Assembly (NCBI GenBank): GCA_018658305.1
Contig: JABHVM010000030.1
Coordinates: 1-55,238 of the forward strand
Source: Thiotrichales bacterium
GTDB taxonomy: Bacteria; Pseudomonadota; Gammaproteobacteria; GCF-002020875
Reading direction: 5' to 3'
Length of the DNA stretch: 55,238 nucleotides
Below are positions 1-55,238 of this stretch, one piece after another. The notes beneath the pieces were generated by a model. That model searched no databases. It saw nothing but the letters and a program-made list of their open reading frames with translations, and was not told where the DNA came from. Positions within the stretch are counted from its first letter, which is position 1, and each line of letters opens with the position of its first letter. The position numbers and the translations under genes are program-made.

Positions 1-725
1 GAACCACCACCAACACAAGCTATAAGTGCATCAGGAAGTTTCCCAGCTTGTTGTTGAATCTGCTCCCGAGCCTCTCTACCGATAATAGCTTGAAAGTCGC
101 GTACCAGCGCTGGATATGGGTGTGGGCCTGCAACTGTACCGATAATATAGAATGTGTTATCGACATTTGTAACCCAATCACGCATCGCTTCATTGAGTGC
201 ATCTTTAAGTGTTTTTGAGCCAGAGCTAACTGGAACCACTGTTGCGCCTAACATCTTCATACGATAGACATTCTGTTTCTGACGCTCTACATCTACCTCT
301 CCCATATAGACCACACACTCAAGACCGAGTCGTGCTGCTACAGTTGCGGTTGCAACGCCATGTTGACCTGCTCCTGTCTCTGCGATAATTCTAGTTTTTC
401 CCATCCGTTGTGCCAACATAGCCTGTCCAACAGTGTTGTTAACTTTATGCGCTCCAGTATGATTTAGATCTTCTCGCTTCAACCAAATTTGCGCTCCACC
501 CAAACGCTCACTCCAATGTTTAGCAAAATAGAGTGGACTAGGTCGCCCCACATAGTTCTGCAGATCTTCATCTAGTTCACGCAAAAACTCTTCATCCTGC
601 ATATATCTTTGATAAGCCTCAGTCAACTCATCAAGTGCGGCCATCAAAGTCTCTGGCGCAAATATTCCACCATATATTCCAAAGTGTCCCTGTTCATCGG
701 GCATCTCATTCCATCTACTATTCAC
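1..725 (-). CDS. trpB: Tryptophan synthase beta subunit (5' part; runs off window start)
   Basis: Manual translation from GTG at 725: ...[20 protein letters not shown]..., [15 protein letters not shown] (PLP lysine), [17 protein letters not shown]; follows trpF. Absent from the ORF track because it has no stop in the window. Confidence 0.97.
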
Positions 726-754
726 TTATATCCACCTACTAATAATTCTATAAT

Positions 755-1378
755 TTACAGTTCTAAGTTTACAGCTCTGTTAATAAATTGAGCCACCTTA
801 TCTAAATCTTTAACCCCTTTCGTTAGCTCCACCCCTCCGCTCACATCAACTGCCCAAGGGGTAACCTCTTTGATCGCTTGCTCTACATTTTCAGGAGTGA
901 GTCCTCCAGCAAGCACTATTGGCTTTTGCAGATCCACTGGAACTCGCCCCCAGTCAAAGCTCTGACCAGTTCCACCTGGAACTCCTTTCTGATAGGCATC
1001 AACCAACAGTGCAGATGCTGCAAAGTAGCGCTCCTCCTCCTTTAGCAGATCAACTTCTGGAGACATTCTCACTGCTTTCATCCATGGCTTATCAAAAGAG
1101 GCACAGGATAGAGGATCTTCACTCCCATGAAACTGCAACATATCTAACGGTACTGCAGCTAGTATTTCATCAATTTCAGCTTGCGGCATATCCACAAAAA
1201 GCCCTACCGTAGTAACAAAAGGGGGCAGAGAGTCAACAATTTCACGGGCTACAACTGTAGATAGGGCGCGCGGACTTGGGGGGTAGAACACTAGTCCAAT
1301 CGCATCCGCCCCACTCTGAGCCGCAGCAATACCATCTACTGGCGAAGTGATTCCACAAATTTTAACTCTAGTTCTCAT
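755..1378 (-). CDS. trpF: Phosphoribosylanthranilate isomerase
   Basis: RVKICGIT, QFHG, GGTGQSFDW, LAGGL, DVSGGVE; start moved to the Met of MRTRVK. Confidence 0.96.
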   Translation of the reverse strand: MRTRVKICGITSPVDGIAAAQSGADAIGLVFYPPSPRALSTVVAREIVDSLPPFVTTVGLFVDMPQAEIDEILAAVPLDMLQFHGSEDPLSCASFDKPWMKAVRMSPEVDLLKEEERYFAASALLVDAYQKGVPGGTGQSFDWGRVPVDLQKPIVLAGGLTPENVEQAIKEVTPWAVDVSGGVELTKGVKDLDKVAQFINRAVNLEL

Positions 1379-1394
1379 TCCGACAATTTTACCA

Positions 1395-2156
1395 CTAACC
1401 TTCCCCCTGCAACAGACCATCTGGGTACTCAACACTAATTAATGCAAGCCCCTCTGGTGGAGCGGTTACTCCTCCTTTGGTTCTATCTTCCTTTTTTAGT
1501 ACTTCATCAGCCCATATTGGTTGCTGTAATCCACTACCGATAGCTATTAATACTCCTGCTATGTTACGCACCATATGATGTAGAAATGCATTTGCACGCA
1601 CGGCTATATAGATCTCATCTCCATTGCGACTCACCTTTAATGAGTGAATTGTGCGAACAGGGCTATTAGCTTGACAAGCTACAGCTCGATAGGAGTTAAA
1701 ATTATGCTCTCCAATAAGATAGTTTGCGCCCTTTTGCATCAACTCTATATTTAGTGGACGATAGATCCAAGTGCGACTATCCGTTAATAGAGCGGAGCGC
1801 ACAGGGCGATTAAATATGGTGTAACAATAGGAGCGAGAGATTGCTGAGAAGCGGGCGTGAAATTTATCTGTAGTTGTACGCACCCAACTAAGTGATACAT
1901 CAGGTGGGAGGTTAGCATTAACCCCATTAACCCAAGCTCTAGAGTCTCGTGCAGCATCACTATCAAAGTGAATAATTTGCCCCACCGCATGCACTCCAGC
2001 ATCAGTGCGTCCTGCTGTAGTTATTCTAACAAAATGGTTAGCAACTATTGAGAGTGCGCGCTCTACTTCACCCTGTACTGTACGAATATCTGGCTGCTGG
2101 ATCTCCCAACCATGAAATTTTGCGCCATTATATTCAACCCCTGCAACATAACGCAT
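1395..2156 (-). CDS. truA: tRNA pseudouridine(38-40) synthase
   Basis: AGRTDAGVHA, FHARFSA, FLHHMVRNI motifs; typical asd-truA-trpF context. Confidence 0.97.
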   Translation of the reverse strand: MRYVAGVEYNGAKFHGWEIQQPDIRTVQGEVERALSIVANHFVRITTAGRTDAGVHAVGQIIHFDSDAARDSRAWVNGVNANLPPDVSLSWVRTTTDKFHARFSAISRSYCYTIFNRPVRSALLTDSRTWIYRPLNIELMQKGANYLIGEHNFNSYRAVACQANSPVRTIHSLKVSRNGDEIYIAVRANAFLHHMVRNIAGVLIAIGSGLQQPIWADEVLKKEDRTKGGVTAPPEGLALISVEYPDGLLQGEG

Positions 2157-2160
2157 CTAT

Positions 2161-2871
2161 CTAAACCTTGTCACTGCTATCTGTTGAATGCTCAATTGTT
2201 GCCTCTATATTATCAACTCCCTGCTGGAACTCCTGCCATAAATCAGTTCCGCTCTGTTTATAATCTTCATCACCATCTAACTCAGCTAAAGATACCACCT
2301 CTGCCGAACGCCACCAGTATATGATGTAGAGAGCTAACGCAGCCCCTAACAATAGAAAACCTATCCACCCAGACAGAGCCGCGTACCAGTTTTGCAGCGG
2401 ACTCAACTCTGTTTCAGGTAGTGGAGTCAGCGGCTGCTTTTTTGCCTGCTGAGTAATAAGTTTATTGAGAGTATTATCGTGGGCACGGATTAGCTCTATC
2501 CATAGTGCGCGGCTGGAGTGGTCTGCAACTGGATTTAAAAATATAGTAATGTTACGGCTAGAGTGAGCATTTTTTGCAGCACTGGAGCTTCCCTCTAAAG
2601 TAAACGATAGAATTGGTCTAGCTATCGACTGATCAGAGAGTATAAGCAGCCTCTCACGACTCTCTATAAATTCCGCACTAAACCTCTCTCTATTACCATC
2701 CTCATCAACTATTAAAAAACTATCTAACTCTTGCTCCTCTGAATTTAACTCTATCTCCACAACTATAGGATCACCTAGAGCTGAATATATCCTGATGCTA
2801 TCATCTGCTAATGCATTAAAGGTGGTGAAAATCACAAATATTAAAAATATTAATCTTGAGCTAAAGCTCAA
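2161..2871 (-). CDS. Short, divergent FimV N-terminal-domain-like membrane protein
   Basis: Signal peptide, then [15 protein letters not shown] resembling the FimV N-terminus, a late TM helix and an acidic tail; sits in the fimV position between asd and truA. TTG start at 2871 inferred (ORF track starts at 2928). Confidence 0.55.
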
Positions 2872-3973
2872 GCGCAATCCCCAGCAGACGACGGAGTGGC
2901 TCAGCCGCTCCCCAGAGAAGCTGATCACCTACAGTAAAGGCAGATATATACTCTGGGCCCATAGTTAATTTTCGTACTCTACCAACTGGAATAGTTAGGG
3001 TTCCTGTAACTTTAGCTGGAGTAAGTTCACTCATACTTAGATCACGATCGTTAGGAATAACCTTAACCCAATCGTTAGCTTGCGCCATAATAGACTCAAT
3101 ATCTGTAACAGGAATATCTCTTTTTAATTTTATAGTGAGAGCCTGACTGTGAGAGCGCATCGCCCCAACTCGCACACAGAGTCCATCTATAGGAACTGGA
3201 TTTTCGCTTAGCCCAAGAATTTTATTGCTTTCAGCTTCAGCTTTCCACTCCTCTCGACTCTGTCCGCTAGGGAGTTGAATATCAATCCATGGGATTAAAC
3301 TACCAGCTAGAGGAACTCCAAAATTATCGCTTGGATATTCACTACTGTTTATATGGGTTGAGACAGTACGGTCTATCTCCAGAATAGCGCTTGCAGGATC
3401 GGCAAGCAGCCCACCCACACTTGAGTGGATACTCCCCATCTGCGAAATAAGTTCACGCATATTGCGTGCTCCAGCACCAGATGCTGCTTGATAGGTCATT
3501 GGAGATACCCACTCAACCAAATCCTCTTCAAACAGTCCGCCAATTGCTAACAGCATCAAACTAACTGTACAGTTGCCACCAGTGAATGTTTTAACTCCAT
3601 CACTAAGGGCGTTGTCGATAACTTTGCGATTAACTGGATCAAGAACAATAACTGTATCATCTTCCATTCTTAGTGTAGATGCAGCATCTATCCAGTAGCC
3701 ACTCCAGCCTGCGCTACGCAGTGGCTCAATAACTGCTTTAGTATAGCTGCCACCCTGACAACTTATAATTGCATCCATCTGTGCCAGCTCTGCAATATCA
3801 TTCGCATCTTTCAGTGGGGGTACATTTTTACCCACATCTGGTCCAGGTTCTCCAAGTTGAGATGTAGTAAAAAAGATCGGGTCTATCTTTGCAAAATCAC
3901 CCTCCTCCCGCATGCGTCCCATTAGCACTGATCCAACCATGCCGCGCCAACCTATAAAACCTACTTTTTTCAT
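2861..3973 (-). CDS. asd: Aspartate-semialdehyde dehydrogenase
   Basis: [40 protein letters not shown]. Confidence 0.98.
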
Positions 3974-3996
3974 AACTAATATCCTATTTTAATTAT

Positions 3997-5085
3997 CTAC
4001 AGCTGTTCACTGAGAATTGCTTTAACCACTGCGTCACCCATCTGTGAACAACTAACCTCCTGCATACCATCTGCGTATATATCACGAGTTCGTAATCCAC
4101 TGTCTAGAACTTGGTTAACCGCGTGTTCAATACGCTCCGCCATACTACTTTCATCAAGACTGTAGCGTAACATCATAGATAGAGATAAAATTGTAGCGAG
4201 AGGGTTAGCTATGTTTTGTCCTGCAATATCTGGGGCAGAACCATGAATTGGTTCATACATCCCTTTACCATTCAGATCTAACGAAGCTGATGGAAGCATC
4301 CCTATAGAGCCAGTCAACATCGCAGCGCAGTCAGAGAGGATATCACCAAACATATTAGTTGTAACCATCACATCAAACTGTTTTGGATCACGCACCAACT
4401 GCATCGCAGCATTGTCTACATACATATGAGAGAGTTCAACCTCAGGATAATCTTTCGAAACCCTCTCCATAACCTCACGCCAGAGCTCTGTTGACTCCAA
4501 CACATTTGCTTTATCTACCGAGGTTAATCGTCTGTCTCGCTTCATTGCGATCTCAAATGCCGAACGACCAATGCGCTCAATTTCATATTCTGCATAGACT
4601 AGAGTATTAAACCCTTCTCGCTCACCACTCTCTAAGGTGCGAATTCCACGAGGCTGTCCAAAATAGATGCCGCCAGTTAGCTCTCGCACTATCATCAGAT
4701 CAAGCCCTGAGACTACATCTTCACGCAAAGTTGATGCGGCTGCTAGCTGAGGATAGAGAATAGCTGGACGCAAATTAGAGAAGAGCTCAAGTTCTGCACG
4801 AATACCAAGCAACCCTTTCTCTGGTCTTACCGATATATCTAGCGACTCCCACTTGTAACCACCAACTGCTCCTAGCAGAATCGCATCTGAATCTTTAGAG
4901 AGAGCGATAGTCTCTGCTGGTAGAGGGGTAGCGTGCTCATCATAAGCTGCGCCACCAATTAATCCGCTCTCCATCTCAATAGGTAGCCCGAATTCATCAC
5001 ACAGGCAGTCAAGAACTTTAACTGCTTCCGCTACAATCTCCTGCCCAATTCCATCACCAGGTAGTACTGCTATTTTTTTACTCAT
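3997..5085 (-). CDS. leuB: 3-isopropylmalate dehydrogenase
   Basis: [39 protein letters not shown]. Confidence 0.98.
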
Positions 5086-5341
5086 ATTTATTATTCACTC
5101 TAGAGCCTTTTGCAACACCCCAAAAACGAGGTGAATTATTAACCCAAAAGGTCAAAATTAAAGAAAGTGTCCAGCTCAATCTATTATAATGAAAGCCACT
5201 AAACCGCATTAAAACCAGCCCCATAGAAATCAACATTATAGCAACATCTTATGACTTAACCTGAGGCAGAAACAAGAGAGATTATACAGCATTTCATACT
5301 GCTTTTACTTAAGCTTAATCAATTATCTGCTCTCTCTAACA

Positions 5342-5995
5342 TTAATTACTAAACAACCAAGGCTCCTCGCGCTTATGACGCTCTTCATAAGTTTTAATCT
5401 CGGCTCTATGTTGTAGGGTTAACCCTATATCGTCCAGTCCATTCAGCATTCTATATTTTCTAAACTGATCTATCTCGAAGTGGTAACTATCTCCGTTTGG
5501 CGTGGTTACACTCTCTGCTGCTAGATCTATATTTAGCGTATATCTCTGCTGATTTTGCTTATATTTTCGCTCTTCACTAAATATTTTAGTTATCTCTGTT
5601 TCGCTCAATACTATGGGGAGGAGCCCATTTTTAAAACTGTTATTAAAAAATATATCGGCAAAGCTGGGAGCTATTACTGCACGAATTCCGTAATCAGTTA
5701 GTGCCCATACCGCATGTTCTCTGGATGATCCACAACCAAAATTTTCTTGCCCGAGCAGAATTGTCGCCCCCGCATAATCTGGACTATTAAGTACAAAATC
5801 AGGATTAACTCTTCGGCTTGCATTGTCGATAGATGGATCGCCTGGATCGAGATAGCGCCAGTCATCAAAAAGGTTAGGACCAAAGCCAGCTCGCTTGACC
5901 GACTTCAGATACTGTTTTGGGATGATCGCATCGGTATCTACATTGGGGCGATCTAGAGGCAATACCACTCCGCTATGTTGGGTAAACTTATCCAT
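5342..5995 (-). CDS. leuD: 3-isopropylmalate dehydratase small subunit
   Basis: [35 protein letters not shown]. Confidence 0.98.
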
Positions 5996-7443
5996 TACTT
6001 CACTCCTCGCATCAACTCTCGTACATCAACAAAGTGACCAGTCACTGCAGCAGCTACAGCCATTGCAGGACTTACTAGATGAGTTCGACTACCCTGCCCT
6101 TGTCTACTCTCAAAGTTACGATTAGATGTTGAGGCACAACGCTCTTCAGGCTCTAGTCGATCTGCATTCATTGCTAGACACATAGAGCACCCTGGATCTC
6201 GCCACTCAAAACCTGCAGCAAGAAAGATCTTATCCAGCCCCTCATCCTCTGCCTGCTGCTTGATAAGTCCAGAACCTGGAACAACTAAAACCTGCTTAAC
6301 CCTATCTGCTTTATGTCGCCCCTTAGCCACAGCCGCCGCTGCGCGTAGATCTTCAATTCTAGAGTTAGTACAGGAGCCGACAAAAACTTTATCTATCGCA
6401 ATCTCATTAATCTTTGTTCCGCCCTCTAACCCCATATATATTAATGCTCGCTCCATACCGTTGCGCTTAATAAGATCAGTTTCAGCTTGCGGGTCTGGAA
6501 CTCTATCACCAATGGAAACCACCATCTCTGGTGAAGTTCCCCAGCTTACTTGAGGATCTATATCTACACCATCCAGCTCTACTAATGCATCAAACTCTGC
6601 ACCGATATCGCTATGCAGCTGTTGCCAAACCTCAACTGCTCTACTCCACTGTTCATCTCTATACTGTTCTGCACTTGGTGCATACGCTCTACCAACATCT
6701 CCGTTCTTAACAAACTCTATTGTCTTCTGATCTACTCCAACCATTCCTGCTCGTGCACCCGCCTCAATAGCCATATTACAGACAGTCATCCGCCCCTCTA
6801 TCGAGAGCTCCTCAATAGCCTCACCTGCAAACTCAATCGCATACCCTGTGCCGCCAGCAGTTCCGATCTTACCGATAATTGCGAGAACTATATCTTTACC
6901 AGTTACTCCACTTCCGACTGAACCGTTTATTCGCACCAACATACTCTTTGATTTTTTCTGCACTAAACATTGGGTGGCGAGAACATGCTCCACCTCTGAA
7001 GTACCAATCCCAAAGGCTAATGCTCCGAGCGCCCCGTGGGTTGAGGTGTGAGAGTCACCGCATACAATTGTCATCCCCGGTAGAGTTGCCCCCTGCTCTG
7101 GACCAATCACATGAACTATTCCTTGCCGAATATCTCCCATCTTAAATTCAGTAATTCCAAATTCAGCCGCGTTATTATCTAGCGTCTCAACTTGAATTTT
7201 AGCTACTGGATCAGTTATTCCAGCTTCACGATCTGTCGTTGGTACATTATGGTCTGGCACAGCTAAACTTGCACTTGCGCGCCATGGCTTGCGTCCAGCC
7301 ATACGAAGCCCCTCAAATGCTTGCGGTGATGTCACCTCATGTAGGAATTGACGATCTATATAGAGTAAAGTACTCCCATCATCCTCCTGACGCACGGTGT
7401 GGGCTTCCCATAATTTGTCATATAAAGTTTTAGCTTTTATCAT
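5995..7443 (-). CDS. leuC: 3-isopropylmalate dehydratase large subunit
   Basis: [48 protein letters not shown]. Confidence 0.98.
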
Positions 7444-7480
7444 AAGTATCTACTGTTGAGTATTAAATATTTAGTTGTTG

Positions 7481-7598
7481 GTAACTATTCTCACCTCTAA
7501 AATTCACCATCTCTGCGTTACAAAATCTTCATATACACCTGTATACTCAAATTTTGCGCCTTGATCTGATGAATTTTAGAGGCAATCTGAACAGTTAC
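7481..7598. mobile_element. MITE-like palindromic repeat, copy 1
   Basis: Ends GTAACTATTC...GAACAGTTAC are inverted repeats; internal arms CTCTAAAATTCA/TGAATTTTAGAG; near-identical copies at 38176-38317 and 48832-48952; flanks agttgttg/aattgttg look like an imperfect 8-bp target duplication. Confidence 0.75.
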
Positions 7599-7616
7599 AA
7601 TTGTTGATTTTAACAT

Positions 7617-7934
7617 CTATTTATCTAAATATTTGCCGATCTCAACCATCACCACTCCATCTTCAATCTGGAGTGGGTAGACTCTTACACTCTCATCTGC
7701 CGGTGGATTCATAACCTCTCCTGTAGTTAAATTAAAACGACTTCCATGCAGAGAGCAGCGTACCACCTCGCCCTCCAGACAGCCTAGATCCAAACCTATT
7801 ATATCGTGCGGACACTGATTGGATATTGCATGAAAACCGCTCTTGGTATGGGCAACTAAAATATCGTGCCCCTCGACCTTGTAGCGGCGCATATTCCCTT
7901 GCGTGAGATCTTGCGTATTTAGTAACTTTATCAT
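7617..7934 (-). CDS. Rieske [2Fe-2S] ferredoxin
   Basis: CPH...CSLHGSRF Rieske ligands, 105 aa. Confidence 0.9.
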   Translation of the reverse strand: MIKLLNTQDLTQGNMRRYKVEGHDILVAHTKSGFHAISNQCPHDIIGLDLGCLEGEVVRCSLHGSRFNLTTGEVMNPPADESVRVYPLQIEDGVVMVEIGKYLDK

Positions 7935-7940
7935 CTTCGA

Positions 7941-9041
7941 TTAAACTCGTGCCGCAGCTCTGCCGCTTAAGAGAACATCTCGCACCTCTTCTGCCGCAAG
8001 TTTAAGAGTAGCACTTCGCCCTAAATGGTGCATAGTCAATGCAGCACTTAACAGTAGCGCATCAAAACTCAAACCCTCACCCCCAGCTAATGCTGCCATT
8101 CCAGCCTCTGCCGCATATTTAGATATCTCTAAGTTTCCCTCCACACCATCAGGAATGGCTGGAGCACGAAGATCATGCTCAACTCCAAGCTCAGATGGAT
8201 CCACCTTCACTGCAACTTCAGGCTCCTCACCCACAAACTGATAGGTAGTTGATATCTGACGCAATGAAGCCGTTACTCCACCCTCGACTCCACGCACCAA
8301 CAGCGCAGAGTTGAAGCCAGCACTGCGAGCCATATCTGCATAGATCTCTGCATACGGCTTATGTACATAACCGGTCATTAGATGAGTCTGTTTTTTGGCT
8401 TGGATAGGTCTACTCATAACTTCAGCTGTAGTGATAACGGTACGCTTTATTAATTGATCCCGTAGCGGAATCAAACTGTGAAGTGCAGGGCAAGATTGAC
8501 TCTGATCTATATACGCCCACCCCTTAGATGGGTCAGACAACTGTGCTGCGGCGGCAGCAACTGTAAGGTCTACTGAAACTCCAGCCTCACGCAAAATTTG
8601 ACGATGAGTAAATCCAAACTTTGGGGTTACTGTCTCCAACCCTTGAGAGAATGCTGGAACCCCTAACTCAGCCAGTAGCGGGGCTAAAAATGGGGCTGCT
8701 GGCAGAGTTCGATTATAACCATTATATGGATCTGCAATATCCACAACCTCATCTACATCAGCCTCCACTCTATAGGTGAGCTCTTGAATAGCACGCAGAA
8801 TACCTCTATTCTCTTCATCACTCTCGCGCTTCATCCTAAGTGCAATCAGAAATACAGCTCCCTGCACTGGATCAATCGCCCCCTCCATAACTGCACGCAT
8901 TCCTATGCGTGCTTCATCCTCGTCAATATTCTTACTCAGCGTTGGGCCTGTTGCGATACGCTGAATTATTGAACGCATTACCGCACGCGCTTCATCTCTA
9001 TCTAGTGGTTCTTCAATAGTTGGGGAGTTACCTATTATCAT
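7941..9041 (-). CDS. Anthranilate phosphoribosyltransferase-like (glycosyltransferase family 3) protein
   Basis: GAVFLIALRMKRESDEE N-terminal helical motif and RGVEG; lacks the canonical TrpD GTGGD motif. Confidence 0.7.
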   Translation of the reverse strand: MIIGNSPTIEEPLDRDEARAVMRSIIQRIATGPTLSKNIDEDEARIGMRAVMEGAIDPVQGAVFLIALRMKRESDEENRGILRAIQELTYRVEADVDEVVDIADPYNGYNRTLPAAPFLAPLLAELGVPAFSQGLETVTPKFGFTHRQILREAGVSVDLTVAAAAAQLSDPSKGWAYIDQSQSCPALHSLIPLRDQLIKRTVITTAEVMSRPIQAKKQTHLMTGYVHKPYAEIYADMARSAGFNSALLVRGVEGGVTASLRQISTTYQFVGEEPEVAVKVDPSELGVEHDLRAPAIPDGVEGNLEISKYAAEAGMAALAGGEGLSFDALLLSAALTMHHLGRSATLKLAAEEVRDVLLSGRAAARV

Positions 9042-9198
9042 AATATTATACTCTTCTGTTATTCGTTATTAAGTATTGACGCCTCTTTGAAGTGCTTCTT
9101 TTCTTGTTGTGAGTTGCCTTGCATAAGTAGATAATACACGATGATAATATATAAAAAATAGTCATATTTAATTTTGAGTCATAATTTAATTTTCAACA

Positions 9199-9879
9199 AT
9201 GTTTACAGAATCACTATACATATCCGCTCTAGTAATGGGTCTATTAGGAAGTACTCACTGTGCTGGGATGTGTGGCGGCATAGTCTCCGCCCTATCATTA
9301 AGTATAGCTCCTGAGCAGCGCAACAGCAGTGCTCGATTGAGTGGAATATTGATACTCTACAACATAGGACGCATTCTTAGCTACACTATAGCTGGCTGGC
9401 TTATTGCATCGTTAGGTAGTAGTGCTGCCGATTTGGGAAGTGGCATAGAGTTGCGCAGAGGGTTCGTTCTACTCTCTGCTTTAGTAATGATTGCACTGGG
9501 ACTCTACCTTACAGGATGGTGGAGCGGAGCAATTCTTGCTATAGAAAAAGTTGGAGCTTTAGTTTGGAGTAGAATTAGCCCTCTAGCCAACAGCTTTATT
9601 CCACTTAGAACTATGCCACAGGCTCTTATTGCTGGTATGCTCTGGGGGTGGCTACCCTGTGGTCTAGTATATACTGCGCTAATCTGGACTCTAAGTGCGA
9701 GCTCTAGTTTAGAGGGGGCATTGATTATGGCTACCTTTGGAGTTGGGACACTCCCTGCAATGCTCTCCTTAGGATATATATCAAAAACTGTTATCGCTCA
9801 ACTTCAACGGCGCTGGGTACGGCAGCTAACTGGTACAGTGGTGATAGGGTTTGGAGTTATGCAACTTTTACAGTTGTAG
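9199..9879 (+). CDS. DsbD_2 / TauE-SafE-like multi-TM protein
   Basis: GSTHCAGMCGG, YNIGRILSY, GWLPCGLVY, FGVGTLP. Confidence 0.85.
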   Translation: MFTESLYISALVMGLLGSTHCAGMCGGIVSALSLSIAPEQRNSSARLSGILILYNIGRILSYTIAGWLIASLGSSAADLGSGIELRRGFVLLSALVMIALGLYLTGWWSGAILAIEKVGALVWSRISPLANSFIPLRTMPQALIAGMLWGWLPCGLVYTALIWTLSASSSLEGALIMATFGVGTLPAMLSLGYISKTVIAQLQRRWVRQLTGTVVIGFGVMQLLQL

Positions 9880-9934
9880 ACTAGAACATTTAAAGTAAGA
9901 TAACATTCTGAATAATTATATTCTGGAGATTTAA

Positions 9935-10657
9935 GTGATAAAAATAGAAAAAATTGGGGTTACTGCAATACTTATATTTAGCGTAGTAGCATTTGGAGGA
10001 GCCCTCCTTCTGCCTGAAGAACCTAAACAAGAGTCAAAGCATAAGCAAGCGCAAACTCCATGGAACATCTCCATCTCTCCTAATGGCAATAGTCAAGTTT
10101 TAGGAGTAACTCTAAACCAGACCACTCTCAACGAAGCTGAAAAAATCTGGCGTGAAGAGGCTGAGATTACTCTATTTCTGAAATCAGAGGATATAGAGGT
10201 AGGCAGAGTAGAGGCATATTTTGCACGAACTGCGCCCGCTGGAGTGAGAGGGAAAATTGTAGTTGAAGTTAGATTAACTAAGGGTAAACTCCAACATTTA
10301 ATAGATAGTGGTTCAAGAATTTCAACTCAAGGAGATGGAAGTCGTAAGGTAGCACTTGATGATGAAGGCACTAAACTAGTTGGAGAAAGCCCAATTACGA
10401 CCATCACCTACCTGCCAAGATCAGACCTTAGCGAACAGACAATAGTGAGCCGTTTTGGTAAGCCTGCAGAAATTATCTCTATCCAAGAGGGGATTACACA
10501 TTGGCTCTATCCTAACTTAGGGCTCGATATAGCGATCGCAGAGGATGGAGGGGAAGTATTGCAATATATATCTCCAAAAGATATGCAGCGTCTAATAACT
10601 CCTCTCCGCACTTCACCCGCAACGCTAACCAAAGAATATGATAAAATTGCAGACTAA
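9935..10657 (+). CDS. Hypothetical membrane-anchored periplasmic protein
   Basis: 240-aa ORF with GGAG RBS and N-terminal TM; no motif recognised. Confidence 0.65.
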   Translation: MIKIEKIGVTAILIFSVVAFGGALLLPEEPKQESKHKQAQTPWNISISPNGNSQVLGVTLNQTTLNEAEKIWREEAEITLFLKSEDIEVGRVEAYFARTAPAGVRGKIVVEVRLTKGKLQHLIDSGSRISTQGDGSRKVALDDEGTKLVGESPITTITYLPRSDLSEQTIVSRFGKPAEIISIQEGITHWLYPNLGLDIAIAEDGGEVLQYISPKDMQRLITPLRTSPATLTKEYDKIAD

Positions 10658-10699
10658 ATATTATATGATAATTTAACCGAAAGAACCGAGAGAAGCTGT

Positions 10700-11221
10700 A
10701 TGAAATTCCGTATCGATGAGAGCGAGCGTAAGGCAAGCAAGAGTCCGCACGAGATTTTTCTTACTAACTTAATCGTCAACCATATTCTCTATTTTATTGC
10801 AGCACTTGGAATGGCTAAATCGTTCCCTCTACTTGTGGCAGCAACTCCAGTTGCCTCACTATTAACCATCAGCTACATCTTAATTAAAGGGCGTAAAATG
10901 CAGCAGAGTGCCTCTTGGTTTGAGCGTTGTCATTGGCAAATTGCAATGAGAAGAAGTAAACTTCTATTAATTGTATTAAGCACACTAACTATATTGCTCG
11001 GAATTCTCTACTCAATCCATATCTTTATGGAGGTCGCCTCTGCCCAGATATTTCCGCTGGCAGCAATTGTAACTATGCCAGTACTAATAACTATTCTTGC
11101 ACTTATTTTAATGGAGTCAGAAGCGCTCCATTTTGCTGGATCAGGACAACTATCTAAGAGGATGGTAGAGAGGAATCCTCCCCCTAACTCTATTATAGAA
11201 ATTGATCAACATATTGAGTAA
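10700..11221 (+). CDS. Hypothetical 4-TM membrane protein
   Basis: 173-aa ORF with four hydrophobic segments, 2 bp upstream of the CDF gene. Confidence 0.65.
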   Translation: MKFRIDESERKASKSPHEIFLTNLIVNHILYFIAALGMAKSFPLLVAATPVASLLTISYILIKGRKMQQSASWFERCHWQIAMRRSKLLLIVLSTLTILLGILYSIHIFMEVASAQIFPLAAIVTMPVLITILALILMESEALHFAGSGQLSKRMVERNPPPNSIIEIDQHIE

Positions 11222-11223
11222 CC

Positions 11224-12372
11224 ATGGAATCATTTGACTCTAAAGCAGAGAACTACCCTAAAGCACGCCAAGCCACTATCATAGGTGGAGTTGTAAACCT
11301 TATTTTAAGTGCGCTTAAAATTTTAGTTGGGATTGTAGGTCAATCACAAGCGTTAGTTGCGGACGGAGTTCACTCCCTCTCTGATCTTATATCTGACATC
11401 ATGGTGCTCTATGCTGCCAAACAAGGGGGGCAAGAGGCAGATGAGGATCACCCTTATGGGCATGAGCGCCTAGAGACGCTCGCTACAATTGGGGTTGGAG
11501 TACTCTTAATTGCGGTGGCTATCGGTATATCTATTGATGCAACTGAACGACTCTTTAATCCTGAACAGTTATCAAACCCTACAGTTGTGGTACTTATTGT
11601 GGCTATCCTCTCTATATTCTCTAAGGAAGGGATCTACCGCTACACCTTAAAAGTTGCCGACGACATAAACTCCAACCTGTTACGCGCCAATGCCTGGCAC
11701 CACCGTAGTGATGCCCTCTCTTCTGTAGTTGTACTGGTTGGCGTTATTGGCACAATGGCTGGATTAGAATATTTAGATGCTATTGCTGCTATTGGAGTCT
11801 CTATAATGGTCGCAAAAGCTGGCGCAGAACTTGTTTGGGAGAGCTCTCAAGAGCTAGTGGATAGTGCGCTTAGTGGTCCTGAGGTTGAAGAGATAAAAAA
11901 AGAGATATCTAGTGTGGAAGGAGTATGCTCAATCCATCTACTGCGCACCCGTAGAATGGGAACCAAAGCTCTAGTTGATGTGCATGTTATGGTTGATCCT
12001 CGTCTGAGCGTCTCAGAGGGGCATCATATTGCAGATAGAGTGGCAGCGCAATTAACAGATAAGATCAAGGATGTGGAGGATGTAACAGTCCATATAGACC
12101 CAGAGAATGATGAGGAGAGCGCCCCATCGCTTCAACTTCCACTACGAAGTGAACTTTCAGAGCATATAAAGCTCTGCCTCAGTCCTATTCCTGAAAGTAG
12201 ATGGATAGACAATATGACGATCCACTATCTAAATGGAGAGATGGAGCTTGACCTTTGGATCCCACTCGATAAAATGGATTCCAGCTCCCATATGCAGAGC
12301 GTCACTACAGAACTAAAACGCTGTTTAGCTGATGATCCACAAATTAGTAAAATTAGAGCCGTCTATTTTTAA
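11224..12372 (+). CDS. Cation diffusion facilitator (FieF-like) transporter
   Basis: ADGVHSLSD, HPYGH, WHHRSD, VHIDP. Confidence 0.92.
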   Translation: MESFDSKAENYPKARQATIIGGVVNLILSALKILVGIVGQSQALVADGVHSLSDLISDIMVLYAAKQGGQEADEDHPYGHERLETLATIGVGVLLIAVAIGISIDATERLFNPEQLSNPTVVVLIVAILSIFSKEGIYRYTLKVADDINSNLLRANAWHHRSDALSSVVVLVGVIGTMAGLEYLDAIAAIGVSIMVAKAGAELVWESSQELVDSALSGPEVEEIKKEISSVEGVCSIHLLRTRRMGTKALVDVHVMVDPRLSVSEGHHIADRVAAQLTDKIKDVEDVTVHIDPENDEESAPSLQLPLRSELSEHIKLCLSPIPESRWIDNMTIHYLNGEMELDLWIPLDKMDSSSHMQSVTTELKRCLADDPQISKIRAVYF

Positions 12373-12490
12373 AACAATACACGCTAAATATTTCAACCCA
12401 CCTTTTGGCATAGTTTATTTTAAGTTATGATAGCATATGTTTTATATAATATTTTTTATACAATACAATAATTAATTAGGAGAAAATTTA

Positions 12491-13630
12491 GTGAAAACCA
12501 CTATACAGAAAACTTTTCTGAGAACAATATCTATCACTGCTCTACTGGCAGCGACTACTTTTTTAAGTGGATGCTCTCAAGATAGCAACCCTACCACCTC
12601 TGCCAACTCCACCACCTCTAAAAATTCAGAGCAGACTTATAACTTCAGCCTTGCCCACACTTGGCCAACTAAGTTCCCTATCTTTGGGGACGCGATTCAC
12701 AATATGGCAGAGATGGCGAATAAGATGTCTAATGGTCGGATCAATATCACCATCGACTCCAAAAATAAACATAAAGCACCTCTTGGTATCTTTGATATGG
12801 TTAAGTCTGGACAGTATGATATGGGGCACTCTGGTTCATACTACTGGAAAGGAAAGGTTCCAAACACTCTCTATTTTACCTCTATGCCTTTTGGAATGAC
12901 TGCAATGGAGCAGTACGCTTGGTTCTATCATGGTGGCGGCTTTGAGCTGACTCAAAAAGTTTACGAACCTCATAATCTAGTCTCATTTCCTGGTGGCAAC
13001 ACAGGAAACCAGATGGGTGGCTGGTTTCAAAAAGAGATAAACTCTATCGAAGATCTGCAAGGTCTGAAGATGAGAATCCCAGGATTTGCGGGAGAGGTTC
13101 TAGCTAAGGTCGGAGCTAAACCAACCAACATACCTGCAGGAGAACTTTATACGGCATTAGAGCGTGGCACTATAGATGCGCTGGAGTGGGTTGGACCATC
13201 TCTTGACCTCCGTATGGGATTCCATAAAATTGCGCCCTACTACTACACTGGCTGGCATGAACCAGGTTCAGAACTCCAATTTCTCTTTAACAAAGAGAAG
13301 TGGGAAAGTCTACCTGCTGATATAAAAGAGATTCTACGCGTTGCAATGCGCCTCTCTGCTTATGATATGTATGCCCATGCTTACCATGAGAGTGCGGAGA
13401 ACTGGGCGTCTATGAAGAGTGAATATCCAGATATTAGGGTAAAATCATTTCCAACTGAAGTACTACAGTCGATGAAAATTGCTAATGATGAACTACTAGC
13501 AGAACGGGCAGCAGCTGATCCGCTAGCAAAAGAGATTATAGCCTCACAAGCAGAGTATCTACAAAAAGCTCGAGCTTGGACAAAGATCTCAGATCAGAGC
13601 TATTATGAGACTATGGAAAAACTGCATTAA
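12491..13630 (+). CDS. TRAP transporter substrate-binding protein (DctP/TakP type), lipoprotein
   Basis: Lipobox FLSGC; YYWKGK, GNTGNQMGGWF, LKMRIPG, GWHEPG. Confidence 0.92.
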   Translation: MKTTIQKTFLRTISITALLAATTFLSGCSQDSNPTTSANSTTSKNSEQTYNFSLAHTWPTKFPIFGDAIHNMAEMANKMSNGRINITIDSKNKHKAPLGIFDMVKSGQYDMGHSGSYYWKGKVPNTLYFTSMPFGMTAMEQYAWFYHGGGFELTQKVYEPHNLVSFPGGNTGNQMGGWFQKEINSIEDLQGLKMRIPGFAGEVLAKVGAKPTNIPAGELYTALERGTIDALEWVGPSLDLRMGFHKIAPYYYTGWHEPGSELQFLFNKEKWESLPADIKEILRVAMRLSAYDMYAHAYHESAENWASMKSEYPDIRVKSFPTEVLQSMKIANDELLAERAAADPLAKEIIASQAEYLQKARAWTKISDQSYYETMEKLH

Positions 13631-13650
13631 GTTTAAAGCAGCAGTAAACA

Positions 13651-14163
13651 GTGAAAAAAATAGAAGAGCTTATATGTAAAATATCAGCCCTTACAGGGAA
13701 GGTAAGCGCTCTATTTCTCCTATTGCTGCTGTTAAATGTATTTTACGATGTTATTCTGCGCTATCTATTCAACGATGTCTCTATTGGAATGCAGGAGTTG
13801 GAGTGGCATCTCTATGCCTCGATATTTCTACTAGGAATATCCTACACCTTGACTCTCGACGGGCATGTCAGGGTTGACGTATTCTATGAGAATTTTTCTC
13901 CACAACGGCAAGCTCTAGTAAATGGAGTAGGAACTATACTTTTTATAATTCCATTCGCGCTCCTTATTAGTTGGTATGGAGTGCAATTTGCATGGGACTC
14001 TTATCAACTTGGAGAGAGTAGTGGCGACCCTGGTGGATTGCCATACCGCTGGATCATCAAGGCGATGATTCCTCTCTCCTCGGTTCTGCTTATCATAAGT
14101 AGCACTGGTTCACTACTTCGTAGCTGGCAGACGCTAAACAAGAGAGAGAGAAGTATCAAGTGA
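13651..14163 (+). CDS. TRAP transporter small permease (DctQ)
   Basis: QELEWHLY, HVRVD, GESSGDPGGLP. Confidence 0.92.
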   Translation: MKKIEELICKISALTGKVSALFLLLLLLNVFYDVILRYLFNDVSIGMQELEWHLYASIFLLGISYTLTLDGHVRVDVFYENFSPQRQALVNGVGTILFIIPFALLISWYGVQFAWDSYQLGESSGDPGGLPYRWIIKAMIPLSSVLLIISSTGSLLRSWQTLNKRERSIK

Positions 14164-15443
14164 TCGGCATTCTAATGTTTATCACCGCGCTCCTGTTGCT
14201 TCTATTCGGCTTCCCTGTAGCGTTCACCTTTGGAGGCGTTGCGCTGCTCTTTGGCGTAGTGGCAGAAGGTGCAGATATCTTTGCCTTTATGCCATTTAGA
14301 ATTCAATCCATTATGGAGAACTCCACCTTGATGGCGGTGCCACTCTTTATCTTTATGGGTATTATGCTTCAAAAGACAGAGTTAGCAGAGCAACTTCTTG
14401 AGGCGATGGCAAAACTTTTTGGTAAACTCTCTGGTGGAGTTGCAATATCTACTATTATTGTTGGAACTCTCCTCGCTGCATCTACAGGAGTGGTTGGTGC
14501 GAGCGTAGTTGCAATGGGGGTAATATCACTTCCAGTAATGCTCAAGTACCGTTACAACCGCCCTCTAAGCTGTGGAGTTATCTGTGCATCAGGAACTCTA
14601 GGGCAGATAATTCCTCCATCCATTATTTTAATTATTCTGGGAGATGTGATGGGACTAGCTGTTGGTGATCTATTTAGAGCCGCCGTAATCCCAGGAGTAA
14701 CTCTGGTTGGGCTCTATATTATCTATGTACTCACCTACTCTCATCTAGTTGAAGGGAGTGCACCAGCAATTCCTTTCGATGATGACAAATCTTTAGGAAA
14801 GCAATATATAAATGCCCTCAAAGCGATTATTCCACCTCTACTTCTTATTATTGTAGTGCTAGGATCTATCTTCGCAGGGATCGCAACTCCCACAGAGTCC
14901 TCCGCAGTAGGAGGAGTTGGTGCAATCTTGCTTGCTATCCTCTACCGAAAATTCTCTCTGAAAGCACTATTTGAGAGCGCAGAGGAGACCGTAAAGATAA
15001 CCTCAATGGTCTTTGCAATCCTGATTGGGGCAACTGCATTCTCGATGGCATTCACCTACACTGGCGGAGATCTAGTTGTAGAGGAGTATCTCTTACAGCT
15101 CCCTGGAGAAAAGTGGGGATTTTTAATATTCTCTATGCTATTTATTCTGCTACTAGGATTCTTTATCGACTTTGTAGAGATCGCATTTATTGTGGTTCCT
15201 ATCCTACTTCCAATCGCAGAGCTACTTGGCATTCCTCTACTCTGGTTCGCGATACTGATTGCAATGAACTTACAGACCTCATTCCTCACCCCACCATTTG
15301 GCTTTAGTCTCTTCTATCTAAAAGGGGTTGCACCGCCAGAGATTAGAACCACCGATATCTATAGAGGGGTCGTTCCATTCATCTTAATTCAGATCGCAGT
15401 ACTGGCATCCATTCTGCTCTTCCCCGCATTTTACAATCTATAA
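14160..15443 (+). CDS. TRAP transporter large permease (DctM)
   Basis: AVPLFIFMG, SGTLGQIIPPS, QTSFLTPPFG. Confidence 0.94.
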   Translation: MIGILMFITALLLLLFGFPVAFTFGGVALLFGVVAEGADIFAFMPFRIQSIMENSTLMAVPLFIFMGIMLQKTELAEQLLEAMAKLFGKLSGGVAISTIIVGTLLAASTGVVGASVVAMGVISLPVMLKYRYNRPLSCGVICASGTLGQIIPPSIILIILGDVMGLAVGDLFRAAVIPGVTLVGLYIIYVLTYSHLVEGSAPAIPFDDDKSLGKQYINALKAIIPPLLLIIVVLGSIFAGIATPTESSAVGGVGAILLAILYRKFSLKALFESAEETVKITSMVFAILIGATAFSMAFTYTGGDLVVEEYLLQLPGEKWGFLIFSMLFILLLGFFIDFVEIAFIVVPILLPIAELLGIPLLWFAILIAMNLQTSFLTPPFGFSLFYLKGVAPPEIRTTDIYRGVVPFILIQIAVLASILLFPAFYNL

Positions 15444-15480
15444 TCGTTACTCTATTACTTTATTTTTTTGTAATTTTTTG

Positions 15481-15509
15481 TTGCGATTACTGCTTAACCA
15501 CTATATAAT
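15481..15509 (+). promoter_or_regulatory. Sigma70-type promoter of the small ORF
   Basis: TTGCGA-N17-TATAAT. Confidence 0.65.
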
Positions 15510-15619
15510 ACGCGTTCAATATTTTAAGATTAATTGATTTTAAGATTAATTTAAGTCGTGACTGTTTTTAACTGCAAACTCTTACAGTGACACCACGACA
15601 ACTACGCAAGAGGTAATTT

Positions 15620-15781
15620 ATGAGCGCACCATCCAGTACTAGACCTAAAGTTCCTGAAGGCAAATCACGATATTTTGTAACCCGTCAGAAAGAAGCGGAT
15701 GAGAAAGGCTTCGTTGGCTATGAGACTATTTGGGAACCAATGCAAAAAGTTGCTGAGTACCAAACTCCAAAACGCCCATAA
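15620..15781 (+). CDS. Small hypothetical protein, 53 aa (MSAPSSTRPKVPEGKSRYFVTRQKEADEKGFVGYETIWEPMQKVAEYQTPKRP)
   Basis: Below the ORF-track cutoff; GAGGT RBS just before ATG, upstream promoter and downstream terminator. Confidence 0.75.
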   Translation: MSAPSSTRPKVPEGKSRYFVTRQKEADEKGFVGYETIWEPMQKVAEYQTPKRP

Positions 15782-15796
15782 TATAGTTCTGAGCGT

Positions 15797-15844
15797 TAAC
15801 TAAAAAAGCACTGATTGGATATCCAATCAGTGCTTTTTTAGTTA
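15797..15844. terminator. Bidirectional intrinsic terminator (perfect 48-bp palindrome)
   Basis: TAACTAAAAAAGCACTGATTGGAT|ATCCAATCAGTGCTTTTTTAGTTA between convergent genes. Confidence 0.8.
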
Positions 15845-15879
15845 CTAACTTTAGCTGCTAATTTTATTTGATTACCGCA

Positions 15880-16395
15880 TTAAATCGGCACTGCGTTAGC
15901 GTACTCAATATCAGGTCCTTCAACTATTTTGGTGCCTGCTTCAAGCTCTTCTACTGTTGCTTCTCTGACTGATAAAATCTCTAGCGTAAAGAGTAAGTCT
16001 CTTCCGCAGAGTGGGTTATTCCCATCAACCGTCAAGGTCTCATCATCTATTCTGGTGACGATAAACTCTTTAGGATCACCCTTATCATTTTCCATCACAA
16101 TTTTCATACCGATTTCACGGTACGCTTCAGGCACATTTTCGATGCGATCGGTGAAGACTAACTTCTCGTCTCTCGCCCCGTAAATCTGGTTACCATCAAT
16201 GGGGACTTCTATCACATCCCCTGCAACGCGACCTTCTAGTTGTGCTGTGACTACCGAGGCTAAAACCTCACCGCTTCCATGCACATAACTCAGAGGAAAC
16301 TCTACTGTTGATAATACCTGTCCAGTTTTCTCATCAACTACTTTGTAGTTTAGCTCGACTAGTTTATTATCTTCTACTATATCTTTTGTACTCAT
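15880..16395 (-). CDS. FKBP-type peptidyl-prolyl isomerase, SlyD-like
   Basis: PLSYVHG, TVDGNNPLCGRDLLF, SVREATVEEL; no His-rich tail. Confidence 0.85.
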   Translation of the reverse strand: MSTKDIVEDNKLVELNYKVVDEKTGQVLSTVEFPLSYVHGSGEVLASVVTAQLEGRVAGDVIEVPIDGNQIYGARDEKLVFTDRIENVPEAYREIGMKIVMENDKGDPKEFIVTRIDDETLTVDGNNPLCGRDLLFTLEILSVREATVEELEAGTKIVEGPDIEYANAVPI

Positions 16396-16403
16396 ATATA
16401 TCC

Positions 16404-16757
16404 TTAGAAAATTGAGGCTGCAAATATTTTCAGTTCGCTCTTTTCATTATAGCCGAGAACCATACGCCCTAACCACTCACCCTCTTTTTGGGTGCTACGA
16501 ATTCTAAACAGCATTGTCACATGCTCACCTCGACGAATGAAGCCGATAAAATCATAATCTGGTGAGAGGTTGCGCGCTAACTCACTTTTAGCGAACTGTT
16601 TGCCGACCTCTATCTCATTCAGACCGAGCAGTAGATCATAGGAGAAGTGGCGAATAAATTTTCCGTACTGTCCTTTGTTGGAGTATTTAATGAGGTCATT
16701 CCATAGTGGAAGACCAATTTCTAGCAGCTCTTTATCACTCTTTTCAATAATATTCAT
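16404..16757 (-). CDS. Hypothetical protein downstream of aprA
   Basis: 117 aa from MNIIEK with GAG RBS; the ORF-track extension to 16856 looks intergenic. Confidence 0.65.
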   Translation of the reverse strand: MNIIEKSDKELLEIGLPLWNDLIKYSNKGQYGKFIRHFSYDLLLGLNEIEVGKQFAKSELARNLSPDYDFIGFIRRGEHVTMLFRIRSTQKEGEWLGRMVLGYNEKSELKIFAASIF

Positions 16758-16893
16758 TCTGTTTTTTCTCTTAGTTATAAAATTGTATCTATAAGTTTTA
16801 AATATAAAAAAAGACCAACAATTTTGCTTGTTGATCTTTTTTTGTAATCTTATCAAGCATCAACTGTGACACCCGATAAGATTGAGAGAAGTA

Positions 16894-18765
16894 CTACTCC
16901 TCATCCTCTCCGACTAGATGGTAACAAGGAGCTTTCTCCATTGTATACTCACCTGTCTTAGGATCACGACGAGAAACAGTCAGTACATGCCAGTTCTCAT
17001 CATCCAGTTTAAGAGCATCACCACGGTAGTAGTAACCAGGCCAGCGAGTCTCTTTACGGAATAGAGTATGATGCATAACAGACTCAGAAGCAAGTTGACG
17101 ATGCTTCAGCTCCCATGCACGTAGTAGCTCATGAATATCTTTCGCTGCTACTTTCTCTAGATCCTCTTCAAGAAGCTTCATCTTCTTCAGGCCGATATTG
17201 AGAAGTGTCTCATTAGTCATGTAGTTTACTGTTACACCACCAGCATACTCATCCATCATCTTCTGTAGACGATCAAGACCTTGGCGTGGGTTGATGTAGT
17301 TAGGGTTAACATCTCCAGCAACGATTTCGTTACGGTTAACTTTATAGTGCTCCATTGGTCTATAAATATCAACTTTACGGCGCTCGATCTGCTCTTGAGA
17401 GACATTAATACCATCAGCCTTGCCATCATCAATATATTGGCATGCAGCCTTAGCTGCCAGACGGCCTTCAGTAAATGAACCAGAAGAGAATGCGTGAGGT
17501 GTACCACCTACTGCATCACCTGCACCAAATAGCCCCTCTACCGTTGTCATACGGTTATAACCCCAGAAGTACTCATCAGGAGAGATATCTTCAGGACCAG
17601 AACACCATGCGCCACAACCAGTTGCATGTGAACCCATTACATAAGGCTCAGAAGTTGTTAGCTCAGGGTTCTCATATTTTGGATTTACATCAGTAGATGC
17701 CCAAAGTACTGCCTGACCAACAGTCATACCCAAGAAGTTATGCCAACCGATCTCTTCAAGATGCGGGTCTTGGAATGCTTCCATTGTTACCATCTGGATA
17801 GGACCTTTACCTGCAGCAACTTCGTTAATAAACGCATGGTTACGCAAGCAAGTTGGAATTGGCTTATGAGACAGATGCTGACCTTCAGTATCCAAATACT
17901 CTTTACCTACCATCTTAGATAGCTCAGGGAACCATTTTGACTCATACTCTTCACCATCACAGTTCTGAGTGTAAGTTTTAAGATGCAAGAAGTATGCTCC
18001 TACAGGACCATAACCATCTTTGAATCGAGCCAATACGATACGATTCTCCATCTGAGTCATCTTCGCACCAGCTTCAATCATAAGACCATAAGCAGAACCA
18101 GAAGACCAAGGTGCATACCATACACGACCCGCACCCTCACCTACAGAGCGAGGTTTAAAGATGTTAGATGCACCACCTGCACCGACGATCACTGTCTTAG
18201 ATTTAAAGACATGGTAGTTACCAGTACGGACGTTAAAACCTACAGCACCCGCAACACGATTCTCTTTCGCATCATCCATCAACAGATGAGTCACACAGAT
18301 ACGGTTGAATGTTTTATCAGCAGACTTAGTTGCAGCTTCAGCAACCATAGGCTTATAAGACTCACCGTGAATCATAATCTGCCAGCGACCTTCTCTCAAG
18401 TAGGTTCCTGTCTCTGGGTTTTTCATGATAGGCATGCCCCACTCTTCAAACTGGTGCACCGCCGAATCAACATGGCGAGCCATATCAAATAGGAGATCTT
18501 CACGCACCATTCCCATTAGATCCATTCGTGCATAACGAACGTGATCTTCAGGATTGTTCTCACCAAAGCGAGTTCCCATATAGCAGTTGATCGCATAAAG
18601 ACCCTGTGCAACCGCACCAGAGCGGTTAATGTTTGCTTTTTCAGCAATAACGATATTCTTATCTTTACCCCAATAACGAGCTTCCCAAGCGGCACCACTA
18701 CCACCTAGACCAGCTCCTGCTACTAGAACATCAATATTATCTTCAATAATTGTTTTGTAAGCCAT
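16894..18765 (-). CDS. aprA: Adenylylsulfate reductase alpha subunit
   Basis: RSGAVAQGL, WQIMIHGESYKP, HAFSSGSF, ETRWPGYYYRGD. Confidence 0.98.
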   Translation of the reverse strand: MAYKTIIEDNIDVLVAGAGLGGSGAAWEARYWGKDKNIVIAEKANINRSGAVAQGLYAINCYMGTRFGENNPEDHVRYARMDLMGMVREDLLFDMARHVDSAVHQFEEWGMPIMKNPETGTYLREGRWQIMIHGESYKPMVAEAATKSADKTFNRICVTHLLMDDAKENRVAGAVGFNVRTGNYHVFKSKTVIVGAGGASNIFKPRSVGEGAGRVWYAPWSSGSAYGLMIEAGAKMTQMENRIVLARFKDGYGPVGAYFLHLKTYTQNCDGEEYESKWFPELSKMVGKEYLDTEGQHLSHKPIPTCLRNHAFINEVAAGKGPIQMVTMEAFQDPHLEEIGWHNFLGMTVGQAVLWASTDVNPKYENPELTTSEPYVMGSHATGCGAWCSGPEDISPDEYFWGYNRMTTVEGLFGAGDAVGGTPHAFSSGSFTEGRLAAKAACQYIDDGKADGINVSQEQIERRKVDIYRPMEHYKVNRNEIVAGDVNPNYINPRQGLDRLQKMMDEYAGGVTVNYMTNETLLNIGLKKMKLLEEDLEKVAAKDIHELLRAWELKHRQLASESVMHHTLFRKETRWPGYYYRGDALKLDDENWHVLTVSRRDPKTGEYTMEKAPCYHLVGEDEE

Positions 18766-19247
18766 TAGTAATATACTCCCTCTTTCAATTTCAGTCCATT
18801 AGATTCCAAAGTGTGCAGGCCGCCATCATCTAAGCGAATATACTTTGGTTCGTTGTATAACAACTGGCTATTACGCATATCATCAGCCGGTGCAGGAGCA
18901 TCAGAAAGCTGCGGGATATTCTCACCCCATGGCTTTGTAGTGATCGGTGCGACCAAACTTAGGTCCATCTCTTCGTTACGAGATTTGATGCGCCAAGAGA
19001 TAATTCCCTTCTCCTCATCACGAACAACTCGTACAGAGTGTCCTAGTGGTGCAAAGTCAGCATAACCACGGACATCAATTGCGTGATGTGGGCAAGCTTT
19101 TACACATGAATAACACTCCCAACACATGTTAGGTTCAATATTGTAAGCACGACGATACTCTTTATCGATGTGCATAATGTCAGATGGGCAGATATCAACA
19201 CAGTGTCCACAGCCATCACAACGGGTCATATATACAAAAGTAGGCAT
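18765..19247 (-). CDS. aprB: Adenylylsulfate reductase beta subunit
   Basis: MPTFV, CDGCGHCVDICP, CWECYSCVKACP, RGYADFAPLG. Confidence 0.98.
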   Translation of the reverse strand: MPTFVYMTRCDGCGHCVDICPSDIMHIDKEYRRAYNIEPNMCWECYSCVKACPHHAIDVRGYADFAPLGHSVRVVRDEEKGIISWRIKSRNEEMDLSLVAPITTKPWGENIPQLSDAPAPADDMRNSQLLYNEPKYIRLDDGGLHTLESNGLKLKEGVYY

Positions 19248-19285
19248 AATATTTCCTTTTCGTTTAGATTAGATTAGTTTTAAAA

Positions 19286-20107
19286 TTAGTAATGTTTAGG
19301 CTCTTCGCGCTTGATACCAAGCCCCATGTTCTCTGGATTTTTTCCCATATACTGAGGAATATCTGGAAATCTCTCATGTGTCGCAGGAGAGTTCAGATCA
19401 ATATCTTCAGGTAGGTTTTCATTAGAACCATCCGCATGAACAACGCGTTTATTAAATGCTGCTGCTGGTTTGAAGAACATATGCGCAAACTTAGACCAGT
19501 ATACACCACCAAATAGTGAAGCAGTTGCAAGGATAACTATAATAAACCAAACTCCTGTACCAGCGCCAGTCAGTGACCATCCTAATGCAGCTGTAGAAGT
19601 TGCCATCAATGAAAGACTGAACATATCACGTTTAATTTCAATATTTGTCCAAGCATTGCCTTCCGCAGCGACATCTACTTTAAACACAAACCAGAACCAC
19701 CAGCTTCCGATAAAGAGACTCAACGCACCCGTGTGCCATACTGTGTTCAGAGTTGCATCTGCGGCATTCTCACCGAAGATCATCATCGCAGTAGTTGCAT
19801 TAAAAGCGATAAAACCATACATTGTAAGCAGATGAACGAGACGACGAGTCTGATTATGGAACTCACCAGAAAGAACAACATCAGTTACAACGGTCTGTAC
19901 AAGGATTGAACCCTTACTAACAGATTTAGTAGCATTCTTCTCTGCTTTTTTGGTACTCTCAAAAAAGTACTGTGCACTTTTCTTGTGCATCATATCGAGC
20001 ACAGTCATCACGATCACCAATGCAACCATTACGGTTACATAAGTCTGCATAGATGCGTATCCGATACCTGCATCTACTAAGGATTGAATGGGTGTGTTTG
20101 AAAACAT
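19286..20107 (-). CDS. aprM: APS reductase membrane anchor
   Basis: HKKSAQYFF, HLLTMYGF, WSKFAHMFFKP; lies between sat and aprB. Confidence 0.92.
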   Translation of the reverse strand: MFSNTPIQSLVDAGIGYASMQTYVTVMVALVIVMTVLDMMHKKSAQYFFESTKKAEKNATKSVSKGSILVQTVVTDVVLSGEFHNQTRRLVHLLTMYGFIAFNATTAMMIFGENAADATLNTVWHTGALSLFIGSWWFWFVFKVDVAAEGNAWTNIEIKRDMFSLSLMATSTAALGWSLTGAGTGVWFIIVILATASLFGGVYWSKFAHMFFKPAAAFNKRVVHADGSNENLPEDIDLNSPATHERFPDIPQYMGKNPENMGLGIKREEPKHY

Positions 20108-20228
20108 ATTTACTTTCCTTTTATTAAATTAAACAAAACAACTCACTTATATTACTATATTTACATTTATAACTTTTCACAACTTAAAACAACAAAATCA
20201 TCTAGCAAACTCTCTTACTAAGTAGCCA

Positions 20229-21446
20229 CTACTGAGCTGAATGTCCTTTCATCTCAATCTTGACATTCTCCTCAGAGCTAAGGGTTGCATAGTAATCTTG
20301 CAACACCTTAGCAACCTCTGGGCGACTAAAGGTAGCAGGAAGCTCCTCACCTTCAGACAACATCTTACGCACCTTAGTACCAGACAAGAGAATTCGATCA
20401 TCCTTTCCGTGTGGGCAGGTCTTCATAGATGCCATACCGTCACATGCATTACACCAGAATGTCCAGTCGATTCTCAGTGGTTGAGTCTCGAGCGCATCCT
20501 CTGGGATCTCATCAAAGATGGCTTGTGCATCAAATGGACCGTAGTAATCACCCACACCCGCATGATCACGTCCAACAATCAGATGAGAACAGCCGTAGTT
20601 CTGGCGGAACACTGCATGCAGCAATGCCTCACGAGGACCTGCAAAACGCATATCCAGTGGGTAGCCAGCTTGTACTACGCTGTTAGGGACGAAATAGTTA
20701 TCGATTAGGGTTTGAATTGCTTTAGAGCGAGTCTCTGCAGGAATATCGCCATCTTTCAGCTTACCTAATGTTGAGTGAACCAGTACACCGTCCAAAGTTT
20801 CGATTGCGATCTTCGCAAGATACTCATGTGAGCGGTGCATTGGGTTACGGGTCTGGAACGCTGCAATAGTGTTCCACCCTTTAGAATCAAAGAGTGCGCG
20901 AGTCTGCTCTGGAGTCATAAACTGCTCCCCATAAGTCTCAGGGAAGCCACCAAGAGAGAGCACCTTAATTGGTCCAGCTAGGTTTACATCACCCTGAGCC
21001 ATAACCATCTTAACTCCTGGATGATCTGTATCTGTAGTCTTATACACAGATTTACACTCATGCTCTTTATCAATGCCGTACTTCTCATTGACTGTCATAG
21101 TTGCGACAATAGAACCACTCTCTGCATCCACTAGAGCTACATCAGCGCCTTCGTGAGTATTCTCAGCAGTAGCACTATCTGTAGATAGAGTTACTGGAAT
21201 TGGCCAGAAGAGACCGCTCTCCATAGTATATGTGTCACAAACTCCTTTCCAGTCTGCGTGATTCATAAAACCAGTTAGTGGAGTAAAACCTCCAATTCCC
21301 ATCATATATATATCACCAGCTTCTCGAGAGGTGATCTTAATTTTTGGAAGAGATTCAGCGCGAGCTTTCTCATCTTCAAGGGCTGTTCCTTCTAGGAGCA
21401 GTGAGTTCAGCTCGCCGCCGCCATGTGGTTTTACTAGGTTAGACAT
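20229..21446 (-). CDS. sat: Sulfate adenylyltransferase
   Basis: [29 protein letters not shown]; start at MSNLVKPHG after an AAGGA RBS. Confidence 0.98.
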
Positions 21447-21731
21447 ATTTTTTATATTCCTTATAATAGTATTATCAACAATTAATATTGAAATCTTACT
21501 CACGCTATCAGTCATTTTAAATTTTTGACTCTTTTGAGATTGGCTACTTTACTCCTCTTACCAGCTCTTTCAAGCAGATATTTTTTCTTTAGCTATAAAT
21601 TAAACTTATCAGCACAAGTTTTTTTTATAGAGTATAAAATTCCCTAATGCTCAATGCGAAGCATTCTCAACTACAGCTAGATAAATCATACTCTACATAC
21701 AATATTATATAATTATGAGATACTCTGCATT

Positions 21732-22160
21732 ATGACAGATTCAAAAACAGATTCTACCCTCTGCCCATTCGCTAGAGCAATTCTCAACACCCACTCACAC
21801 TGCAGAGAGAGTGAGTCATTCCATATTGCAGAACGACACGGAGTGCGGTGTGCGTCAGCAGAGATGCAGCGGCACTGTCAAAGTTATTTTAAAGAGATAA
21901 AAAAAGAGAGTAGCTTTGCTTTAGGTGTGACCAAACTTCCTCAGCAGATGACTAGTAATATGGGACTACAGATGCAGTGCGGGGCAGTTGAGGGACTACG
22001 CAGAGCTGTTAAAAATAGTAAAGATGAGAGTATTATAGATACCATAATCCAAGCAGAGCAGCAGTTTGGCTCCACCCATAACTTTCCATATCAACAGATC
22101 AACCAAGCTATCAGTAGCTGGAAATCCCGCAAGAGAGGAAGAAGATTCTCCTCTCTTTAA
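21732..22160 (+). CDS. Hypothetical Cys-containing protein divergent from sat
   Basis: 142 aa; CPF...C...ERHGVRC...C...QCG pattern. Confidence 0.7.
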   Translation: MTDSKTDSTLCPFARAILNTHSHCRESESFHIAERHGVRCASAEMQRHCQSYFKEIKKESSFALGVTKLPQQMTSNMGLQMQCGAVEGLRRAVKNSKDESIIDTIIQAEQQFGSTHNFPYQQINQAISSWKSRKRGRRFSSL

Positions 22161-22173
22161 ATATTGACCTTAA

Positions 22174-22560
22174 CTATTCCCCCTGCTTAGCCTGATAATT
22201 TTCTACCGCAGCTTTAATAGCATCTTCAGCCAATACAGAACAGTGAACCTTTACTGGAGGGAGTGCTAGCTCTTCAGCAATATCAGAATTTTTAATCTGC
22301 TGCGCCTCATCTAGCGTTTTGCCTTTTACCCACTCAGTCACTAGAGAGCTAGAGGCTATAGCTGAACCACAGCCGTAGGTCTTAAATTTTGCATCTTCAA
22401 TAACACCATTATCATCAACCTTGATCTGCAACTTCATCACATCACCGCAGGCTGGTGCGCCTACCATTCCTGTCCCAACAGTTGTGGAGTCCTTATCCAT
22501 AACTCCAACATTTCTTGGGTTCTCATAATGATCCATCACTTTTTCGCTATATGCCATCAT
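22174..22560 (-). CDS. iscU: Fe-S cluster scaffold
   Basis: YSEKVMDHYENPRNVG, GAPACGD, YGCGSAIA, LPPVKVHC. Confidence 0.97.
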   Translation of the reverse strand: MMAYSEKVMDHYENPRNVGVMDKDSTTVGTGMVGAPACGDVMKLQIKVDDNGVIEDAKFKTYGCGSAIASSSLVTEWVKGKTLDEAQQIKNSDIAEELALPPVKVHCSVLAEDAIKAAVENYQAKQGE

Positions 22561-22587
22561 ACTACTCCTAAAAATTGCGCATCAATA

Positions 22588-22612
22588 ATACCTGACTTAT
22601 TTGCTATGGTAT
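22588..22612. promoter_or_regulatory. Putative IscR/Rrf2 type-1 operator upstream of iscU
   Basis: ATACCTGACTTATTTGCTATGGTAT: 25 bp, left half matches ATASYYGACT; overlaps a minus-strand TTGCAA-N16-TACCAT promoter. Confidence 0.55.
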
Positions 22613-22785
22613 CATATCCACCGTTATTTGCAAGTTTTTTTAAATTGCCATAACCTCTTCCAACCAAGTAGTATAATTGATATCATCTACTAAATCTAGT
22701 ACAAAAGTTACGGCATAAAAATTAACATCTACTAAAATCGCAAACGACTCCACATCTAACCCAACCCAATCTACCTAAAAACAGT

Positions 22786-24282
22786 ATGTCAAAATCACCC
22801 ACGCCCATCCAATACACTCAAAAATTCTCCCTCCTTAAACAGACTGGAATTCTACTTACCATAATAAGCCTGCTTGCTGTTATAGGTATAGGAAGTTCGA
22901 CGATTATAATAGAGACAACTCAAGGAGCAACTAGTGCGGTAAATATTGCAGGATCACTCCGAATGTACGCCTACAAGATAGCATCACATATGGGGCAGGA
23001 TCAATATAAAAGAGAAATTGTGATTGATAAGTTAGAGGTTCTTATCCACCAATTTGATAACCGTCTCAGCCACCCCAACCTGGTACACATACTTGCAGAG
23101 GGCGAGAACAGTAGAGAGCTCCCACTAAATTTACTCTACTACTCCATAGCTGGACAGTGGGAATCTGAATTTAAACCAATTCTCACCCACTACATAGAGG
23201 AGTTAGGTAACGACGATCTAAACGAAGATCAACTTAAAGATCTCCAGCTTAAACATCAAAAAGAGTATCTCTCACTAGTTGATCACTTTATTTTTAATAT
23301 AACTAATTTGGTAACTTTGATTGAAGAGAATACCGAAACACGGATTCAACTCCTACGCGACATTGAGTATATAGCGCTCCCCCTACTTCTACTTGCCATC
23401 CTTGCTACCCCGCTTCTCCTCTACTTTAGAATATTACTCCCACTGCGCGACCTGTTAGAAATCTCCCAGCTAGTACGCCAGCACGAATTCTCTCGCCAAG
23501 CCCACTATCTACGCAAGGATGAGTTAGGAGAGGTCGGACACGCCTTCAACCTGATGACCACCGACCTCTCGGCAACTTATGCGGAGTTAGAGGATAAAGT
23601 TATAGAGAGAACTAACGACCTCATTCAAGAGGCGAACCGTATCACAATGCTAGAGGAGCGCAGCAACATTGCCCAAGAACTTCATGACTCAATCGCCCAA
23701 TCTGTCTTCTATATGAGAATGCAGATTAGTAGAATTAAGACTCTCTGTAGACGCCAAACCCCACTAGATGAGTTAATTCCAATTATTGAGGAGCTCAGCC
23801 AGAGTAATGACGACAACAATAAACAGCTCCGTGAACTTATATCCACCTTTAGAATAGAGGTGAATCCCGCAGGCCTTACTGTTGCACTTGAAGATATCAT
23901 CAAGAGATATAGCGAGCGCGGAGATACAGATCTTAAATTTGAAAATAGAGTTCCAGAATTTAAATTCAGCCACAATGAAGAGGTCCATCTGATTCAGATA
24001 ACTCAAGAAGCGGTATCAAACATAATCAAACATGCTAACGCTCAACAGGGAGTTATTACCCTAAAACATGATAGAGAGAGCAATAAAATAATTCTAACTA
24101 TCCGTGATGATGGAGTCGGCATCCCAGAGAATCCAGAGCGTCCTAACCACTTTGGTTTAAAGACCATGCAGGAGCGAGGAGAGAGTATGCATGGCAAAAT
24201 AAAGATAGTTGCACTCCCAACCAGAGGAACCAAACTTACCCTCAAATTTCACCCTGCTCTCACTCAAGAAGCAGAGTTATAA
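22786..24282 (+). CDS. NarX/NarQ-type nitrate/nitrite sensor histidine kinase
   Basis: P-box-like AVNIAGSLRM, HAMP (DELG), ERSNIAQELHDSIAQ, EAVSNIIKHA, DDGVG, HFGLKTMQER. Confidence 0.88.
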   Translation: MSKSPTPIQYTQKFSLLKQTGILLTIISLLAVIGIGSSTIIIETTQGATSAVNIAGSLRMYAYKIASHMGQDQYKREIVIDKLEVLIHQFDNRLSHPNLVHILAEGENSRELPLNLLYYSIAGQWESEFKPILTHYIEELGNDDLNEDQLKDLQLKHQKEYLSLVDHFIFNITNLVTLIEENTETRIQLLRDIEYIALPLLLLAILATPLLLYFRILLPLRDLLEISQLVRQHEFSRQAHYLRKDELGEVGHAFNLMTTDLSATYAELEDKVIERTNDLIQEANRITMLEERSNIAQELHDSIAQSVFYMRMQISRIKTLCRRQTPLDELIPIIEELSQSNDDNNKQLRELISTFRIEVNPAGLTVALEDIIKRYSERGDTDLKFENRVPEFKFSHNEEVHLIQITQEAVSNIIKHANAQQGVITLKHDRESNKIILTIRDDGVGIPENPERPNHFGLKTMQERGESMHGKIKIVALPTRGTKLTLKFHPALTQEAEL

Positions 24283-24465
24283 ATAGAGAGCTCTAGCGTA
24301 ACACTATACAAAACCTATCAGTTTAAAAAAACTTGACAAAATTACTTTACTATTGCGGCTAGTTACTCTATAATGGTAATTATTAGCAGACGTTAATACT
24401 GTTGAATTGCACCGTAGAGTACAAGACAGACCAAATTATAACCACCAATTTTGAGAACCAATACT

Positions 24466-25131
24466 ATGACTGAAAACATTACCGCAAATAGCAAATTATC
24501 CCTAATCCTGATTGACGACCATCCTCTAATCCGCAAAGGGATTAGACAGACCGTCGAACTCCACAGCGACATAACCATTATTGGCGAAGCTGATAGCGGA
24601 ACAGAGGGTCTGAAAATCATTAAAGAGAAGCAGCCAGATATGGTGCTTGTAGACCTTAATATGGCAATAATGGATGGAATTAACACCCTAAAGAAAATTA
24701 AAAAGAGCTGGCCTGGGATGAAGGTTGTTATTTTAACCGTCTCTGACAACCCTAAAAATATTGTCAACGCATTCCGTAACAAGGCAGATGGCTACCTCCT
24801 AAAAAATACAGATCCAGAAAGTATCGCTTCACTACTTATAGATGTAATGGCTGGTGAGATGGTAATGAGCCCAGAAGTTGAGAAGATCCACAATAAAGCT
24901 AAAAAAGATAAGCATGGACTCCCCGCACAAAACTTAACTAGACGAGAGGATGAAGTTCTCAGATTGATCGCAGATGGACTCTCTAACCAAGAAGTTGCAG
25001 ATCGCCTTGGTATCTCAGTCTGGACCGCAAAAGTTCATGCCAAACATATTGTATCTAAGATCGGACTTAAATCTCGTAATGAGCTTATTGTTTGGGCTAT
25101 TCGTGAAGGAATTACTAATGATAATAATTAG
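24466..25131 (+). CDS. NarL/NarP-type response regulator
   Basis: IDDHP, DLNM, ILTVSD, ADGYLLK receiver domain; LuxR HTH with TAKVHAKH...LKSR resembling NarL. Confidence 0.88.
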   Translation: MTENITANSKLSLILIDDHPLIRKGIRQTVELHSDITIIGEADSGTEGLKIIKEKQPDMVLVDLNMAIMDGINTLKKIKKSWPGMKVVILTVSDNPKNIVNAFRNKADGYLLKNTDPESIASLLIDVMAGEMVMSPEVEKIHNKAKKDKHGLPAQNLTRREDEVLRLIADGLSNQEVADRLGISVWTAKVHAKHIVSKIGLKSRNELIVWAIREGITNDNN

Positions 25132-25151
25132 TTAGTTAGTTAGTTAGTTAG
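25128..25151. repeat. (TTAG)6 microsatellite
   Basis: Six tandem TTAG units overlapping and following the response-regulator stop codon. Confidence 0.85.
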
Positions 25152-25213
25152 ATACTAAGCTAATTAACTAGCTAGCTAGTAAATTAATTACTAATAACTT
25201 CATCCACAACCAT

Positions 25214-25250
25214 AAAAAAACCCCACCCGATACTATCAGGTGGGGTTTTT
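25214..25250. terminator. Bidirectional intrinsic terminator
   Basis: AAAAAAACCCCACC...GGTGGGGTTTTT between convergent genes. Confidence 0.85.
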
Positions 25251-25310
25251 CTGGTCTTGCGACCTAAGCTTTAAGGCTTATTGTATAAATTAACAATCTA
25301 AGTGTGCAAC

Positions 25311-26747
25311 TTAGTGTTTAATTTTATACTTAGCTTTAAATGCTTTCTGATCAGCTTTACGCTTCGCAGCAACTTTTGGATCCTCTTTTCCAAGGAACCA
25401 CATATGTCCAGGCATATTAAGAACTTCATCAAGCGTTGCTTTTAGGTGATGCGCTGCTTTCTGCTGCTCCGCATTACCATGCTCGCCCTTCTCGATAAGC
25501 TCTCTAAGCTCAGGTACTAACTCAGTGTAGAAGTTCTTACCTAAATCGTAAGTACCTTCCCAATGAGTAATATCTGGACCCATCATAGATGCTGCCATTC
25601 TTGCACGGCGACCTTCATGATGCCATAACTCGAACCATACGAAGTCGATCTTACTAGAGAACTTAGGTAGAGCGATAAGTGGCTTAGCAGCCTTCATCAA
25701 CTTAAGACCTGGTTTACCATACTTACGGTTATACATCTCAACCATACCGTCGTACTGAACATACCAGTTCTCAACCCAACCCTCTTCGTGACATGACTGA
25801 CATACATCTTTCATCTTATCACGACGATCTTCCCAACCAACTGTTCCAGCAATCCAACCCTGCTTCTTAGATACAGGAGGACGGTTAGTCCAGCTTATGC
25901 GATCTCCAACATTATGAGTAACAGACTGCTTGCGAGTAGCACTCATATGACATGTTGAACAAGTAGGAGCTGCGTAGTAATCCTCGCCTGGAATCCACTT
26001 AGAGTTATCCATATTCATCTTATCAATGTTAGCTACATAAGCTATACCATGCTTAGACTCGTCATAGATCTCTTTCTGTGGATGGTCTGGACCCATATGA
26101 CACTTAGTACAGTTTTCTGGATGACGCGCTTGCGCTACAGAGAACTGATGGCGTGAGTGACACGCAGCACAGGTACCTTTAGAACCATCAGGGTTGATTC
26201 GGCCAATACCGGTATTAGGCCAAGTTGCTGGATCTAGAGAACCATCTTCTAGAACTACAACTTTAGAGCCATGACACTGCCAGCAGCCATTTACAGCAGC
26301 AGCAGAAACACCGTCAGGGAATCCTTCAGTAACCATCCCCATATCACCCTCTACAACCTCAGCCAGTAGGTTATCAAGAGAACCCATAATCTTACCTGCT
26401 TCCGCATGGTGAGAAGATGTCATCTCTTGCTCTTCTACTGAGTGACAGTTTGCACAATCAGCTGGAGAAACAATAATTGAAATATGTTTCTTCACCTTTT
26501 TACCATCATGGATAAACGCATCTGCGTCGCCCGCATCAGCTGCATGACACTCATAACAACCAACATTGGCACCGTAGTGCTTACTTGCTCCCCACATCTG
26601 AACTAGACCTGGGTTATTCTTCTTATGGCACGCCACACACTCCTTGGTTTCGTCTGACATCACAGCTGGGGCTTTACTTACTGCAGCCTGCGCTGTTGTC
26701 ATTGCACCAAGAAGGAGTATTGCACCGCTAACTACTCTTAGAAACAT
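25311..26747 (-). CDS. Octaheme cytochrome c, hydroxylamine oxidoreductase family (epsilon-Hao-like)
   Basis: Signal peptide; eight CxxCH motifs (CVACH, CYECH, CANCH, CWQCH, CAACH, CTKCH, CSTCH, CQSCH); WPNTGIGRINPDGS, CHMGPDHPQ, WHHEGRRAR. Confidence 0.9.
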   Translation of the reverse strand: MFLRVVSGAILLLGAMTTAQAAVSKAPAVMSDETKECVACHKKNNPGLVQMWGASKHYGANVGCYECHAADAGDADAFIHDGKKVKKHISIIVSPADCANCHSVEEQEMTSSHHAEAGKIMGSLDNLLAEVVEGDMGMVTEGFPDGVSAAAVNGCWQCHGSKVVVLEDGSLDPATWPNTGIGRINPDGSKGTCAACHSRHQFSVAQARHPENCTKCHMGPDHPQKEIYDESKHGIAYVANIDKMNMDNSKWIPGEDYYAAPTCSTCHMSATRKQSVTHNVGDRISWTNRPPVSKKQGWIAGTVGWEDRRDKMKDVCQSCHEEGWVENWYVQYDGMVEMYNRKYGKPGLKLMKAAKPLIALPKFSSKIDFVWFELWHHEGRRARMAASMMGPDITHWEGTYDLGKNFYTELVPELRELIEKGEHGNAEQQKAAHHLKATLDEVLNMPGHMWFLGKEDPKVAAKRKADQKAFKAKYKIKH

Positions 26748-26861
26748 AATGTTTCCTCCGTTCTTTTAGTTAAATTAAACATAGATATCTATATTACCCA
26801 CTCTGAAGTAGAAACCTCATAAATCTTCGAAGCGAGAGTTCTACCCATTACGGGTGAAGAG

Positions 26862-26958
26862 GATATTACAGAGAGTTAATTTTAATTGCAAGCTTTTTTT
26901 TAAAAAAAACTAACCTTTTTAGGTATTTTTTCAAAAGAATTGATATTACAGAGAGTTA
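26862..26958. repeat. 17-bp direct repeat GATATTACAGAGAGTTA x2 upstream of the HAO-like gene
   Basis: Identical copies at 26862-26878 and 26942-26958. Confidence 0.8.
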
Positions 26959-27002
26959 TAAAAAAGAATACCTAGGGGTTGATCTACTATTTTTAGCTAT
27001 AA

Positions 27003-27851
27003 TTAACTGCAACCTTTATTGAAGCGGCTTCCATAACAGAACACTTGGGGAGCACATACATCTATACACCGACCACAGTTGGTACACTGCTCACTATTGA
27101 TAACTGGAGAGTAACCATCTTTCCCCTTTAGAGCTACCCTTATCACTTGCGGTTCTGGACAAACCACAAAGCAATCCATGCAGTCATTACAAGAGCTGCG
27201 TTGCGCTGCGCGTACTCGGAGCAGACTAAACCTACCTAACAGACTATAGAATGCACCCATAGGACAGACGTGTCCACACCATCCATTTCTACTCCACAGG
27301 AGGTCATATAAAAACACTCCAACCACTACACTCCAACCAAGCCCAACACTATAGAATATACTGCGCTGAAGTAGGGTAACAGGATTCACCAGCTCCCAGA
27401 GCATGGAACCAGTAAAGAGTGAAAGTAGCACAACCATAGCTAGAACCCAATAACGGGTCTGCGGAGAGAGTTCACACTTTTTCTTAAGCCCCAACTTACG
27501 CCGTAACCAGGCTGCTGTATCTGTCACCATATTCATAGGACAGACCCACGAACAGTAGACTCTACCACCTACTATCAAATAGAAGAGCACCACAAGTAGT
27601 GCCCCAATTAGGGCCGTGCTCTCAAATACTTGTCCCGCAGCCAGAGTCTGTAGATATAAAAATGGATCAGTTAGAGGAACTGTTTCTAACAGTACGCTAG
27701 ATGCCAGACTGCCATTTATAATTGTGAGAGGGGCAAATAGAAAGAGCATAATAATTGATATTTGAGAGAGACGACGCAACAGTAGCCACTTATGCGCTCT
27801 AAACCGCCCCTTCTCTTTAACCGCTTCACTTCCTGCCGCTACTCTCTTCAT
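27003..27851 (-). CDS. napH: Quinol dehydrogenase membrane subunit
   Basis: LLRRLSQ, GGRVYCSWVCP, GWCGHVCPMG, CNDCMDCFVVCPEPQV, CTNCGRCIDVC. Confidence 0.95.
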   Translation of the reverse strand: MKRVAAGSEAVKEKGRFRAHKWLLLRRLSQISIIMLFLFAPLTIINGSLASSVLLETVPLTDPFLYLQTLAAGQVFESTALIGALLVVLFYLIVGGRVYCSWVCPMNMVTDTAAWLRRKLGLKKKCELSPQTRYWVLAMVVLLSLFTGSMLWELVNPVTLLQRSIFYSVGLGWSVVVGVFLYDLLWSRNGWCGHVCPMGAFYSLLGRFSLLRVRAAQRSSCNDCMDCFVVCPEPQVIRVALKGKDGYSPVINSEQCTNCGRCIDVCAPQVFCYGSRFNKGCS

Positions 27852-28426
27852 TAGTTATCCTCTTTAACAATTTCTCTATGATGGAGTGACAGCGCATCCA
27901 CTGGGCAGGGCGCTATACATGCACCACATCCATTACATTTATCTGTACTCATCTCCATCTGCACCGCGCCACCAACGCGCGGTCTAAACTTAAACACCTC
28001 TTCCAGACACTGATCTCCACAGACTTGACAGACAACTCCTCTCTGCGCAATACAGGTGTGAGCTAAACGAACCTCCATACTCCACGCAACCCCCTGTTCA
28101 TCATCCTCTGTAGGGAGAAAACGCAGCGCTTGTGGCTTACAGTGATTCACACACTCTCCGCAGAATGTACACTCTCCGCGCTTGAACTCAACCACTGGAA
28201 ACTTAGCGCGCGCCTCCACTAAAATATTAGTCTCACAATATTTTACACATTCACCACAACGGGTGCACTCTTCTGTAAACTGATACTCAGGCAGAGCCCA
28301 TGGTGGTCTTAGTGGACGATTTTTACCTCTAATATCTCCGCGTAAAAATTGCGCACGACTCACCCCTCTCTGTACCTCTGACTGTCTCTCTTCACGCTTG
28401 CGACCACTCTTAAAAAAATCAAACAT
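27851..28426 (-). CDS. napF: Ferredoxin-type protein
   Basis: SRAQFLRG, LRPPWA, four Cys clusters (CTRCGEC, CTFCGEC, CQVCGDQC, CNGCGAC). Start is 28426 or the TTG at 28438. Confidence 0.9.
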   Translation of the reverse strand: MFDFFKSGRKREERQSEVQRGVSRAQFLRGDIRGKNRPLRPPWALPEYQFTEECTRCGECVKYCETNILVEARAKFPVVEFKRGECTFCGECVNHCKPQALRFLPTEDDEQGVAWSMEVRLAHTCIAQRGVVCQVCGDQCLEEVFKFRPRVGGAVQMEMSTDKCNGCGACIAPCPVDALSLHHREIVKEDN

Positions 28427-28465
28427 ATCTATTCTCAATCAACCTTACTCTCTTCATCCCAGTAA

Positions 28466-29068
28466 CTACCCTACCACATCTAGGAAGCGGGAACGGAACC
28501 CTACTCCACACTGCTCTGCCAACGCTTTACATTCGGCTATATTTACTCCATCTAAACCATCAATGGCACTCGCCCTTACTAATGGAATACTCTCTCCTGC
28601 TAGTCGCAAAAAATCCAGCATCGCCGCAAATGATCCCTCTAACTGAGGATGACAATGAATATTATAGACCTCTTCGTTCTGCCCATTCATAGAGACCGAG
28701 AGCTCATCTATCAATCCCACCATCTCTGGAACTACATTGCGCTTATGAAACAGGTTAGCTAATCCATCGGTATTAATTCTAGTTAAACCGCCTCTCTCCT
28801 TAATCCAGCCAGCAACCTCCAGCAACAACTTTAAACGCAGAGTAGGTTCACCATAGCCACAAAATACTATCTGACTATACTCTAGTGGATCGCCGATTGC
28901 AGCAATCACCTCTGCAAAGCTCGGGCGATGATCTGCAGTTAGATTGTATTCATGCACCTGCATACTGCCCTGCGTCTTAGGACAAAATTCACAAACCAGA
29001 GTACAACGATCTGTAATACTCAGGTATAGTCTATCTTCGATAGGGTATGCAATTGTCTGGTTTGGCAC
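28466..29068 (-). CDS. Radical SAM protein (TatD-associated type)
   Basis: LYLSITDRCTLVCEFC (CxxxCxxC), VFCGYGEPT, RINTDG, SVSMN. Confidence 0.82.
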   Translation of the reverse strand: MPNQTIAYPIEDRLYLSITDRCTLVCEFCPKTQGSMQVHEYNLTADHRPSFAEVIAAIGDPLEYSQIVFCGYGEPTLRLKLLLEVAGWIKERGGLTRINTDGLANLFHKRNVVPEMVGLIDELSVSMNGQNEEVYNIHCHPQLEGSFAAMLDFLRLAGESIPLVRASAIDGLDGVNIAECKALAEQCGVGFRSRFLDVVG

Positions 29069-29127
29069 TATACTCTCTCTTCTCTAGAAATATTCACTAA
29101 CATTAAATAACCAATGGCAAAATTAAA

Positions 29128-29688
29128 ATGAGACATCTTAGCACTATACTACCATCACTCCTATCAATTATCTTATCTTCTCTAGCCGTAACTAGCGCAA
29201 CTGCTACCCCCAACTCTTCCCCTACCCTTCTCGATGCGGCTAATCAGGGAGAGGTTCAGTTAACTAAAAAACTTCTAAATAGTATGGCTCCACTCTATCC
29301 GCGCACTAGATCAGGTGAAACCCCTCTCCATCGCGCTGCATATCATGGCTATCCAGAGATTGTTAAGCTCCTTATATCTGCCGAGAGCGTAGTAAATGCT
29401 GTCTCGCGACCAGGTGAGACTCCGCTCCATAAAGCTGCTCAGAAGGGACATATAGATATTATTCAACAACTCCTTACTGCGGGTGCAGAGGTAGATAAAC
29501 AGAACGAATATGGCATCAGCCCACTGCAGCAAGCGATCACAGCAGGACAACTAGAGAGCGTTAAACTACTTTTAGGCTGGGGAGCAGATCCAAAACTTGT
29601 AGATAAACTTGGCATAACCCCTCTGCAGTATGCTACTATGGAGGATGAGTTTGAGATTACAGAACTACTGAAGCAGTATCTCAAGTAA
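29128..29688 (+). CDS. Exported ankyrin-repeat protein
   Basis: Signal peptide plus repeated GETPLH, GISPL and GITPL motifs. Confidence 0.9.
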   Translation: MRHLSTILPSLLSIILSSLAVTSATATPNSSPTLLDAANQGEVQLTKKLLNSMAPLYPRTRSGETPLHRAAYHGYPEIVKLLISAESVVNAVSRPGETPLHKAAQKGHIDIIQQLLTAGAEVDKQNEYGISPLQQAITAGQLESVKLLLGWGADPKLVDKLGITPLQYATMEDEFEITELLKQYLK

Positions 29689-29757
29689 GTAGTAGTATTC
29701 AAAAAACCATATATGATCACCAATTAACCAATATTTTTTACCAAAGGAGACAATTTT

Positions 29758-30384
29758 ATGAACTTACACGCAATCAACATTCAACTTATAAACAGAAAAC
29801 TATCGGGAGCTTTAGTAGCATCTGCTATGCTACTAGCGAGCGGGCCTCTATCTGCAGCAACTAACACTCAACAGAGTGACAATATGGCAAATATGGGGAT
29901 GAGTGACGCTATTAACTTCTACATCCAAGCTCTACCTATGGAGTTAGACTCCTTGACGCGGGTTCAGTTATTAGATAAGTCTGAAGATATTTTGACCAAC
30001 ATTATAAAAGCTGATCCAAAATCTCTGGAAGCACACCGTAAGCTCCTCGCAGTCTATATGCAGAAGTTAGAGTACAACAAAGGGATCAGCATAGTTAAAA
30101 ATGCAATTAATCTCAGCCCAGAAGATCCTAAGCTCTTTATCACCCTAGCGATCCTCTACCAGAAAATTGGGGCGTTAGAGTACTCTTTAGCTATGGTAGA
30201 GCAGGCTCTAGAACTTGACCCTCAACATATTGTCGCTAAAGATTACAAGGTATTGCTCCAGAAAAAAATTGAGGCAGATAAGGCTGGAGGAACACATAAC
30301 AGCATGTCTAACAGTATGCCTAGTAGCGGTGCACCACACGGTAAGCTCAACCCTGTAGGGGCAGCGGCTCCATCGGCACACTAA
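29758..30384 (+). CDS. Exported TPR-repeat protein
   Basis: Signal peptide, TPR-like helices (AINLSPEDP, ALELDPQH), Met/His-containing tail. Confidence 0.78.
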   Translation: MNLHAINIQLINRKLSGALVASAMLLASGPLSAATNTQQSDNMANMGMSDAINFYIQALPMELDSLTRVQLLDKSEDILTNIIKADPKSLEAHRKLLAVYMQKLEYNKGISIVKNAINLSPEDPKLFITLAILYQKIGALEYSLAMVEQALELDPQHIVAKDYKVLLQKKIEADKAGGTHNSMSNSMPSSGAPHGKLNPVGAAAPSAH

Positions 30385-30397
30385 AGAGAGTAACTAA

Positions 30398-31384
30398 ATG
30401 CAACTAACAGACCCATTTGGGCGCACCATTGACTATCTGAGACTCTCGATTACAGATCGCTGCGATCTGCGCTGTGTTTACTGTATGCCCGATGGGTTTG
30501 ATGATTATGAAGCTCCAGAGAGCTGGCTAACCTTTGATGAGATTGAAAGGGTGGTACGCATCTTCGGGGAGCTGGGAGTTGCTCACATCCGAATGACTGG
30601 TGGCGAACCGCTAGTGCGCAAAGGGGTGGTAGAGTTAAGCGCACGGCTAGCACAGCTAGATGGAATAGATGATCTATCTCTAAGCACTAACTGCGTCAAG
30701 ATGAAGAAATTTGCGCAACCACTAAAAGATGCTGGAGTCTCCCGCATCAATGTCAGCCTTGACAGCCTTAATCCAGAGAAGTTCAAGGAAATTACTGGGG
30801 GCGGAAAACTCAGTAAAGTCCTGGATGGACTGATGGCGGCAAAAGATGCTGGCTTCACTCCAATCAAACTCAACGCTGTAGCGATGAAGGGAGTCAATGA
30901 TGATGAACTTGGTGATATGGTTGAGTTCTGCCTAGAGCATAACTTTACTTTGCGCTTTATTGAGACTATGCCTATGGGTGAAACTGGTTGTCGCGCTAAA
31001 GATTCACACTATCTAGACCTTAATATTATTCGTCAAGAGCTGGAGAAAAAGTTTGAACTAGTCCCCAGCGTAATGCCTGGCGCTGGTCCAGCTCGTTACT
31101 TTAAAATAAAAGGAACAGATTTCAATTTTGGATTTATAACTCCAATATCGCAACATTTCTGTGAAACTTGCAACCGCATTCGCCTCTCTTGTGATGGAAC
31201 TCTCTATATGTGTCTAGGGCAAGATGAAAGCTTCTCGCTACGCCCACTGCTACGAGGAGGCGCTACCAATGATGAACTTAAGGATGCCATTCACCATGCG
31301 CTCACCCTTAAACCAGAACAACATGAGTTTGAAAGTGAGCAGAAAGAGCAAGTAGTCCGCTTTATGAATATGACTGGCGGATAA
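30398..31384 (+). CDS. moaA: GTP 3',8-cyclase (Moco biosynthesis)
   Basis: YLRLSITDRCDLRCVYCMP, TGGEP, FCETCNRIRL, C-terminal GG. Confidence 0.97.
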   Translation: MQLTDPFGRTIDYLRLSITDRCDLRCVYCMPDGFDDYEAPESWLTFDEIERVVRIFGELGVAHIRMTGGEPLVRKGVVELSARLAQLDGIDDLSLSTNCVKMKKFAQPLKDAGVSRINVSLDSLNPEKFKEITGGGKLSKVLDGLMAAKDAGFTPIKLNAVAMKGVNDDELGDMVEFCLEHNFTLRFIETMPMGETGCRAKDSHYLDLNIIRQELEKKFELVPSVMPGAGPARYFKIKGTDFNFGFITPISQHFCETCNRIRLSCDGTLYMCLGQDESFSLRPLLRGGATNDELKDAIHHALTLKPEQHEFESEQKEQVVRFMNMTGG

Positions 31385-31438
31385 ATCCAAATATATACAT
31401 AATATATACATACCTCGCAACCCCTGTCAGGAATCAGC

Positions 31439-31510
31439 TACCCCCCTTATTTACAGATATTTAAAATAAAAAAAGCACCTATATAAGCGTATGGTTGTTG
31501 ACATACCCCT
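31439..31510 (+). promoter_or_regulatory. Possible NarL-type heptamers upstream of napA
   Basis: TACCCCC (31439), CACCTAT-AT-AAGCGTA 7-2-7-like site (31476-31491), TACCCCT (31504); the motif is short, so support is weak. Confidence 0.35.
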
Positions 31511-31692
31511 ATTTTTTTGAGATAAATACCCAATCAGCAGTAACCATTACTGAATAACACGACATAGTGTTACTCAATATAATATAACCGCTGTTTTTTT
31601 GGAGTGGGATTACATCTTATATAATTTGTAGCCCACCTATTTTTTAACTCATATTTAATTATTTTTAATTATAAAGAGAGGAGCAGTAACTT

Positions 31693-34245
31693 ATGAGTAT
31701 CTCGAGAAGAGAGTTTATTAAAACAAATGCAGCGGCGGCTACCGCAACTGCAATGGGTCTAGGACTTGGCGGCATTCCAGCTGTCACAGTTGCTAAAGAT
31801 GGATATGATTCAGACGGAATCCGTTGGGATAAAGCACCATGTCGTTTCTGTGGTACAGGCTGTAGTATATTGGTCGGTACTCGTGACGGGCGTGTAGTTG
31901 CGACTCAGGGCGACCCAGATGCAGCGGTAAACAAAGGTCTAAACTGTATCAAGGGATATTTTCTATCCAAAATTATGTATGGTAAGGATCGTTTAGACAC
32001 TCCTCTACTGCGTCAAACTGACGGTGAGTTTGATAAGAATGGTGAGTTTACTCCTATCAGCTGGGATGCAGCATTCGACATTATGGCAGAGAAGTGGAAA
32101 GGAGCTATGGCTAATGACCGTGCTCGTGGCGATGGCAAATCTACAGTAGGTATGTTTGGTTCAGGACAGTGGACTGTTATGGAAGGGTACGCTGCATCTA
32201 AACTGATGAAGGCTGGCTTCCGCTCCAATAATATCGACCCTAACGCTCGCCACTGTATGGCATCTGCGGTAGGAGCATTTATGCGCACCTTCGGTTCTGA
32301 CGAGCCAATGGGCTGTTATGATGACTTTGAGCATGGTGAGAACTTTGTGCTTTGGGGTTCCAATATGGCTGAGATGCACCCCATCCTCTGGTCAAGAATT
32401 ACTGATACTCGTCTCACTAAAAAGAACTCTACAGTACAAGTTTTATCTACATTCACTCACCGAAGCTGTGACTTAGCAGATAATGTGATGATTTTTGAAC
32501 CACAGACTGACCTAGTGATTGGTAACTATATTGCCAACTACATTATTCAGAACGGTGCAGTAAATAAATCATTTGTAGAAAATAGTACCAATATCCGCCT
32601 TGCTAACACCGATATCGGTTACGGTCTACGCCCAACTGATCCGCGCGAGAAGAACGCTAAGAACAGCTCTCCTCGTAAAGCACAGGTTGGATCTAAACCA
32701 ATGAGCTTCGATGAGTACAAGGAATTTGTTGCAGACTACACTCTAGAGAAGACCTCTAAAATGTCTGGGGTTCCAGAGAGAAATCTCCTAGAGCTAGCTG
32801 AGATCTACGCCAATCCGAACAAGAAGGTAATGTCTCTATGGACTATGGGTGTAAACCAGCATACTCGTGGAGTCTGGATGAACCACCTAATATATAACAT
32901 CCATCTTCTAACCGGCAAGATCTCTCTCCCTGGTAATGGTCCATTCTCCTTGACTGGACAGCCTTCAGCGTGTGGTACTGCTCGTGAGGTTGGAACTTTT
33001 GCTCATCGTCTCCCTGCAGATTTGGTAGTAATGAAGAAACCACATCGTGACTTTGCTGAGAAGACCTGGAAGATTCCAGAGGGTACTATCCCTGCCAAAC
33101 CTGGCTATCACGCCGTACTGCAGAACCGTATGTTGAAAGATGGCAAGATAAATGCTTACTGGGTAATGTGTAACAACAATGTGCAGGCAGCACCAAACCT
33201 CAATGAAGAGACTATGCCTGGCTATCGCAATCCGAAGAACTTTATTGTAACTTCCGATCCATATCCAACTGTTACTGCAATGGCATCTGACCTAATTCTC
33301 CCTACTGCAATGTGGATTGAGAAAGAGGGAATGTATGGTAATGCGGAGCGCCGTTCACAAGCTTGGCGCCAGCAGGTTCCTTCAGCTAAAGGAACTCGTT
33401 CAGATATCTGGCAGTTAATGGAGTTCTCCAAACGATTTACTACTGAAGAGGCATGGGGTGAAGAGCATGTTGCAAAAATGCCTGAACTGCGTGGCAAAAC
33501 ACTATTTGATGTCCTCTACGCAAATGGTCAAGTCAATAAGTATGGACTTGATGAGCTTCAGCCAGGACATGACAACGAAGAGGCGTTCCATTTTGGCTTC
33601 TATCCACAGAAGGGGCTCTTTGAAGAGTACCGTCTCTTTGGAACTAAAGGACCTAAGAAAGGGCATGAACTTGGTGATTACACCCAGTACCATAAGGTGC
33701 GTGGTATGCGCTGGCCTGTAGTAGATGGCAAAGAGACTCTCTGGCGCTATCGTGATGGCTTTGATCCACATGTACGCAGATCTAACCCAACAGTAGCGAA
33801 GGGAGATGTCTATTTCTATGGTAAGCCAGACGGTAAAGCAAATATCTTCTGCTGCCCTTACGAGCCACCTGCAGAATCACCTAATGATGAGTATCCATTC
33901 TGGATGTCTACTGGACGAGTACTTGAACATTGGCACTCAGGAACAATGACTCAGCGAGTCCCTGAGCTCTACAAGGCGGTTCCTGATGCGTTGATCTATA
34001 TGAATGCAAAAGATGCGAAAGCACAGCGTATGCATGATGGATCTGTGGCTAAGGTATCTTCTAGGCTTGGTGATTTCACTGGTCGTATCTCCACTCGTGG
34101 ACGAAATAAGATGCCAGAAGGGATGATCTTCGTACCATGGTTCGATGCTCGTCGTCTAGTTAACAAGCTAATTCTTGATGCAACCGATCCTCTATCCAAA
34201 GAGACCGATTACAAAAAAGTTGCTGTTAAAATTACTAAAGTCTAA
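31693..34245 (+). CDS. napA: Periplasmic nitrate reductase catalytic subunit
   Basis: Tat signal [48 protein letters not shown]. Confidence 0.98.
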
Positions 34246-34258
34246 GGAGGATTATCCA

Positions 34259-34705
34259 ATGAAAAAGAGTAATAAAATGATGTTTCTGTTGGGCGTGTCT
34301 ATGGTTGCAATGGCTGGTAGCAGCTCTATAGCTACTGCTTTTTATGAGGTAACGTCTCTACGAGGAGATCTAAGTATCAACAGTGATGCGCAGATTCCTG
34401 CCAAGAAGAGAATATATAAAAATGTAGATCTATTTGCGAGAGATTTTAAGGAGCAACCTCCTTTCATGACTCACAAAGAGTATGCTATAAACATTAGGGA
34501 TAATCGCTGTTTTGAGTGTCACAGTGAAGATAACTATCAGGAAGAGGAGACAACTCGTATTCCTGATACCCACTATATGGATCGCAACGACAACAAGCTA
34601 GATCATGTAGCTGGTTCTCGTTACTTCTGTAACCAGTGTCATATGCCGCTATTTAAGGTTGAACCATTAGTTGATAATGACTTCAGATCTTCATCTAGAA
34701 GGTAG
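34259..34705 (+). CDS. napB: Periplasmic nitrate reductase diheme cytochrome c subunit
   Basis: EQPPFMTH, CFECH, RYFCNQCH; AAGGAGG RBS before ATG at 34259. Confidence 0.93.
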   Translation: MKKSNKMMFLLGVSMVAMAGSSSIATAFYEVTSLRGDLSINSDAQIPAKKRIYKNVDLFARDFKEQPPFMTHKEYAINIRDNRCFECHSEDNYQEEETTRIPDTHYMDRNDNKLDHVAGSRYFCNQCHMPLFKVEPLVDNDFRSSSRR

Positions 34706-34735
34706 TCTGGATATGTAATCCATTTGTGACAATAG

Positions 34736-34770
34736 AAGCCGTCTGGATATAATGTCTAGGCGGCTTTTTT
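34736..34770 (+). terminator. Intrinsic terminator after napB
   Basis: AAGCCGTCTGGA...TCTAGGCGGC followed by a T-run. Confidence 0.8.
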
Positions 34771-34881
34771 ATGTGTTATATTACCAACAAGATAGTTACA
34801 TATTAAAGTTAAAAACAGAGCTTAAAATAGAGTTAGAAACAGAGTTATAAACGAAAGTTATATATTAAAAGAGAGATAAAA

Positions 34882-35160
34882 ATGACAGAAGAGTTAATCC
34901 AAATTTCAGGTATTGCAATTCGTTTCACCCCTGAATTTATGCAACCAATTAAAGAGAAGCTTCTTACCATAACAGGGTTAGAGATTCACGCTGAAGATCC
35001 TGCTGGAAAGTTTGCAGTCACTATTGAGAATAGAAACTCGCATGCTATGACCGATATAATCAGTGATATTGAGGCGTTAGATGGGGTAGTACTGGTAAAC
35101 CCAGTCTATATCCACGATGAAGAGGAGATGAGTGGCGATAATGCCAATATTAAATTGTAG
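34882..35160 (+). CDS. napD: NapA chaperone
   Basis: QISGIAI, GLEIHA, GKFAVTIE, GVVLVNPVY; 92 aa. Confidence 0.85.
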   Translation: MTEELIQISGIAIRFTPEFMQPIKEKLLTITGLEIHAEDPAGKFAVTIENRNSHAMTDIISDIEALDGVVLVNPVYIHDEEEMSGDNANIKL

Positions 35161-35197
35161 ATATAGATCCTCCAACTACAGATTCTAAATAAAAAAT

Positions 35198-36046
35198 ATG
35201 AAAAAAATAGATCGACGAGAATTTATCACCAATAGCGGTAAGATGGTTGGCGGTATGGCGATTGCTGGAGCTGGTATCGCTCTATTTGGTTCTCAAGCAA
35301 GCTCTAACCCAGCATACGCTCTGCGTCCACCAGGAGCGCTTCCAGAGGAGCAGTTTTTAGGTGCTTGCATAAGATGTGGTCTCTGCGTTAAAGATTGCCC
35401 TTATGATATTCTAAAACTTGGAGAGATCCAAGATGAAGTGGCTCTAGGAACCCCCTACTTTATAGCTAGAGAGATACCTTGCGAGATGTGTGAAGAGATC
35501 TACTGCATTCAAAACTGCCCTACAGGAGCTCTAGATCATAACTTAGCCGACATCAACACATCAAGAATGGGGGTAGCTGTACTGGTTGATCAAGAGACCT
35601 GCCTCAATCTATTGGGGCTGCGTTGTGATATCTGCTACCGTGTATGCCCAGTTATAGACGAGGCTATTACCTTAGAAAGATTTCACAACACTCGCACCCA
35701 AAGCCATACCCTATTTATCCCTACTGTTCACTCTGACAGCTGCACTGGCTGCGGCAAGTGTGAACATGCCTGCCCACTCCCTATCGCCGCAATTAAAGTT
35801 CTTCCAGAGAGTTTAGCTAAAGGTGAATCTAGCTCACACTATCGCCTCGGCTGGAAAGAGAAAGAGAAAAAAGGTAGTGCGTTAGTTGCGCCAGATGTAG
35901 AGCATCAATATAATCTTCCAGATGGATACAAGTATGATCTGCAAGGAGAGGGATTATCTATCCCCGAGACAGATAGTGGGCCAAACTTAATGGATTTTGA
36001 CATTCCTGGATTTGCCAATATCTCTATCTCAAAACCAAAAGAGTAA
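35198..36046 (+). CDS. napG: Ferredoxin-type protein
   Basis: Tat DRREF, ALRPPGAL, CIRCGLC, PCEMC, CDICYRVCP, CTGCGKC, HYRLGW. Confidence 0.95.
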   Translation: MKKIDRREFITNSGKMVGGMAIAGAGIALFGSQASSNPAYALRPPGALPEEQFLGACIRCGLCVKDCPYDILKLGEIQDEVALGTPYFIAREIPCEMCEEIYCIQNCPTGALDHNLADINTSRMGVAVLVDQETCLNLLGLRCDICYRVCPVIDEAITLERFHNTRTQSHTLFIPTVHSDSCTGCGKCEHACPLPIAAIKVLPESLAKGESSSHYRLGWKEKEKKGSALVAPDVEHQYNLPDGYKYDLQGEGLSIPETDSGPNLMDFDIPGFANISISKPKE

Positions 36047-36144
36047 GCAACGCTTAACTTGCAACAGAGTACTTGCAATACAATAGGCAACTCTTAGCGT
36101 GCTATAATTATCTATTCTAATAGATATGATAGAGAGAGAATTTT

Positions 36145-37311
36145 ATGAATCTGCATGAGTACCAAGCAAAAGAGCTATTCCGTAAAGTTGGGATCCCCAC
36201 CCCTAATGGGGAGGTGGTTATAGATAGTGATAGCGTAGAGGTGGTTGCTAAAGATATTGGGGGTAATGCTTGGGTTGCTAAAGCACAAGTCCATGCTGGT
36301 GGACGAGGTAAAGGTGGTGGAGTTAAGATCTCTACAAGTATAGATGATCTGGTTGCTGCTACCAATCAGATGCTTGGCAACACCCTAATCACTCCTCAGA
36401 CTCACGGACGCGGACTACCAATCAATAGCGTACTGATCGAAGAGACTCTTGATATAGAGCGAGAGTTATACCTTGGCGCACTAGTTGATCGTGATCAAGA
36501 GAAGATTGTCTATATGGCATCTAGTGCTGGGGGAATGGATATTGAGCAGGTTGCGGCAGAGACTCCTGAAAAAATTGTAACTGTACATGCTGATCCTGCA
36601 GCTGGATTACAAGCCTACCAGTGCCGTCAACTAGCATTCGGTTTGGGGTTAGAGGGAAAACAGATTAGTGCATTAACAAAAATTGTTACTGGACTACATC
36701 GTCTATTTACCCATAACGACCTAAGTTTAGTTGAGATTAATCCTCTAATTATTACCGCAGATGGTGAGTTAGTAGCTCTGGATGCGAAGATAAATATAGA
36801 TGATAATGCTCTCTACCGTCACCCTAAACTCAAGGATCTCCACGATCCATCTCAGGAAGATGCAGCAGAACTTGAAGCGAGCAAGCACGAACTAAACTAC
36901 ATAACCCTTGATGGAAATATTGGTTGCATGGTGAATGGTGCTGGACTTGCAATGGCGACTATGGATCTAATTAAATTACAGGGAGGCGAGCCTGCAAACT
37001 TTCTTGATGTTGGTGGTGGTACTACTGCAGAAAGAGTTGCAGTGGCATTTAAGCTAATATTAAGTGACTCTAAGGTTAAAGCTATCTTGGTAAATATCTT
37101 TGGCGGTATCGTGCGTTGCGACCTTATTGCTGAGGGAATTATAAGTGCTATCCAAGAGGTTGGGGTAGATATTCCAGTGGTAGTTAGACTTGAGGGCACT
37201 AACGCTCCGCAAGGGATGGCGCTTCTTAAAAGTAGCGGGCTAAATATTGATGTTGAAGATACATTAACTGGCGCTGCTAAAAAGGCAGTAGAGAAAGGAG
37301 CTCAAGCATGA
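36145..37311 (+). CDS. sucC: Succinyl-CoA synthetase beta subunit
   Basis: [41 protein letters not shown]. Confidence 0.98.
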
Positions 37312-38198
37312 GTATATTAATTAACAAAGAAACTCGGGTAATTGTGCAGGGCTTTACTGGAAAACAGGGTACTTTTCATGCAGAGCAGTCTATCGCCTAT
37401 GGAACTAACATTGTAGGTGGAGTAACTCCTGGCAAGGGTGGACAGAGCCACCTTGAACTCCCTGTATTCAACACTGTAGCTGATGCAGTTGCAGATACTG
37501 GCGCTGACGCAACTATGATCTATGTCCCTGCCCCATTTGCTGCAGATGCTATTTTTGAAGCGGCGTCAGCTGGGATCAAAACCATAGTATGTATTACTGA
37601 AGGGATACCTGTACAGGAGATGATTAAAGTTAAAGCATTCTTAAAAGATTTTCCTGAGACTAGACTTATTGGGCCAAACTGTCCAGGCATCATCACCCCT
37701 GGGGCTTGCAAAATTGGAATTATGCCAGGCAATATTCATCAAGAGGGGAAGATTGGTATCGTCTCTCGTTCAGGAACCCTCACCTATGAGGCTGTATTCC
37801 AAACAACCAATGCAGGACTAGGTCAATCCACCTGTATCGGTATCGGAGGAGACCCTATCCACGGGATGAACTTCATCGACTGTCTAGAGCTGTTTCAACA
37901 AGATGAGCAGACTAAGGGCATTGTATTGGTCGGGGAAATTGGCGGAAGCAAAGAGGAAGAGGCTGCAGAGTATATTCGCAACCATGTAACCAAACCAGTA
38001 GTAGCATATATTGCAGGAGTAACAGCTCCAGCAGGACGCAGAATGGGGCATGCTGGAGCAATCATCTCTGGTGGTAAAGGCACTGCTGAAGATAAAATTA
38101 CAGCACTAGAAGCCGCTGGAGTGACCGTATCTCGCTCCCCTGCTGAGATAGGTGAAAATATGGCAGAGCTTCTTAGTAACTATTCAGCTCCCCCCTAA
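37308..38198 (+). CDS. sucD: Succinyl-CoA synthetase alpha subunit
   Basis: [33 protein letters not shown]; the last residues come from a repeat element. Confidence 0.98.
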
Positions 38199-38317
38199 AA
38201 TTCACCATCTCTGCGTAGCACGACCTCGTTCCTCGGTTGCAAAATCATCATATACACCTGTATACTCAAATTTTGCGCCTTGATCTGATGAATTTTAGAG
38301 GCAATCTGAACAGTTAC
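38176..38317. mobile_element. MITE-like palindromic repeat, copy 2 (with internal REP-like insertion)
   Basis: Near-identical to 7481-7598 apart from an extra ~21 bp at about 38217-38237. Confidence 0.75.
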
Positions 38318-38345
38318 AAATGCAACCGAGGAACGAGGTTGCTAT
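38215..38345. repeat. Inverted pair of REP-like hairpins
   Basis: GTAGCACGACCTCGTTCCTCGGTTGCA (38215-38241) and inverted TGCAACCGAGGAACGAGGTTGCTAT (38321-38345). Confidence 0.7.
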
Positions 38346-38354
38346 GAATTACCC

Positions 38355-38867
38355 TTAATGCAAATGCACGGTTTCAAACTCAAAGGGTAGTTCATAAATT
38401 ATATCATCCAGCTCCACTCGCAGAATAGCAACCCACTGTATCATGTTACGAATACAGACCGATAGACTACCCTTACCTGTAAAGATGGTACTGTTCTGCT
38501 TTACGCTGGATGACTCCTCTTGCTGAAGCTCAAACTGGAGAAAACCCATATACATATCCTTCCCCTCGAACTGAATTTGAACTCTATCTGGCTCTGCATC
38601 GGTAAATTCTGCTCTTAATAAAATCGGTTCTATTGATGATGGATTTTTTGGAGTCATCTCAAAAACAACCTCTACATCTTTATGGAGAGAGATAGTTCCA
38701 CTGCATGGCCTCAAGTGGAGCTTACAATCTTTTACCACCTCTAGACGCACCACTCTCTTATTTTTTTCGCTAAAATATTTATCACCATAATAGAGTCCAG
38801 CGCCAACAATAGCTAAGACTACTAAAGTTACACTAATAATTATTGCTCTTCTCACAGCTACTACCAA
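38355..38867 (-). CDS. Hypothetical membrane-anchored protein coupled to SCO
   Basis: N-terminal TM, CKLHLRPC, GKDMYMG, LSVC; overlaps the SCO stop. Confidence 0.7.
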   Translation of the reverse strand: MVVAVRRAIIISVTLVVLAIVGAGLYYGDKYFSEKNKRVVRLEVVKDCKLHLRPCSGTISLHKDVEVVFEMTPKNPSSIEPILLRAEFTDAEPDRVQIQFEGKDMYMGFLQFELQQEESSSVKQNSTIFTGKGSLSVCIRNMIQWVAILRVELDDIIYELPFEFETVHLH

Positions 38868-39532
38868 GCGTTCTGAATTGACAGAAGATCTCTAATCATC
38901 ACATCTGGATTATGAGGTGTGGTAAGAATTGCGTGCAGATCCCCATCTGGGTTGGTCAAAAATATTGCCGCAGAGTGGTTGATCAAGTAAGAGTTCTCTA
39001 GCCCTTCTGGAATATCTTCATCCTCATCAACCACCAACTCTCTACCATTCAAGTAGTAGACTCGCTCATACATTGCACCCATAGAGTGTGACAGAGAATC
39101 AACTACGTTCTGCTCTCCTGTGACACCTAAAAAAGATGGGTGATAGTAACCTGTATACTCTTGTAGAGACTTGGGAGTATCTCTCTGTGGATCAACAGAT
39201 ACGAACACCACCTGAGGTTTATCTATTTTAAGTGCTGAATCTTGCTCTAAAGAGCGCATCATCTCAGAGAGCATAAAGAGCTCGGTTGGGCAGACATCAG
39301 GGCAGTGAGTGTAACCAAAGAAGAATAGCGACCACTTACCTTTAAGATCAGCAACTGAAAAATCGTTCAGTTCACTACTCTGTAACTCAAAATGTTTTAA
39401 GTTAAAAGGAGGCAGTTCTTTAGCTTGTGGCAATACTGTTGCGGCTTCTAACTGCAATCTTTCTGGTGAACGATCACAACCAGCGAGTAGCAGTGGGATC
39501 ATCAATACTAATATATTTATAATTTTTTTCAT
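38861..39532 (-). CDS. SCO1/SenC-family copper chaperone, lipoprotein
   Basis: LLAGC lipobox, FGYTHCPDVCP, VDPQRDT, YLINHSA. Confidence 0.93.
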   Translation of the reverse strand: MKKIINILVLMIPLLLAGCDRSPERLQLEAATVLPQAKELPPFNLKHFELQSSELNDFSVADLKGKWSLFFFGYTHCPDVCPTELFMLSEMMRSLEQDSALKIDKPQVVFVSVDPQRDTPKSLQEYTGYYHPSFLGVTGEQNVVDSLSHSMGAMYERVYYLNGRELVVDEDEDIPEGLENSYLINHSAAIFLTNPDGDLHAILTTPHNPDVMIRDLLSIQNAW

Positions 39533-39638
39533 TGTGCAATTATACAGGGTTCTAATTTAATCTCATAGTATAGTGTTAGCGCAAAGTAGCACAAAAAATA
39601 GAGCAATAAAATAGAATCAATGGCATAATTTACCGTTA

Positions 39639-40988
39639 ATGAGACTACTATCTATATTCACCAATAGCTTTGCTCATGGTGTTCACCCTGCCCATCATAA
39701 AGGTCAGACTGAAAACCTTGCAATTCAGCGAGTCCCATTTGGGAGTCGTTTTGTAATGCCGCTTGGACAACATATAGGAATTCCAGCGTTAGCTGTGGTT
39801 AAAAAGGGAGACAAAGTACGAAGAGGTCAGCTAATTGCAAAAGCTGGTGGATTTGTCTCTACTGCGCTCCACAGTCCAGTAACTGGCACCATTAGTGAGA
39901 TCTCTCCTCAACGCACTATTGATGGCTCTTTTAAGGAGTCGATTGTTATTAAAGCAGATCCCTTCTCTAGCCAACGCATTGATAGCACTCCACCTGCCGC
40001 TTGGGAAAAGTTATCTCTGGAAGAGTTTATCCAGACTGTACAGCAGGCAGGAATTGTTGGAATGGGAGGAGCCGCATTTCCGAGCCATGTTAAATACTCT
40101 ATTCCAGAGGGAGCCCAGATAGATGACCTTCTCATAAATGGAGCAGAGTGTGAGCCATACCTAACTAATGACCACCGTTTAATGGTAGAGAGAGCTGAGG
40201 CAGTAATTGATGGTAGTGAAATTTTGCGTCAGAAGTTGGGAGCAAAGCAAGCCACTATAGGCGTAGAGAAAAATAAACCAGAAGCGATAAAAACTCTGCA
40301 AGATGCTCTGCGCCAACGCCCATCAGCTCCTATTAAGATAGCAGCACTAGAAGTTAAGTACCCACAAGGTGCTGAGAAGATGTTGATTCAATCTGTCTAT
40401 AAGAGAGAGATTCCAGCTGGGGCACTACCCAGAGATATTGGAGTTGCAGTAAATAATGTCGGTACGATTGTCGCTATTGCCGATTTGTTCAGTCAAGGTA
40501 TGCCTCTTATTGAACGCATCGTAACCGTCTCTGGACCAGGCATAGATCGTCCTGCCAACCTTACAGTTCCGCTTGGCACTTCAGTACGGGATGTACTAGA
40601 GTTTTGTGGTGGACTGAACGATAAGAGTCGTGAGATCATTATGGGTGGACCAATGATGGGGTTTCCTATTGCAAGCCTTGATGTACCGATACTTAAAGGT
40701 AGTTCAGGAATTTTAGCCTTCACTGCCAAAGAGACTGCTCGTCCCCATGAATATCCATGCATCCGTTGTGGTCGATGTTTGGAGGCGTGCCCCTATTTTT
40801 TAAACCCCTCTCGTCTAGCCCTCCTAAGTCGAAATAGAAGATATGAAGAGACTGCAGAGTACCATATAATGGACTGCGTAGAGTGTGGAGCCTGTAGCTA
40901 TGCCTGCCCCTCCAACATCCCAATTTCACAACTTATCCGTACAGCAAAAAACAATTTGAAGCAGCATCCATTGGAAGAGGCTGCATGA
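39639..40988 (+). CDS. rnfC: Rnf electron transport complex subunit C
   Basis: QHIG, HSPVTG, GMGGAAFP, NGAECEPYLT, YPQGAEK, CIRCGRC, CVECGAC. Confidence 0.96.
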   Translation: MRLLSIFTNSFAHGVHPAHHKGQTENLAIQRVPFGSRFVMPLGQHIGIPALAVVKKGDKVRRGQLIAKAGGFVSTALHSPVTGTISEISPQRTIDGSFKESIVIKADPFSSQRIDSTPPAAWEKLSLEEFIQTVQQAGIVGMGGAAFPSHVKYSIPEGAQIDDLLINGAECEPYLTNDHRLMVERAEAVIDGSEILRQKLGAKQATIGVEKNKPEAIKTLQDALRQRPSAPIKIAALEVKYPQGAEKMLIQSVYKREIPAGALPRDIGVAVNNVGTIVAIADLFSQGMPLIERIVTVSGPGIDRPANLTVPLGTSVRDVLEFCGGLNDKSREIIMGGPMMGFPIASLDVPILKGSSGILAFTAKETARPHEYPCIRCGRCLEACPYFLNPSRLALLSRNRRYEETAEYHIMDCVECGACSYACPSNIPISQLIRTAKNNLKQHPLEEAA

Positions 40989-41010
40989 AATTTAGACTCC
41001 ACAATACTTT

Positions 41011-42027
41011 ATGAATAGATCAGAACCCGAACTTCTTCTCCAATCTGCTCCGCTACTGCGTGAAGGATTAACGATTCCTACAGCAATGCGTGATGTGATC
41101 ATTGCGCTGTTGCCTGCGCTGCTTGCAGGGTTCTGGTATTTTGGGATTAGTGCTCTGCTAGTGGTAATTGCATCTATCTTGGGTTGCGTTATGACCGAAT
41201 GGATTTTTACCGACAAGCAGAAGCGAATGATTGCCCTCTCTGATGGTAGTGCAATTCTTACTGGTCTACTGCTAGGTATGACTCTTCCCCCTGCTCTACC
41301 ACTCTGGATGGCTTGGATTGGAGGTGTGGTTGCTATTGGATTAGGCAAAGTGATCTGGGGCGGTCTGGGCGGCAATCTCTTTAACCCTGCTATTGTGGGT
41401 CGTGCATTTCTTCTAGGAACATTTCCAATTGCAATGACCACTTGGAATCTTGCTAAAGGAGGAACAGATAACTTCTTTAATCTCTACCCTAGCACCTTCA
41501 CTGCACCATTTATGCAGGTCGCGCCAACCGATGCGATGAGTGCCGCCACCCCACTTGGGCTGATGAAGTTTGAGCAGGTCGATACAGAGATCTTCTCTCT
41601 AATGTTTGGTAACACCTCAGGATCTCTAGGCGAAACTAGCGGTATTCTATTGATGGTTGGTGGACTATACCTACTTCTTCGTCGTGCGCTGGAGTGGCGT
41701 ATTCCTCTAGCTATATTTATATCAGCAGGGCTTTTCACTCTTATGCTCCATACTATTGACCCTGCCCGTTTTCCAGACATTCACTTCACCCTCTTCTCTG
41801 GTGGAATGATGCTCGGAGCAATCTATATGGCAACCGACCCTGTAACCTCTCCGCTCACCACCAAAGGCGCTTGGATATTTGGGAGTGGGGTTGGAGTGTT
41901 GATTGTACTAATTCGTAATTTTGGCGGGCTCCCCGAGGGGGTACTTTATGCAATTCTATTTATGAATGCAGCAACCCCTCTCATAAATCGCTACACTCAA
42001 CCTAAAGTATTTGGGAGGAGAGGCTAG
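41011..42027 (+). CDS. rnfD: Rnf subunit D
   Basis: DGSAILTG, GGLGGNLFNPA, SAATPL (FMN threonine), GSLGETS, MATDPVTSP. Confidence 0.95.
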   Translation: MNRSEPELLLQSAPLLREGLTIPTAMRDVIIALLPALLAGFWYFGISALLVVIASILGCVMTEWIFTDKQKRMIALSDGSAILTGLLLGMTLPPALPLWMAWIGGVVAIGLGKVIWGGLGGNLFNPAIVGRAFLLGTFPIAMTTWNLAKGGTDNFFNLYPSTFTAPFMQVAPTDAMSAATPLGLMKFEQVDTEIFSLMFGNTSGSLGETSGILLMVGGLYLLLRRALEWRIPLAIFISAGLFTLMLHTIDPARFPDIHFTLFSGGMMLGAIYMATDPVTSPLTTKGAWIFGSGVGVLIVLIRNFGGLPEGVLYAILFMNAATPLINRYTQPKVFGRRG

Positions 42028-42698
42028 TGACAACACAAAAACCAGCTGAGCAGGAACCATCCTCAACCAGACTTATTGCGACCCTTGCTATAGCTGGGCT
42101 TATTTCAGGAGTTGCAATTGTATCTATCTATGAAGCAACCCTTCCAACTATCACTGCAAATAAAGCACGAGAGCTCCGCGAGGCTGTATTTAAGGTGCTG
42201 CCTGGAGTGAGTAAAATGGAGAAGTATCAGCTAGAAGGTAATCAATTACGCTTTAGAACAGAAACAGGTAAAGATGAAAATACACTGTACGGTGGCTACA
42301 ACCAGCAGGGAGAGTTTGTGGGATATGCGCTACCGAGCTCAGGACCAGGATTTCAAGATACTATTGGAATTCTCTACGGATATATTCCAATTACTCGTAA
42401 AGTTGTAGGGATGGAAATTTTGGAGAGCAGAGAAACTCCAGGTCTCGGGGATAAGATCTATAAAGATCTATCTTTCGTCTCCAACTTTTATGACCTCTCC
42501 ATTGATCCCACTATTGTGACGGTAAAGAAAGGATTGAAGTCTGCCACTAATGAGGTGGATGCTATTACTGGCGCAACTATATCAGCTAAGGCTGTGGTGA
42601 GAATCATCAATGAGGGTAATGCACGCTGGGTTGAGAAGTTGCCTACTCACGGACTAGCACTACAAGAACAGCCAACTCAACAAGAGGGTGAAAAGTGA
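42027..42698 (+). CDS. rnfG: Rnf subunit G
   Basis: N-terminal TM, ETPGLG, DAITGATIS FMN-binding motif. Confidence 0.93.
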   Translation: MTTQKPAEQEPSSTRLIATLAIAGLISGVAIVSIYEATLPTITANKARELREAVFKVLPGVSKMEKYQLEGNQLRFRTETGKDENTLYGGYNQQGEFVGYALPSSGPGFQDTIGILYGYIPITRKVVGMEILESRETPGLGDKIYKDLSFVSNFYDLSIDPTIVTVKKGLKSATNEVDAITGATISAKAVVRIINEGNARWVEKLPTHGLALQEQPTQQEGEK

Positions 42699-43354
42699 AG
42701 CAACCAACAAGTTCATACCAAGAGATGATGAAAGGGATCTGGAGAGATAACCCTGTATTTGTGCAGGTATTAGGAATGTGCCCAATGTTAGCAGTGACTA
42801 ACTCTGCGGTTAATGCTCTCGCAATGGGGTTAGCAACACTTTTTGTCTTAGTTGGATCTAGTTTTCTAGTCTCTATTATGCGCCTCTGGATTCCTAAACA
42901 GGTGCGTATATCCAGCTATATAATTATTATTGCCACCTTTGTTACTATCATCGACTACAGTCTCTTGGCAGTTTTTCCAAAAATTCATAAAGAGCTCGGA
43001 GCATTCATTCCACTAATCACTGCAAACTGCCTGATCTTGGGAAGGCAAGAGGCCTTTGCCTCGCGTACCACTGTTCGTTTCGCAGTTATGGATGCACTAG
43101 GAATGTCGGGAGGTTTTCTCTTTGCGCTGATGGCACTTGGAAGTGTGCGGGAGATTTTAGGAGAGGGCGCACTTTTTGGAGTATCACTGTTTGGTCCAAA
43201 CTTTGAACCTTGGGTTATTATGATTCTACCGCCTGGTGGATTCCTAACACTTGGTCTAATCCTCCTCTTCTTCAACTGGGTGACAGAGAAGCGTCGTCAA
43301 GCTCAAATTAACTACAGACTCTCTCTAAACTCTATTGAGGAGAGCAGAGTATGA
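42695..43354 (+). CDS. rnfE: Rnf subunit E
   Basis: NPVFVQVLGMCP, IPLITANC, ILPPGGF. Confidence 0.95.
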   Translation: MKQPTSSYQEMMKGIWRDNPVFVQVLGMCPMLAVTNSAVNALAMGLATLFVLVGSSFLVSIMRLWIPKQVRISSYIIIIATFVTIIDYSLLAVFPKIHKELGAFIPLITANCLILGRQEAFASRTTVRFAVMDALGMSGGFLFALMALGSVREILGEGALFGVSLFGPNFEPWVIMILPPGGFLTLGLILLFFNWVTEKRRQAQINYRLSLNSIEESRV

Positions 43355-43941
43355 GCGATCCAGCACTTCAACACTTTCTCTGGATCTTTATCAGCGCACT
43401 GCTGGTAAACAATTTTGTGCTCGCCTATTTCTTAGGACTCTGTCCATTTCTTGGAGTTTCTGGAAAACTGGAAACCTCAGCACGACTAGGGTTAGCAACC
43501 ACCTTTGTACTAATCATCACCGCTATCTGTGCTTGGATCCTAAATACTTATATCCTACCCCACGCCCCATATCTACGCTTGATCAGCTTTATCGTGGTAA
43601 TCGCCAGCGTAGTACAATTTATTGAGATGTTAATCAAAAAACTAAGTCCATCTCTATTCCGCTCTTTAGGAATATTCCTTCCTCTCATAACTACCAACTG
43701 CGCCATTCTTGGTCTTGCAATTTTCGCTACTAATCGTGAATATAGCTTCTTAGAGAGCGTCGTGTTTGCACTTGGTGCTGGTGGTGGCTTCACCCTAGCA
43801 CTTCTACTCATGGCTGGATTGAGAGAAGAGAGTGAACTTGCCGATGTACCAACTCTAATTCGTGGCACAGCATTTAACCTTATTATTGCTGGTATACTCT
43901 CAATGGCATTTATGGGATTTGCAGGACTCTTCTCAACTTGA
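43351..43941 (+). CDS. rnfA: Rnf subunit A
   Basis: NNFVLAYFLGLCPFLGVS, GIFLPLITTNCAILG, SMAFMGF. Confidence 0.95.
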   Translation: MSDPALQHFLWIFISALLVNNFVLAYFLGLCPFLGVSGKLETSARLGLATTFVLIITAICAWILNTYILPHAPYLRLISFIVVIASVVQFIEMLIKKLSPSLFRSLGIFLPLITTNCAILGLAIFATNREYSFLESVVFALGAGGGFTLALLLMAGLREESELADVPTLIRGTAFNLIIAGILSMAFMGFAGLFST

Positions 43942-44129
43942 ACATACTCCAGCACCTCCCTGCAATATTAGCACTAGCTGCGCTCCTCGCAGGATGGGTA
44001 GCATTTCAGCAGTGGCTCCAACGCAGGGGAGAGTTAGATACAAAGTATAAACCAGGATGTGGAGCATGTTCCAACAAAGATAGTTGCGGCACTAGCAATA
44101 GCGATGAGAGTAAACAAGTTAAGTTATAA
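43938..44129 (+). CDS. Small membrane-anchored Cys-rich protein (63 aa)
   Basis: TTG start overlapping the rnfA stop (TTGA), one TM helix, then PGCGACSNKDSC. Confidence 0.65.
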   Translation: MNILQHLPAILALAALLAGWVAFQQWLQRRGELDTKYKPGCGACSNKDSCGTSNSDESKQVKL

Positions 44130-44167
44130 CAAAAGTATAAGTTACAGCAACGCAAGGAGATAAAGGT

Positions 44168-45103
44168 ATGAGAGTACACACAAGAAAAATAGCATTGATT
44201 GGTGGAGGGCAGATTGGGAGTGCGCTGGCGTTGCTGATCTCGCAGAAAGATCATGCAGAAGTTGTGATTATTGATCTTCCGCAGGCTATCGACTCTATCA
44301 AAGGTAAAGCTCTCGATATAATGGCGATGCGTCCGCATGCTGGAGTTGATGTCCCAATTACTGCGAGCAGTGACTATAGCGATATTGCAGGAGCTGAAGT
44401 AGTTATTATCACTGCAGGTGTTCCGCGTAAAGCTGGAATGACTCGCAACGATCTGCTAGATATAAATCTTGGAGTTATCAAGTCGGTCTCCAAAGAGGTA
44501 GCCAAACATGCGCCTAACGCATTTGTAGTTTTATCTACCAACCCTGTTGACACTATGTGTCAAGCTTTTCATAAATATTCAGGAATGGATAAGAGCCAAA
44601 TTATAGGTCTCTCTGGTGCTTTGGATAGTGGTCGCTTCCGTCTCTTTATTGCGATGAAGACTGGAATTTCAGCTAAGGATGTATCTTGCATGGTGATGGG
44701 TGGGCATGGTCCTACTATGATTCCGCTTACTAGAACCGCAACTGTTGGTGGAATCCCTATCCAAACTCTCCTCTCTGACCAGCAGATCGAAGAGATAGTA
44801 CAACGCACGCGTGATGCAGGAAGTGAAATCGTTAATTTAATGGGAAATGGTAGTGCCTATATCAGTCCAGCATCGGCTATTATGGAGATGGTAGTAGCAT
44901 ATCTCTACAATAAAAAAAGGCTTATCGCATCTTCAGTACTATGTGAGGGGGAGTATGGTATCGATAACTGCTTTATTGGAGTGCCATGCATTATTGGCGC
45001 TGGCGGGGTGGAGAAGATCGTAGAGATGGAGTTAAATAAAACAGAGAGTGATCAGCTCCAGATCAACTACAGAGCATTACAAGATAATATTACACAGATT
45101 TAA
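44168..45103 (+). CDS. mdh: Malate dehydrogenase (LDH-like type)
   Basis: GGGQIG, TAGVPRKAGMTRNDLL (Arg specifying malate), NPVD, LDSGRF, GGHG. Confidence 0.93.
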   Translation: MRVHTRKIALIGGGQIGSALALLISQKDHAEVVIIDLPQAIDSIKGKALDIMAMRPHAGVDVPITASSDYSDIAGAEVVIITAGVPRKAGMTRNDLLDINLGVIKSVSKEVAKHAPNAFVVLSTNPVDTMCQAFHKYSGMDKSQIIGLSGALDSGRFRLFIAMKTGISAKDVSCMVMGGHGPTMIPLTRTATVGGIPIQTLLSDQQIEEIVQRTRDAGSEIVNLMGNGSAYISPASAIMEMVVAYLYNKKRLIASSVLCEGEYGIDNCFIGVPCIIGAGGVEKIVEMELNKTESDQLQINYRALQDNITQI

Positions 45104-45136
45104 TTGCTAATAGATGATTAACTATTTAGTTACTAT

Positions 45137-45556
45137 CTAATTACCCATATTTAAAGTTCGCATTAGCAGCTGCTTGGTTGTGTTCATAACTTCAATACTG
45201 GATTCATAAGAGCGTGATGCGGACATCATATTCGCCATCTCCTCTACAGGATTTACATTAGTAGTAAAGATAAAACCATCACCATTTGCCATTGGATGGT
45301 TGGGGGCATAACGCTGCTTAATCGGGGCTTGACTCTCCGCAATCTCTTTTACTCTTACTCCACCAGCCTCCTCTCCGTTTTGCTCTCCTAATCCACCAAG
45401 GATCTCTTGGAAAACTGGAGCTTTAGCTCTGTACGCTTCTGCTTCTGAACTAGCTACGGTTTCGGCATTTGCTAAGTTACTCGCTACTGTATTAAGACGC
45501 ACATTTTGTGCATGCAGTGCGGAGGATGATATATCGAATACATTAAATAGTGGCAC
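45137..45556 (-). CDS. flgC: Flagellar basal-body rod protein
   Basis: RLNTVASNLANA, HPMA, NVNPVEEMANMMSASRSYE. Confidence 0.96.
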   Translation of the reverse strand: MPLFNVFDISSSALHAQNVRLNTVASNLANAETVASSEAEAYRAKAPVFQEILGGLGEQNGEEAGGVRVKEIAESQAPIKQRYAPNHPMANGDGFIFTTNVNPVEEMANMMSASRSYESSIEVMNTTKQLLMRTLNMGN

Positions 45557-45632
45557 AGCTTATCTCCCTTAAAAATATCTTTCTCTAATTTATCTTATTA
45601 AAGCAATTGTAACTATTCAGTTATAACACTAA

Positions 45633-46022
45633 CTACTCGCCCTTTATTGCAGACTTAAGGGCCTTAAATTTTCCACCCAAAAACTGGAGGGTTGCCTGAT
45701 AGCGCATTGAGTTATCTAAAAACTCACCCTTCTCTATATGTGCCTCTACTGTATTACCATCTACTGATGGTTGAGTTGGAATTCTAAACTGAACTAGATC
45801 TGAATCAGCTCCAGCAAAGTCAAAATGTTTTGCGTGGGTCTTTTTCATAGAGCCTATATCCGTAGATGCTCTCTCTAATACTGCACGAAAATCTATATCT
45901 TTTGCTTTATATCCTGGAGTATCTGCATTAGCAAGATTAGCAGCAAGGAGTTCAGTCTTCTTTGAGCGCACCTGAAGTGCTTGCACATGATTCCCTAAAT
46001 AGTTATCTAAAATATTTGACAC
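45633..46022 (-). CDS. flgB: Flagellar basal-body rod protein
   Basis: NLANADTPGYKAKD, QPSVDGNTVE. Confidence 0.96.
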   Translation of the reverse strand: MSNILDNYLGNHVQALQVRSKKTELLAANLANADTPGYKAKDIDFRAVLERASTDIGSMKKTHAKHFDFAGADSDLVQFRIPTQPSVDGNTVEAHIEKGEFLDNSMRYQATLQFLGGKFKALKSAIKGE

Positions 46023-46096
46023 TGTTACACTCCTATTTCTATTCTTATCTTATTTTACTTCTACTCTATATCTACGCCCAAGCTACTCTTCTGCCC

Positions 46097-47206
46097 TTAT
46101 GGGAACTTGTACTGTTTTCCATTAACTTTTTTATCAGCTTCATCTTGTTGGAGCTGAAGCATCTTGTCCTGTTCGAGTTGGAGAGCGTTATGCCCTTCAA
46201 CTAAACTTTTATGTTTAATCTTAAGGTCATCCTGAATCTGTTTACTTAAGTTTGCCTCACTCTTCTCAATAATTTTTTGCAGTTCAGCTATCTTAATTTG
46301 AGTCTCTGCAATTCCTGCTTCAATCACACTTAAGTCAACTGATACTACAGGAGCTGGTGCCATTACAAACTGTGAATCGGCTACTGTATCTGACTCTAAA
46401 TCTTGATCTAAAACTTCAGCTGATGCTGGTGGATAAGGCGCTGCTGGAGGAGTGAAACTTTTCAACTCTTCAACTGCTGCCACTACTGCATCCATCTGAC
46501 TCTGCTGTTCAAAGATTCGGCCAGAGACCAGATCTAACTGTTCATAAATGCCATCAACGGAAGCGTTAACTGTATCTATTTTAGTAGGGATGATGGTTTT
46601 ATCTTCCAGCATCATTAAGGCTAGGACTGCACCACTAATAAACATTCCGATAGTAGAGGCTATCATAGCGAAGTTTCCAGACTTTCCTACCTTCTCTAGA
46701 GCAGGCCCCTCCTCTTTTATATCTTTAGCAAACTGCTTAAGACCCTTAACAATTTTTTCATGTGAAGAGGAGTACTCACTTAAATCTGCGACAATTGAAC
46801 TACTCTCTCCACTACTCTTCTCTATCTGCTCAATAACAGAGGCAAATTTAGAGATCACATCTTCTACATTCTCTTCTGCTGCTGGAGCTGCTGCTGGAGC
46901 TGGAGCTGCTGCCGGAGCTGCCTCTACTGGAGTTGGAACTGGAGCTGCTTCTACTGGAGCTGGAGCCGCTACTGGAGCAGGTTCTGGGGCTGCTACAGCT
47001 GGAGCGTCAGGATCATAATCAAACAGATCAACTCCATCATCCTCTTCAGGTTCTGGCTCTGGAGTTGGGGCTGGTGTTGGTGCAGGGGCAGGAGCTTGTT
47101 CTACAGTTTTAGTAGTATTTCCGCCACCACCTGACCCCTCTGCCACTTCATCTAAAAGTGCATCGATATCAAGTTCTTCTACAGCTGCTTTATTCTCTTC
47201 TGCCAT
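46097..47206 (-). CDS. Hypothetical acidic Pro/Ala-rich single-TM coiled-coil protein
   Basis: 369-aa ORF, ELDIDALL motif, PAPA repeats, central TM, C-terminal YKFP; upstream of flgB. Confidence 0.75.
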   Translation of the reverse strand: MAEENKAAVEELDIDALLDEVAEGSGGGGNTTKTVEQAPAPAPTPAPTPEPEPEEDDGVDLFDYDPDAPAVAAPEPAPVAAPAPVEAAPVPTPVEAAPAAAPAPAAAPAAEENVEDVISKFASVIEQIEKSSGESSSIVADLSEYSSSHEKIVKGLKQFAKDIKEEGPALEKVGKSGNFAMIASTIGMFISGAVLALMMLEDKTIIPTKIDTVNASVDGIYEQLDLVSGRIFEQQSQMDAVVAAVEELKSFTPPAAPYPPASAEVLDQDLESDTVADSQFVMAPAPVVSVDLSVIEAGIAETQIKIAELQKIIEKSEANLSKQIQDDLKIKHKSLVEGHNALQLEQDKMLQLQQDEADKKVNGKQYKFP

Positions 47207-47402
47207 AATACTGTTCTCTTAAATATTATTATTTCAATTTTGTCTTATATATATTGTCTTTAATTTATCTATCTTCTAAGTTTATGTTAGTGTTATCATC
47301 TAGTCTTGCTAATTGTCTTTAAATATTAATTTACTCTTTACTGACTATTTATTGACTCTTTAGACACTATTTCAACTTAATATAGCTACAATATAGATGT
47401 AA

Positions 47403-47417
47403 GCAATAATTGTACCA
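47403..47417 (-). promoter_or_regulatory. Sigma54 promoter of the orphan-flgB-flgC operon
   Basis: Minus strand TGGTAC-AATTA-TTGC against consensus TGGCAC-N5-TTGC. Confidence 0.65.
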
Positions 47418-47447
47418 ACTTTAATAGAATATACTTAATAGAGAATA

Positions 47448-48539
47448 ATGAGCACCGTTCAACCCTCAGCTCCAAGTCAGACAATTACCCTACCAACTGG
47501 CACAGGATCTACTTTACCTAAATTACAGGTTGGTCAGACCATATCTGCTACCGTCATATCTGTACAGAGTGGACTTGTTAAATTACAGACTTCAAATATA
47601 CTTCTTACTGCAAAAACCACCATTCCACTACAAAAGGGTGAGCAACTCCAGCTGACAGTTACTCAACTACAACCTAAAGTTACACTATCGCTATCTAATC
47701 CAAACAGTCTCACAACAAAACCTGCAACAATTTCCATAGAGCAGATAGCTCAAAAAATATATCCTAAACAGCAACCACTACAACAGATACTGCAGAGTTT
47801 AGGGCAGATATCACAACTTAATAGTAGCAACCGTAGCACCATACTGGCAATTCAGCAACTTTTTCAGAATATTCCAACTCTGATGCAGCTCTTTAACCCC
47901 TCCACTCTAAAACAGAGAACCATCAAGTCTGGCTCTTTTATGGAGAATAATCTGCTCAATAGTAGAACTGATAAACTAAGTGGCGACCTAAAGGGGCAAC
48001 TTCTTCAACTCAGAGCAAAGCTCTTTAGCCAACAACCTCAAACTAATAGACAGCCATCCCAGATAGTACGCCAAATAGATGCTATGCTTTCTCGCATAGA
48101 CCTTGCCCAGCTCAAAACTCTACAATCTTCAGAGAGTGAATCTGCAACAAAAAGTGCTCAGCGCGAGTGGGTTATCGAGATTCCATTTATGGTAGATGAT
48201 AAACCACACAATATTGAACTCTACCTCCAACGCCAATCGATACAAGATGATGCGCAAGAAGATAGTTGGCACATTAAGTTAACTCTCTCTCCTCCCAATA
48301 TGGGAGAGATACATATAAGTGCAAAAATGGGGAGCAAGGAGCTTGACATAAACTTTCTAACTGAGGACCGGCAGAGCTCTGCCACTATATCTAATAATTT
48401 AGATAAGCTAGAGGCGACACTCTCATCCTCTGGAATTGAGACAGGCACTCTCTTTAGTAGACAACTCACTCCTAATGATATAGTGCAGACAGATATCCTA
48501 AAACCAACAGGTAGTGGTGGCATCAGTGCCAGAGCGTAA
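47448..48539 (+). CDS. FliK-like (hook-length control C-terminal domain) protein
   Basis: SGSFMEN...DLKGQLL, WVIEIPF, WHIKLTLSPPNMGEI; adjacent to a FlhB-like gene. Confidence 0.75.
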   Translation: MSTVQPSAPSQTITLPTGTGSTLPKLQVGQTISATVISVQSGLVKLQTSNILLTAKTTIPLQKGEQLQLTVTQLQPKVTLSLSNPNSLTTKPATISIEQIAQKIYPKQQPLQQILQSLGQISQLNSSNRSTILAIQQLFQNIPTLMQLFNPSTLKQRTIKSGSFMENNLLNSRTDKLSGDLKGQLLQLRAKLFSQQPQTNRQPSQIVRQIDAMLSRIDLAQLKTLQSSESESATKSAQREWVIEIPFMVDDKPHNIELYLQRQSIQDDAQEDSWHIKLTLSPPNMGEIHISAKMGSKELDINFLTEDRQSSATISNNLDKLEATLSSSGIETGTLFSRQLTPNDIVQTDILKPTGSGGISARA

Positions 48540-48553
48540 TCTAAGAGTTAAAA

Positions 48554-48820
48554 ATGAAGAGTAAATTAGATATAGCTGTTGCGCTCCGTTATGAAGAGGG
48601 AGTAGGAGCACCAAAAGTAACTGCAAAGGGAAAAGGCATTATTGCTGAACAAATCATGGAGATTGCACGGGAGAATGATATCCCACTATATGAGGAGCCT
48701 GAACTAGTAGAGTTACTCTCTGCCGTTGAACTAGATCAGGAGATTCCAGAGACACTATATATAGCAGTTGCAGAGATTATTGCTTTTGTCTATAGAATAG
48801 CAGATGAGAAGAGTAGATAA
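48554..48820 (+). CDS. FlhB C-terminal-domain-like (EscU/YscU/HrcU) protein
   Basis: AVALRY, APKVTAKG, EIPETLYIAVAEIIAFVY. Confidence 0.92.
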   Translation: MKSKLDIAVALRYEEGVGAPKVTAKGKGIIAEQIMEIARENDIPLYEEPELVELLSAVELDQEIPETLYIAVAEIIAFVYRIADEKSR

Positions 48821-48831
48821 GACTACTATTT

Positions 48832-48952
48832 GTAACTGTTCATATTGCCTCTAAAATTCATCAGATCAAGGTACAAAATTTGAGCATATATTTATATATG
48901 ATAATTTTGCAACGCAGAGATGGTGAATTTTAGGGGTGAGCTGAATAGTTAC
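48832..48952. mobile_element. MITE-like palindromic repeat, copy 3 (inverted)
   Basis: Reverse complement of copies 1 and 2; flanks tactattt/gactattt look like an imperfect 8-bp target duplication. Confidence 0.75.
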
Positions 48953-48954
48953 GA

Positions 48955-49740
48955 CTATTTTTTATGAGTAAATAACGACATAAAGAAAAGTGTAACTGCG
49001 CTAACCACAATCGAAGGGCCTGTTGGAGTGTTTAACCACATAGATAGATTCAATCCAGCAACCACAGATACTCCTCCCACCATAACTGCAACTGCAGCCA
49101 TCCGCTCTGGAGTATTACTAAATTGACGCGCGGTTACTGCAGGGATTATCAATAGAGCAGTCACTAGCAACATTCCAATCATCTTCATTGCTAAAGCCAC
49201 TACCACAGCTATCAACACCATAAATATCAGCTCCACCCTTACTACTGGCACTCCTTCAGCCTGCGCTAACTCTCTATCCACAGTTAGAGCAAGTAGAGGA
49301 CGCCATATTATAAAGAGAATTGAAAGTACTATAGCACCGCCGCCATATATCCAGAGTAGATCTTCTACTCCTATAGCGAGTAGATCACCAAATAGATAAC
49401 TCATAAGATCAATCTGCAACCAACTTATCATACTTATAACTAATACTCCAAGCGCTAAGGAGGCGTGAGAGAGGGTTCCCAATACAGCGTCACTAGTCAA
49501 CTCTCTACGCTTCTGGAGTAGAAACAGGAGGAGTGCGATAGATATTGCCACCATCAATACTCCTAAAGTAATATTGACTCCTAGTAGAAAACCTAGCGCC
49601 ACTCCGAGCAGAGCTGAGTGTGACATTGTGTCCCCAAGATATGACATCCTCTTCCAGACCACGAAACAGCCGAGAGGTCCGCTGACTATAATTAAGCCTA
49701 CCCCACCTAAAATTGCCCGCCAGAAGAAATCATCTAACAT
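48955..49740 (-). CDS. znuB: Zinc ABC transporter permease
   Basis: GPLGCFVVW, GDTMSHSALLG, YLFGDLL, GPSIV. Confidence 0.94.
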   Translation of the reverse strand: MLDDFFWRAILGGVGLIIVSGPLGCFVVWKRMSYLGDTMSHSALLGVALGFLLGVNITLGVLMVAISIALLLFLLQKRRELTSDAVLGTLSHASLALGVLVISMISWLQIDLMSYLFGDLLAIGVEDLLWIYGGGAIVLSILFIIWRPLLALTVDRELAQAEGVPVVRVELIFMVLIAVVVALAMKMIGMLLVTALLIIPAVTARQFSNTPERMAAVAVMVGGVSVVAGLNLSMWLNTPTGPSIVVSAVTLFFMSLFTHKK

Positions 49741-50492
49741 TTGCCATCACCGCATTGCTGGATTGTGCCAGATAGATCATGGCGATGATCATGGTTATGC
49801 TGATAGAGAGCAAGCTCATCTCCCTGCCCAAAGAGGCGCATATACTCTGGGTCTGCACTCACTGTTGATGGGTGCCCTTGACAACAGATGTGTTGATCTA
49901 TACATATCACTCTATCCGTAGATGCCATCACCACATGTAGATCATGTGATACCATAAGTATTGCGCAGTTATGTCTATCCCTAATTTTGCTAATCAACTT
50001 ATACATCTCACTCTCACCAAGATAGTCTACCCCTTGGACAGGCTCATCCAACACCAGAAGCTCTGGACTACAGAGCAGAGTTCGCGCCAACATTACTCGC
50101 TGAAATTCCCCACCAGAGAGATTAGAGACTGCAGCATCTATAAGATAGGCAACTCCACTCTCAGCCAGTGCGGAGATCACCTTCTTCTCACTGTAATTTG
50201 CAGTTAGACTCATTATGCGCCGCACGGTAAGTGGTAAAACTGGATCTATATCGAACTTCTGAGGCAGATACCCAATCCGTAACTTTTTTCTCCTCTTAAC
50301 TTGACCAGAGGTTGGGGAGATTAAACCAAGCAATAGGCGGAGCAGTGTGCTCTTGCCAGCCCCATTTGGCCCTATAATGGTAACTATCTCTCCTTGCTGG
50401 AGCGTCAAAGAGACATCACTAAGCAGAATTTTATTATTAAAACTAAGCGATATCCCAACAGCCTCTAAAAGTGGATCCTCATTAATATTCAT
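49734..50492 (-). CDS. znuC: Zinc ABC transporter ATPase
   Basis: GPNGAGKST, LSGGEFQR, DEPVQGVD, HICCQGHP, His-rich tail. Confidence 0.95.
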   Translation of the reverse strand: MNINEDPLLEAVGISLSFNNKILLSDVSLTLQQGEIVTIIGPNGAGKSTLLRLLLGLISPTSGQVKRRKKLRIGYLPQKFDIDPVLPLTVRRIMSLTANYSEKKVISALAESGVAYLIDAAVSNLSGGEFQRVMLARTLLCSPELLVLDEPVQGVDYLGESEMYKLISKIRDRHNCAILMVSHDLHVVMASTDRVICIDQHICCQGHPSTVSADPEYMRLFGQGDELALYQHNHDHRHDLSGTIQQCGDGKC

Positions 50493-50552
50493 AAAAGTTC
50501 AAATCTATTATAATTTGTAAGATATATATAAGCATAAAGCATCTATTATAAC

Positions 50553-50594
50553 AAAAAAATATGGGGTACCGCTTCGAAAGGTACACCCATATTT
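50553..50594 (-). terminator. Intrinsic terminator in the znuC/znuA intergenic region
   Basis: Minus strand AAATATGGGTGTACC-tttcgaagc-GGTACCCCATATTTTTTT. Confidence 0.7.
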
Positions 50595-50625
50595 AGGAAT
50601 GCTCAATATCTATACTTCTAAGAGT
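50553..50625 (-). ncRNA. Candidate Fur-regulated small RNA (or terminated leader of znuCB)
   Basis: About 70-75 nt between a TTGACA promoter overlapped by a Fur-like box and an intrinsic terminator; no ORF of meaningful length. Confidence 0.4.
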
Positions 50626-50631
50626 AGAGCC

Positions 50632-50660
50632 ATTTAATCATAAACGATAACGATTGTCAA
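50632..50660 (-). promoter_or_regulatory. Sigma70 promoter overlapped by a Fur-like box
   Basis: Minus strand TTGACA-N17-TTAAAT; plus strand CGATAAC-G-ATTGTCA matches 11/14 of TGATAAT-N-ATTATCA. Confidence 0.5.
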
Positions 50661-50754
50661 CACTATTTACACCCTCCCTCTTAAACTCAGCAGCGCAAGG
50701 ATAATCACGCTTACGAGCTGTAGATCATATACCGCTCCCTCTTAATCATGTATC

Positions 50755-51669
50755 ATGCATATTATGGATAGATTAAAATTAATATTAATTACACTTAACT
50801 CACTTGCTTTATGGGTCATCTCACTCTCTGTAAGTTATGCTCTACCGCCATCTGTAGTGGTATCAAGCAAACCATTCCACTCTCTAGTTGCTGGGGTTAT
50901 GAGTGGGATAGCAGAACCAAAGCTAATTGTTGATGGACTCTACTCTCCCCACAACTACACTCTTAAACCTAAAAATGCAGTAGAGATACAGAGTGCAGAT
51001 TTGATCTTTTGGGGAGGAAGAGAGATTGAGCCATTCTTGATAAGATCCCTTCAAAACTTATCCAAGACAACTACTATATCTATAAGTGAGCTTGATAACC
51101 TAGAGAAGCTACCACTACGCAACATAAAACAACATCAGCATCATACCGAAAGCGGTATTGATCCGCACCTCTGGCTTGACCCTATTAATGCTATTCACAT
51201 TATTAAGGGGACAGTAACAGAGTTAAGCAGTATAGATCCCGATAACAGTTCACTCTATCAACGCAATGGCAAAGATATAATAGTTAAACTAGAGCTCCTC
51301 CATACACAGTTAACAGGTATGAGTGAAGAGATTAGAGACATCCCATTTATGGTGTACCATGATAGCTACCAATATTTTGAACACCGCTATCAATTAAAGT
51401 CTCTTGGAGTAATGGTGCAAAATATAAACCATGCATCAAGTGCTGGTAGATTAGCTTTGATACGCAAACAACTCGTAAAGAATAAAGTTCGTTGTCTCTT
51501 TAGCGAACCACAATTTTCAGACCGCCTCGTAAAAGTTGCAACTGATGGAATTACAACACAAATAGGCTCATTAGATCCTATTGGTGCTAGACTTATTCCT
51601 GGACCAGAACTATACTTTAACTTAATGGATAATCTTATTAATAACTTGAGCAGCTGCCTAAAAAAGTAG
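50755..51669 (+). CDS. znuA: Zinc ABC transporter substrate-binding protein
   Basis: SPHNYTLKP, DPHLWLDP, HDSYQYFE, FSEPQF, LDPIG; divergent from znuCB. Confidence 0.92.
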   Translation: MHIMDRLKLILITLNSLALWVISLSVSYALPPSVVVSSKPFHSLVAGVMSGIAEPKLIVDGLYSPHNYTLKPKNAVEIQSADLIFWGGREIEPFLIRSLQNLSKTTTISISELDNLEKLPLRNIKQHQHHTESGIDPHLWLDPINAIHIIKGTVTELSSIDPDNSSLYQRNGKDIIVKLELLHTQLTGMSEEIRDIPFMVYHDSYQYFEHRYQLKSLGVMVQNINHASSAGRLALIRKQLVKNKVRCLFSEPQFSDRLVKVATDGITTQIGSLDPIGARLIPGPELYFNLMDNLINNLSSCLKK

Positions 51670-51691
51670 ACAAAGAGTTGACGCTTTAATC

Positions 51692-51707
51692 TGGCACGAG
51701 GATTGCA
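51692..51707 (+). promoter_or_regulatory. Sigma54 promoter of the orphan-flgP-flgT operon
   Basis: TGGCAC-GAGGA-TTGCA, a perfect -24/-12 consensus. Confidence 0.8.
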
Positions 51708-51716
51708 TCTACGCCT

Positions 51717-51793
51717 TACATAGATACACTTTGCATAGATATAGTGTGCATGGATATAATTCGTATAGATATAGATTTTGCATAGATGCAAAT
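51717..51793. repeat. Five degenerate ~15-bp tandem repeats (consensus about TGCATAGATATAnt)
   Basis: tacatagatacactt, tgcatagatatagtg, tgcatggatataatt, cgtatagatatagat, tgcatagatgcaaat. Confidence 0.7.
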
Positions 51794-51819
51794 ATTTAAT
51801 CTCAATAGAGGATAAAGAT

Positions 51820-52473
51820 ATGGCTGATGAAGATAAGAAGGAAGATGAGGCAGGAGAAGAGAAAGAGTCTGGTGGCAGTATGCTGCCTCTCATCATAGGT
51901 GGAGTATCTCTACTACTGAATATTGCTATTTTAGTCTATCTTATTCTATTTCCATCTGGCGGTGGCAATGGTGAGGTGATCGCCAAAATGGCAACTGACA
52001 TAACAGCAATTAGTGAGGAGACTCTTCCTGCAGTAGATGAAAAAATATCTGCTCTAGCTGTCCTTATTCCTGAAGACTCTTCAGATAATGAAGAGGAGGA
52101 AGATTGCGAAGATGGTGAAGAGTGTGAAGAATATGAAGAGGATGAAGATGACGGCGATTACTCTACAGCTGACTCATCTTCCGATGGATCACCTCAGCTC
52201 ACAGAGCTCACTATGATGATGACAGATACACAGTTAATTATGCGCCAGCTAGCAGAGAATCTAAATACCGATACAGCCTCAATCAAGCGCTCTATTGGTG
52301 GAGCAGCTAAAGCTGGAAAACAGGTCCGCAATTTAAGAGCAGATCTAAAACGGATAGAGAAGAAAATTAACGAGCTACTGGGTGACACTCCTGACGGCAA
52401 AAAGCGGAAAAAAGGCGGTCGTATTACCCATAACATATATGATTATGAGAGTGGTGGAATAACTTTCCCTTAA
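51820..52473 (+). CDS. Hypothetical acidic single-TM coiled-coil protein
   Basis: GAGG RBS before MADEDKKE, TM helix, Asp/Glu tract, C-terminal ITFP. Confidence 0.75.
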   Translation: MADEDKKEDEAGEEKESGGSMLPLIIGGVSLLLNIAILVYLILFPSGGGNGEVIAKMATDITAISEETLPAVDEKISALAVLIPEDSSDNEEEEDCEDGEECEEYEEDEDDGDYSTADSSSDGSPQLTELTMMMTDTQLIMRQLAENLNTDTASIKRSIGGAAKAGKQVRNLRADLKRIEKKINELLGDTPDGKKRKKGGRITHNIYDYESGGITFP

Positions 52474-52500
52474 ACTAATAGATGATATCTGATCTATATT

Positions 52501-52530
52501 CTGTATAAATATTTACTGTATAAATATTTA
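52501..52530. repeat. Perfect 15-bp tandem duplication
   Basis: CTGTATAAATATTTA x2. Confidence 0.8.
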
Positions 52531-52590
52531 TAATATGTAATTTTGTATTTTTTTAAACTTGTAACTTATTTGTAACTTAGGAGAGATAAG

Positions 52591-53028
52591 ATGAAATTTA
52601 AACATAAAACCTTAACTGCACTAGCCCCTGCTCTACTAGCAGCTTGGGGAGTAACTGCCGCAACCAATAGCTATGCTGAAGAGTACGCACCACCACCATC
52701 CCCAACTCGCATCTCTGCAATTGGATATGGTGCAGAGAGTACTTTTGAAGGGTACTCAGATGGACAGCGCATGCTAACCTCAATTCGTGCCTCCAAGATG
52801 GATGCCTATCGAGCACTCTCAGAGCAACTCTATGGAGTTCGCATCAACGGTCAAACCACAGTATCATCTATGGTCGCCAAAAATGATAACTTCAGAGTGT
52901 ATGTGGATGCATTTCTACGCGGCGCGGAGATTATCAGCATCAACCCTATTGGTAGTGGAAACTATGAGACGATAATCGAAATTGAGATCGACAACAAGTT
53001 CTTCACTCTTGCCAATAGCTACGAATAG
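52591..53028 (+). CDS. flgP: FlgP/LPP20-family flagellar motor accessory protein
   Basis: SAIGYG, RASKMDAYRALSEQLYGVRI, VDAFLRGA. Confidence 0.8.
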   Translation: MKFKHKTLTALAPALLAAWGVTAATNSYAEEYAPPPSPTRISAIGYGAESTFEGYSDGQRMLTSIRASKMDAYRALSEQLYGVRINGQTTVSSMVAKNDNFRVYVDAFLRGAEIISINPIGSGNYETIIEIEIDNKFFTLANSYE

Positions 53029-53053
53029 CACACTGCTGATAGATTCAAGATAG

Positions 53054-54205
53054 ATGTTAAGGTCGCTACTAAAGGGTACTCTGCTACTTCTACTCTCTAC
53101 TACAGTAGAGGCTCAATTCCTTACCTCCGAGGGTGAAGCTATAGTTCGTCATAACGATACCTCAACTGCTAGATATATGGCAATTGTGGAAGCTATGAAC
53201 CAAGCTAGCTTAGAGAATGGGGCAGAGATTACCTCTGATACCATCATGCACAATTTGGCTATTCATTCTGATACAGTGCGTATCCGTACCAAAGGACGAG
53301 TTGGTGACGTTCATGTTCTACAGGAGTGGCAAGAAGATAATATCTATCATGTACGCATCTCTGCAGAGATCAGTGATGCTGCTCTTAGCTGCAACTCTCC
53401 TACTGCATTAGTACATAATAAGCGCATTGTAGTTACTCAATTTATAAATCTAGCCACTAACGATAGTAGCGACCTAAGAGATGTAGAGAGCGGTTTGGCT
53501 ACTATGATGGTGCGCTCTATAAACAATAGTTCCAACAAAATTAAAGCAACCCCAATGACTCAATATGCAATTCAGGGAGAAGGGTATGCAGAACGTGCTG
53601 CTCAGGTGCAGCAGTTAGCTCGCCAGAGTGGAGCTCAATTTATTCTAAGCGGATCACTCAACCAAGCCTCCAGAGATAGTGTAGGAGACTTAGCTGAAAG
53701 TGGATTAATGAAAGAGCTCTCCAATTTTATTGGAGTAGTACAAGAACAGTATAGCCCTAGACACTTAGAGGTTGAGACCACACTGTATGATGGCGAGAGC
53801 GGAGAAGTTATAGCTAACCAACAAGATGGCATTACAGTCTCTGGAAAAGTATATGTGGGTAGAGATAGCAAAGTTGGAAGCCACTCATTTATAGCAACCA
53901 CTACTGGAAGCGCACTACAGAAGCTAATAGATTCACAAAGTAGAACTTTAACTAACGAATTAGCTTGCCTTCCAATGACCACAACTATTAGCTCAATCAA
54001 AGACAATACTATAACTCTCCCTGTTGGGCGTAATGGTGGCATTCATGCTGGTGATAGATTAGTAATTGTAGAACAGAATAGCCCGCTTACTATATTAGGA
54101 ATACTCCAGATCACCCAAGTATCTGCAACCCGCTCATCTGGAATGACTGATATTGACCCATCTATACTAGGAATAACAAAATCAGACCTAGTCCGTTCTT
54201 GGTAA
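53054..54205 (+). CDS. flgT: Flagellar assembly protein T-like
   Basis: EGEAIV...ARYMAI N-terminal domain, GAQFILSG, LYDGESG, paired Cys, GGIHAGDRL; next to flgP. Confidence 0.72.
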   Translation: MLRSLLKGTLLLLLSTTVEAQFLTSEGEAIVRHNDTSTARYMAIVEAMNQASLENGAEITSDTIMHNLAIHSDTVRIRTKGRVGDVHVLQEWQEDNIYHVRISAEISDAALSCNSPTALVHNKRIVVTQFINLATNDSSDLRDVESGLATMMVRSINNSSNKIKATPMTQYAIQGEGYAERAAQVQQLARQSGAQFILSGSLNQASRDSVGDLAESGLMKELSNFIGVVQEQYSPRHLEVETTLYDGESGEVIANQQDGITVSGKVYVGRDSKVGSHSFIATTTGSALQKLIDSQSRTLTNELACLPMTTTISSIKDNTITLPVGRNGGIHAGDRLVIVEQNSPLTILGILQITQVSATRSSGMTDIDPSILGITKSDLVRSW

Positions 54206-54277
54206 ACATTACTCAACTTTAGTGATTATTATTAGGTGTCGCCTGAAACAGCTAGAGTTATTTGATACAATATACCG

Positions 54278-55126
54278 ATGAAATGGATCGGAGCACATGT
54301 AAGCGCAGCTGGTGGAGTTCAGAACACCCCAGATAATGCAAATAAAATTGGAGCGCAAGCTTTTGCCCTCTTCACCAAAAATCAGCGTCAGTGGAAAGCT
54401 AAAGATCTAACTAGCGAGCAGATTGATGGTTTCCATAAAGCAATGGAGAGCTACGGATACACTCCAAACCAAGTACTCCCCCACGATAGCTACCTAATAA
54501 ACTTAGGTCACCCAGAGGATGAGCTGCGTAGCAAATCACTCAACGCATTTATTGATGAACTTGAACGCTGCGATCAGCTTGAACTAAACTTACTTAACTT
54601 CCACCCAGGAAGTCATCTGCGCAAGATATCAGAAGATGAGTGTTTAGATCGAATCGCTGACTCTATAAACAGGGCGCTAGATGCAACAAAAAATGTAGTT
54701 GCAGTGATAGAGAATACTGCTGGACAAGGATCTAATCTTGGATACCGCTTCGAACATCTCGCCCATATCATAGACAAAATTGAAGATAAATCTAGAGTTG
54801 GGGTCTGCATAGATACCTGCCACACCTTCGCGTCTGGCTATGATCTACGCACAGAAGATGATTACCATAAAACTATGGGGCAATTCGAAGAGATCGTCGG
54901 CTTTAACTATCTGCGAGGAATGCACCTCAACGACTGTAAATCTGATTTTGCTAGCCGAGTAGACCGCCATCAAAGCATTGGTAAGGGCACTATTGGTGAT
55001 GGTCTATTCAAGATGATTATGAATGATAAGAGAATTGATAATATACCGATGGTGTTAGAGACTATCAACAGCGATATATGGGATCAAGAGATTGCCCTAC
55101 TCTACAGTATGATTAAAGACGATTAA
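54278..55126 (+). CDS. nfo: Endonuclease IV
   Basis: [37 protein letters not shown]. Confidence 0.97.
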
Positions 55127-55132
55127 CTATCT

Positions 55133-55238
55133 TCAAGCGTAACCATCTATATGGTTATTGGTATCCACCTGAAACTGCTCCTCTGCTGGACCCTCATTCT
55201 CCCCACCATCATCTTTACTTTGCTTGACTGACTCTATA
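55133..55238 (-). CDS. 3' end of a hypothetical protein (runs off window end)
   Basis: Open frame ...ENEGPAEEQFQVDTNNHIDGYA* converging on nfo. Confidence 0.5.
   Translation of the reverse strand, partial: IESVKQSKDDGGENEGPAEEQFQVDTNNHIDGYA

Follow-up and report, generated by a model that had tools for sequence, protein, structure and literature searches.

A predicted reductive-type octaheme cytochrome of the HAO family encoded beside napFH in a gammaproteobacterial sulfur oxidizer

Introduction

An octaheme cytochrome gene of the HAO family is found next to nap genes in a 55,238-nucleotide stretch of DNA from a Thiotrichales bacterium (contig JABHVM010000030.1 of assembly GCA_018658305.1; hereafter the window). 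The host is a marine sulfur oxidizer, and genes for apr, sat and dsr lie nearby. The question raised by this locus is whether the encoded enzyme is an oxidative HAO or a reductive relative acting on nitrite, and whether it could provide a route from nitrite to ammonium that is independent of NrfA. A sequence-only reading of the window had proposed such a route, and the analysis described here follows up that proposal.

Results

The octaheme gene and its product

The open reading frame encodes 478 residues, with an ATG start codon and the ribosome-binding site GGAGG. The features of the gene that are referred to below are as follows.

25311..26747, minus strand: octaheme c-type cytochrome of the HAO family, predicted reductive type (P0001), from the open reading frame and translation, PF13447, PDB matches and AF2 model
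26685..26747, minus strand: putative Sec-type signal peptide, residues 1–21, MFLRVVSGAILLLGAMTTAQA followed by AV, read from the translation (hydrophobic core, AQA-A site)
26271..26285, minus strand: fourth heme motif CWQCH (residues 155–159), predicted catalytic heme-4 site, aligned by hhalign with the fourth canonical HAO motif
26082..26087, minus strand: Asp221-His222, putative distal acid-base pair, counterpart in hhalign of the DH that canonical HAO has after its sixth heme motif
25569..25571, minus strand: Ile393, two places ahead of the cross-link column, variable in the family alignment
25563..25565, minus strand: His395, at the cross-link Tyr column, from hhalign and MAFFT

All eight CxxCH motifs claimed by the sequence-only reading were located in the translation, namely CVACH (residues 37–41), CYECH (64–68), CANCH (98–102), CWQCH (155–159), CAACH (193–197), CTKCH (213–217), CSTCH (263–267) and CQSCH (316–320). 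These motifs contain all 16 Cys residues of the protein as read from the translation, which has no CxxCK motif. After 20,000 rounds of shuffling its residues no sequence had more than two CxxCH motifs, compared with the eight observed. By hhalign each of the eight pairs with a motif of canonical HAO and the family order is kept. The fourth heme is described as the catalytic (P460) heme of HAOs (PMC12758564). The AF2 model has an overall pLDDT of 88.6, with low values at residues 16–23, around the end of the putative signal peptide. Residues Asp 221 and His 222 correspond to Asp 267 and His 268 of NeHAO (chain index 267–268), a pair that we take to have a catalytic role.

Family assignment, fold and phylogeny

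The protein scores 86.2 bits with Pfam PF13447 (cut-off 21.9), over profile positions 96–231 only. The best solved match in a single-sequence search of the PDB is IhOCC (4qo5) with an E-value of 3.7e-42, and a profile search returned 4qo5, NeHAO and KsHAOr with E-values of 5.4e-87, 3.7e-48 and 5.1e-42, respectively. When the AF2 model was submitted to Foldseek, 4qo5 was matched with a TM score of 0.69 and the top ten hits were HAO-family chains only, with E-values of 8e-10 or lower. Motif order, a PF13447 score above the cut-off, the HAO fold and the distal Asp-His pair, which together mark HAO-family membership, are all present. Features of Otr or ONR were not found: besides the missing CxxCK, chains of the TvNiR type give E-values of 5.9e-3 or higher by Foldseek and 2e-4 over about 80 residues in the profile search of the PDB, and there is no Otr entry among the listed PDB sequence matches or the Foldseek rows shown. 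Grouping with tetrathionate-reducing octahemes, which the sequence-only reading had named as evidence that would speak against it, was not seen.

The phylogeny that the earlier reading had suggested was built with FastTree (local supports) and places the protein in a Tyr-less octaheme family of 90 rows with support 100 and, within it, in a gammaproteobacterial subclade of 47 rows with support 99 that includes L126, taken to be the orange cytochrome of Beggiatoaceae discussed below. The HAOr-like row L105 lies outside this family. Relatives are encoded in at least 396 species-level genomes, including those of tubeworm symbionts and SUP05, and a relative with 58–61% identity is present in Scalindua and Brocadiaceae. 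Full-length similarity and tree placement fit the orange-cytochrome/IhOCC-like reductive clade, and judged by its sequence the protein belongs to the reductive type of HAO-family enzyme, as a further example of a very large family that has been studied before.

The cross-link Tyr column

In NeHAO the cross-linking residue is Tyr467. A canonical HAO from the class-level genome sample (L089) matches the NeHAO chains 4fas and 1fgj with an E-value of 1e-171, and this alignment identifies chain index 467 as the Tyr of the motif WTYTEG. Alignment of the octaheme family with four canonical HAOs by hhalign (probability 100%, E-value 1.4e-43, 349 columns) places the cross-link Tyr at His395 and the aromatic residue two places earlier at Ile393, and a MAFFT alignment of 108 rows gives the identical register. 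The phmmer and profile searches of the PDB produced alignments ending at NeHAO residue 409, short of the Tyr column, and a search of the PDB with a C-terminal-only profile likewise stopped before residue 467 of NeHAO. The column holds Tyr in all five canonical HAOs and in none of the 90 octaheme-family rows, which have His, Gln or Trp there. The C-terminal segment that the sequence-only reading had described as devoid of Tyr, RARMAASMMGPDITHWEG (residues 381–398, window positions 25554–25607), indeed contains none, and the alignment with Tyr467 of Nitrosomonas HAO that it had called for confirms that the cross-linking residue is missing, with His395 in its place. Reductive HAOs are reported to carry His at this site (PMC12758564). 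Since the protein is devoid of the Tyr that oxidation requires, its most likely activity would be nitrite reduction.

Position 393 is occupied by Tyr in 45, Ile in 33 and Trp in 3 of 81 sequences, with at least five changes on the tree. The Tyr of the 'PDY' sequence found at this position in many relatives was considered as a candidate for the cross-link Tyr, in which case the family would be a mixture of oxidative and reductive enzymes. This reading was rejected because hhalign and MAFFT agree in placing the actual cross-link Tyr two positions further on. The earlier position is aromatic (Phe, Tyr or Trp) in canonical HAOs as well. Another gap placement may be possible for the Tyr variants of position 393 and would leave the protein studied here unaffected.

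The gene neighborhood

The surrounding genes and intergenic elements are the following.

22786..24282, plus strand: NarX/NarQ-like nitrate/nitrite sensor kinase (PilJ, HAMP, HisKA_3 and HATPase domains; NarQ/NarX models 256–268 bits, under their cut-offs)
24451..25131, plus strand: NarL-like response regulator (NF007935, 210.9 bits, just under the cut-off of 250; REC and GerE domains)
25216..25250, no strand assigned: 17-nt inverted repeat, 94% complementary, flanked by A/T runs and lying where narL and the octaheme gene converge (repeat search)
26748..27002, minus strand: napH-octaheme intergenic region with two exact 17-nt direct repeats at 26862–26878 and 26942–26958 (repeat search)
27003..27851, minus strand: napH, membrane quinol dehydrogenase subunit (NCBIfam NF007013, 394.8 bits, cut-off 234)
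27851..28438, minus strand: napF, cytoplasmic ferredoxin-type protein (TIGR00402, 112.5 bits, cut-off 102.2)
29758..30384, plus strand: periplasmic TPR protein (P0271), conserved neighbor of the octaheme gene in relatives
31693..34245, plus strand: napA, periplasmic nitrate reductase catalytic subunit (NF010055, 1443 bits)
34175..34705, plus strand: napB, diheme subunit (Pfam NapB, 111.8 bits)
35198..36046, plus strand: napG, periplasmic Fe-S partner of NapH (NF007012, 357.7 bits, cut-off 269)

Domain and family matches bear out the position given for the gene in the sequence-only reading, with napF-napH directly upstream on the same strand and the genes for the NarX/NarQ-like kinase and NarL on the other side. 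No napC gene is present in the window. There is no haoB-like gene downstream of the octaheme gene, where the next gene is the convergent narL; in canonical HAO loci an ORF of 329–348 residues follows in all four that were examined. At up to three mismatches the 17-nt direct repeat has four matches, with 0.29 expected, and both intergenic copies are exact; its 14-nt core has no exact match in 124 other loci. The inverted repeat at 25216..25250 is likely to be a two-way terminator, and it is not among the sites of a consensus terminator scan. That scan and the corresponding promoter scan performed at the level of chance, with 2 terminator-like sites (2.3 expected) and 10 promoter-like sites (7.9 ± 2.6 expected).

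In relatives the octaheme genes are often linked to nap or to other quinol-dehydrogenase modules. A napA gene is found in the flank of 15 of 80 related loci, and the related locus L011 shares with the present one napF-napH upstream on the same strand. In other lineages the same-strand upstream genes encode NrfD (18 loci), Fe-S (16 loci) and multiheme (15 loci) proteins, and a cytochrome c/b561 fusion is encoded downstream in 10 loci. E. coli NrfABCD is an analogue of these operons: in 15–18 of the related loci the gene of the catalytic cytochrome follows genes for a multiheme cytochrome, an Fe-S protein and a membrane protein of the NrfD type. The catalytic subunit is the pentaheme NrfA in NrfABCD and an HAO-type octaheme with CxxCH motifs in the relatives, and the window has napFH in the place of the NrfD-type module.

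A homologue of the TPR protein is encoded in 37 of 81 octaheme loci, directly downstream and on the same strand in 25 of them. In the class-level sample, the best 12 short-ORF matches to the TPR protein all come from genomes with a PF13447 match.

Nitrogen genes elsewhere in the genome

In whole-genome family searches of the same genome (95% complete), no match was found for NrfA, NirK or Hcp. No NorB was found either, the COX1 matches being aa3 and cbb3 oxidases. NirB is present on contig C29 (TIGR02374, 712 bits), cut by the contig end; the PF01077 search missed it because the contig end removes the siroheme domain. A cd1 NirS/NirF cluster is located on contig C68, and a NapC/NirT-type gene on contig C52, away from the octaheme locus. 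On the contig of the window itself these searches gave no nir, nrf or amo match, in agreement with the sequence-only reading, the AMO part of this result being weak because the control was silent in every control genome. The genome-wide searches for AMO (PF02461) and Otr (TIGR04315) returned no match, with silent controls in both cases. Of the genes that the reading had recommended checking in the genome, nrfA and nirK were not matched and nirS is present, together with NirB. With NirB and the NirS cluster in the genome, the octaheme protein is not the only possible route from nitrite, nor is it needed to explain ammonium formation.

RNA contigs

The locus is found in many marine metatranscriptomes, 17 of 20 listed RNA runs containing at least half of the stretch. 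Contigs from four runs cover the octaheme locus, though library contigs do not prove transcription. Their depth is 4e3–2e4 on the octaheme gene versus 49–880 on napFH, and such depth, which cannot rank genes, gives a hint that the octaheme gene is highly expressed. A single RNA contig in one run ends at position 26844 in adapter-like letters, and this end was not taken as a transcription start.

Discussion

Comparison with known octaheme proteins

The closest studied protein is the orange cytochrome of Beggiatoaceae, BOGUAY_0691, with which the octaheme protein shares 59% identity over 499 residues (E-value 0). The sequence compared is a 511-residue ORF (L126) bracketed by both published primers; it was equated with BOGUAY_0691 by these primers and by its length, in place of a named record. 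Both proteins have eight CxxCH motifs and belong to the same gammaproteobacterial subclade, both hosts combine sulfur oxidation with nitrate reduction, and a nap neighborhood has been reported for the orange gene (PMC6449678). L126 differs in its greater length, in having Gln at the cross-link column and Trp two places before it, where the protein studied here has His and Ile, and in its immediate neighbors, a hydrolase and a Proton_antipo_M protein instead of napFH. Nitrite reduction by the native orange protein is on record (PMC6449678, Table 3) and, according to PMC6052272, proceeds 'to ammonia in vitro' (citing MacGregor 2013b); the title of MacGregor 2013b adds oxidation of hydroxylamine and hydrazine. 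The reported nitrite reductase activities are 0.05–0.31 µmol/min/mg for the native and 0.003–0.014 µmol/min/mg for the recombinant protein (PMC6449678).

Among solved structures, IhOCC, an octaheme nitrite reductase from Ignicoccus hospitalis, matches best in both sequence and fold. The archaeal protein has 521 residues and is about 25% identical in the Foldseek alignment. In the sequence alignments it shows additional residues between the heme-7 and heme-8 regions, and it has Trp two places before the cross-link column within a D-x-T-x motif common to both proteins. It is reported to have no P460 heme (Parey et al. 2016, as cited in PMC9250108). Within the orange-cytochrome/IhOCC-like clade, the cited sources document nitrite reductase activity for IhOCC and for the orange protein, both native and recombinant, and for no other member.

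Among more distant proteins, NeHAO (1fgj, 4fas) shares the fold, the eight-heme order and the distal DH pair with 17–19% identity in Foldseek alignments, while oxidative HAOs have the cross-link Tyr (WTYTEG) and a downstream haoB-like gene, both of which are missing here. KsHAOr (Kustc0458/0457; 6h5l; Ferousi et al. 2021) has a Tyr-less HAO fold like the present one and an alignable C-terminal motif (D-V-S-W-W-W-G compared with D-I-T-H-W-E-G), but it is a much more distant match than IhOCC (E-value 7.7e-19, TM score 0.55) and is reported to have a diheme cytochrome partner and to form NO (PMC8042395). The epsilon-Hao proteins of the reverse HURM pathway in Campylobacterota, compared by description only, are Tyr-less and act on the product of Nap in NrfA-less hosts, as would be the case here. 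Their proposed electron donor is a tetraheme protein of the NapC/NrfH/cM552 type, whereas here napF-napH adjoin the gene and the NapC-type gene is on contig C52; their pathway also needs Hcp, for which there was no match in this genome. Reduction of nitrite and hydroxylamine has been proposed or shown for epsilon-Hao (Campbell et al. 2009, PMC2628731; Haase et al. 2017, per PMC8042395), and PMC8042395 documents nitrite reduction by epsilon-HAOs and KsHAOr as well as reduction of NO and NH2OH by Tyr-less HAOs, in line with the precedent that the sequence-only reading had invoked.

Probable function

The reading that we prefer is that of a periplasmic reductive-type HAO-family enzyme of the orange-cytochrome clade, which probably carries out quinol-fed nitrite reduction and most likely yields ammonium. 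As the Tyr-heme cross-link is missing, its active heme would be an ordinary five-coordinate heme c, favoring reduction. Electrons may pass from the quinol pool through NapH and NapG to the octaheme protein, the transfer from NapH being suggested by gene order only, or the donor may be the NapC/NirT-type cytochrome whose gene lies on contig C52. Nitrite made by NapAB would be reduced in the periplasm, NO and hydroxylamine would probably be substrates also, and the adjacent nitrate/nitrite two-component system would govern expression. The product cannot be read from the sequence, ammonium and NO both being candidates. Points that weigh against the preferred reading are the weak nitrite reductase activity of the recombinant orange protein, the hydroxylamine and hydrazine oxidation credited to the native one, NO formation by the equally Tyr-less KsHAOr, and the lack of growth on nitrite alone in a SUP05 strain described below. 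The NrfA-independent nitrite ammonification of the sequence-only reading therefore holds in part: a Tyr-less enzyme, nap linkage and a genome with no NrfA match speak for it, NirB and NirS are present elsewhere in the genome, and the product stays putative.

The protein might instead mainly detoxify NO and hydroxylamine arising from nitrate and nitrite turnover, and be neither a respiratory nor an assimilatory nitrite reductase. In favor of this, a SUP05 isolate that carries a homologue failed to grow when nitrite was the only acceptor (Buckley et al., PMC6449678), neither Hcp nor NorB was found in the genome, and Tyr-less HAOs reduce both compounds, as cited above. The tight nap linkage and the dedicated quinol-dehydrogenase modules that adjoin the gene in many lineages speak more for an energy-linked terminal reductase than for a scavenger, and we regard detoxification as the main role as unlikely, although the two roles are compatible and not exclusive.

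Next in order, and unlikely as well, is one-electron reduction of nitrite to NO in the manner of the anammox KsHAOr, duplicating or replacing NirS. KsHAOr is Tyr-less and makes NO from nitrite (PMC8042395), homologues in Phycisphaerae without nirK and nirS have been interpreted as 'Onr' that forms NO or ammonium (PMC11266412), and Scalindua and Brocadiaceae have a relative with 58–61% identity. However, a cd1 NirS cluster is already in the genome, additional NO would be a burden as no NorB was found, KsHAOr is a far weaker match than IhOCC, and the HAOr-like row falls outside the family on the tree.

Action on another substrate, such as sulfite, tetrathionate or metals, or service as a mere electron relay from NapGH to NapAB, could be imagined from the sulfur-oxidizing host with its apr, sat and dsr genes, from the promiscuity of multiheme enzymes and from the lack of napC in the window; it is quite improbable given that Otr and ONR are not relatives, judged by the listed matches, that the catalytic DH pair is conserved and that linkage across phyla is to nap and not to sulfur genes. 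Oxidation of hydroxylamine or hydrazine with electrons entering the chain is suggested by the names 'hydroxylamine oxidoreductase' and 'hydroxylamine dehydrogenase' given to relatives and by the in vitro activities in the title of MacGregor 2013b, and is very improbable in view of the missing Tyr and haoB-like gene, the lack of an AMO match (with its silent control) and the 100–1000-fold slower oxidation of hydroxylamine and hydrazine by KsHAOr than by oxidative HAOs (PMC8042395).

Significance

The preferred reading, quinol-fed nitrite reduction, is not new for gammaproteobacterial sulfur oxidizers, since Buckley et al. 2019 (PMC6449678) placed SUP05 homologues beside the orange cytochrome. 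With the idea in print for Beggiatoaceae and SUP05, the window adds an example and context but no new concept, the context being the napFH linkage, the TPR neighbor and the His at the Tyr site. Sulfur oxidizers of this kind are usually scored as denitrifiers or 'nitrite producers' because they are without nrfA. A broader proposal, which taken jointly we hold to be doubtful, is that a Nap-linked Tyr-less octaheme with a conserved TPR partner forms an overlooked quinol-driven DNRA route in abundant marine sulfur oxidizers, both planktonic and symbiotic, namely the present lineage, SUP05 and the symbionts of tubeworms, with a recurrent Tyr/Ile/Trp switch two places before the cross-link column tuning the product or the catalytic direction. 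Surveys of DNRA by nrfA alone would miss the octaheme family, whose hosts include plankton of oxygen-minimum zones and animal symbionts. If the octaheme protein makes ammonium, nitrogen would be retained by these bacteria; if it makes NO, they would contribute to nitrogen loss.

Sequence and fold of the octaheme protein

The octaheme cytochrome P0001, of the hydroxylamine oxidoreductase (HAO) family, is encoded by an open reading frame that the sequence-only reading had identified correctly and whose strand is corrected here to minus:

25311-26747, minus strand, octaheme ORF P0001, 478 aa

The protein contains eight CxxCH motifs, starting at residues 37, 64, 98, 155, 193, 213, 263 and 316, which hold all 16 of its cysteines; the maximum in 20,000 shuffles of its own residues was two. 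By eye, the N-terminus reads as a putative Sec signal peptide with an LLLGAM hydrophobic core and an AQA/A site. P0001 matches Pfam PF13447 with 86 bits (cut-off 21.9) and reached no NCBIfam equivalog, the top one, hydrazine dehydrogenase, scoring 73 bits where 900 are required.

The top solved structure is 4qo5 (E 3.7e-42 for the sequence alone, 5.4e-87 for a profile of 24 sequences), followed in the PDB sequence ranking by Nitrosomonas HAO (NeHAO), KsHAOr (6h5l), KsHOX and HDH. A fold search with the AlphaFold2 model of P0001 (pLDDT 88.6, pTM 0.84) gave the same order, with TM scores of 0.69 for 4qo5, 0.55 for 6h5l and about 0.50 for NeHAO. Thioalkalivibrio ONR chains matched the model only at E >= 5.9e-3, and Otr was absent among the fold matches listed. 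The part of PMC9250108 drawn on here describes 4QO5 as IhOCC, the Ignicoccus hospitalis octaheme nitrite reductase, without a P460 heme.

The cross-link tyrosine column

In PDB sequence searches with P0001 the alignment never extended into the C-terminal part of NeHAO, and for this reason canonical HAOs were taken from 400 sampled genomes that share the class of the window's genome. PF13447 was matched at E <= 1e-10 in 39 of these, five of which matched the whole model at E <= 2e-147 and so supplied the canonical HAOs. The next ORF in each of the four canonical loci examined encodes 329-348 aa, as expected of haoB. One canonical HAO (L089) matches the NeHAO chains 4fas and 1fgj at E 1e-171, chain index 467 being the Y of WTYTEG; we take this Tyr467 to be the cross-linking residue.

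Comparison of the octaheme-family alignment with that of the four canonical HAOs by hhalign (probability 100%, E 1.4e-43, 349 columns) pairs the segment MMGPD-ITHWEG with the canonical HANPGGFTYTEG, and the cross-link Tyr therefore falls opposite His395, with Ile393 opposite the canonical aromatic residue two places ahead of it. A MAFFT alignment of 108 rows, made after removal of three of 81 family sequences (each < 400 aa), has the identical register at this column, which holds Tyr in all five canonical HAOs and in none of the 90 octaheme-family rows, where His, Gln or Trp is found instead. Because the two alignments agree on His395, they confirm the earlier observation of an octaheme HAO-family protein without the cross-linking Tyr. 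The distal Asp-His pair is retained (D221-H222, corresponding by hhalign to NeHAO index 267-268). According to the part of PMC12758564 consulted, the key site is occupied by His in reductive HAOs and by Tyr in oxidative ones.

Of 81 sequences, 45 have Tyr, 33 Ile and three Trp at the residue two before the cross-link column (window 25569-25571 for Ile393; the matching column in L008-L087), within an otherwise near-invariant PD-x-THW; the tree requires no fewer than five changes there. Ile occurs, among others, in tubeworm symbionts, SUP05 and Hydrogenedentota, Tyr in Thiotrichaceae, Cocleimonas and Planctomycetota, and Trp in anammox bacteria and the octaheme cytochrome BOGUAY_0691 of orange Beggiatoaceae (the orange protein).

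Family and phylogeny

Relatives are very numerous: of 8000 scored candidates, 7965 matched at E <= 1e-3, the best 120 relatives are each at least 63% identical to P0001, 1695 representatives of 50%-identity clusters match it, and a relative is encoded in at least 396 species-level genomes. The nearest named relatives (76-83% identity) belong to Escarpia/Lamellibrachia tubeworm endosymbionts, Sedimenticolaceae and uncultured Gammaproteobacteria, followed by those of SUP05 and Thioglobus (61-66%) and of Planctomycetota, Scalindua/Brocadiaceae, Hydrogenedentota and Myxococcota (56-64%).

As reported in the sections of Buckley et al. (2019, PMC6449678) used here, the orange protein is 511 aa long, its gene has napA and napB upstream, SUP05 holds a sister lineage, and the protein has nitrite-reductase, hydroxylamine-oxidase and hydrazine-oxidase activities. 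A 511-aa ORF exactly bracketed by both primers of that study was found on a metagenome contig, and P0001 is 59% identical to it over 499 residues (E 0). In a FastTree phylogeny of the 108 rows, rooted on canonical HAO and carrying local supports only, the 90 octaheme-family rows sit on a long, fully supported stem, separate from the canonical HAOs, a second gammaproteobacterial group (group B) and one HAOr-like row. Both P0001 and the orange protein fall in a 47-row gammaproteobacterial subclade (support 99). On this kinship and identity, P0001 is placed by sequence in an enzyme clade already described.

Two genomes of the same genus (G229 and G379) encode an orthologue together with a group B paralogue of 584-612 aa (L095 and L096, each on a contig C11), whose C-terminal motif is AAHGDxxGV; none was seen in the window's genome.

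Gene neighbourhood

Features near the octaheme gene
26862-26878 and 26942-26958, minus strand, 17-nt sequence in two exact copies 80 bp apart
27003-28438, minus strand, napF-napH
27747-27770, within napH, third, longer copy of the 17-nt sequence (83% alike)
28466-29068, minus strand, TatD-associated radical-SAM gene
29128-29688, plus strand, ankyrin gene
29758-30384, plus strand, periplasmic TPR protein gene
31693-36046, plus strand, napA-napB-napG

On the minus strand the radical-SAM gene, napF and napH are followed, after 255 bp, by the octaheme gene, on whose 3' end narX-like and narL-like genes converge with a 17-nt inverted repeat in between, in agreement with the position between NarXL and napFH reported earlier. 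The plus strand carries genes for an ankyrin and a TPR protein, then moaA, napA, napB and napG. As the nap genes are divided between two strands, the NapGH quinol dehydrogenase subunits lie in separate transcription units. The 17-nt sequence, whose two exact copies lie between napH and the octaheme gene, may represent either a regulator site or a small duplication; exact copies of its 14-nt core were absent from 124 other loci.

One relative (L011) has the identical gene order. The flanking sequence retrieved includes napA in 15 of 80 loci, which belong to several phyla and differ in arrangement; on a given side, over 1.5 kb was available for 62 of the 80. Same-strand upstream genes elsewhere encode an NrfD-type membrane protein (18 loci), a 4Fe-4S protein (16) and a multiheme cytochrome (15), the set of three occurring in L012-L018, L025, L027, L073 and others (15-18 loci); a 656-aa cytochrome c/cytochrome b561 fusion lies downstream in 10 loci (including L033-L038, L041, L043 and L045). 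That a single catalytic subunit is accompanied by such varied quinol-dehydrogenase modules is consistent with a periplasmic reductase fed by quinol, and from gene order NapH and NapG are inferred to be the obvious electron donor.

The TPR protein, about 190 aa long and starting with a signal-like segment, is found beside the octaheme family more often than any other neighbour. A homologue occurs in 37 of 81 octaheme loci (for example L023:1773-2309, L030:5806-6393 and L052:2017-2562), directly downstream on the same strand in 25 (median gap 132 bp). In the 400-genome sample, all 12 best short-ORF matches were in genomes with a PF13447 match, 10 of them within 4 kb of the PF13447 gene on the same contig. 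The sole family hints come from relatives, which weakly resemble the TPR regions of NrfG and CcmH, and the protein may serve as a dedicated factor for maturation or docking.

Ankyrin-repeat proteins adjoin both nitrate-related cytochrome loci of the genome, the second gene (L117:2147-3157, contig C52) directly following that of a NapC/NirT-type cytochrome.

Nitrogen genes in the rest of the genome

The octaheme gene is the only PF13447 match in the genome (1.65 Mb, 96 contigs, rated 95% complete). Within this assembly NrfA and Hcp were not found, no NirK scored over the cut-off, and no NorB was seen, the two COX1 matches being aa3 and cbb3 oxidases. A cd1-type cluster (C68) encodes a NirF-like protein, a small cytochrome c and the N-terminus of a NirS-like protein that the contig end truncates, with narI nearby, and a NapC/NirT-type tetraheme cytochrome is encoded on a different contig. 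A NirB large subunit lies, truncated, at a contig end (C29; 712 bits against a cut-off of 578). The proposal that the octaheme protein supplies an otherwise missing nitrite-to-ammonium step goes too far, because this cytoplasmic route is present.

This small genome also has two dsrA-like genes, one on C90 (L005:841-2301; 486 aa, TIGR02064 460 bits), and contig C53 carries two NIR_SIR-domain ORFs of 460 and 365 aa, candidate dsrAB.

Presence in metatranscriptomes

The region 25100-29100 was found in 20 RNA runs of marine or seawater metatranscriptomes among the matches listed, at least half of its sampled words being present in 17 of them, from 17 studies. Contigs from four RNA runs (three studies) cover the region; three of these runs include one that reaches across the gap between napH and the octaheme gene. 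The contigs are much deeper at the octaheme gene than at napFH, which is only a hint of expression, since depths cannot rank genes and RNA libraries may contain DNA.

Proposed function

His at the Tyr site and membership of the orange-protein clade support the reductive type proposed by the sequence-only reading; taken as a whole, that reading is borne out in part. We consider P0001 probably a nitrite reductase. For ammonium as its product the evidence is indirect: the orange protein is stated to convert nitrite to ammonia in vitro in the part of PMC6052272 used, which cites another paper. Against this reading, the sections of Buckley et al. (PMC6449678) drawn on describe the recombinant orange protein as weakly active and a SUP05 isolate as not respiring nitrite. 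A mainly detoxifying function is an unlikely alternative, if the best placed. Almost level with it is an NO-forming nitrite reductase: the product of KsHAOr is given as NO in the part of PMC8042395 consulted, which counts against ammonium. Another substrate, or a pure electron relay, seems improbable. An oxidative function, for which the hydroxylamine- and hydrazine-oxidase activities of the orange protein might speak, is very improbable with His at the key site.

As a nitrite reductase, P0001 would take quinol electrons, with NapH and NapG as donor, and would reduce nitrite in the periplasm, probably NO and hydroxylamine as well, with ammonium as the favoured product; it would be induced together with Nap by the NarXL-like system. 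For NO produced by NirS, the octaheme protein would be the one evident sink, neither NorB nor Hcp having been seen in the genome.

Follow-up and report, generated by a model that had tools for sequence, protein, structure and literature searches.

The open reading frame (ORF) directly downstream of rnfA in a Thiotrichales bacterium contig (JABHVM010000030.1) is a genuine protein-coding gene under purifying selection, and it is tied to one Rnf subtype, which is termed 'rnf2' here. The gene is located at 43938..44129 on the + strand of the window, i.e. the whole stretch of DNA analyzed (55,238 nucleotides). It encodes a protein of 63 AA, called mini-protein in the following, which belongs to a family of unnamed single-pass membrane proteins of 48-94 AA. 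We infer that the mini-protein is an undescribed accessory protein specific for Rnf2 which handles Fe-S, either as a helper comparable to NqrM or RseC, or as a small extra subunit. The attractive idea that the Rnf complex of the window is RnfB-less had to be corrected.

Sequence and conservation of the mini gene

The assignment as a gene is based on the ORF, its hydropathy, the positions of its Cys residues, conservation and substitution patterns. The TTG start codon overlaps the TGA stop codon of rnfA (TTGA, 43938..43941, + strand), which points to translational coupling. An N-terminal transmembrane (TM) helix (about residues 3-27; its hydropathy peaks over residues 3-21 with a mean Kyte-Doolittle value of 1.86 in a 19-residue window) is followed by a basic stretch, with QRRGELDTKYK directly after the hydropathy window, and then by the tail PGCGACSNKDSC. 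Within this tail, C41, C44 and C50 are arranged as CX2CX5C. The C-terminus is reached 13 residues past the third Cys, and no Cys occurs in those 13. An earlier note on this DNA had described a coupled Cys ORF with one TM helix after rnfA, which is borne out by the overlap, the hydropathy and the three Cys.

Homologues with 38-57% identity were detected in all but one of the 14 further genomes of the genus and in one of two other genera of the family. W20, F23, Q24, W26, L27, Y37, P39, G40, C41, A43, C44 and C50 are invariant in 15/15 sequences. For the conserved core, pN was smaller than pS in 105/105 pairs (mean pS 0.67, mean pN 0.13), whereby the core was chosen by the analyst, a choice which lowers pN. 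Of the 14 loci with an adjacent rnfA, 11 retain the start/stop overlap of four bases, which reads ATGA in 10 relatives. Contigs of four RNA libraries from three studies cover rnfE-rnfA-mini-mdh with 100% identity; being assembled contigs, they document presence in a library and give no information on a transcript, on transcript ends or on abundance, and since DNA carry-over is not excluded, their support for the gene is weak.

It is hardly conceivable that the ORF is no functional gene, i.e. that it occurs by chance or is a remnant without translation. Its TTG start and its shortness would fit such a reading, and so would the fact that it has diverged further than any other member within its genus and lacks the DP(E/D)QF stretch. 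Against this stand the invariant residues, the kept start/stop overlap and the broad phyletic spread, and a chance ORF was rejected on the finding of pN < pS in every pair.

The rnf2 operon and its linkage to the mini gene

The mini gene follows five rnf genes on the + strand: rnfC (39639..40988; TIGR01945, 538.8 bits; FMN/NADH domain and two 4Fe-4S motifs), rnfD (41011..42027; TIGR01946, 332.4 bits), rnfG for the FMN-binding subunit (42027..42698; PF04205; TIGR01947, 94.4 bits, just below the cut-off of 102), rnfE (42695..43354; TIGR01948, 228.7 bits) and rnfA of the rnf2 type (43351..43941; TIGR01943, 244.4 bits). The ORF positions and family models agree with the contiguous order rnfC-D-G-E-A given in the earlier note. 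In the alignments, C29 and C112 of RnfE and C31 and C117 of RnfA are invariant, an observation which was counted in favor of the Fe-S helper analogy discussed below.

Upstream of rnfC, a SCO1/SenC gene (38861..39532, - strand) is oriented divergently. Further upstream, sucC and sucD for succinyl-CoA synthetase were found as ORFs (36145..38198, + strand). In a relative of the same genus (L036), both genes occupy the space from a PFOR-like gene to rnfC, so sucCD are part of the same conserved supercluster. The 3' neighbor of the mini gene is a malate dehydrogenase gene, mdh (44168..45103, + strand; NF004863, 378 bits), a conserved neighbor which follows it in all but one of 14 loci from relatives. 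No RnfB-family match above the cut-off was present within the window; its four TIGR01944 matches were ferredoxin domains of AprB, NapF and NapG. For the window, the statement that the operon has no rnfB beside it and a divergent SCO gene upstream is therefore correct.

rnfA immediately precedes the mini gene in 13 of the 14 loci from relatives, in 6 of the 7 at class level and in 22 of the 24 from a search of genome contigs. The other two of these 24 (L050, L051), spurious motif matches of 17-18 residues lacking rnf genes, were discarded. The adjacency extends across four GTDB families, namely the own family and three other families of the Gammaproteobacteria. Among 41 genomes, 15 carried both the mini gene and an rnf2-type RnfA (in one of them, G006, rnfA is only partial) and 26 carried neither. 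There is one mini gene per genome, and none was found beside the canonical rnfABCDGE operon. In one genome (G015), the mini gene was unlinked from rnfA and still located beside mdh.

Spread and variation of the mini-protein family

A single-sequence query against a set of 5.8 billion proteins returned the query itself only, and an alignment-based search was needed to find the homologues. The profile of the family gave 123 matches in 1.84 billion representatives, 122 of which are 48-94 AA long; in the lone long match (851 AA), the best stretch covers profile positions 14-35 only. The helix is the most conserved part of the family. A fourth Cys, located within the TM helix, occurs in 148 of 185 family members and is absent in this genus, which has three Cys only. 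The wider family mostly has CX2CX4C, versus CX2CX5C in the window protein, and distant members have other tails, e.g. GCSGNC or GCGCH; this variability argues against a single fixed cofactor site. A literature search (without supplements and with few subscription journals) returned no published account of the gene after rnfA in rnf2 clusters, which gene tables may list as hypothetical.

The mini-protein belongs to no curated family. The models for NqrM, RnfB, RseC and FeoB-associated proteins all failed; for all except RseC, the earlier note had proposed this HMM comparison. In the case of the FeoB-associated family (PF12669), the window protein gave no match at E up to 1 and the scan of its genome (G000) gave 0. 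Weak matches occurred in 10 of 29 mini-protein family members (best 1e-6), a precomputed PF12669 label was attached to 3 of 96 homologues, and one of four displayed atlas rows, out of 30 feature matches, was a PF12669 cluster (rank 7, score 0.90). Within the class, PF12669 was found in 6 of 201 genomes, two of them above the cut-off. The weak family matches, the labels and the atlas row, together with the position of the gene away from rnfA in G015, could indicate a generic Cys-rich membrane protein of the PF12669 kind, which handles or senses metal and is carried along in the operon without acting on Rnf. We regard this as improbable, since the window protein itself is not matched, no feoB is located nearby (the neighbors are rnfA and mdh), the co-occurrence with rnf2 is strict, with rnfA adjacency across the four families, and the rnf2 operon is still present in G015.

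The cognate RnfB and the question of replacement

A full RnfB of 293 AA is encoded on contig C41 of the same genome. It has an N-terminal TM helix, the motif CX2CX4CX16C, which occurs in both RnfBs of this genome, and ferredoxin domains, and it reached 78.6 bits with TIGR01944 (cut-off 68.7). The cluster on C41 consists of korAB, a gene for an 862-AA protein, rnfB and a PFOR-like gene. In relatives, the rnf2 order is korAB - 862-AA protein - rnfB - PFOR-like - (sucCD) - rnfCDGEA - mini - (mdh); rnfB is located about 5 kb upstream of rnfCDGEA-mini with the PFOR-like gene in between (5/5 genomes, 3/3 extended loci), and rnfB, the PFOR-like gene and rnfCDGEA are contiguous in L062-L064. Here, the rnf2 cluster is split into rnfCDGEA-mini-mdh in the window and korAB-p862-rnfB-PFOR-like on C41. 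Because the rnfB on C41 is syntenic with the operon in relatives, the Rnf2 complex has its own RnfB. The genome also contains a separate canonical rnfABCDGE operon. That the canonical RnfB serves both complexes was rejected as unnecessary, since the second, syntenic RnfB exists.

In clostridial rnfCDGEAB operons, rnfB is located 3' of rnfA. The earlier note had seen the mini gene in this slot 'in place of rnfB' and had proposed a non-canonical Rnf in which a minimal or vestigial RnfB replaces RnfB and a soluble ferredoxin or flavoprotein docks directly. The gene order, the lack of rnfB in the window and an alignment with the RnfB N-terminus over TM - DP - PG.CG.C...C (hhalign 71.7%) would agree with this proposal. 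Nevertheless, it is most improbable: the genome-wide search for rnfB found the full cognate gene of matching type on C41, and the 123 profile matches include no N-terminus of a protein of RnfB size. The mini-protein has a single N-terminal TM anchor as RnfB does. It has CX2CX5C and not the four-Cys motif CX2CX4CX16C, thus lacking the fourth Cys at +16, and the C-terminal ferredoxin-type 2x[4Fe-4S] domain(s) of RnfB are absent. TIGR01944 did not match it at E up to 1, and the genome scan with this model shows no match at 43938-44129. Two findings had been named in the earlier note as speaking against its reading. One of them, a complete rnfB elsewhere, was made; the other, a loss of conservation, was not, since relatives retain the gene beside rnfA together with its three Cys. 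Descent of the mini-protein from the RnfB N-terminus, as history and not as replacement, appears quite unlikely.

Proposed function

The most likely role, to which we give about an even chance, would be that of a dedicated helper which builds or repairs an Fe-S center of Rnf2. Its TM helix (W..FQ.WL) would dock on the membrane core of Rnf2, where the translational coupling to rnfA makes RnfA/RnfE the likeliest site. By the positive-inside rule, the Cys tail would be located in the cytoplasm. CX2CX4-5C may hold a labile Fe-S cluster or iron, by analogy with the Cys of the RseC N-domain, and as target center, either the intramembrane [2Fe-2S] of RnfA/E or RnfB's first cluster would come into question. 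In this role, the mini-protein would be for Rnf2 what NqrM is for Na+-NQR and RseC for Rsx/Rnf. Rnf2 itself probably spends NADH and the ion gradient on reduced ferredoxin for the neighboring 2-oxoacid:ferredoxin oxidoreductases. Canonical Rnf complexes function without a protein of the mini type, which was counted against the helper role.

NqrM is described as a small, membrane-bound factor for maturation of the intramembrane [2Fe-2S] in NQR, co-transcribed with nqr, and RnfA/E carry an intramembrane [2Fe-2S] as well (PMC12174285). In profile comparisons, the mini-protein aligned with NqrM at 87.3% probability over 56 columns (hhalign), resting on the TM helix and the Cys, and with RseC at 54%, resting on the Cys motif only; as controls, NqrM versus the RnfB N-terminus gave 2.2% and 40 column shuffles gave ≤ 1.3%. 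These likenesses, including that to RnfB, are faint and short, based on TM helix and Cys, and point to three families at once, hence none of them proves descent. The NqrM model PF04400 did not match the mini-protein at E up to 1, gave 0 matches both here and in the 14 further genomes of this genus, and matched 0 of 29 family members. All 17 NqrM sequences compared contain GSCGG; their second Cys group is variable, about half of them having C.C..PC and the remaining ones other Cys spacings or no PC. This signature (GSCGG...C.C..PC) is absent from the mini-protein family, which has PGCGAC..(4-5)..C instead. The genomic context is also not that of NqrM with nqrA-F/apbE, since the mini gene follows rnfA and the RnfC of the operon has FMN and Fe-S domains. 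From the second proposal of the earlier note, an NqrM-like Fe-S maturation factor, size, topology, operon logic and the 87% profile likeness stand, whereas the NqrM model and signature do not apply, so that it holds as an analogy only.

More specifically, the mini-protein could be the Rnf counterpart of NqrM, i.e. a membrane-anchored Fe-S donor which installs the intramembrane [2Fe-2S] of RnfA/RnfE. We rate this as fairly unlikely. Under this reading, it may share ancestry with NqrM and the N-terminal anchor of RnfB. The hypothesis of an Rnf-to-Nqr transition assumes that rnfB was lost from an rnfBCDGEA-type operon (PMC4014512); if the shared ancestry were true, the mini-protein would be a molecular link in this transition.

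For RseC, the Pfam model gave E 0.42 and 11 bits (cut-off 24.4) with the mini-protein and the NCBIfam model 17.8 bits (cut-off 184). The RseC motif of three Cys, CX2CX5C, is present (C41-x2-C44-x5-C50): the own RseC of this genome reads CGSCSAVSSCGTS and the mini-protein CGACSNKDSCGTS. A separate true RseC is encoded on contig C62, and the true RseC proteins compared have 139-166 AA. RseC is reported to cooperate with Rsx, and the Fe-S cluster bound by its three conserved Cys is reported to be sensitive to O2 (PMC11729352). In Clostridium ljungdahlii, rseC is located upstream of rnfCDGEAB (10.1101/2021.08.03.455012).

Neither the tight coupling to rnfA nor the invariant helix face discriminates between a helper and a stoichiometric subunit. 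As an extra subunit of Rnf2, the mini-protein would be permanently built into the membrane arm through its helix; the Cys tail, either by itself, in a dimer or jointly with RnfB, would carry a redox-active cluster or a structural metal and, placed at the cytoplasmic entry to RnfA/E, would tune how electrons pass between the long RnfB and the membrane [2Fe-2S]. We rate this alternative as rather unlikely. The overlap with rnfA in 11/14 loci suggests equimolar synthesis, the helix face W20/F23/Q24/W26/L27 is invariant whereas NqrM helices vary, the co-occurrence with rnf2 is strict, and lineage-specific extra Rnf subunits are known, e.g. RnfH in the RNF1 structure of A. vinelandii (PMC12174285). 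On the other hand, the mini-protein evolves much faster than its neighbors (38-57% identity within the genus versus 88-95% for RnfA), and spacing and number of the tail Cys vary across the family. Prediction of a complex of RnfA, RnfE, RnfD and the mini-protein, with alignments as input and without controls, yielded ipSAE values of 0.00 and 0.01 (mark 0.32), which speaks neither for nor against binding.

The helper role, which we prefer, would bear on the assembly of the membrane-buried Fe-S cluster of RnfA/RnfE, a step for which NQR alone is known to have a named factor, NqrM. Being conserved, specific to one Rnf type and equipped with a Cys motif, the mini-protein is a concrete candidate for testing. 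Furthermore, it is a marker of a separate Rnf subtype. In sulfur-oxidizing autotrophs, this subtype is connected to 2-oxoacid:ferredoxin oxidoreductases and TCA enzymes, and how such organisms obtain reduced ferredoxin for CO2 fixation is of current interest.

Comparison with known systems

An rnf2 operon rnfBCDGEA with PFOR between rnfB2 and rnfC2 was reported for the Solemya velum symbiont in 2014 (PMC4287430). The order rnfB - PFOR-like - rnfCDGEA is the same, but there it forms one cluster, whereas it is distributed over two contigs in this genome, and the gene after rnfA is not mentioned in the available part of that account. In Endoriftia, Rnf is clustered with rTCA genes (PMC11636981), and the system of the window is likewise linked to TCA/rTCA genes.

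With the RnfB N-terminus (TIGR01944), the mini-protein family shares the TM helix, DP and PG..CG.C....C in the same order; one of the differences is that a real RnfB co-exists with the mini-protein in this genome. The FeoB-associated Cys-rich membrane proteins are similar in their small size, one TM helix and Cys-rich tail, whereas the mini-protein family is defined by its conserved helix and its linkage to rnfA. NqrM (PF04400, DUF539) resembles the mini-protein in size (about 60-80 AA), one N-terminal TM helix, a cytoplasmic Cys cluster and a gene position at the 3' end of an operon for an Rnf/Nqr-type pump. It differs by four Cys versus three in the window protein, by helices which vary while that of the mini-protein family is highly conserved, and by its partner, which is NQR and not Rnf2. 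RseC (PF04246/NF008115), the partner of Rsx/Rnf in SoxR reduction, is larger (about 150 AA) and starts with its Cys domain, to which two TM helices are appended, whereas in the mini-protein a single TM helix comes first and the Cys are last; the stretch of CX2CX5C plus the subsequent G-T-S hardly differs between the mini-protein and the own RseC of this genome.

The rnf operon and the mini gene

In the window, rnfC (39639-40988), rnfD (41011-42027), rnfG (42027-42698), rnfE (42695-43354) and rnfA (43351-43941), all assigned by curated family models, lie head to tail on the plus strand. They are followed on the same strand by an ORF for 63 amino acids (43938-44129, hereafter mini) and by the malate dehydrogenase gene mdh (44168-45103). 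The TTG start codon of the mini gene is, within TTGA, shared with the rnfA stop codon. The N-terminus of the mini is hydrophobic (best 19-residue window 3-21, mean hydropathy 1.86) and is followed by QRRGELDTKYK and PGCGACSNKDSC, with cysteines at 41, 44 and 50. No RnfB-family match above the cut-off was obtained in the window, in which the matches to TIGR01944 (RnfB) are ferredoxin domains of AprB, NapF and NapG. The earlier note had correctly observed contiguous rnfCDGEA genes, a coupled Cys mini-ORF and the lack of an rnfB in this stretch.

Upstream of rnfC, a divergent SCO1/SenC gene and an ORF for 170 AA, together spanning 38355-39532, are found on the minus strand. The ORF belongs to no Pfam or NCBIfam family and shares 7 bases with the end of the SCO1/SenC gene. 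Only in this genome does the pair separate sucD from rnfC; at locus L036 of the same genus, rnfC follows sucD directly. The gap between rnfC and rnfD is 22 bases in the window and ~1.3 kb at two same-genus loci (L028:3612-4902 and L032:3799-5098). The window also contains aprBA and sat (APS pathway of sulfur oxidation) and a nap cluster with napH, napF, napA, a NapB-like cytochrome and a NapG-like ferredoxin (16894-21515 and 27003-36046); the organism, with a genome of 1.65 Mb, looks like a sulfur-oxidising nitrate reducer. A multihaem cytochrome of 478 AA (25311-26747, minus strand) has a weak likeness to hydrazine dehydrogenase/HAO-type proteins (E 2e-20, far below the cut-off).

RnfB and the split rnf2 cluster

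The mini had been proposed to stand in place of rnfB. The genome, G000, contains two rnfA genes and two RnfB-family genes above the cut-off, both on contig C41, hence the idea of an RnfB-less Rnf is wrong. One of them is part of a canonical rnfA-rnfB-...-rnfE operon (C41, ~35.9-40.7 kb). The other (C41:7043-7924, minus strand; TIGR01944 78.6 bits, cut-off 68.7) encodes a long RnfB of 293 AA, whose N-terminal TM helix is accompanied by LPGTNCGACGVPGC...C (CX2CX4CX16C) and other Fe-S motifs. Its neighbours encode 2-oxoacid:ferredoxin oxidoreductase alpha (498.6 bits) and beta subunits, a protein of 862 AA (L065:7869-10457, minus strand, no family) and a PFOR-like protein of 1143 AA (L065:3637-7068, minus strand), L065 being a locus on C41.

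In 5/5 more distant mini-carrying genomes, a long-type rnfB precedes rnfC by ~5 kb on the same strand, and the order korB - 831-aa protein - rnfB - PFOR-like - rnfCDGEA - mini was present at 3/3 extended loci. The PFOR-like gene lies upstream of rnfC at 8/8 distant loci and at five of the seven same-genus loci examined. At L036, the PFOR-like gene and rnfC are separated by sucC and sucD; in the window, nap genes lie upstream of sucCD, with SCO1 and the 170-aa ORF between sucD and rnfC. Since the long RnfB is syntenic with rnfCDGEA-mini in relatives and a copy is present on C41, G000 has the same rnf2 system broken into two places.

This gene layout is already known. For the Solemya velum symbiont, an operon rnfBCDGEA (rnf2), in which genes of pyruvate:ferredoxin oxidoreductase separate rnfB2 from rnfC2, has been described besides a second operon, rnfABCDGE (PMC4287430); G000 resembles it except for the split. 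For Endoriftia, part of another report describes rTCA genes clustered with the Rnf complex (PMC11636981). Because the cognate long RnfB is encoded and its layout published, a mini "in place of rnfB" is not supported.

The 862-aa protein has no NCBIfam hit; its C-terminal part contains a Cys motif like that of ferredoxins. Its gene keeps its place between korB and the long rnfB (in Sedimenticolaceae 831 AA, ~43% identity), and the protein is a conserved, so far unnamed component of the rnf2/OFOR supercluster. The PFOR-like protein has diverged strongly (TIGR02176, 57 bits, cut-off 911) and its length varies by lineage (1143 AA in G000, 1505 AA at L063); it may be an active pyruvate synthase.

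Conservation of the mini gene

Translated searches of 40 related genomes yielded clear mini homologues (38-57% identity, E at most 4e-10) in 13 of the genus's 14 other genomes, and also in another genus of the family. The homologue lies directly after rnfA at 13/14 of these loci, and directly before mdh at 13/14 as well. A 4-base overlap of its start codon with the rnfA stop occurs at 11 of the 14 loci with adjacent rnfA (window counted). In public genome contigs, rnfA is directly upstream, within an rnfC-D-G-E-A operon, at 22/24 loci, which include Sedimenticola, Sedimenticolaceae and Chromatiales MAGs with RnfC only 57-67% identical; the same arrangement was found at 6/7 further class-level loci. 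The remaining two of the 24 were motif matches of 17-18 residues lacking rnf genes and were set aside. The exception is the sister-genus genome G015, in which the mini gene (L085/L027, C10) follows an unrelated gene but has kept mdh as its immediate downstream neighbour; the rnfA orthologue (89% identity) is on another contig (L093, C3). Among 41 genomes, 15 have the mini together with an rnf2-type RnfA (G006 with a partial rnfA only) and 26 have neither; these genomes are kin, not independent, and the co-occurrence carries no statistic.

W20, F23, Q24, W26, L27, Y37, P39, G40, C41, A43, C44 and C50 are invariant in the 15 aligned mini sequences; both the ORF and its cysteines are conserved. 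In the mini core, a conserved region picked by the author, which lowers pN, pN was below pS in 105/105 pairs (mean pS 0.67, mean pN 0.13), which indicates that the protein rather than the DNA is under conservation. In four RNA libraries from three studies, individual contigs span rnfE-rnfA-mini-mdh at 100% identity, which indicates presence in these libraries only, as DNA carry-over is possible. On these comparative grounds, the mini ORF is a real gene. Within its genus, the window copy has diverged most; it starts with TTG instead of ATG and has RGELDTK where 13/14 others have DP.QF (12 with DP[EDQ]QF, one with DPGQF); it retains every invariant residue.

Extent and variation of the family

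The profile of the 15 sequences matched 96 proteins in a set of 5.8 billion; all those with a name at source are 'hypothetical' except one labelled FeoB-associated, and three have a precomputed PF12669 (FeoB-associated) label. Among 1.84 billion, it matched 123 representatives, of which 122 have 48-94 AA. The best stretch of the sole long match (851 AA) covers only profile positions 14-35, and the mini family was never part of an RnfB-sized protein among the 123. None of the 112 representatives scanned, out of the 123, reached the gathering cut-off of any family covering the small protein; the sole match above a cut-off was Pyr_redox_dim on the tail of one representative (P0191), and two had sub-threshold PF12669 matches. 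A feature-based atlas search gave 30 matches, 27 in clusters that share no Pfam family and one in a PF12669 cluster at 0.90. Of 401 genomes sampled evenly across the class, 10 had the mini, in 7/320 genera.

The best-conserved part in the 185 members compared is the helix motif, LLC..W..FQ.WL..DP. A cysteine within the helix (148/185) is absent from this genus, and the commonest tails are PG-C-x2-C-x4-C (61) and the x5 spacing (22); this count leaves out 23 more distant sequences without CxxC, which have other Cys patterns.

Proposed role of the mini

By the positive-inside rule, the mini tail would be cytoplasmic. RnfB and the cytoplasmic face of RnfA/E are on this side of the Rnf complex. 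The invariant helix face would make a specific contact within the membrane, and the start/stop overlap would lead to co-production with RnfA. RnfA C31/C117 and RnfE C29/C112 are invariant in the alignments and are presumably the ligands of the intramembrane [2Fe-2S]. From this, we infer that the mini is a putative Rnf2-specific Fe-S accessory protein. Its most likely role, to which we give about an even chance, would be that of a helper in the assembly or repair of an Fe-S centre, comparable to NqrM and RseC. Against this speak the helix, which is more conserved than the tail, and the tight coupling to rnfA. The main alternative, a permanent small subunit of Rnf2, is considered less likely; against it speak the fast evolution of the mini (38-57% identity versus 88-95% for RnfA) and the changes of its Cys pattern among family members.

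Comparison with known families

The mini is unnamed in all family libraries scanned, and no description was found in the mostly open literature, supplements aside. The mini fits none of the curated models. The NqrM (PF04400) and RnfB models did not match the mini, nor did PF12669 match the window copy (weak matches in 10/29 relatives); the RseC models (PF04246/NF008115) stayed below cut-off (Pfam E 0.42; NCBIfam 17.8 bits versus 184). Profile-profile comparison of natural-sequence alignments with hhalign did reveal likenesses, with probabilities of 87.3% for 17 NqrM, 71.7% for the N-termini of 15 RnfB (aligning TM - DP - PG.CG.C...C) and 54% for 30 RseC (Cys motif only). Controls gave 2.2% (NqrM versus RnfB N-termini), ≤ 1.3% (mini versus 40 column-shuffled alignments) and ≤ 0.7% (two reversed alignments). 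At the profile level, the three likenesses exceed background. They are short, based on helix and Cys, and point three ways, hence they do not settle the descent of the mini.

The mini probably belongs with the small Cys-rich membrane helpers of Rnf/Nqr pumps and, as a candidate factor of Fe-S assembly in Rnf, is open to testing. According to an excerpt of PMC11729352, RseC works with the Rsx (Rnf-type) complex and its three conserved cysteines (CX2CX5C) form an oxygen-sensitive Fe-S cluster. The closest motif-level match to the mini is the true RseC of G000 (C62:11015-11419, L119), whose CGSCSAVSSCGTS is almost identical to CGACSNKDSCGTS of the mini. NqrM is described in part of PMC12174285 as a small membrane-bound maturation protein, co-transcribed with nqr and needed for the intramembrane [2Fe-2S] of NQR; the mini does not match its family model, but has its highest hhalign likeness to NqrM.
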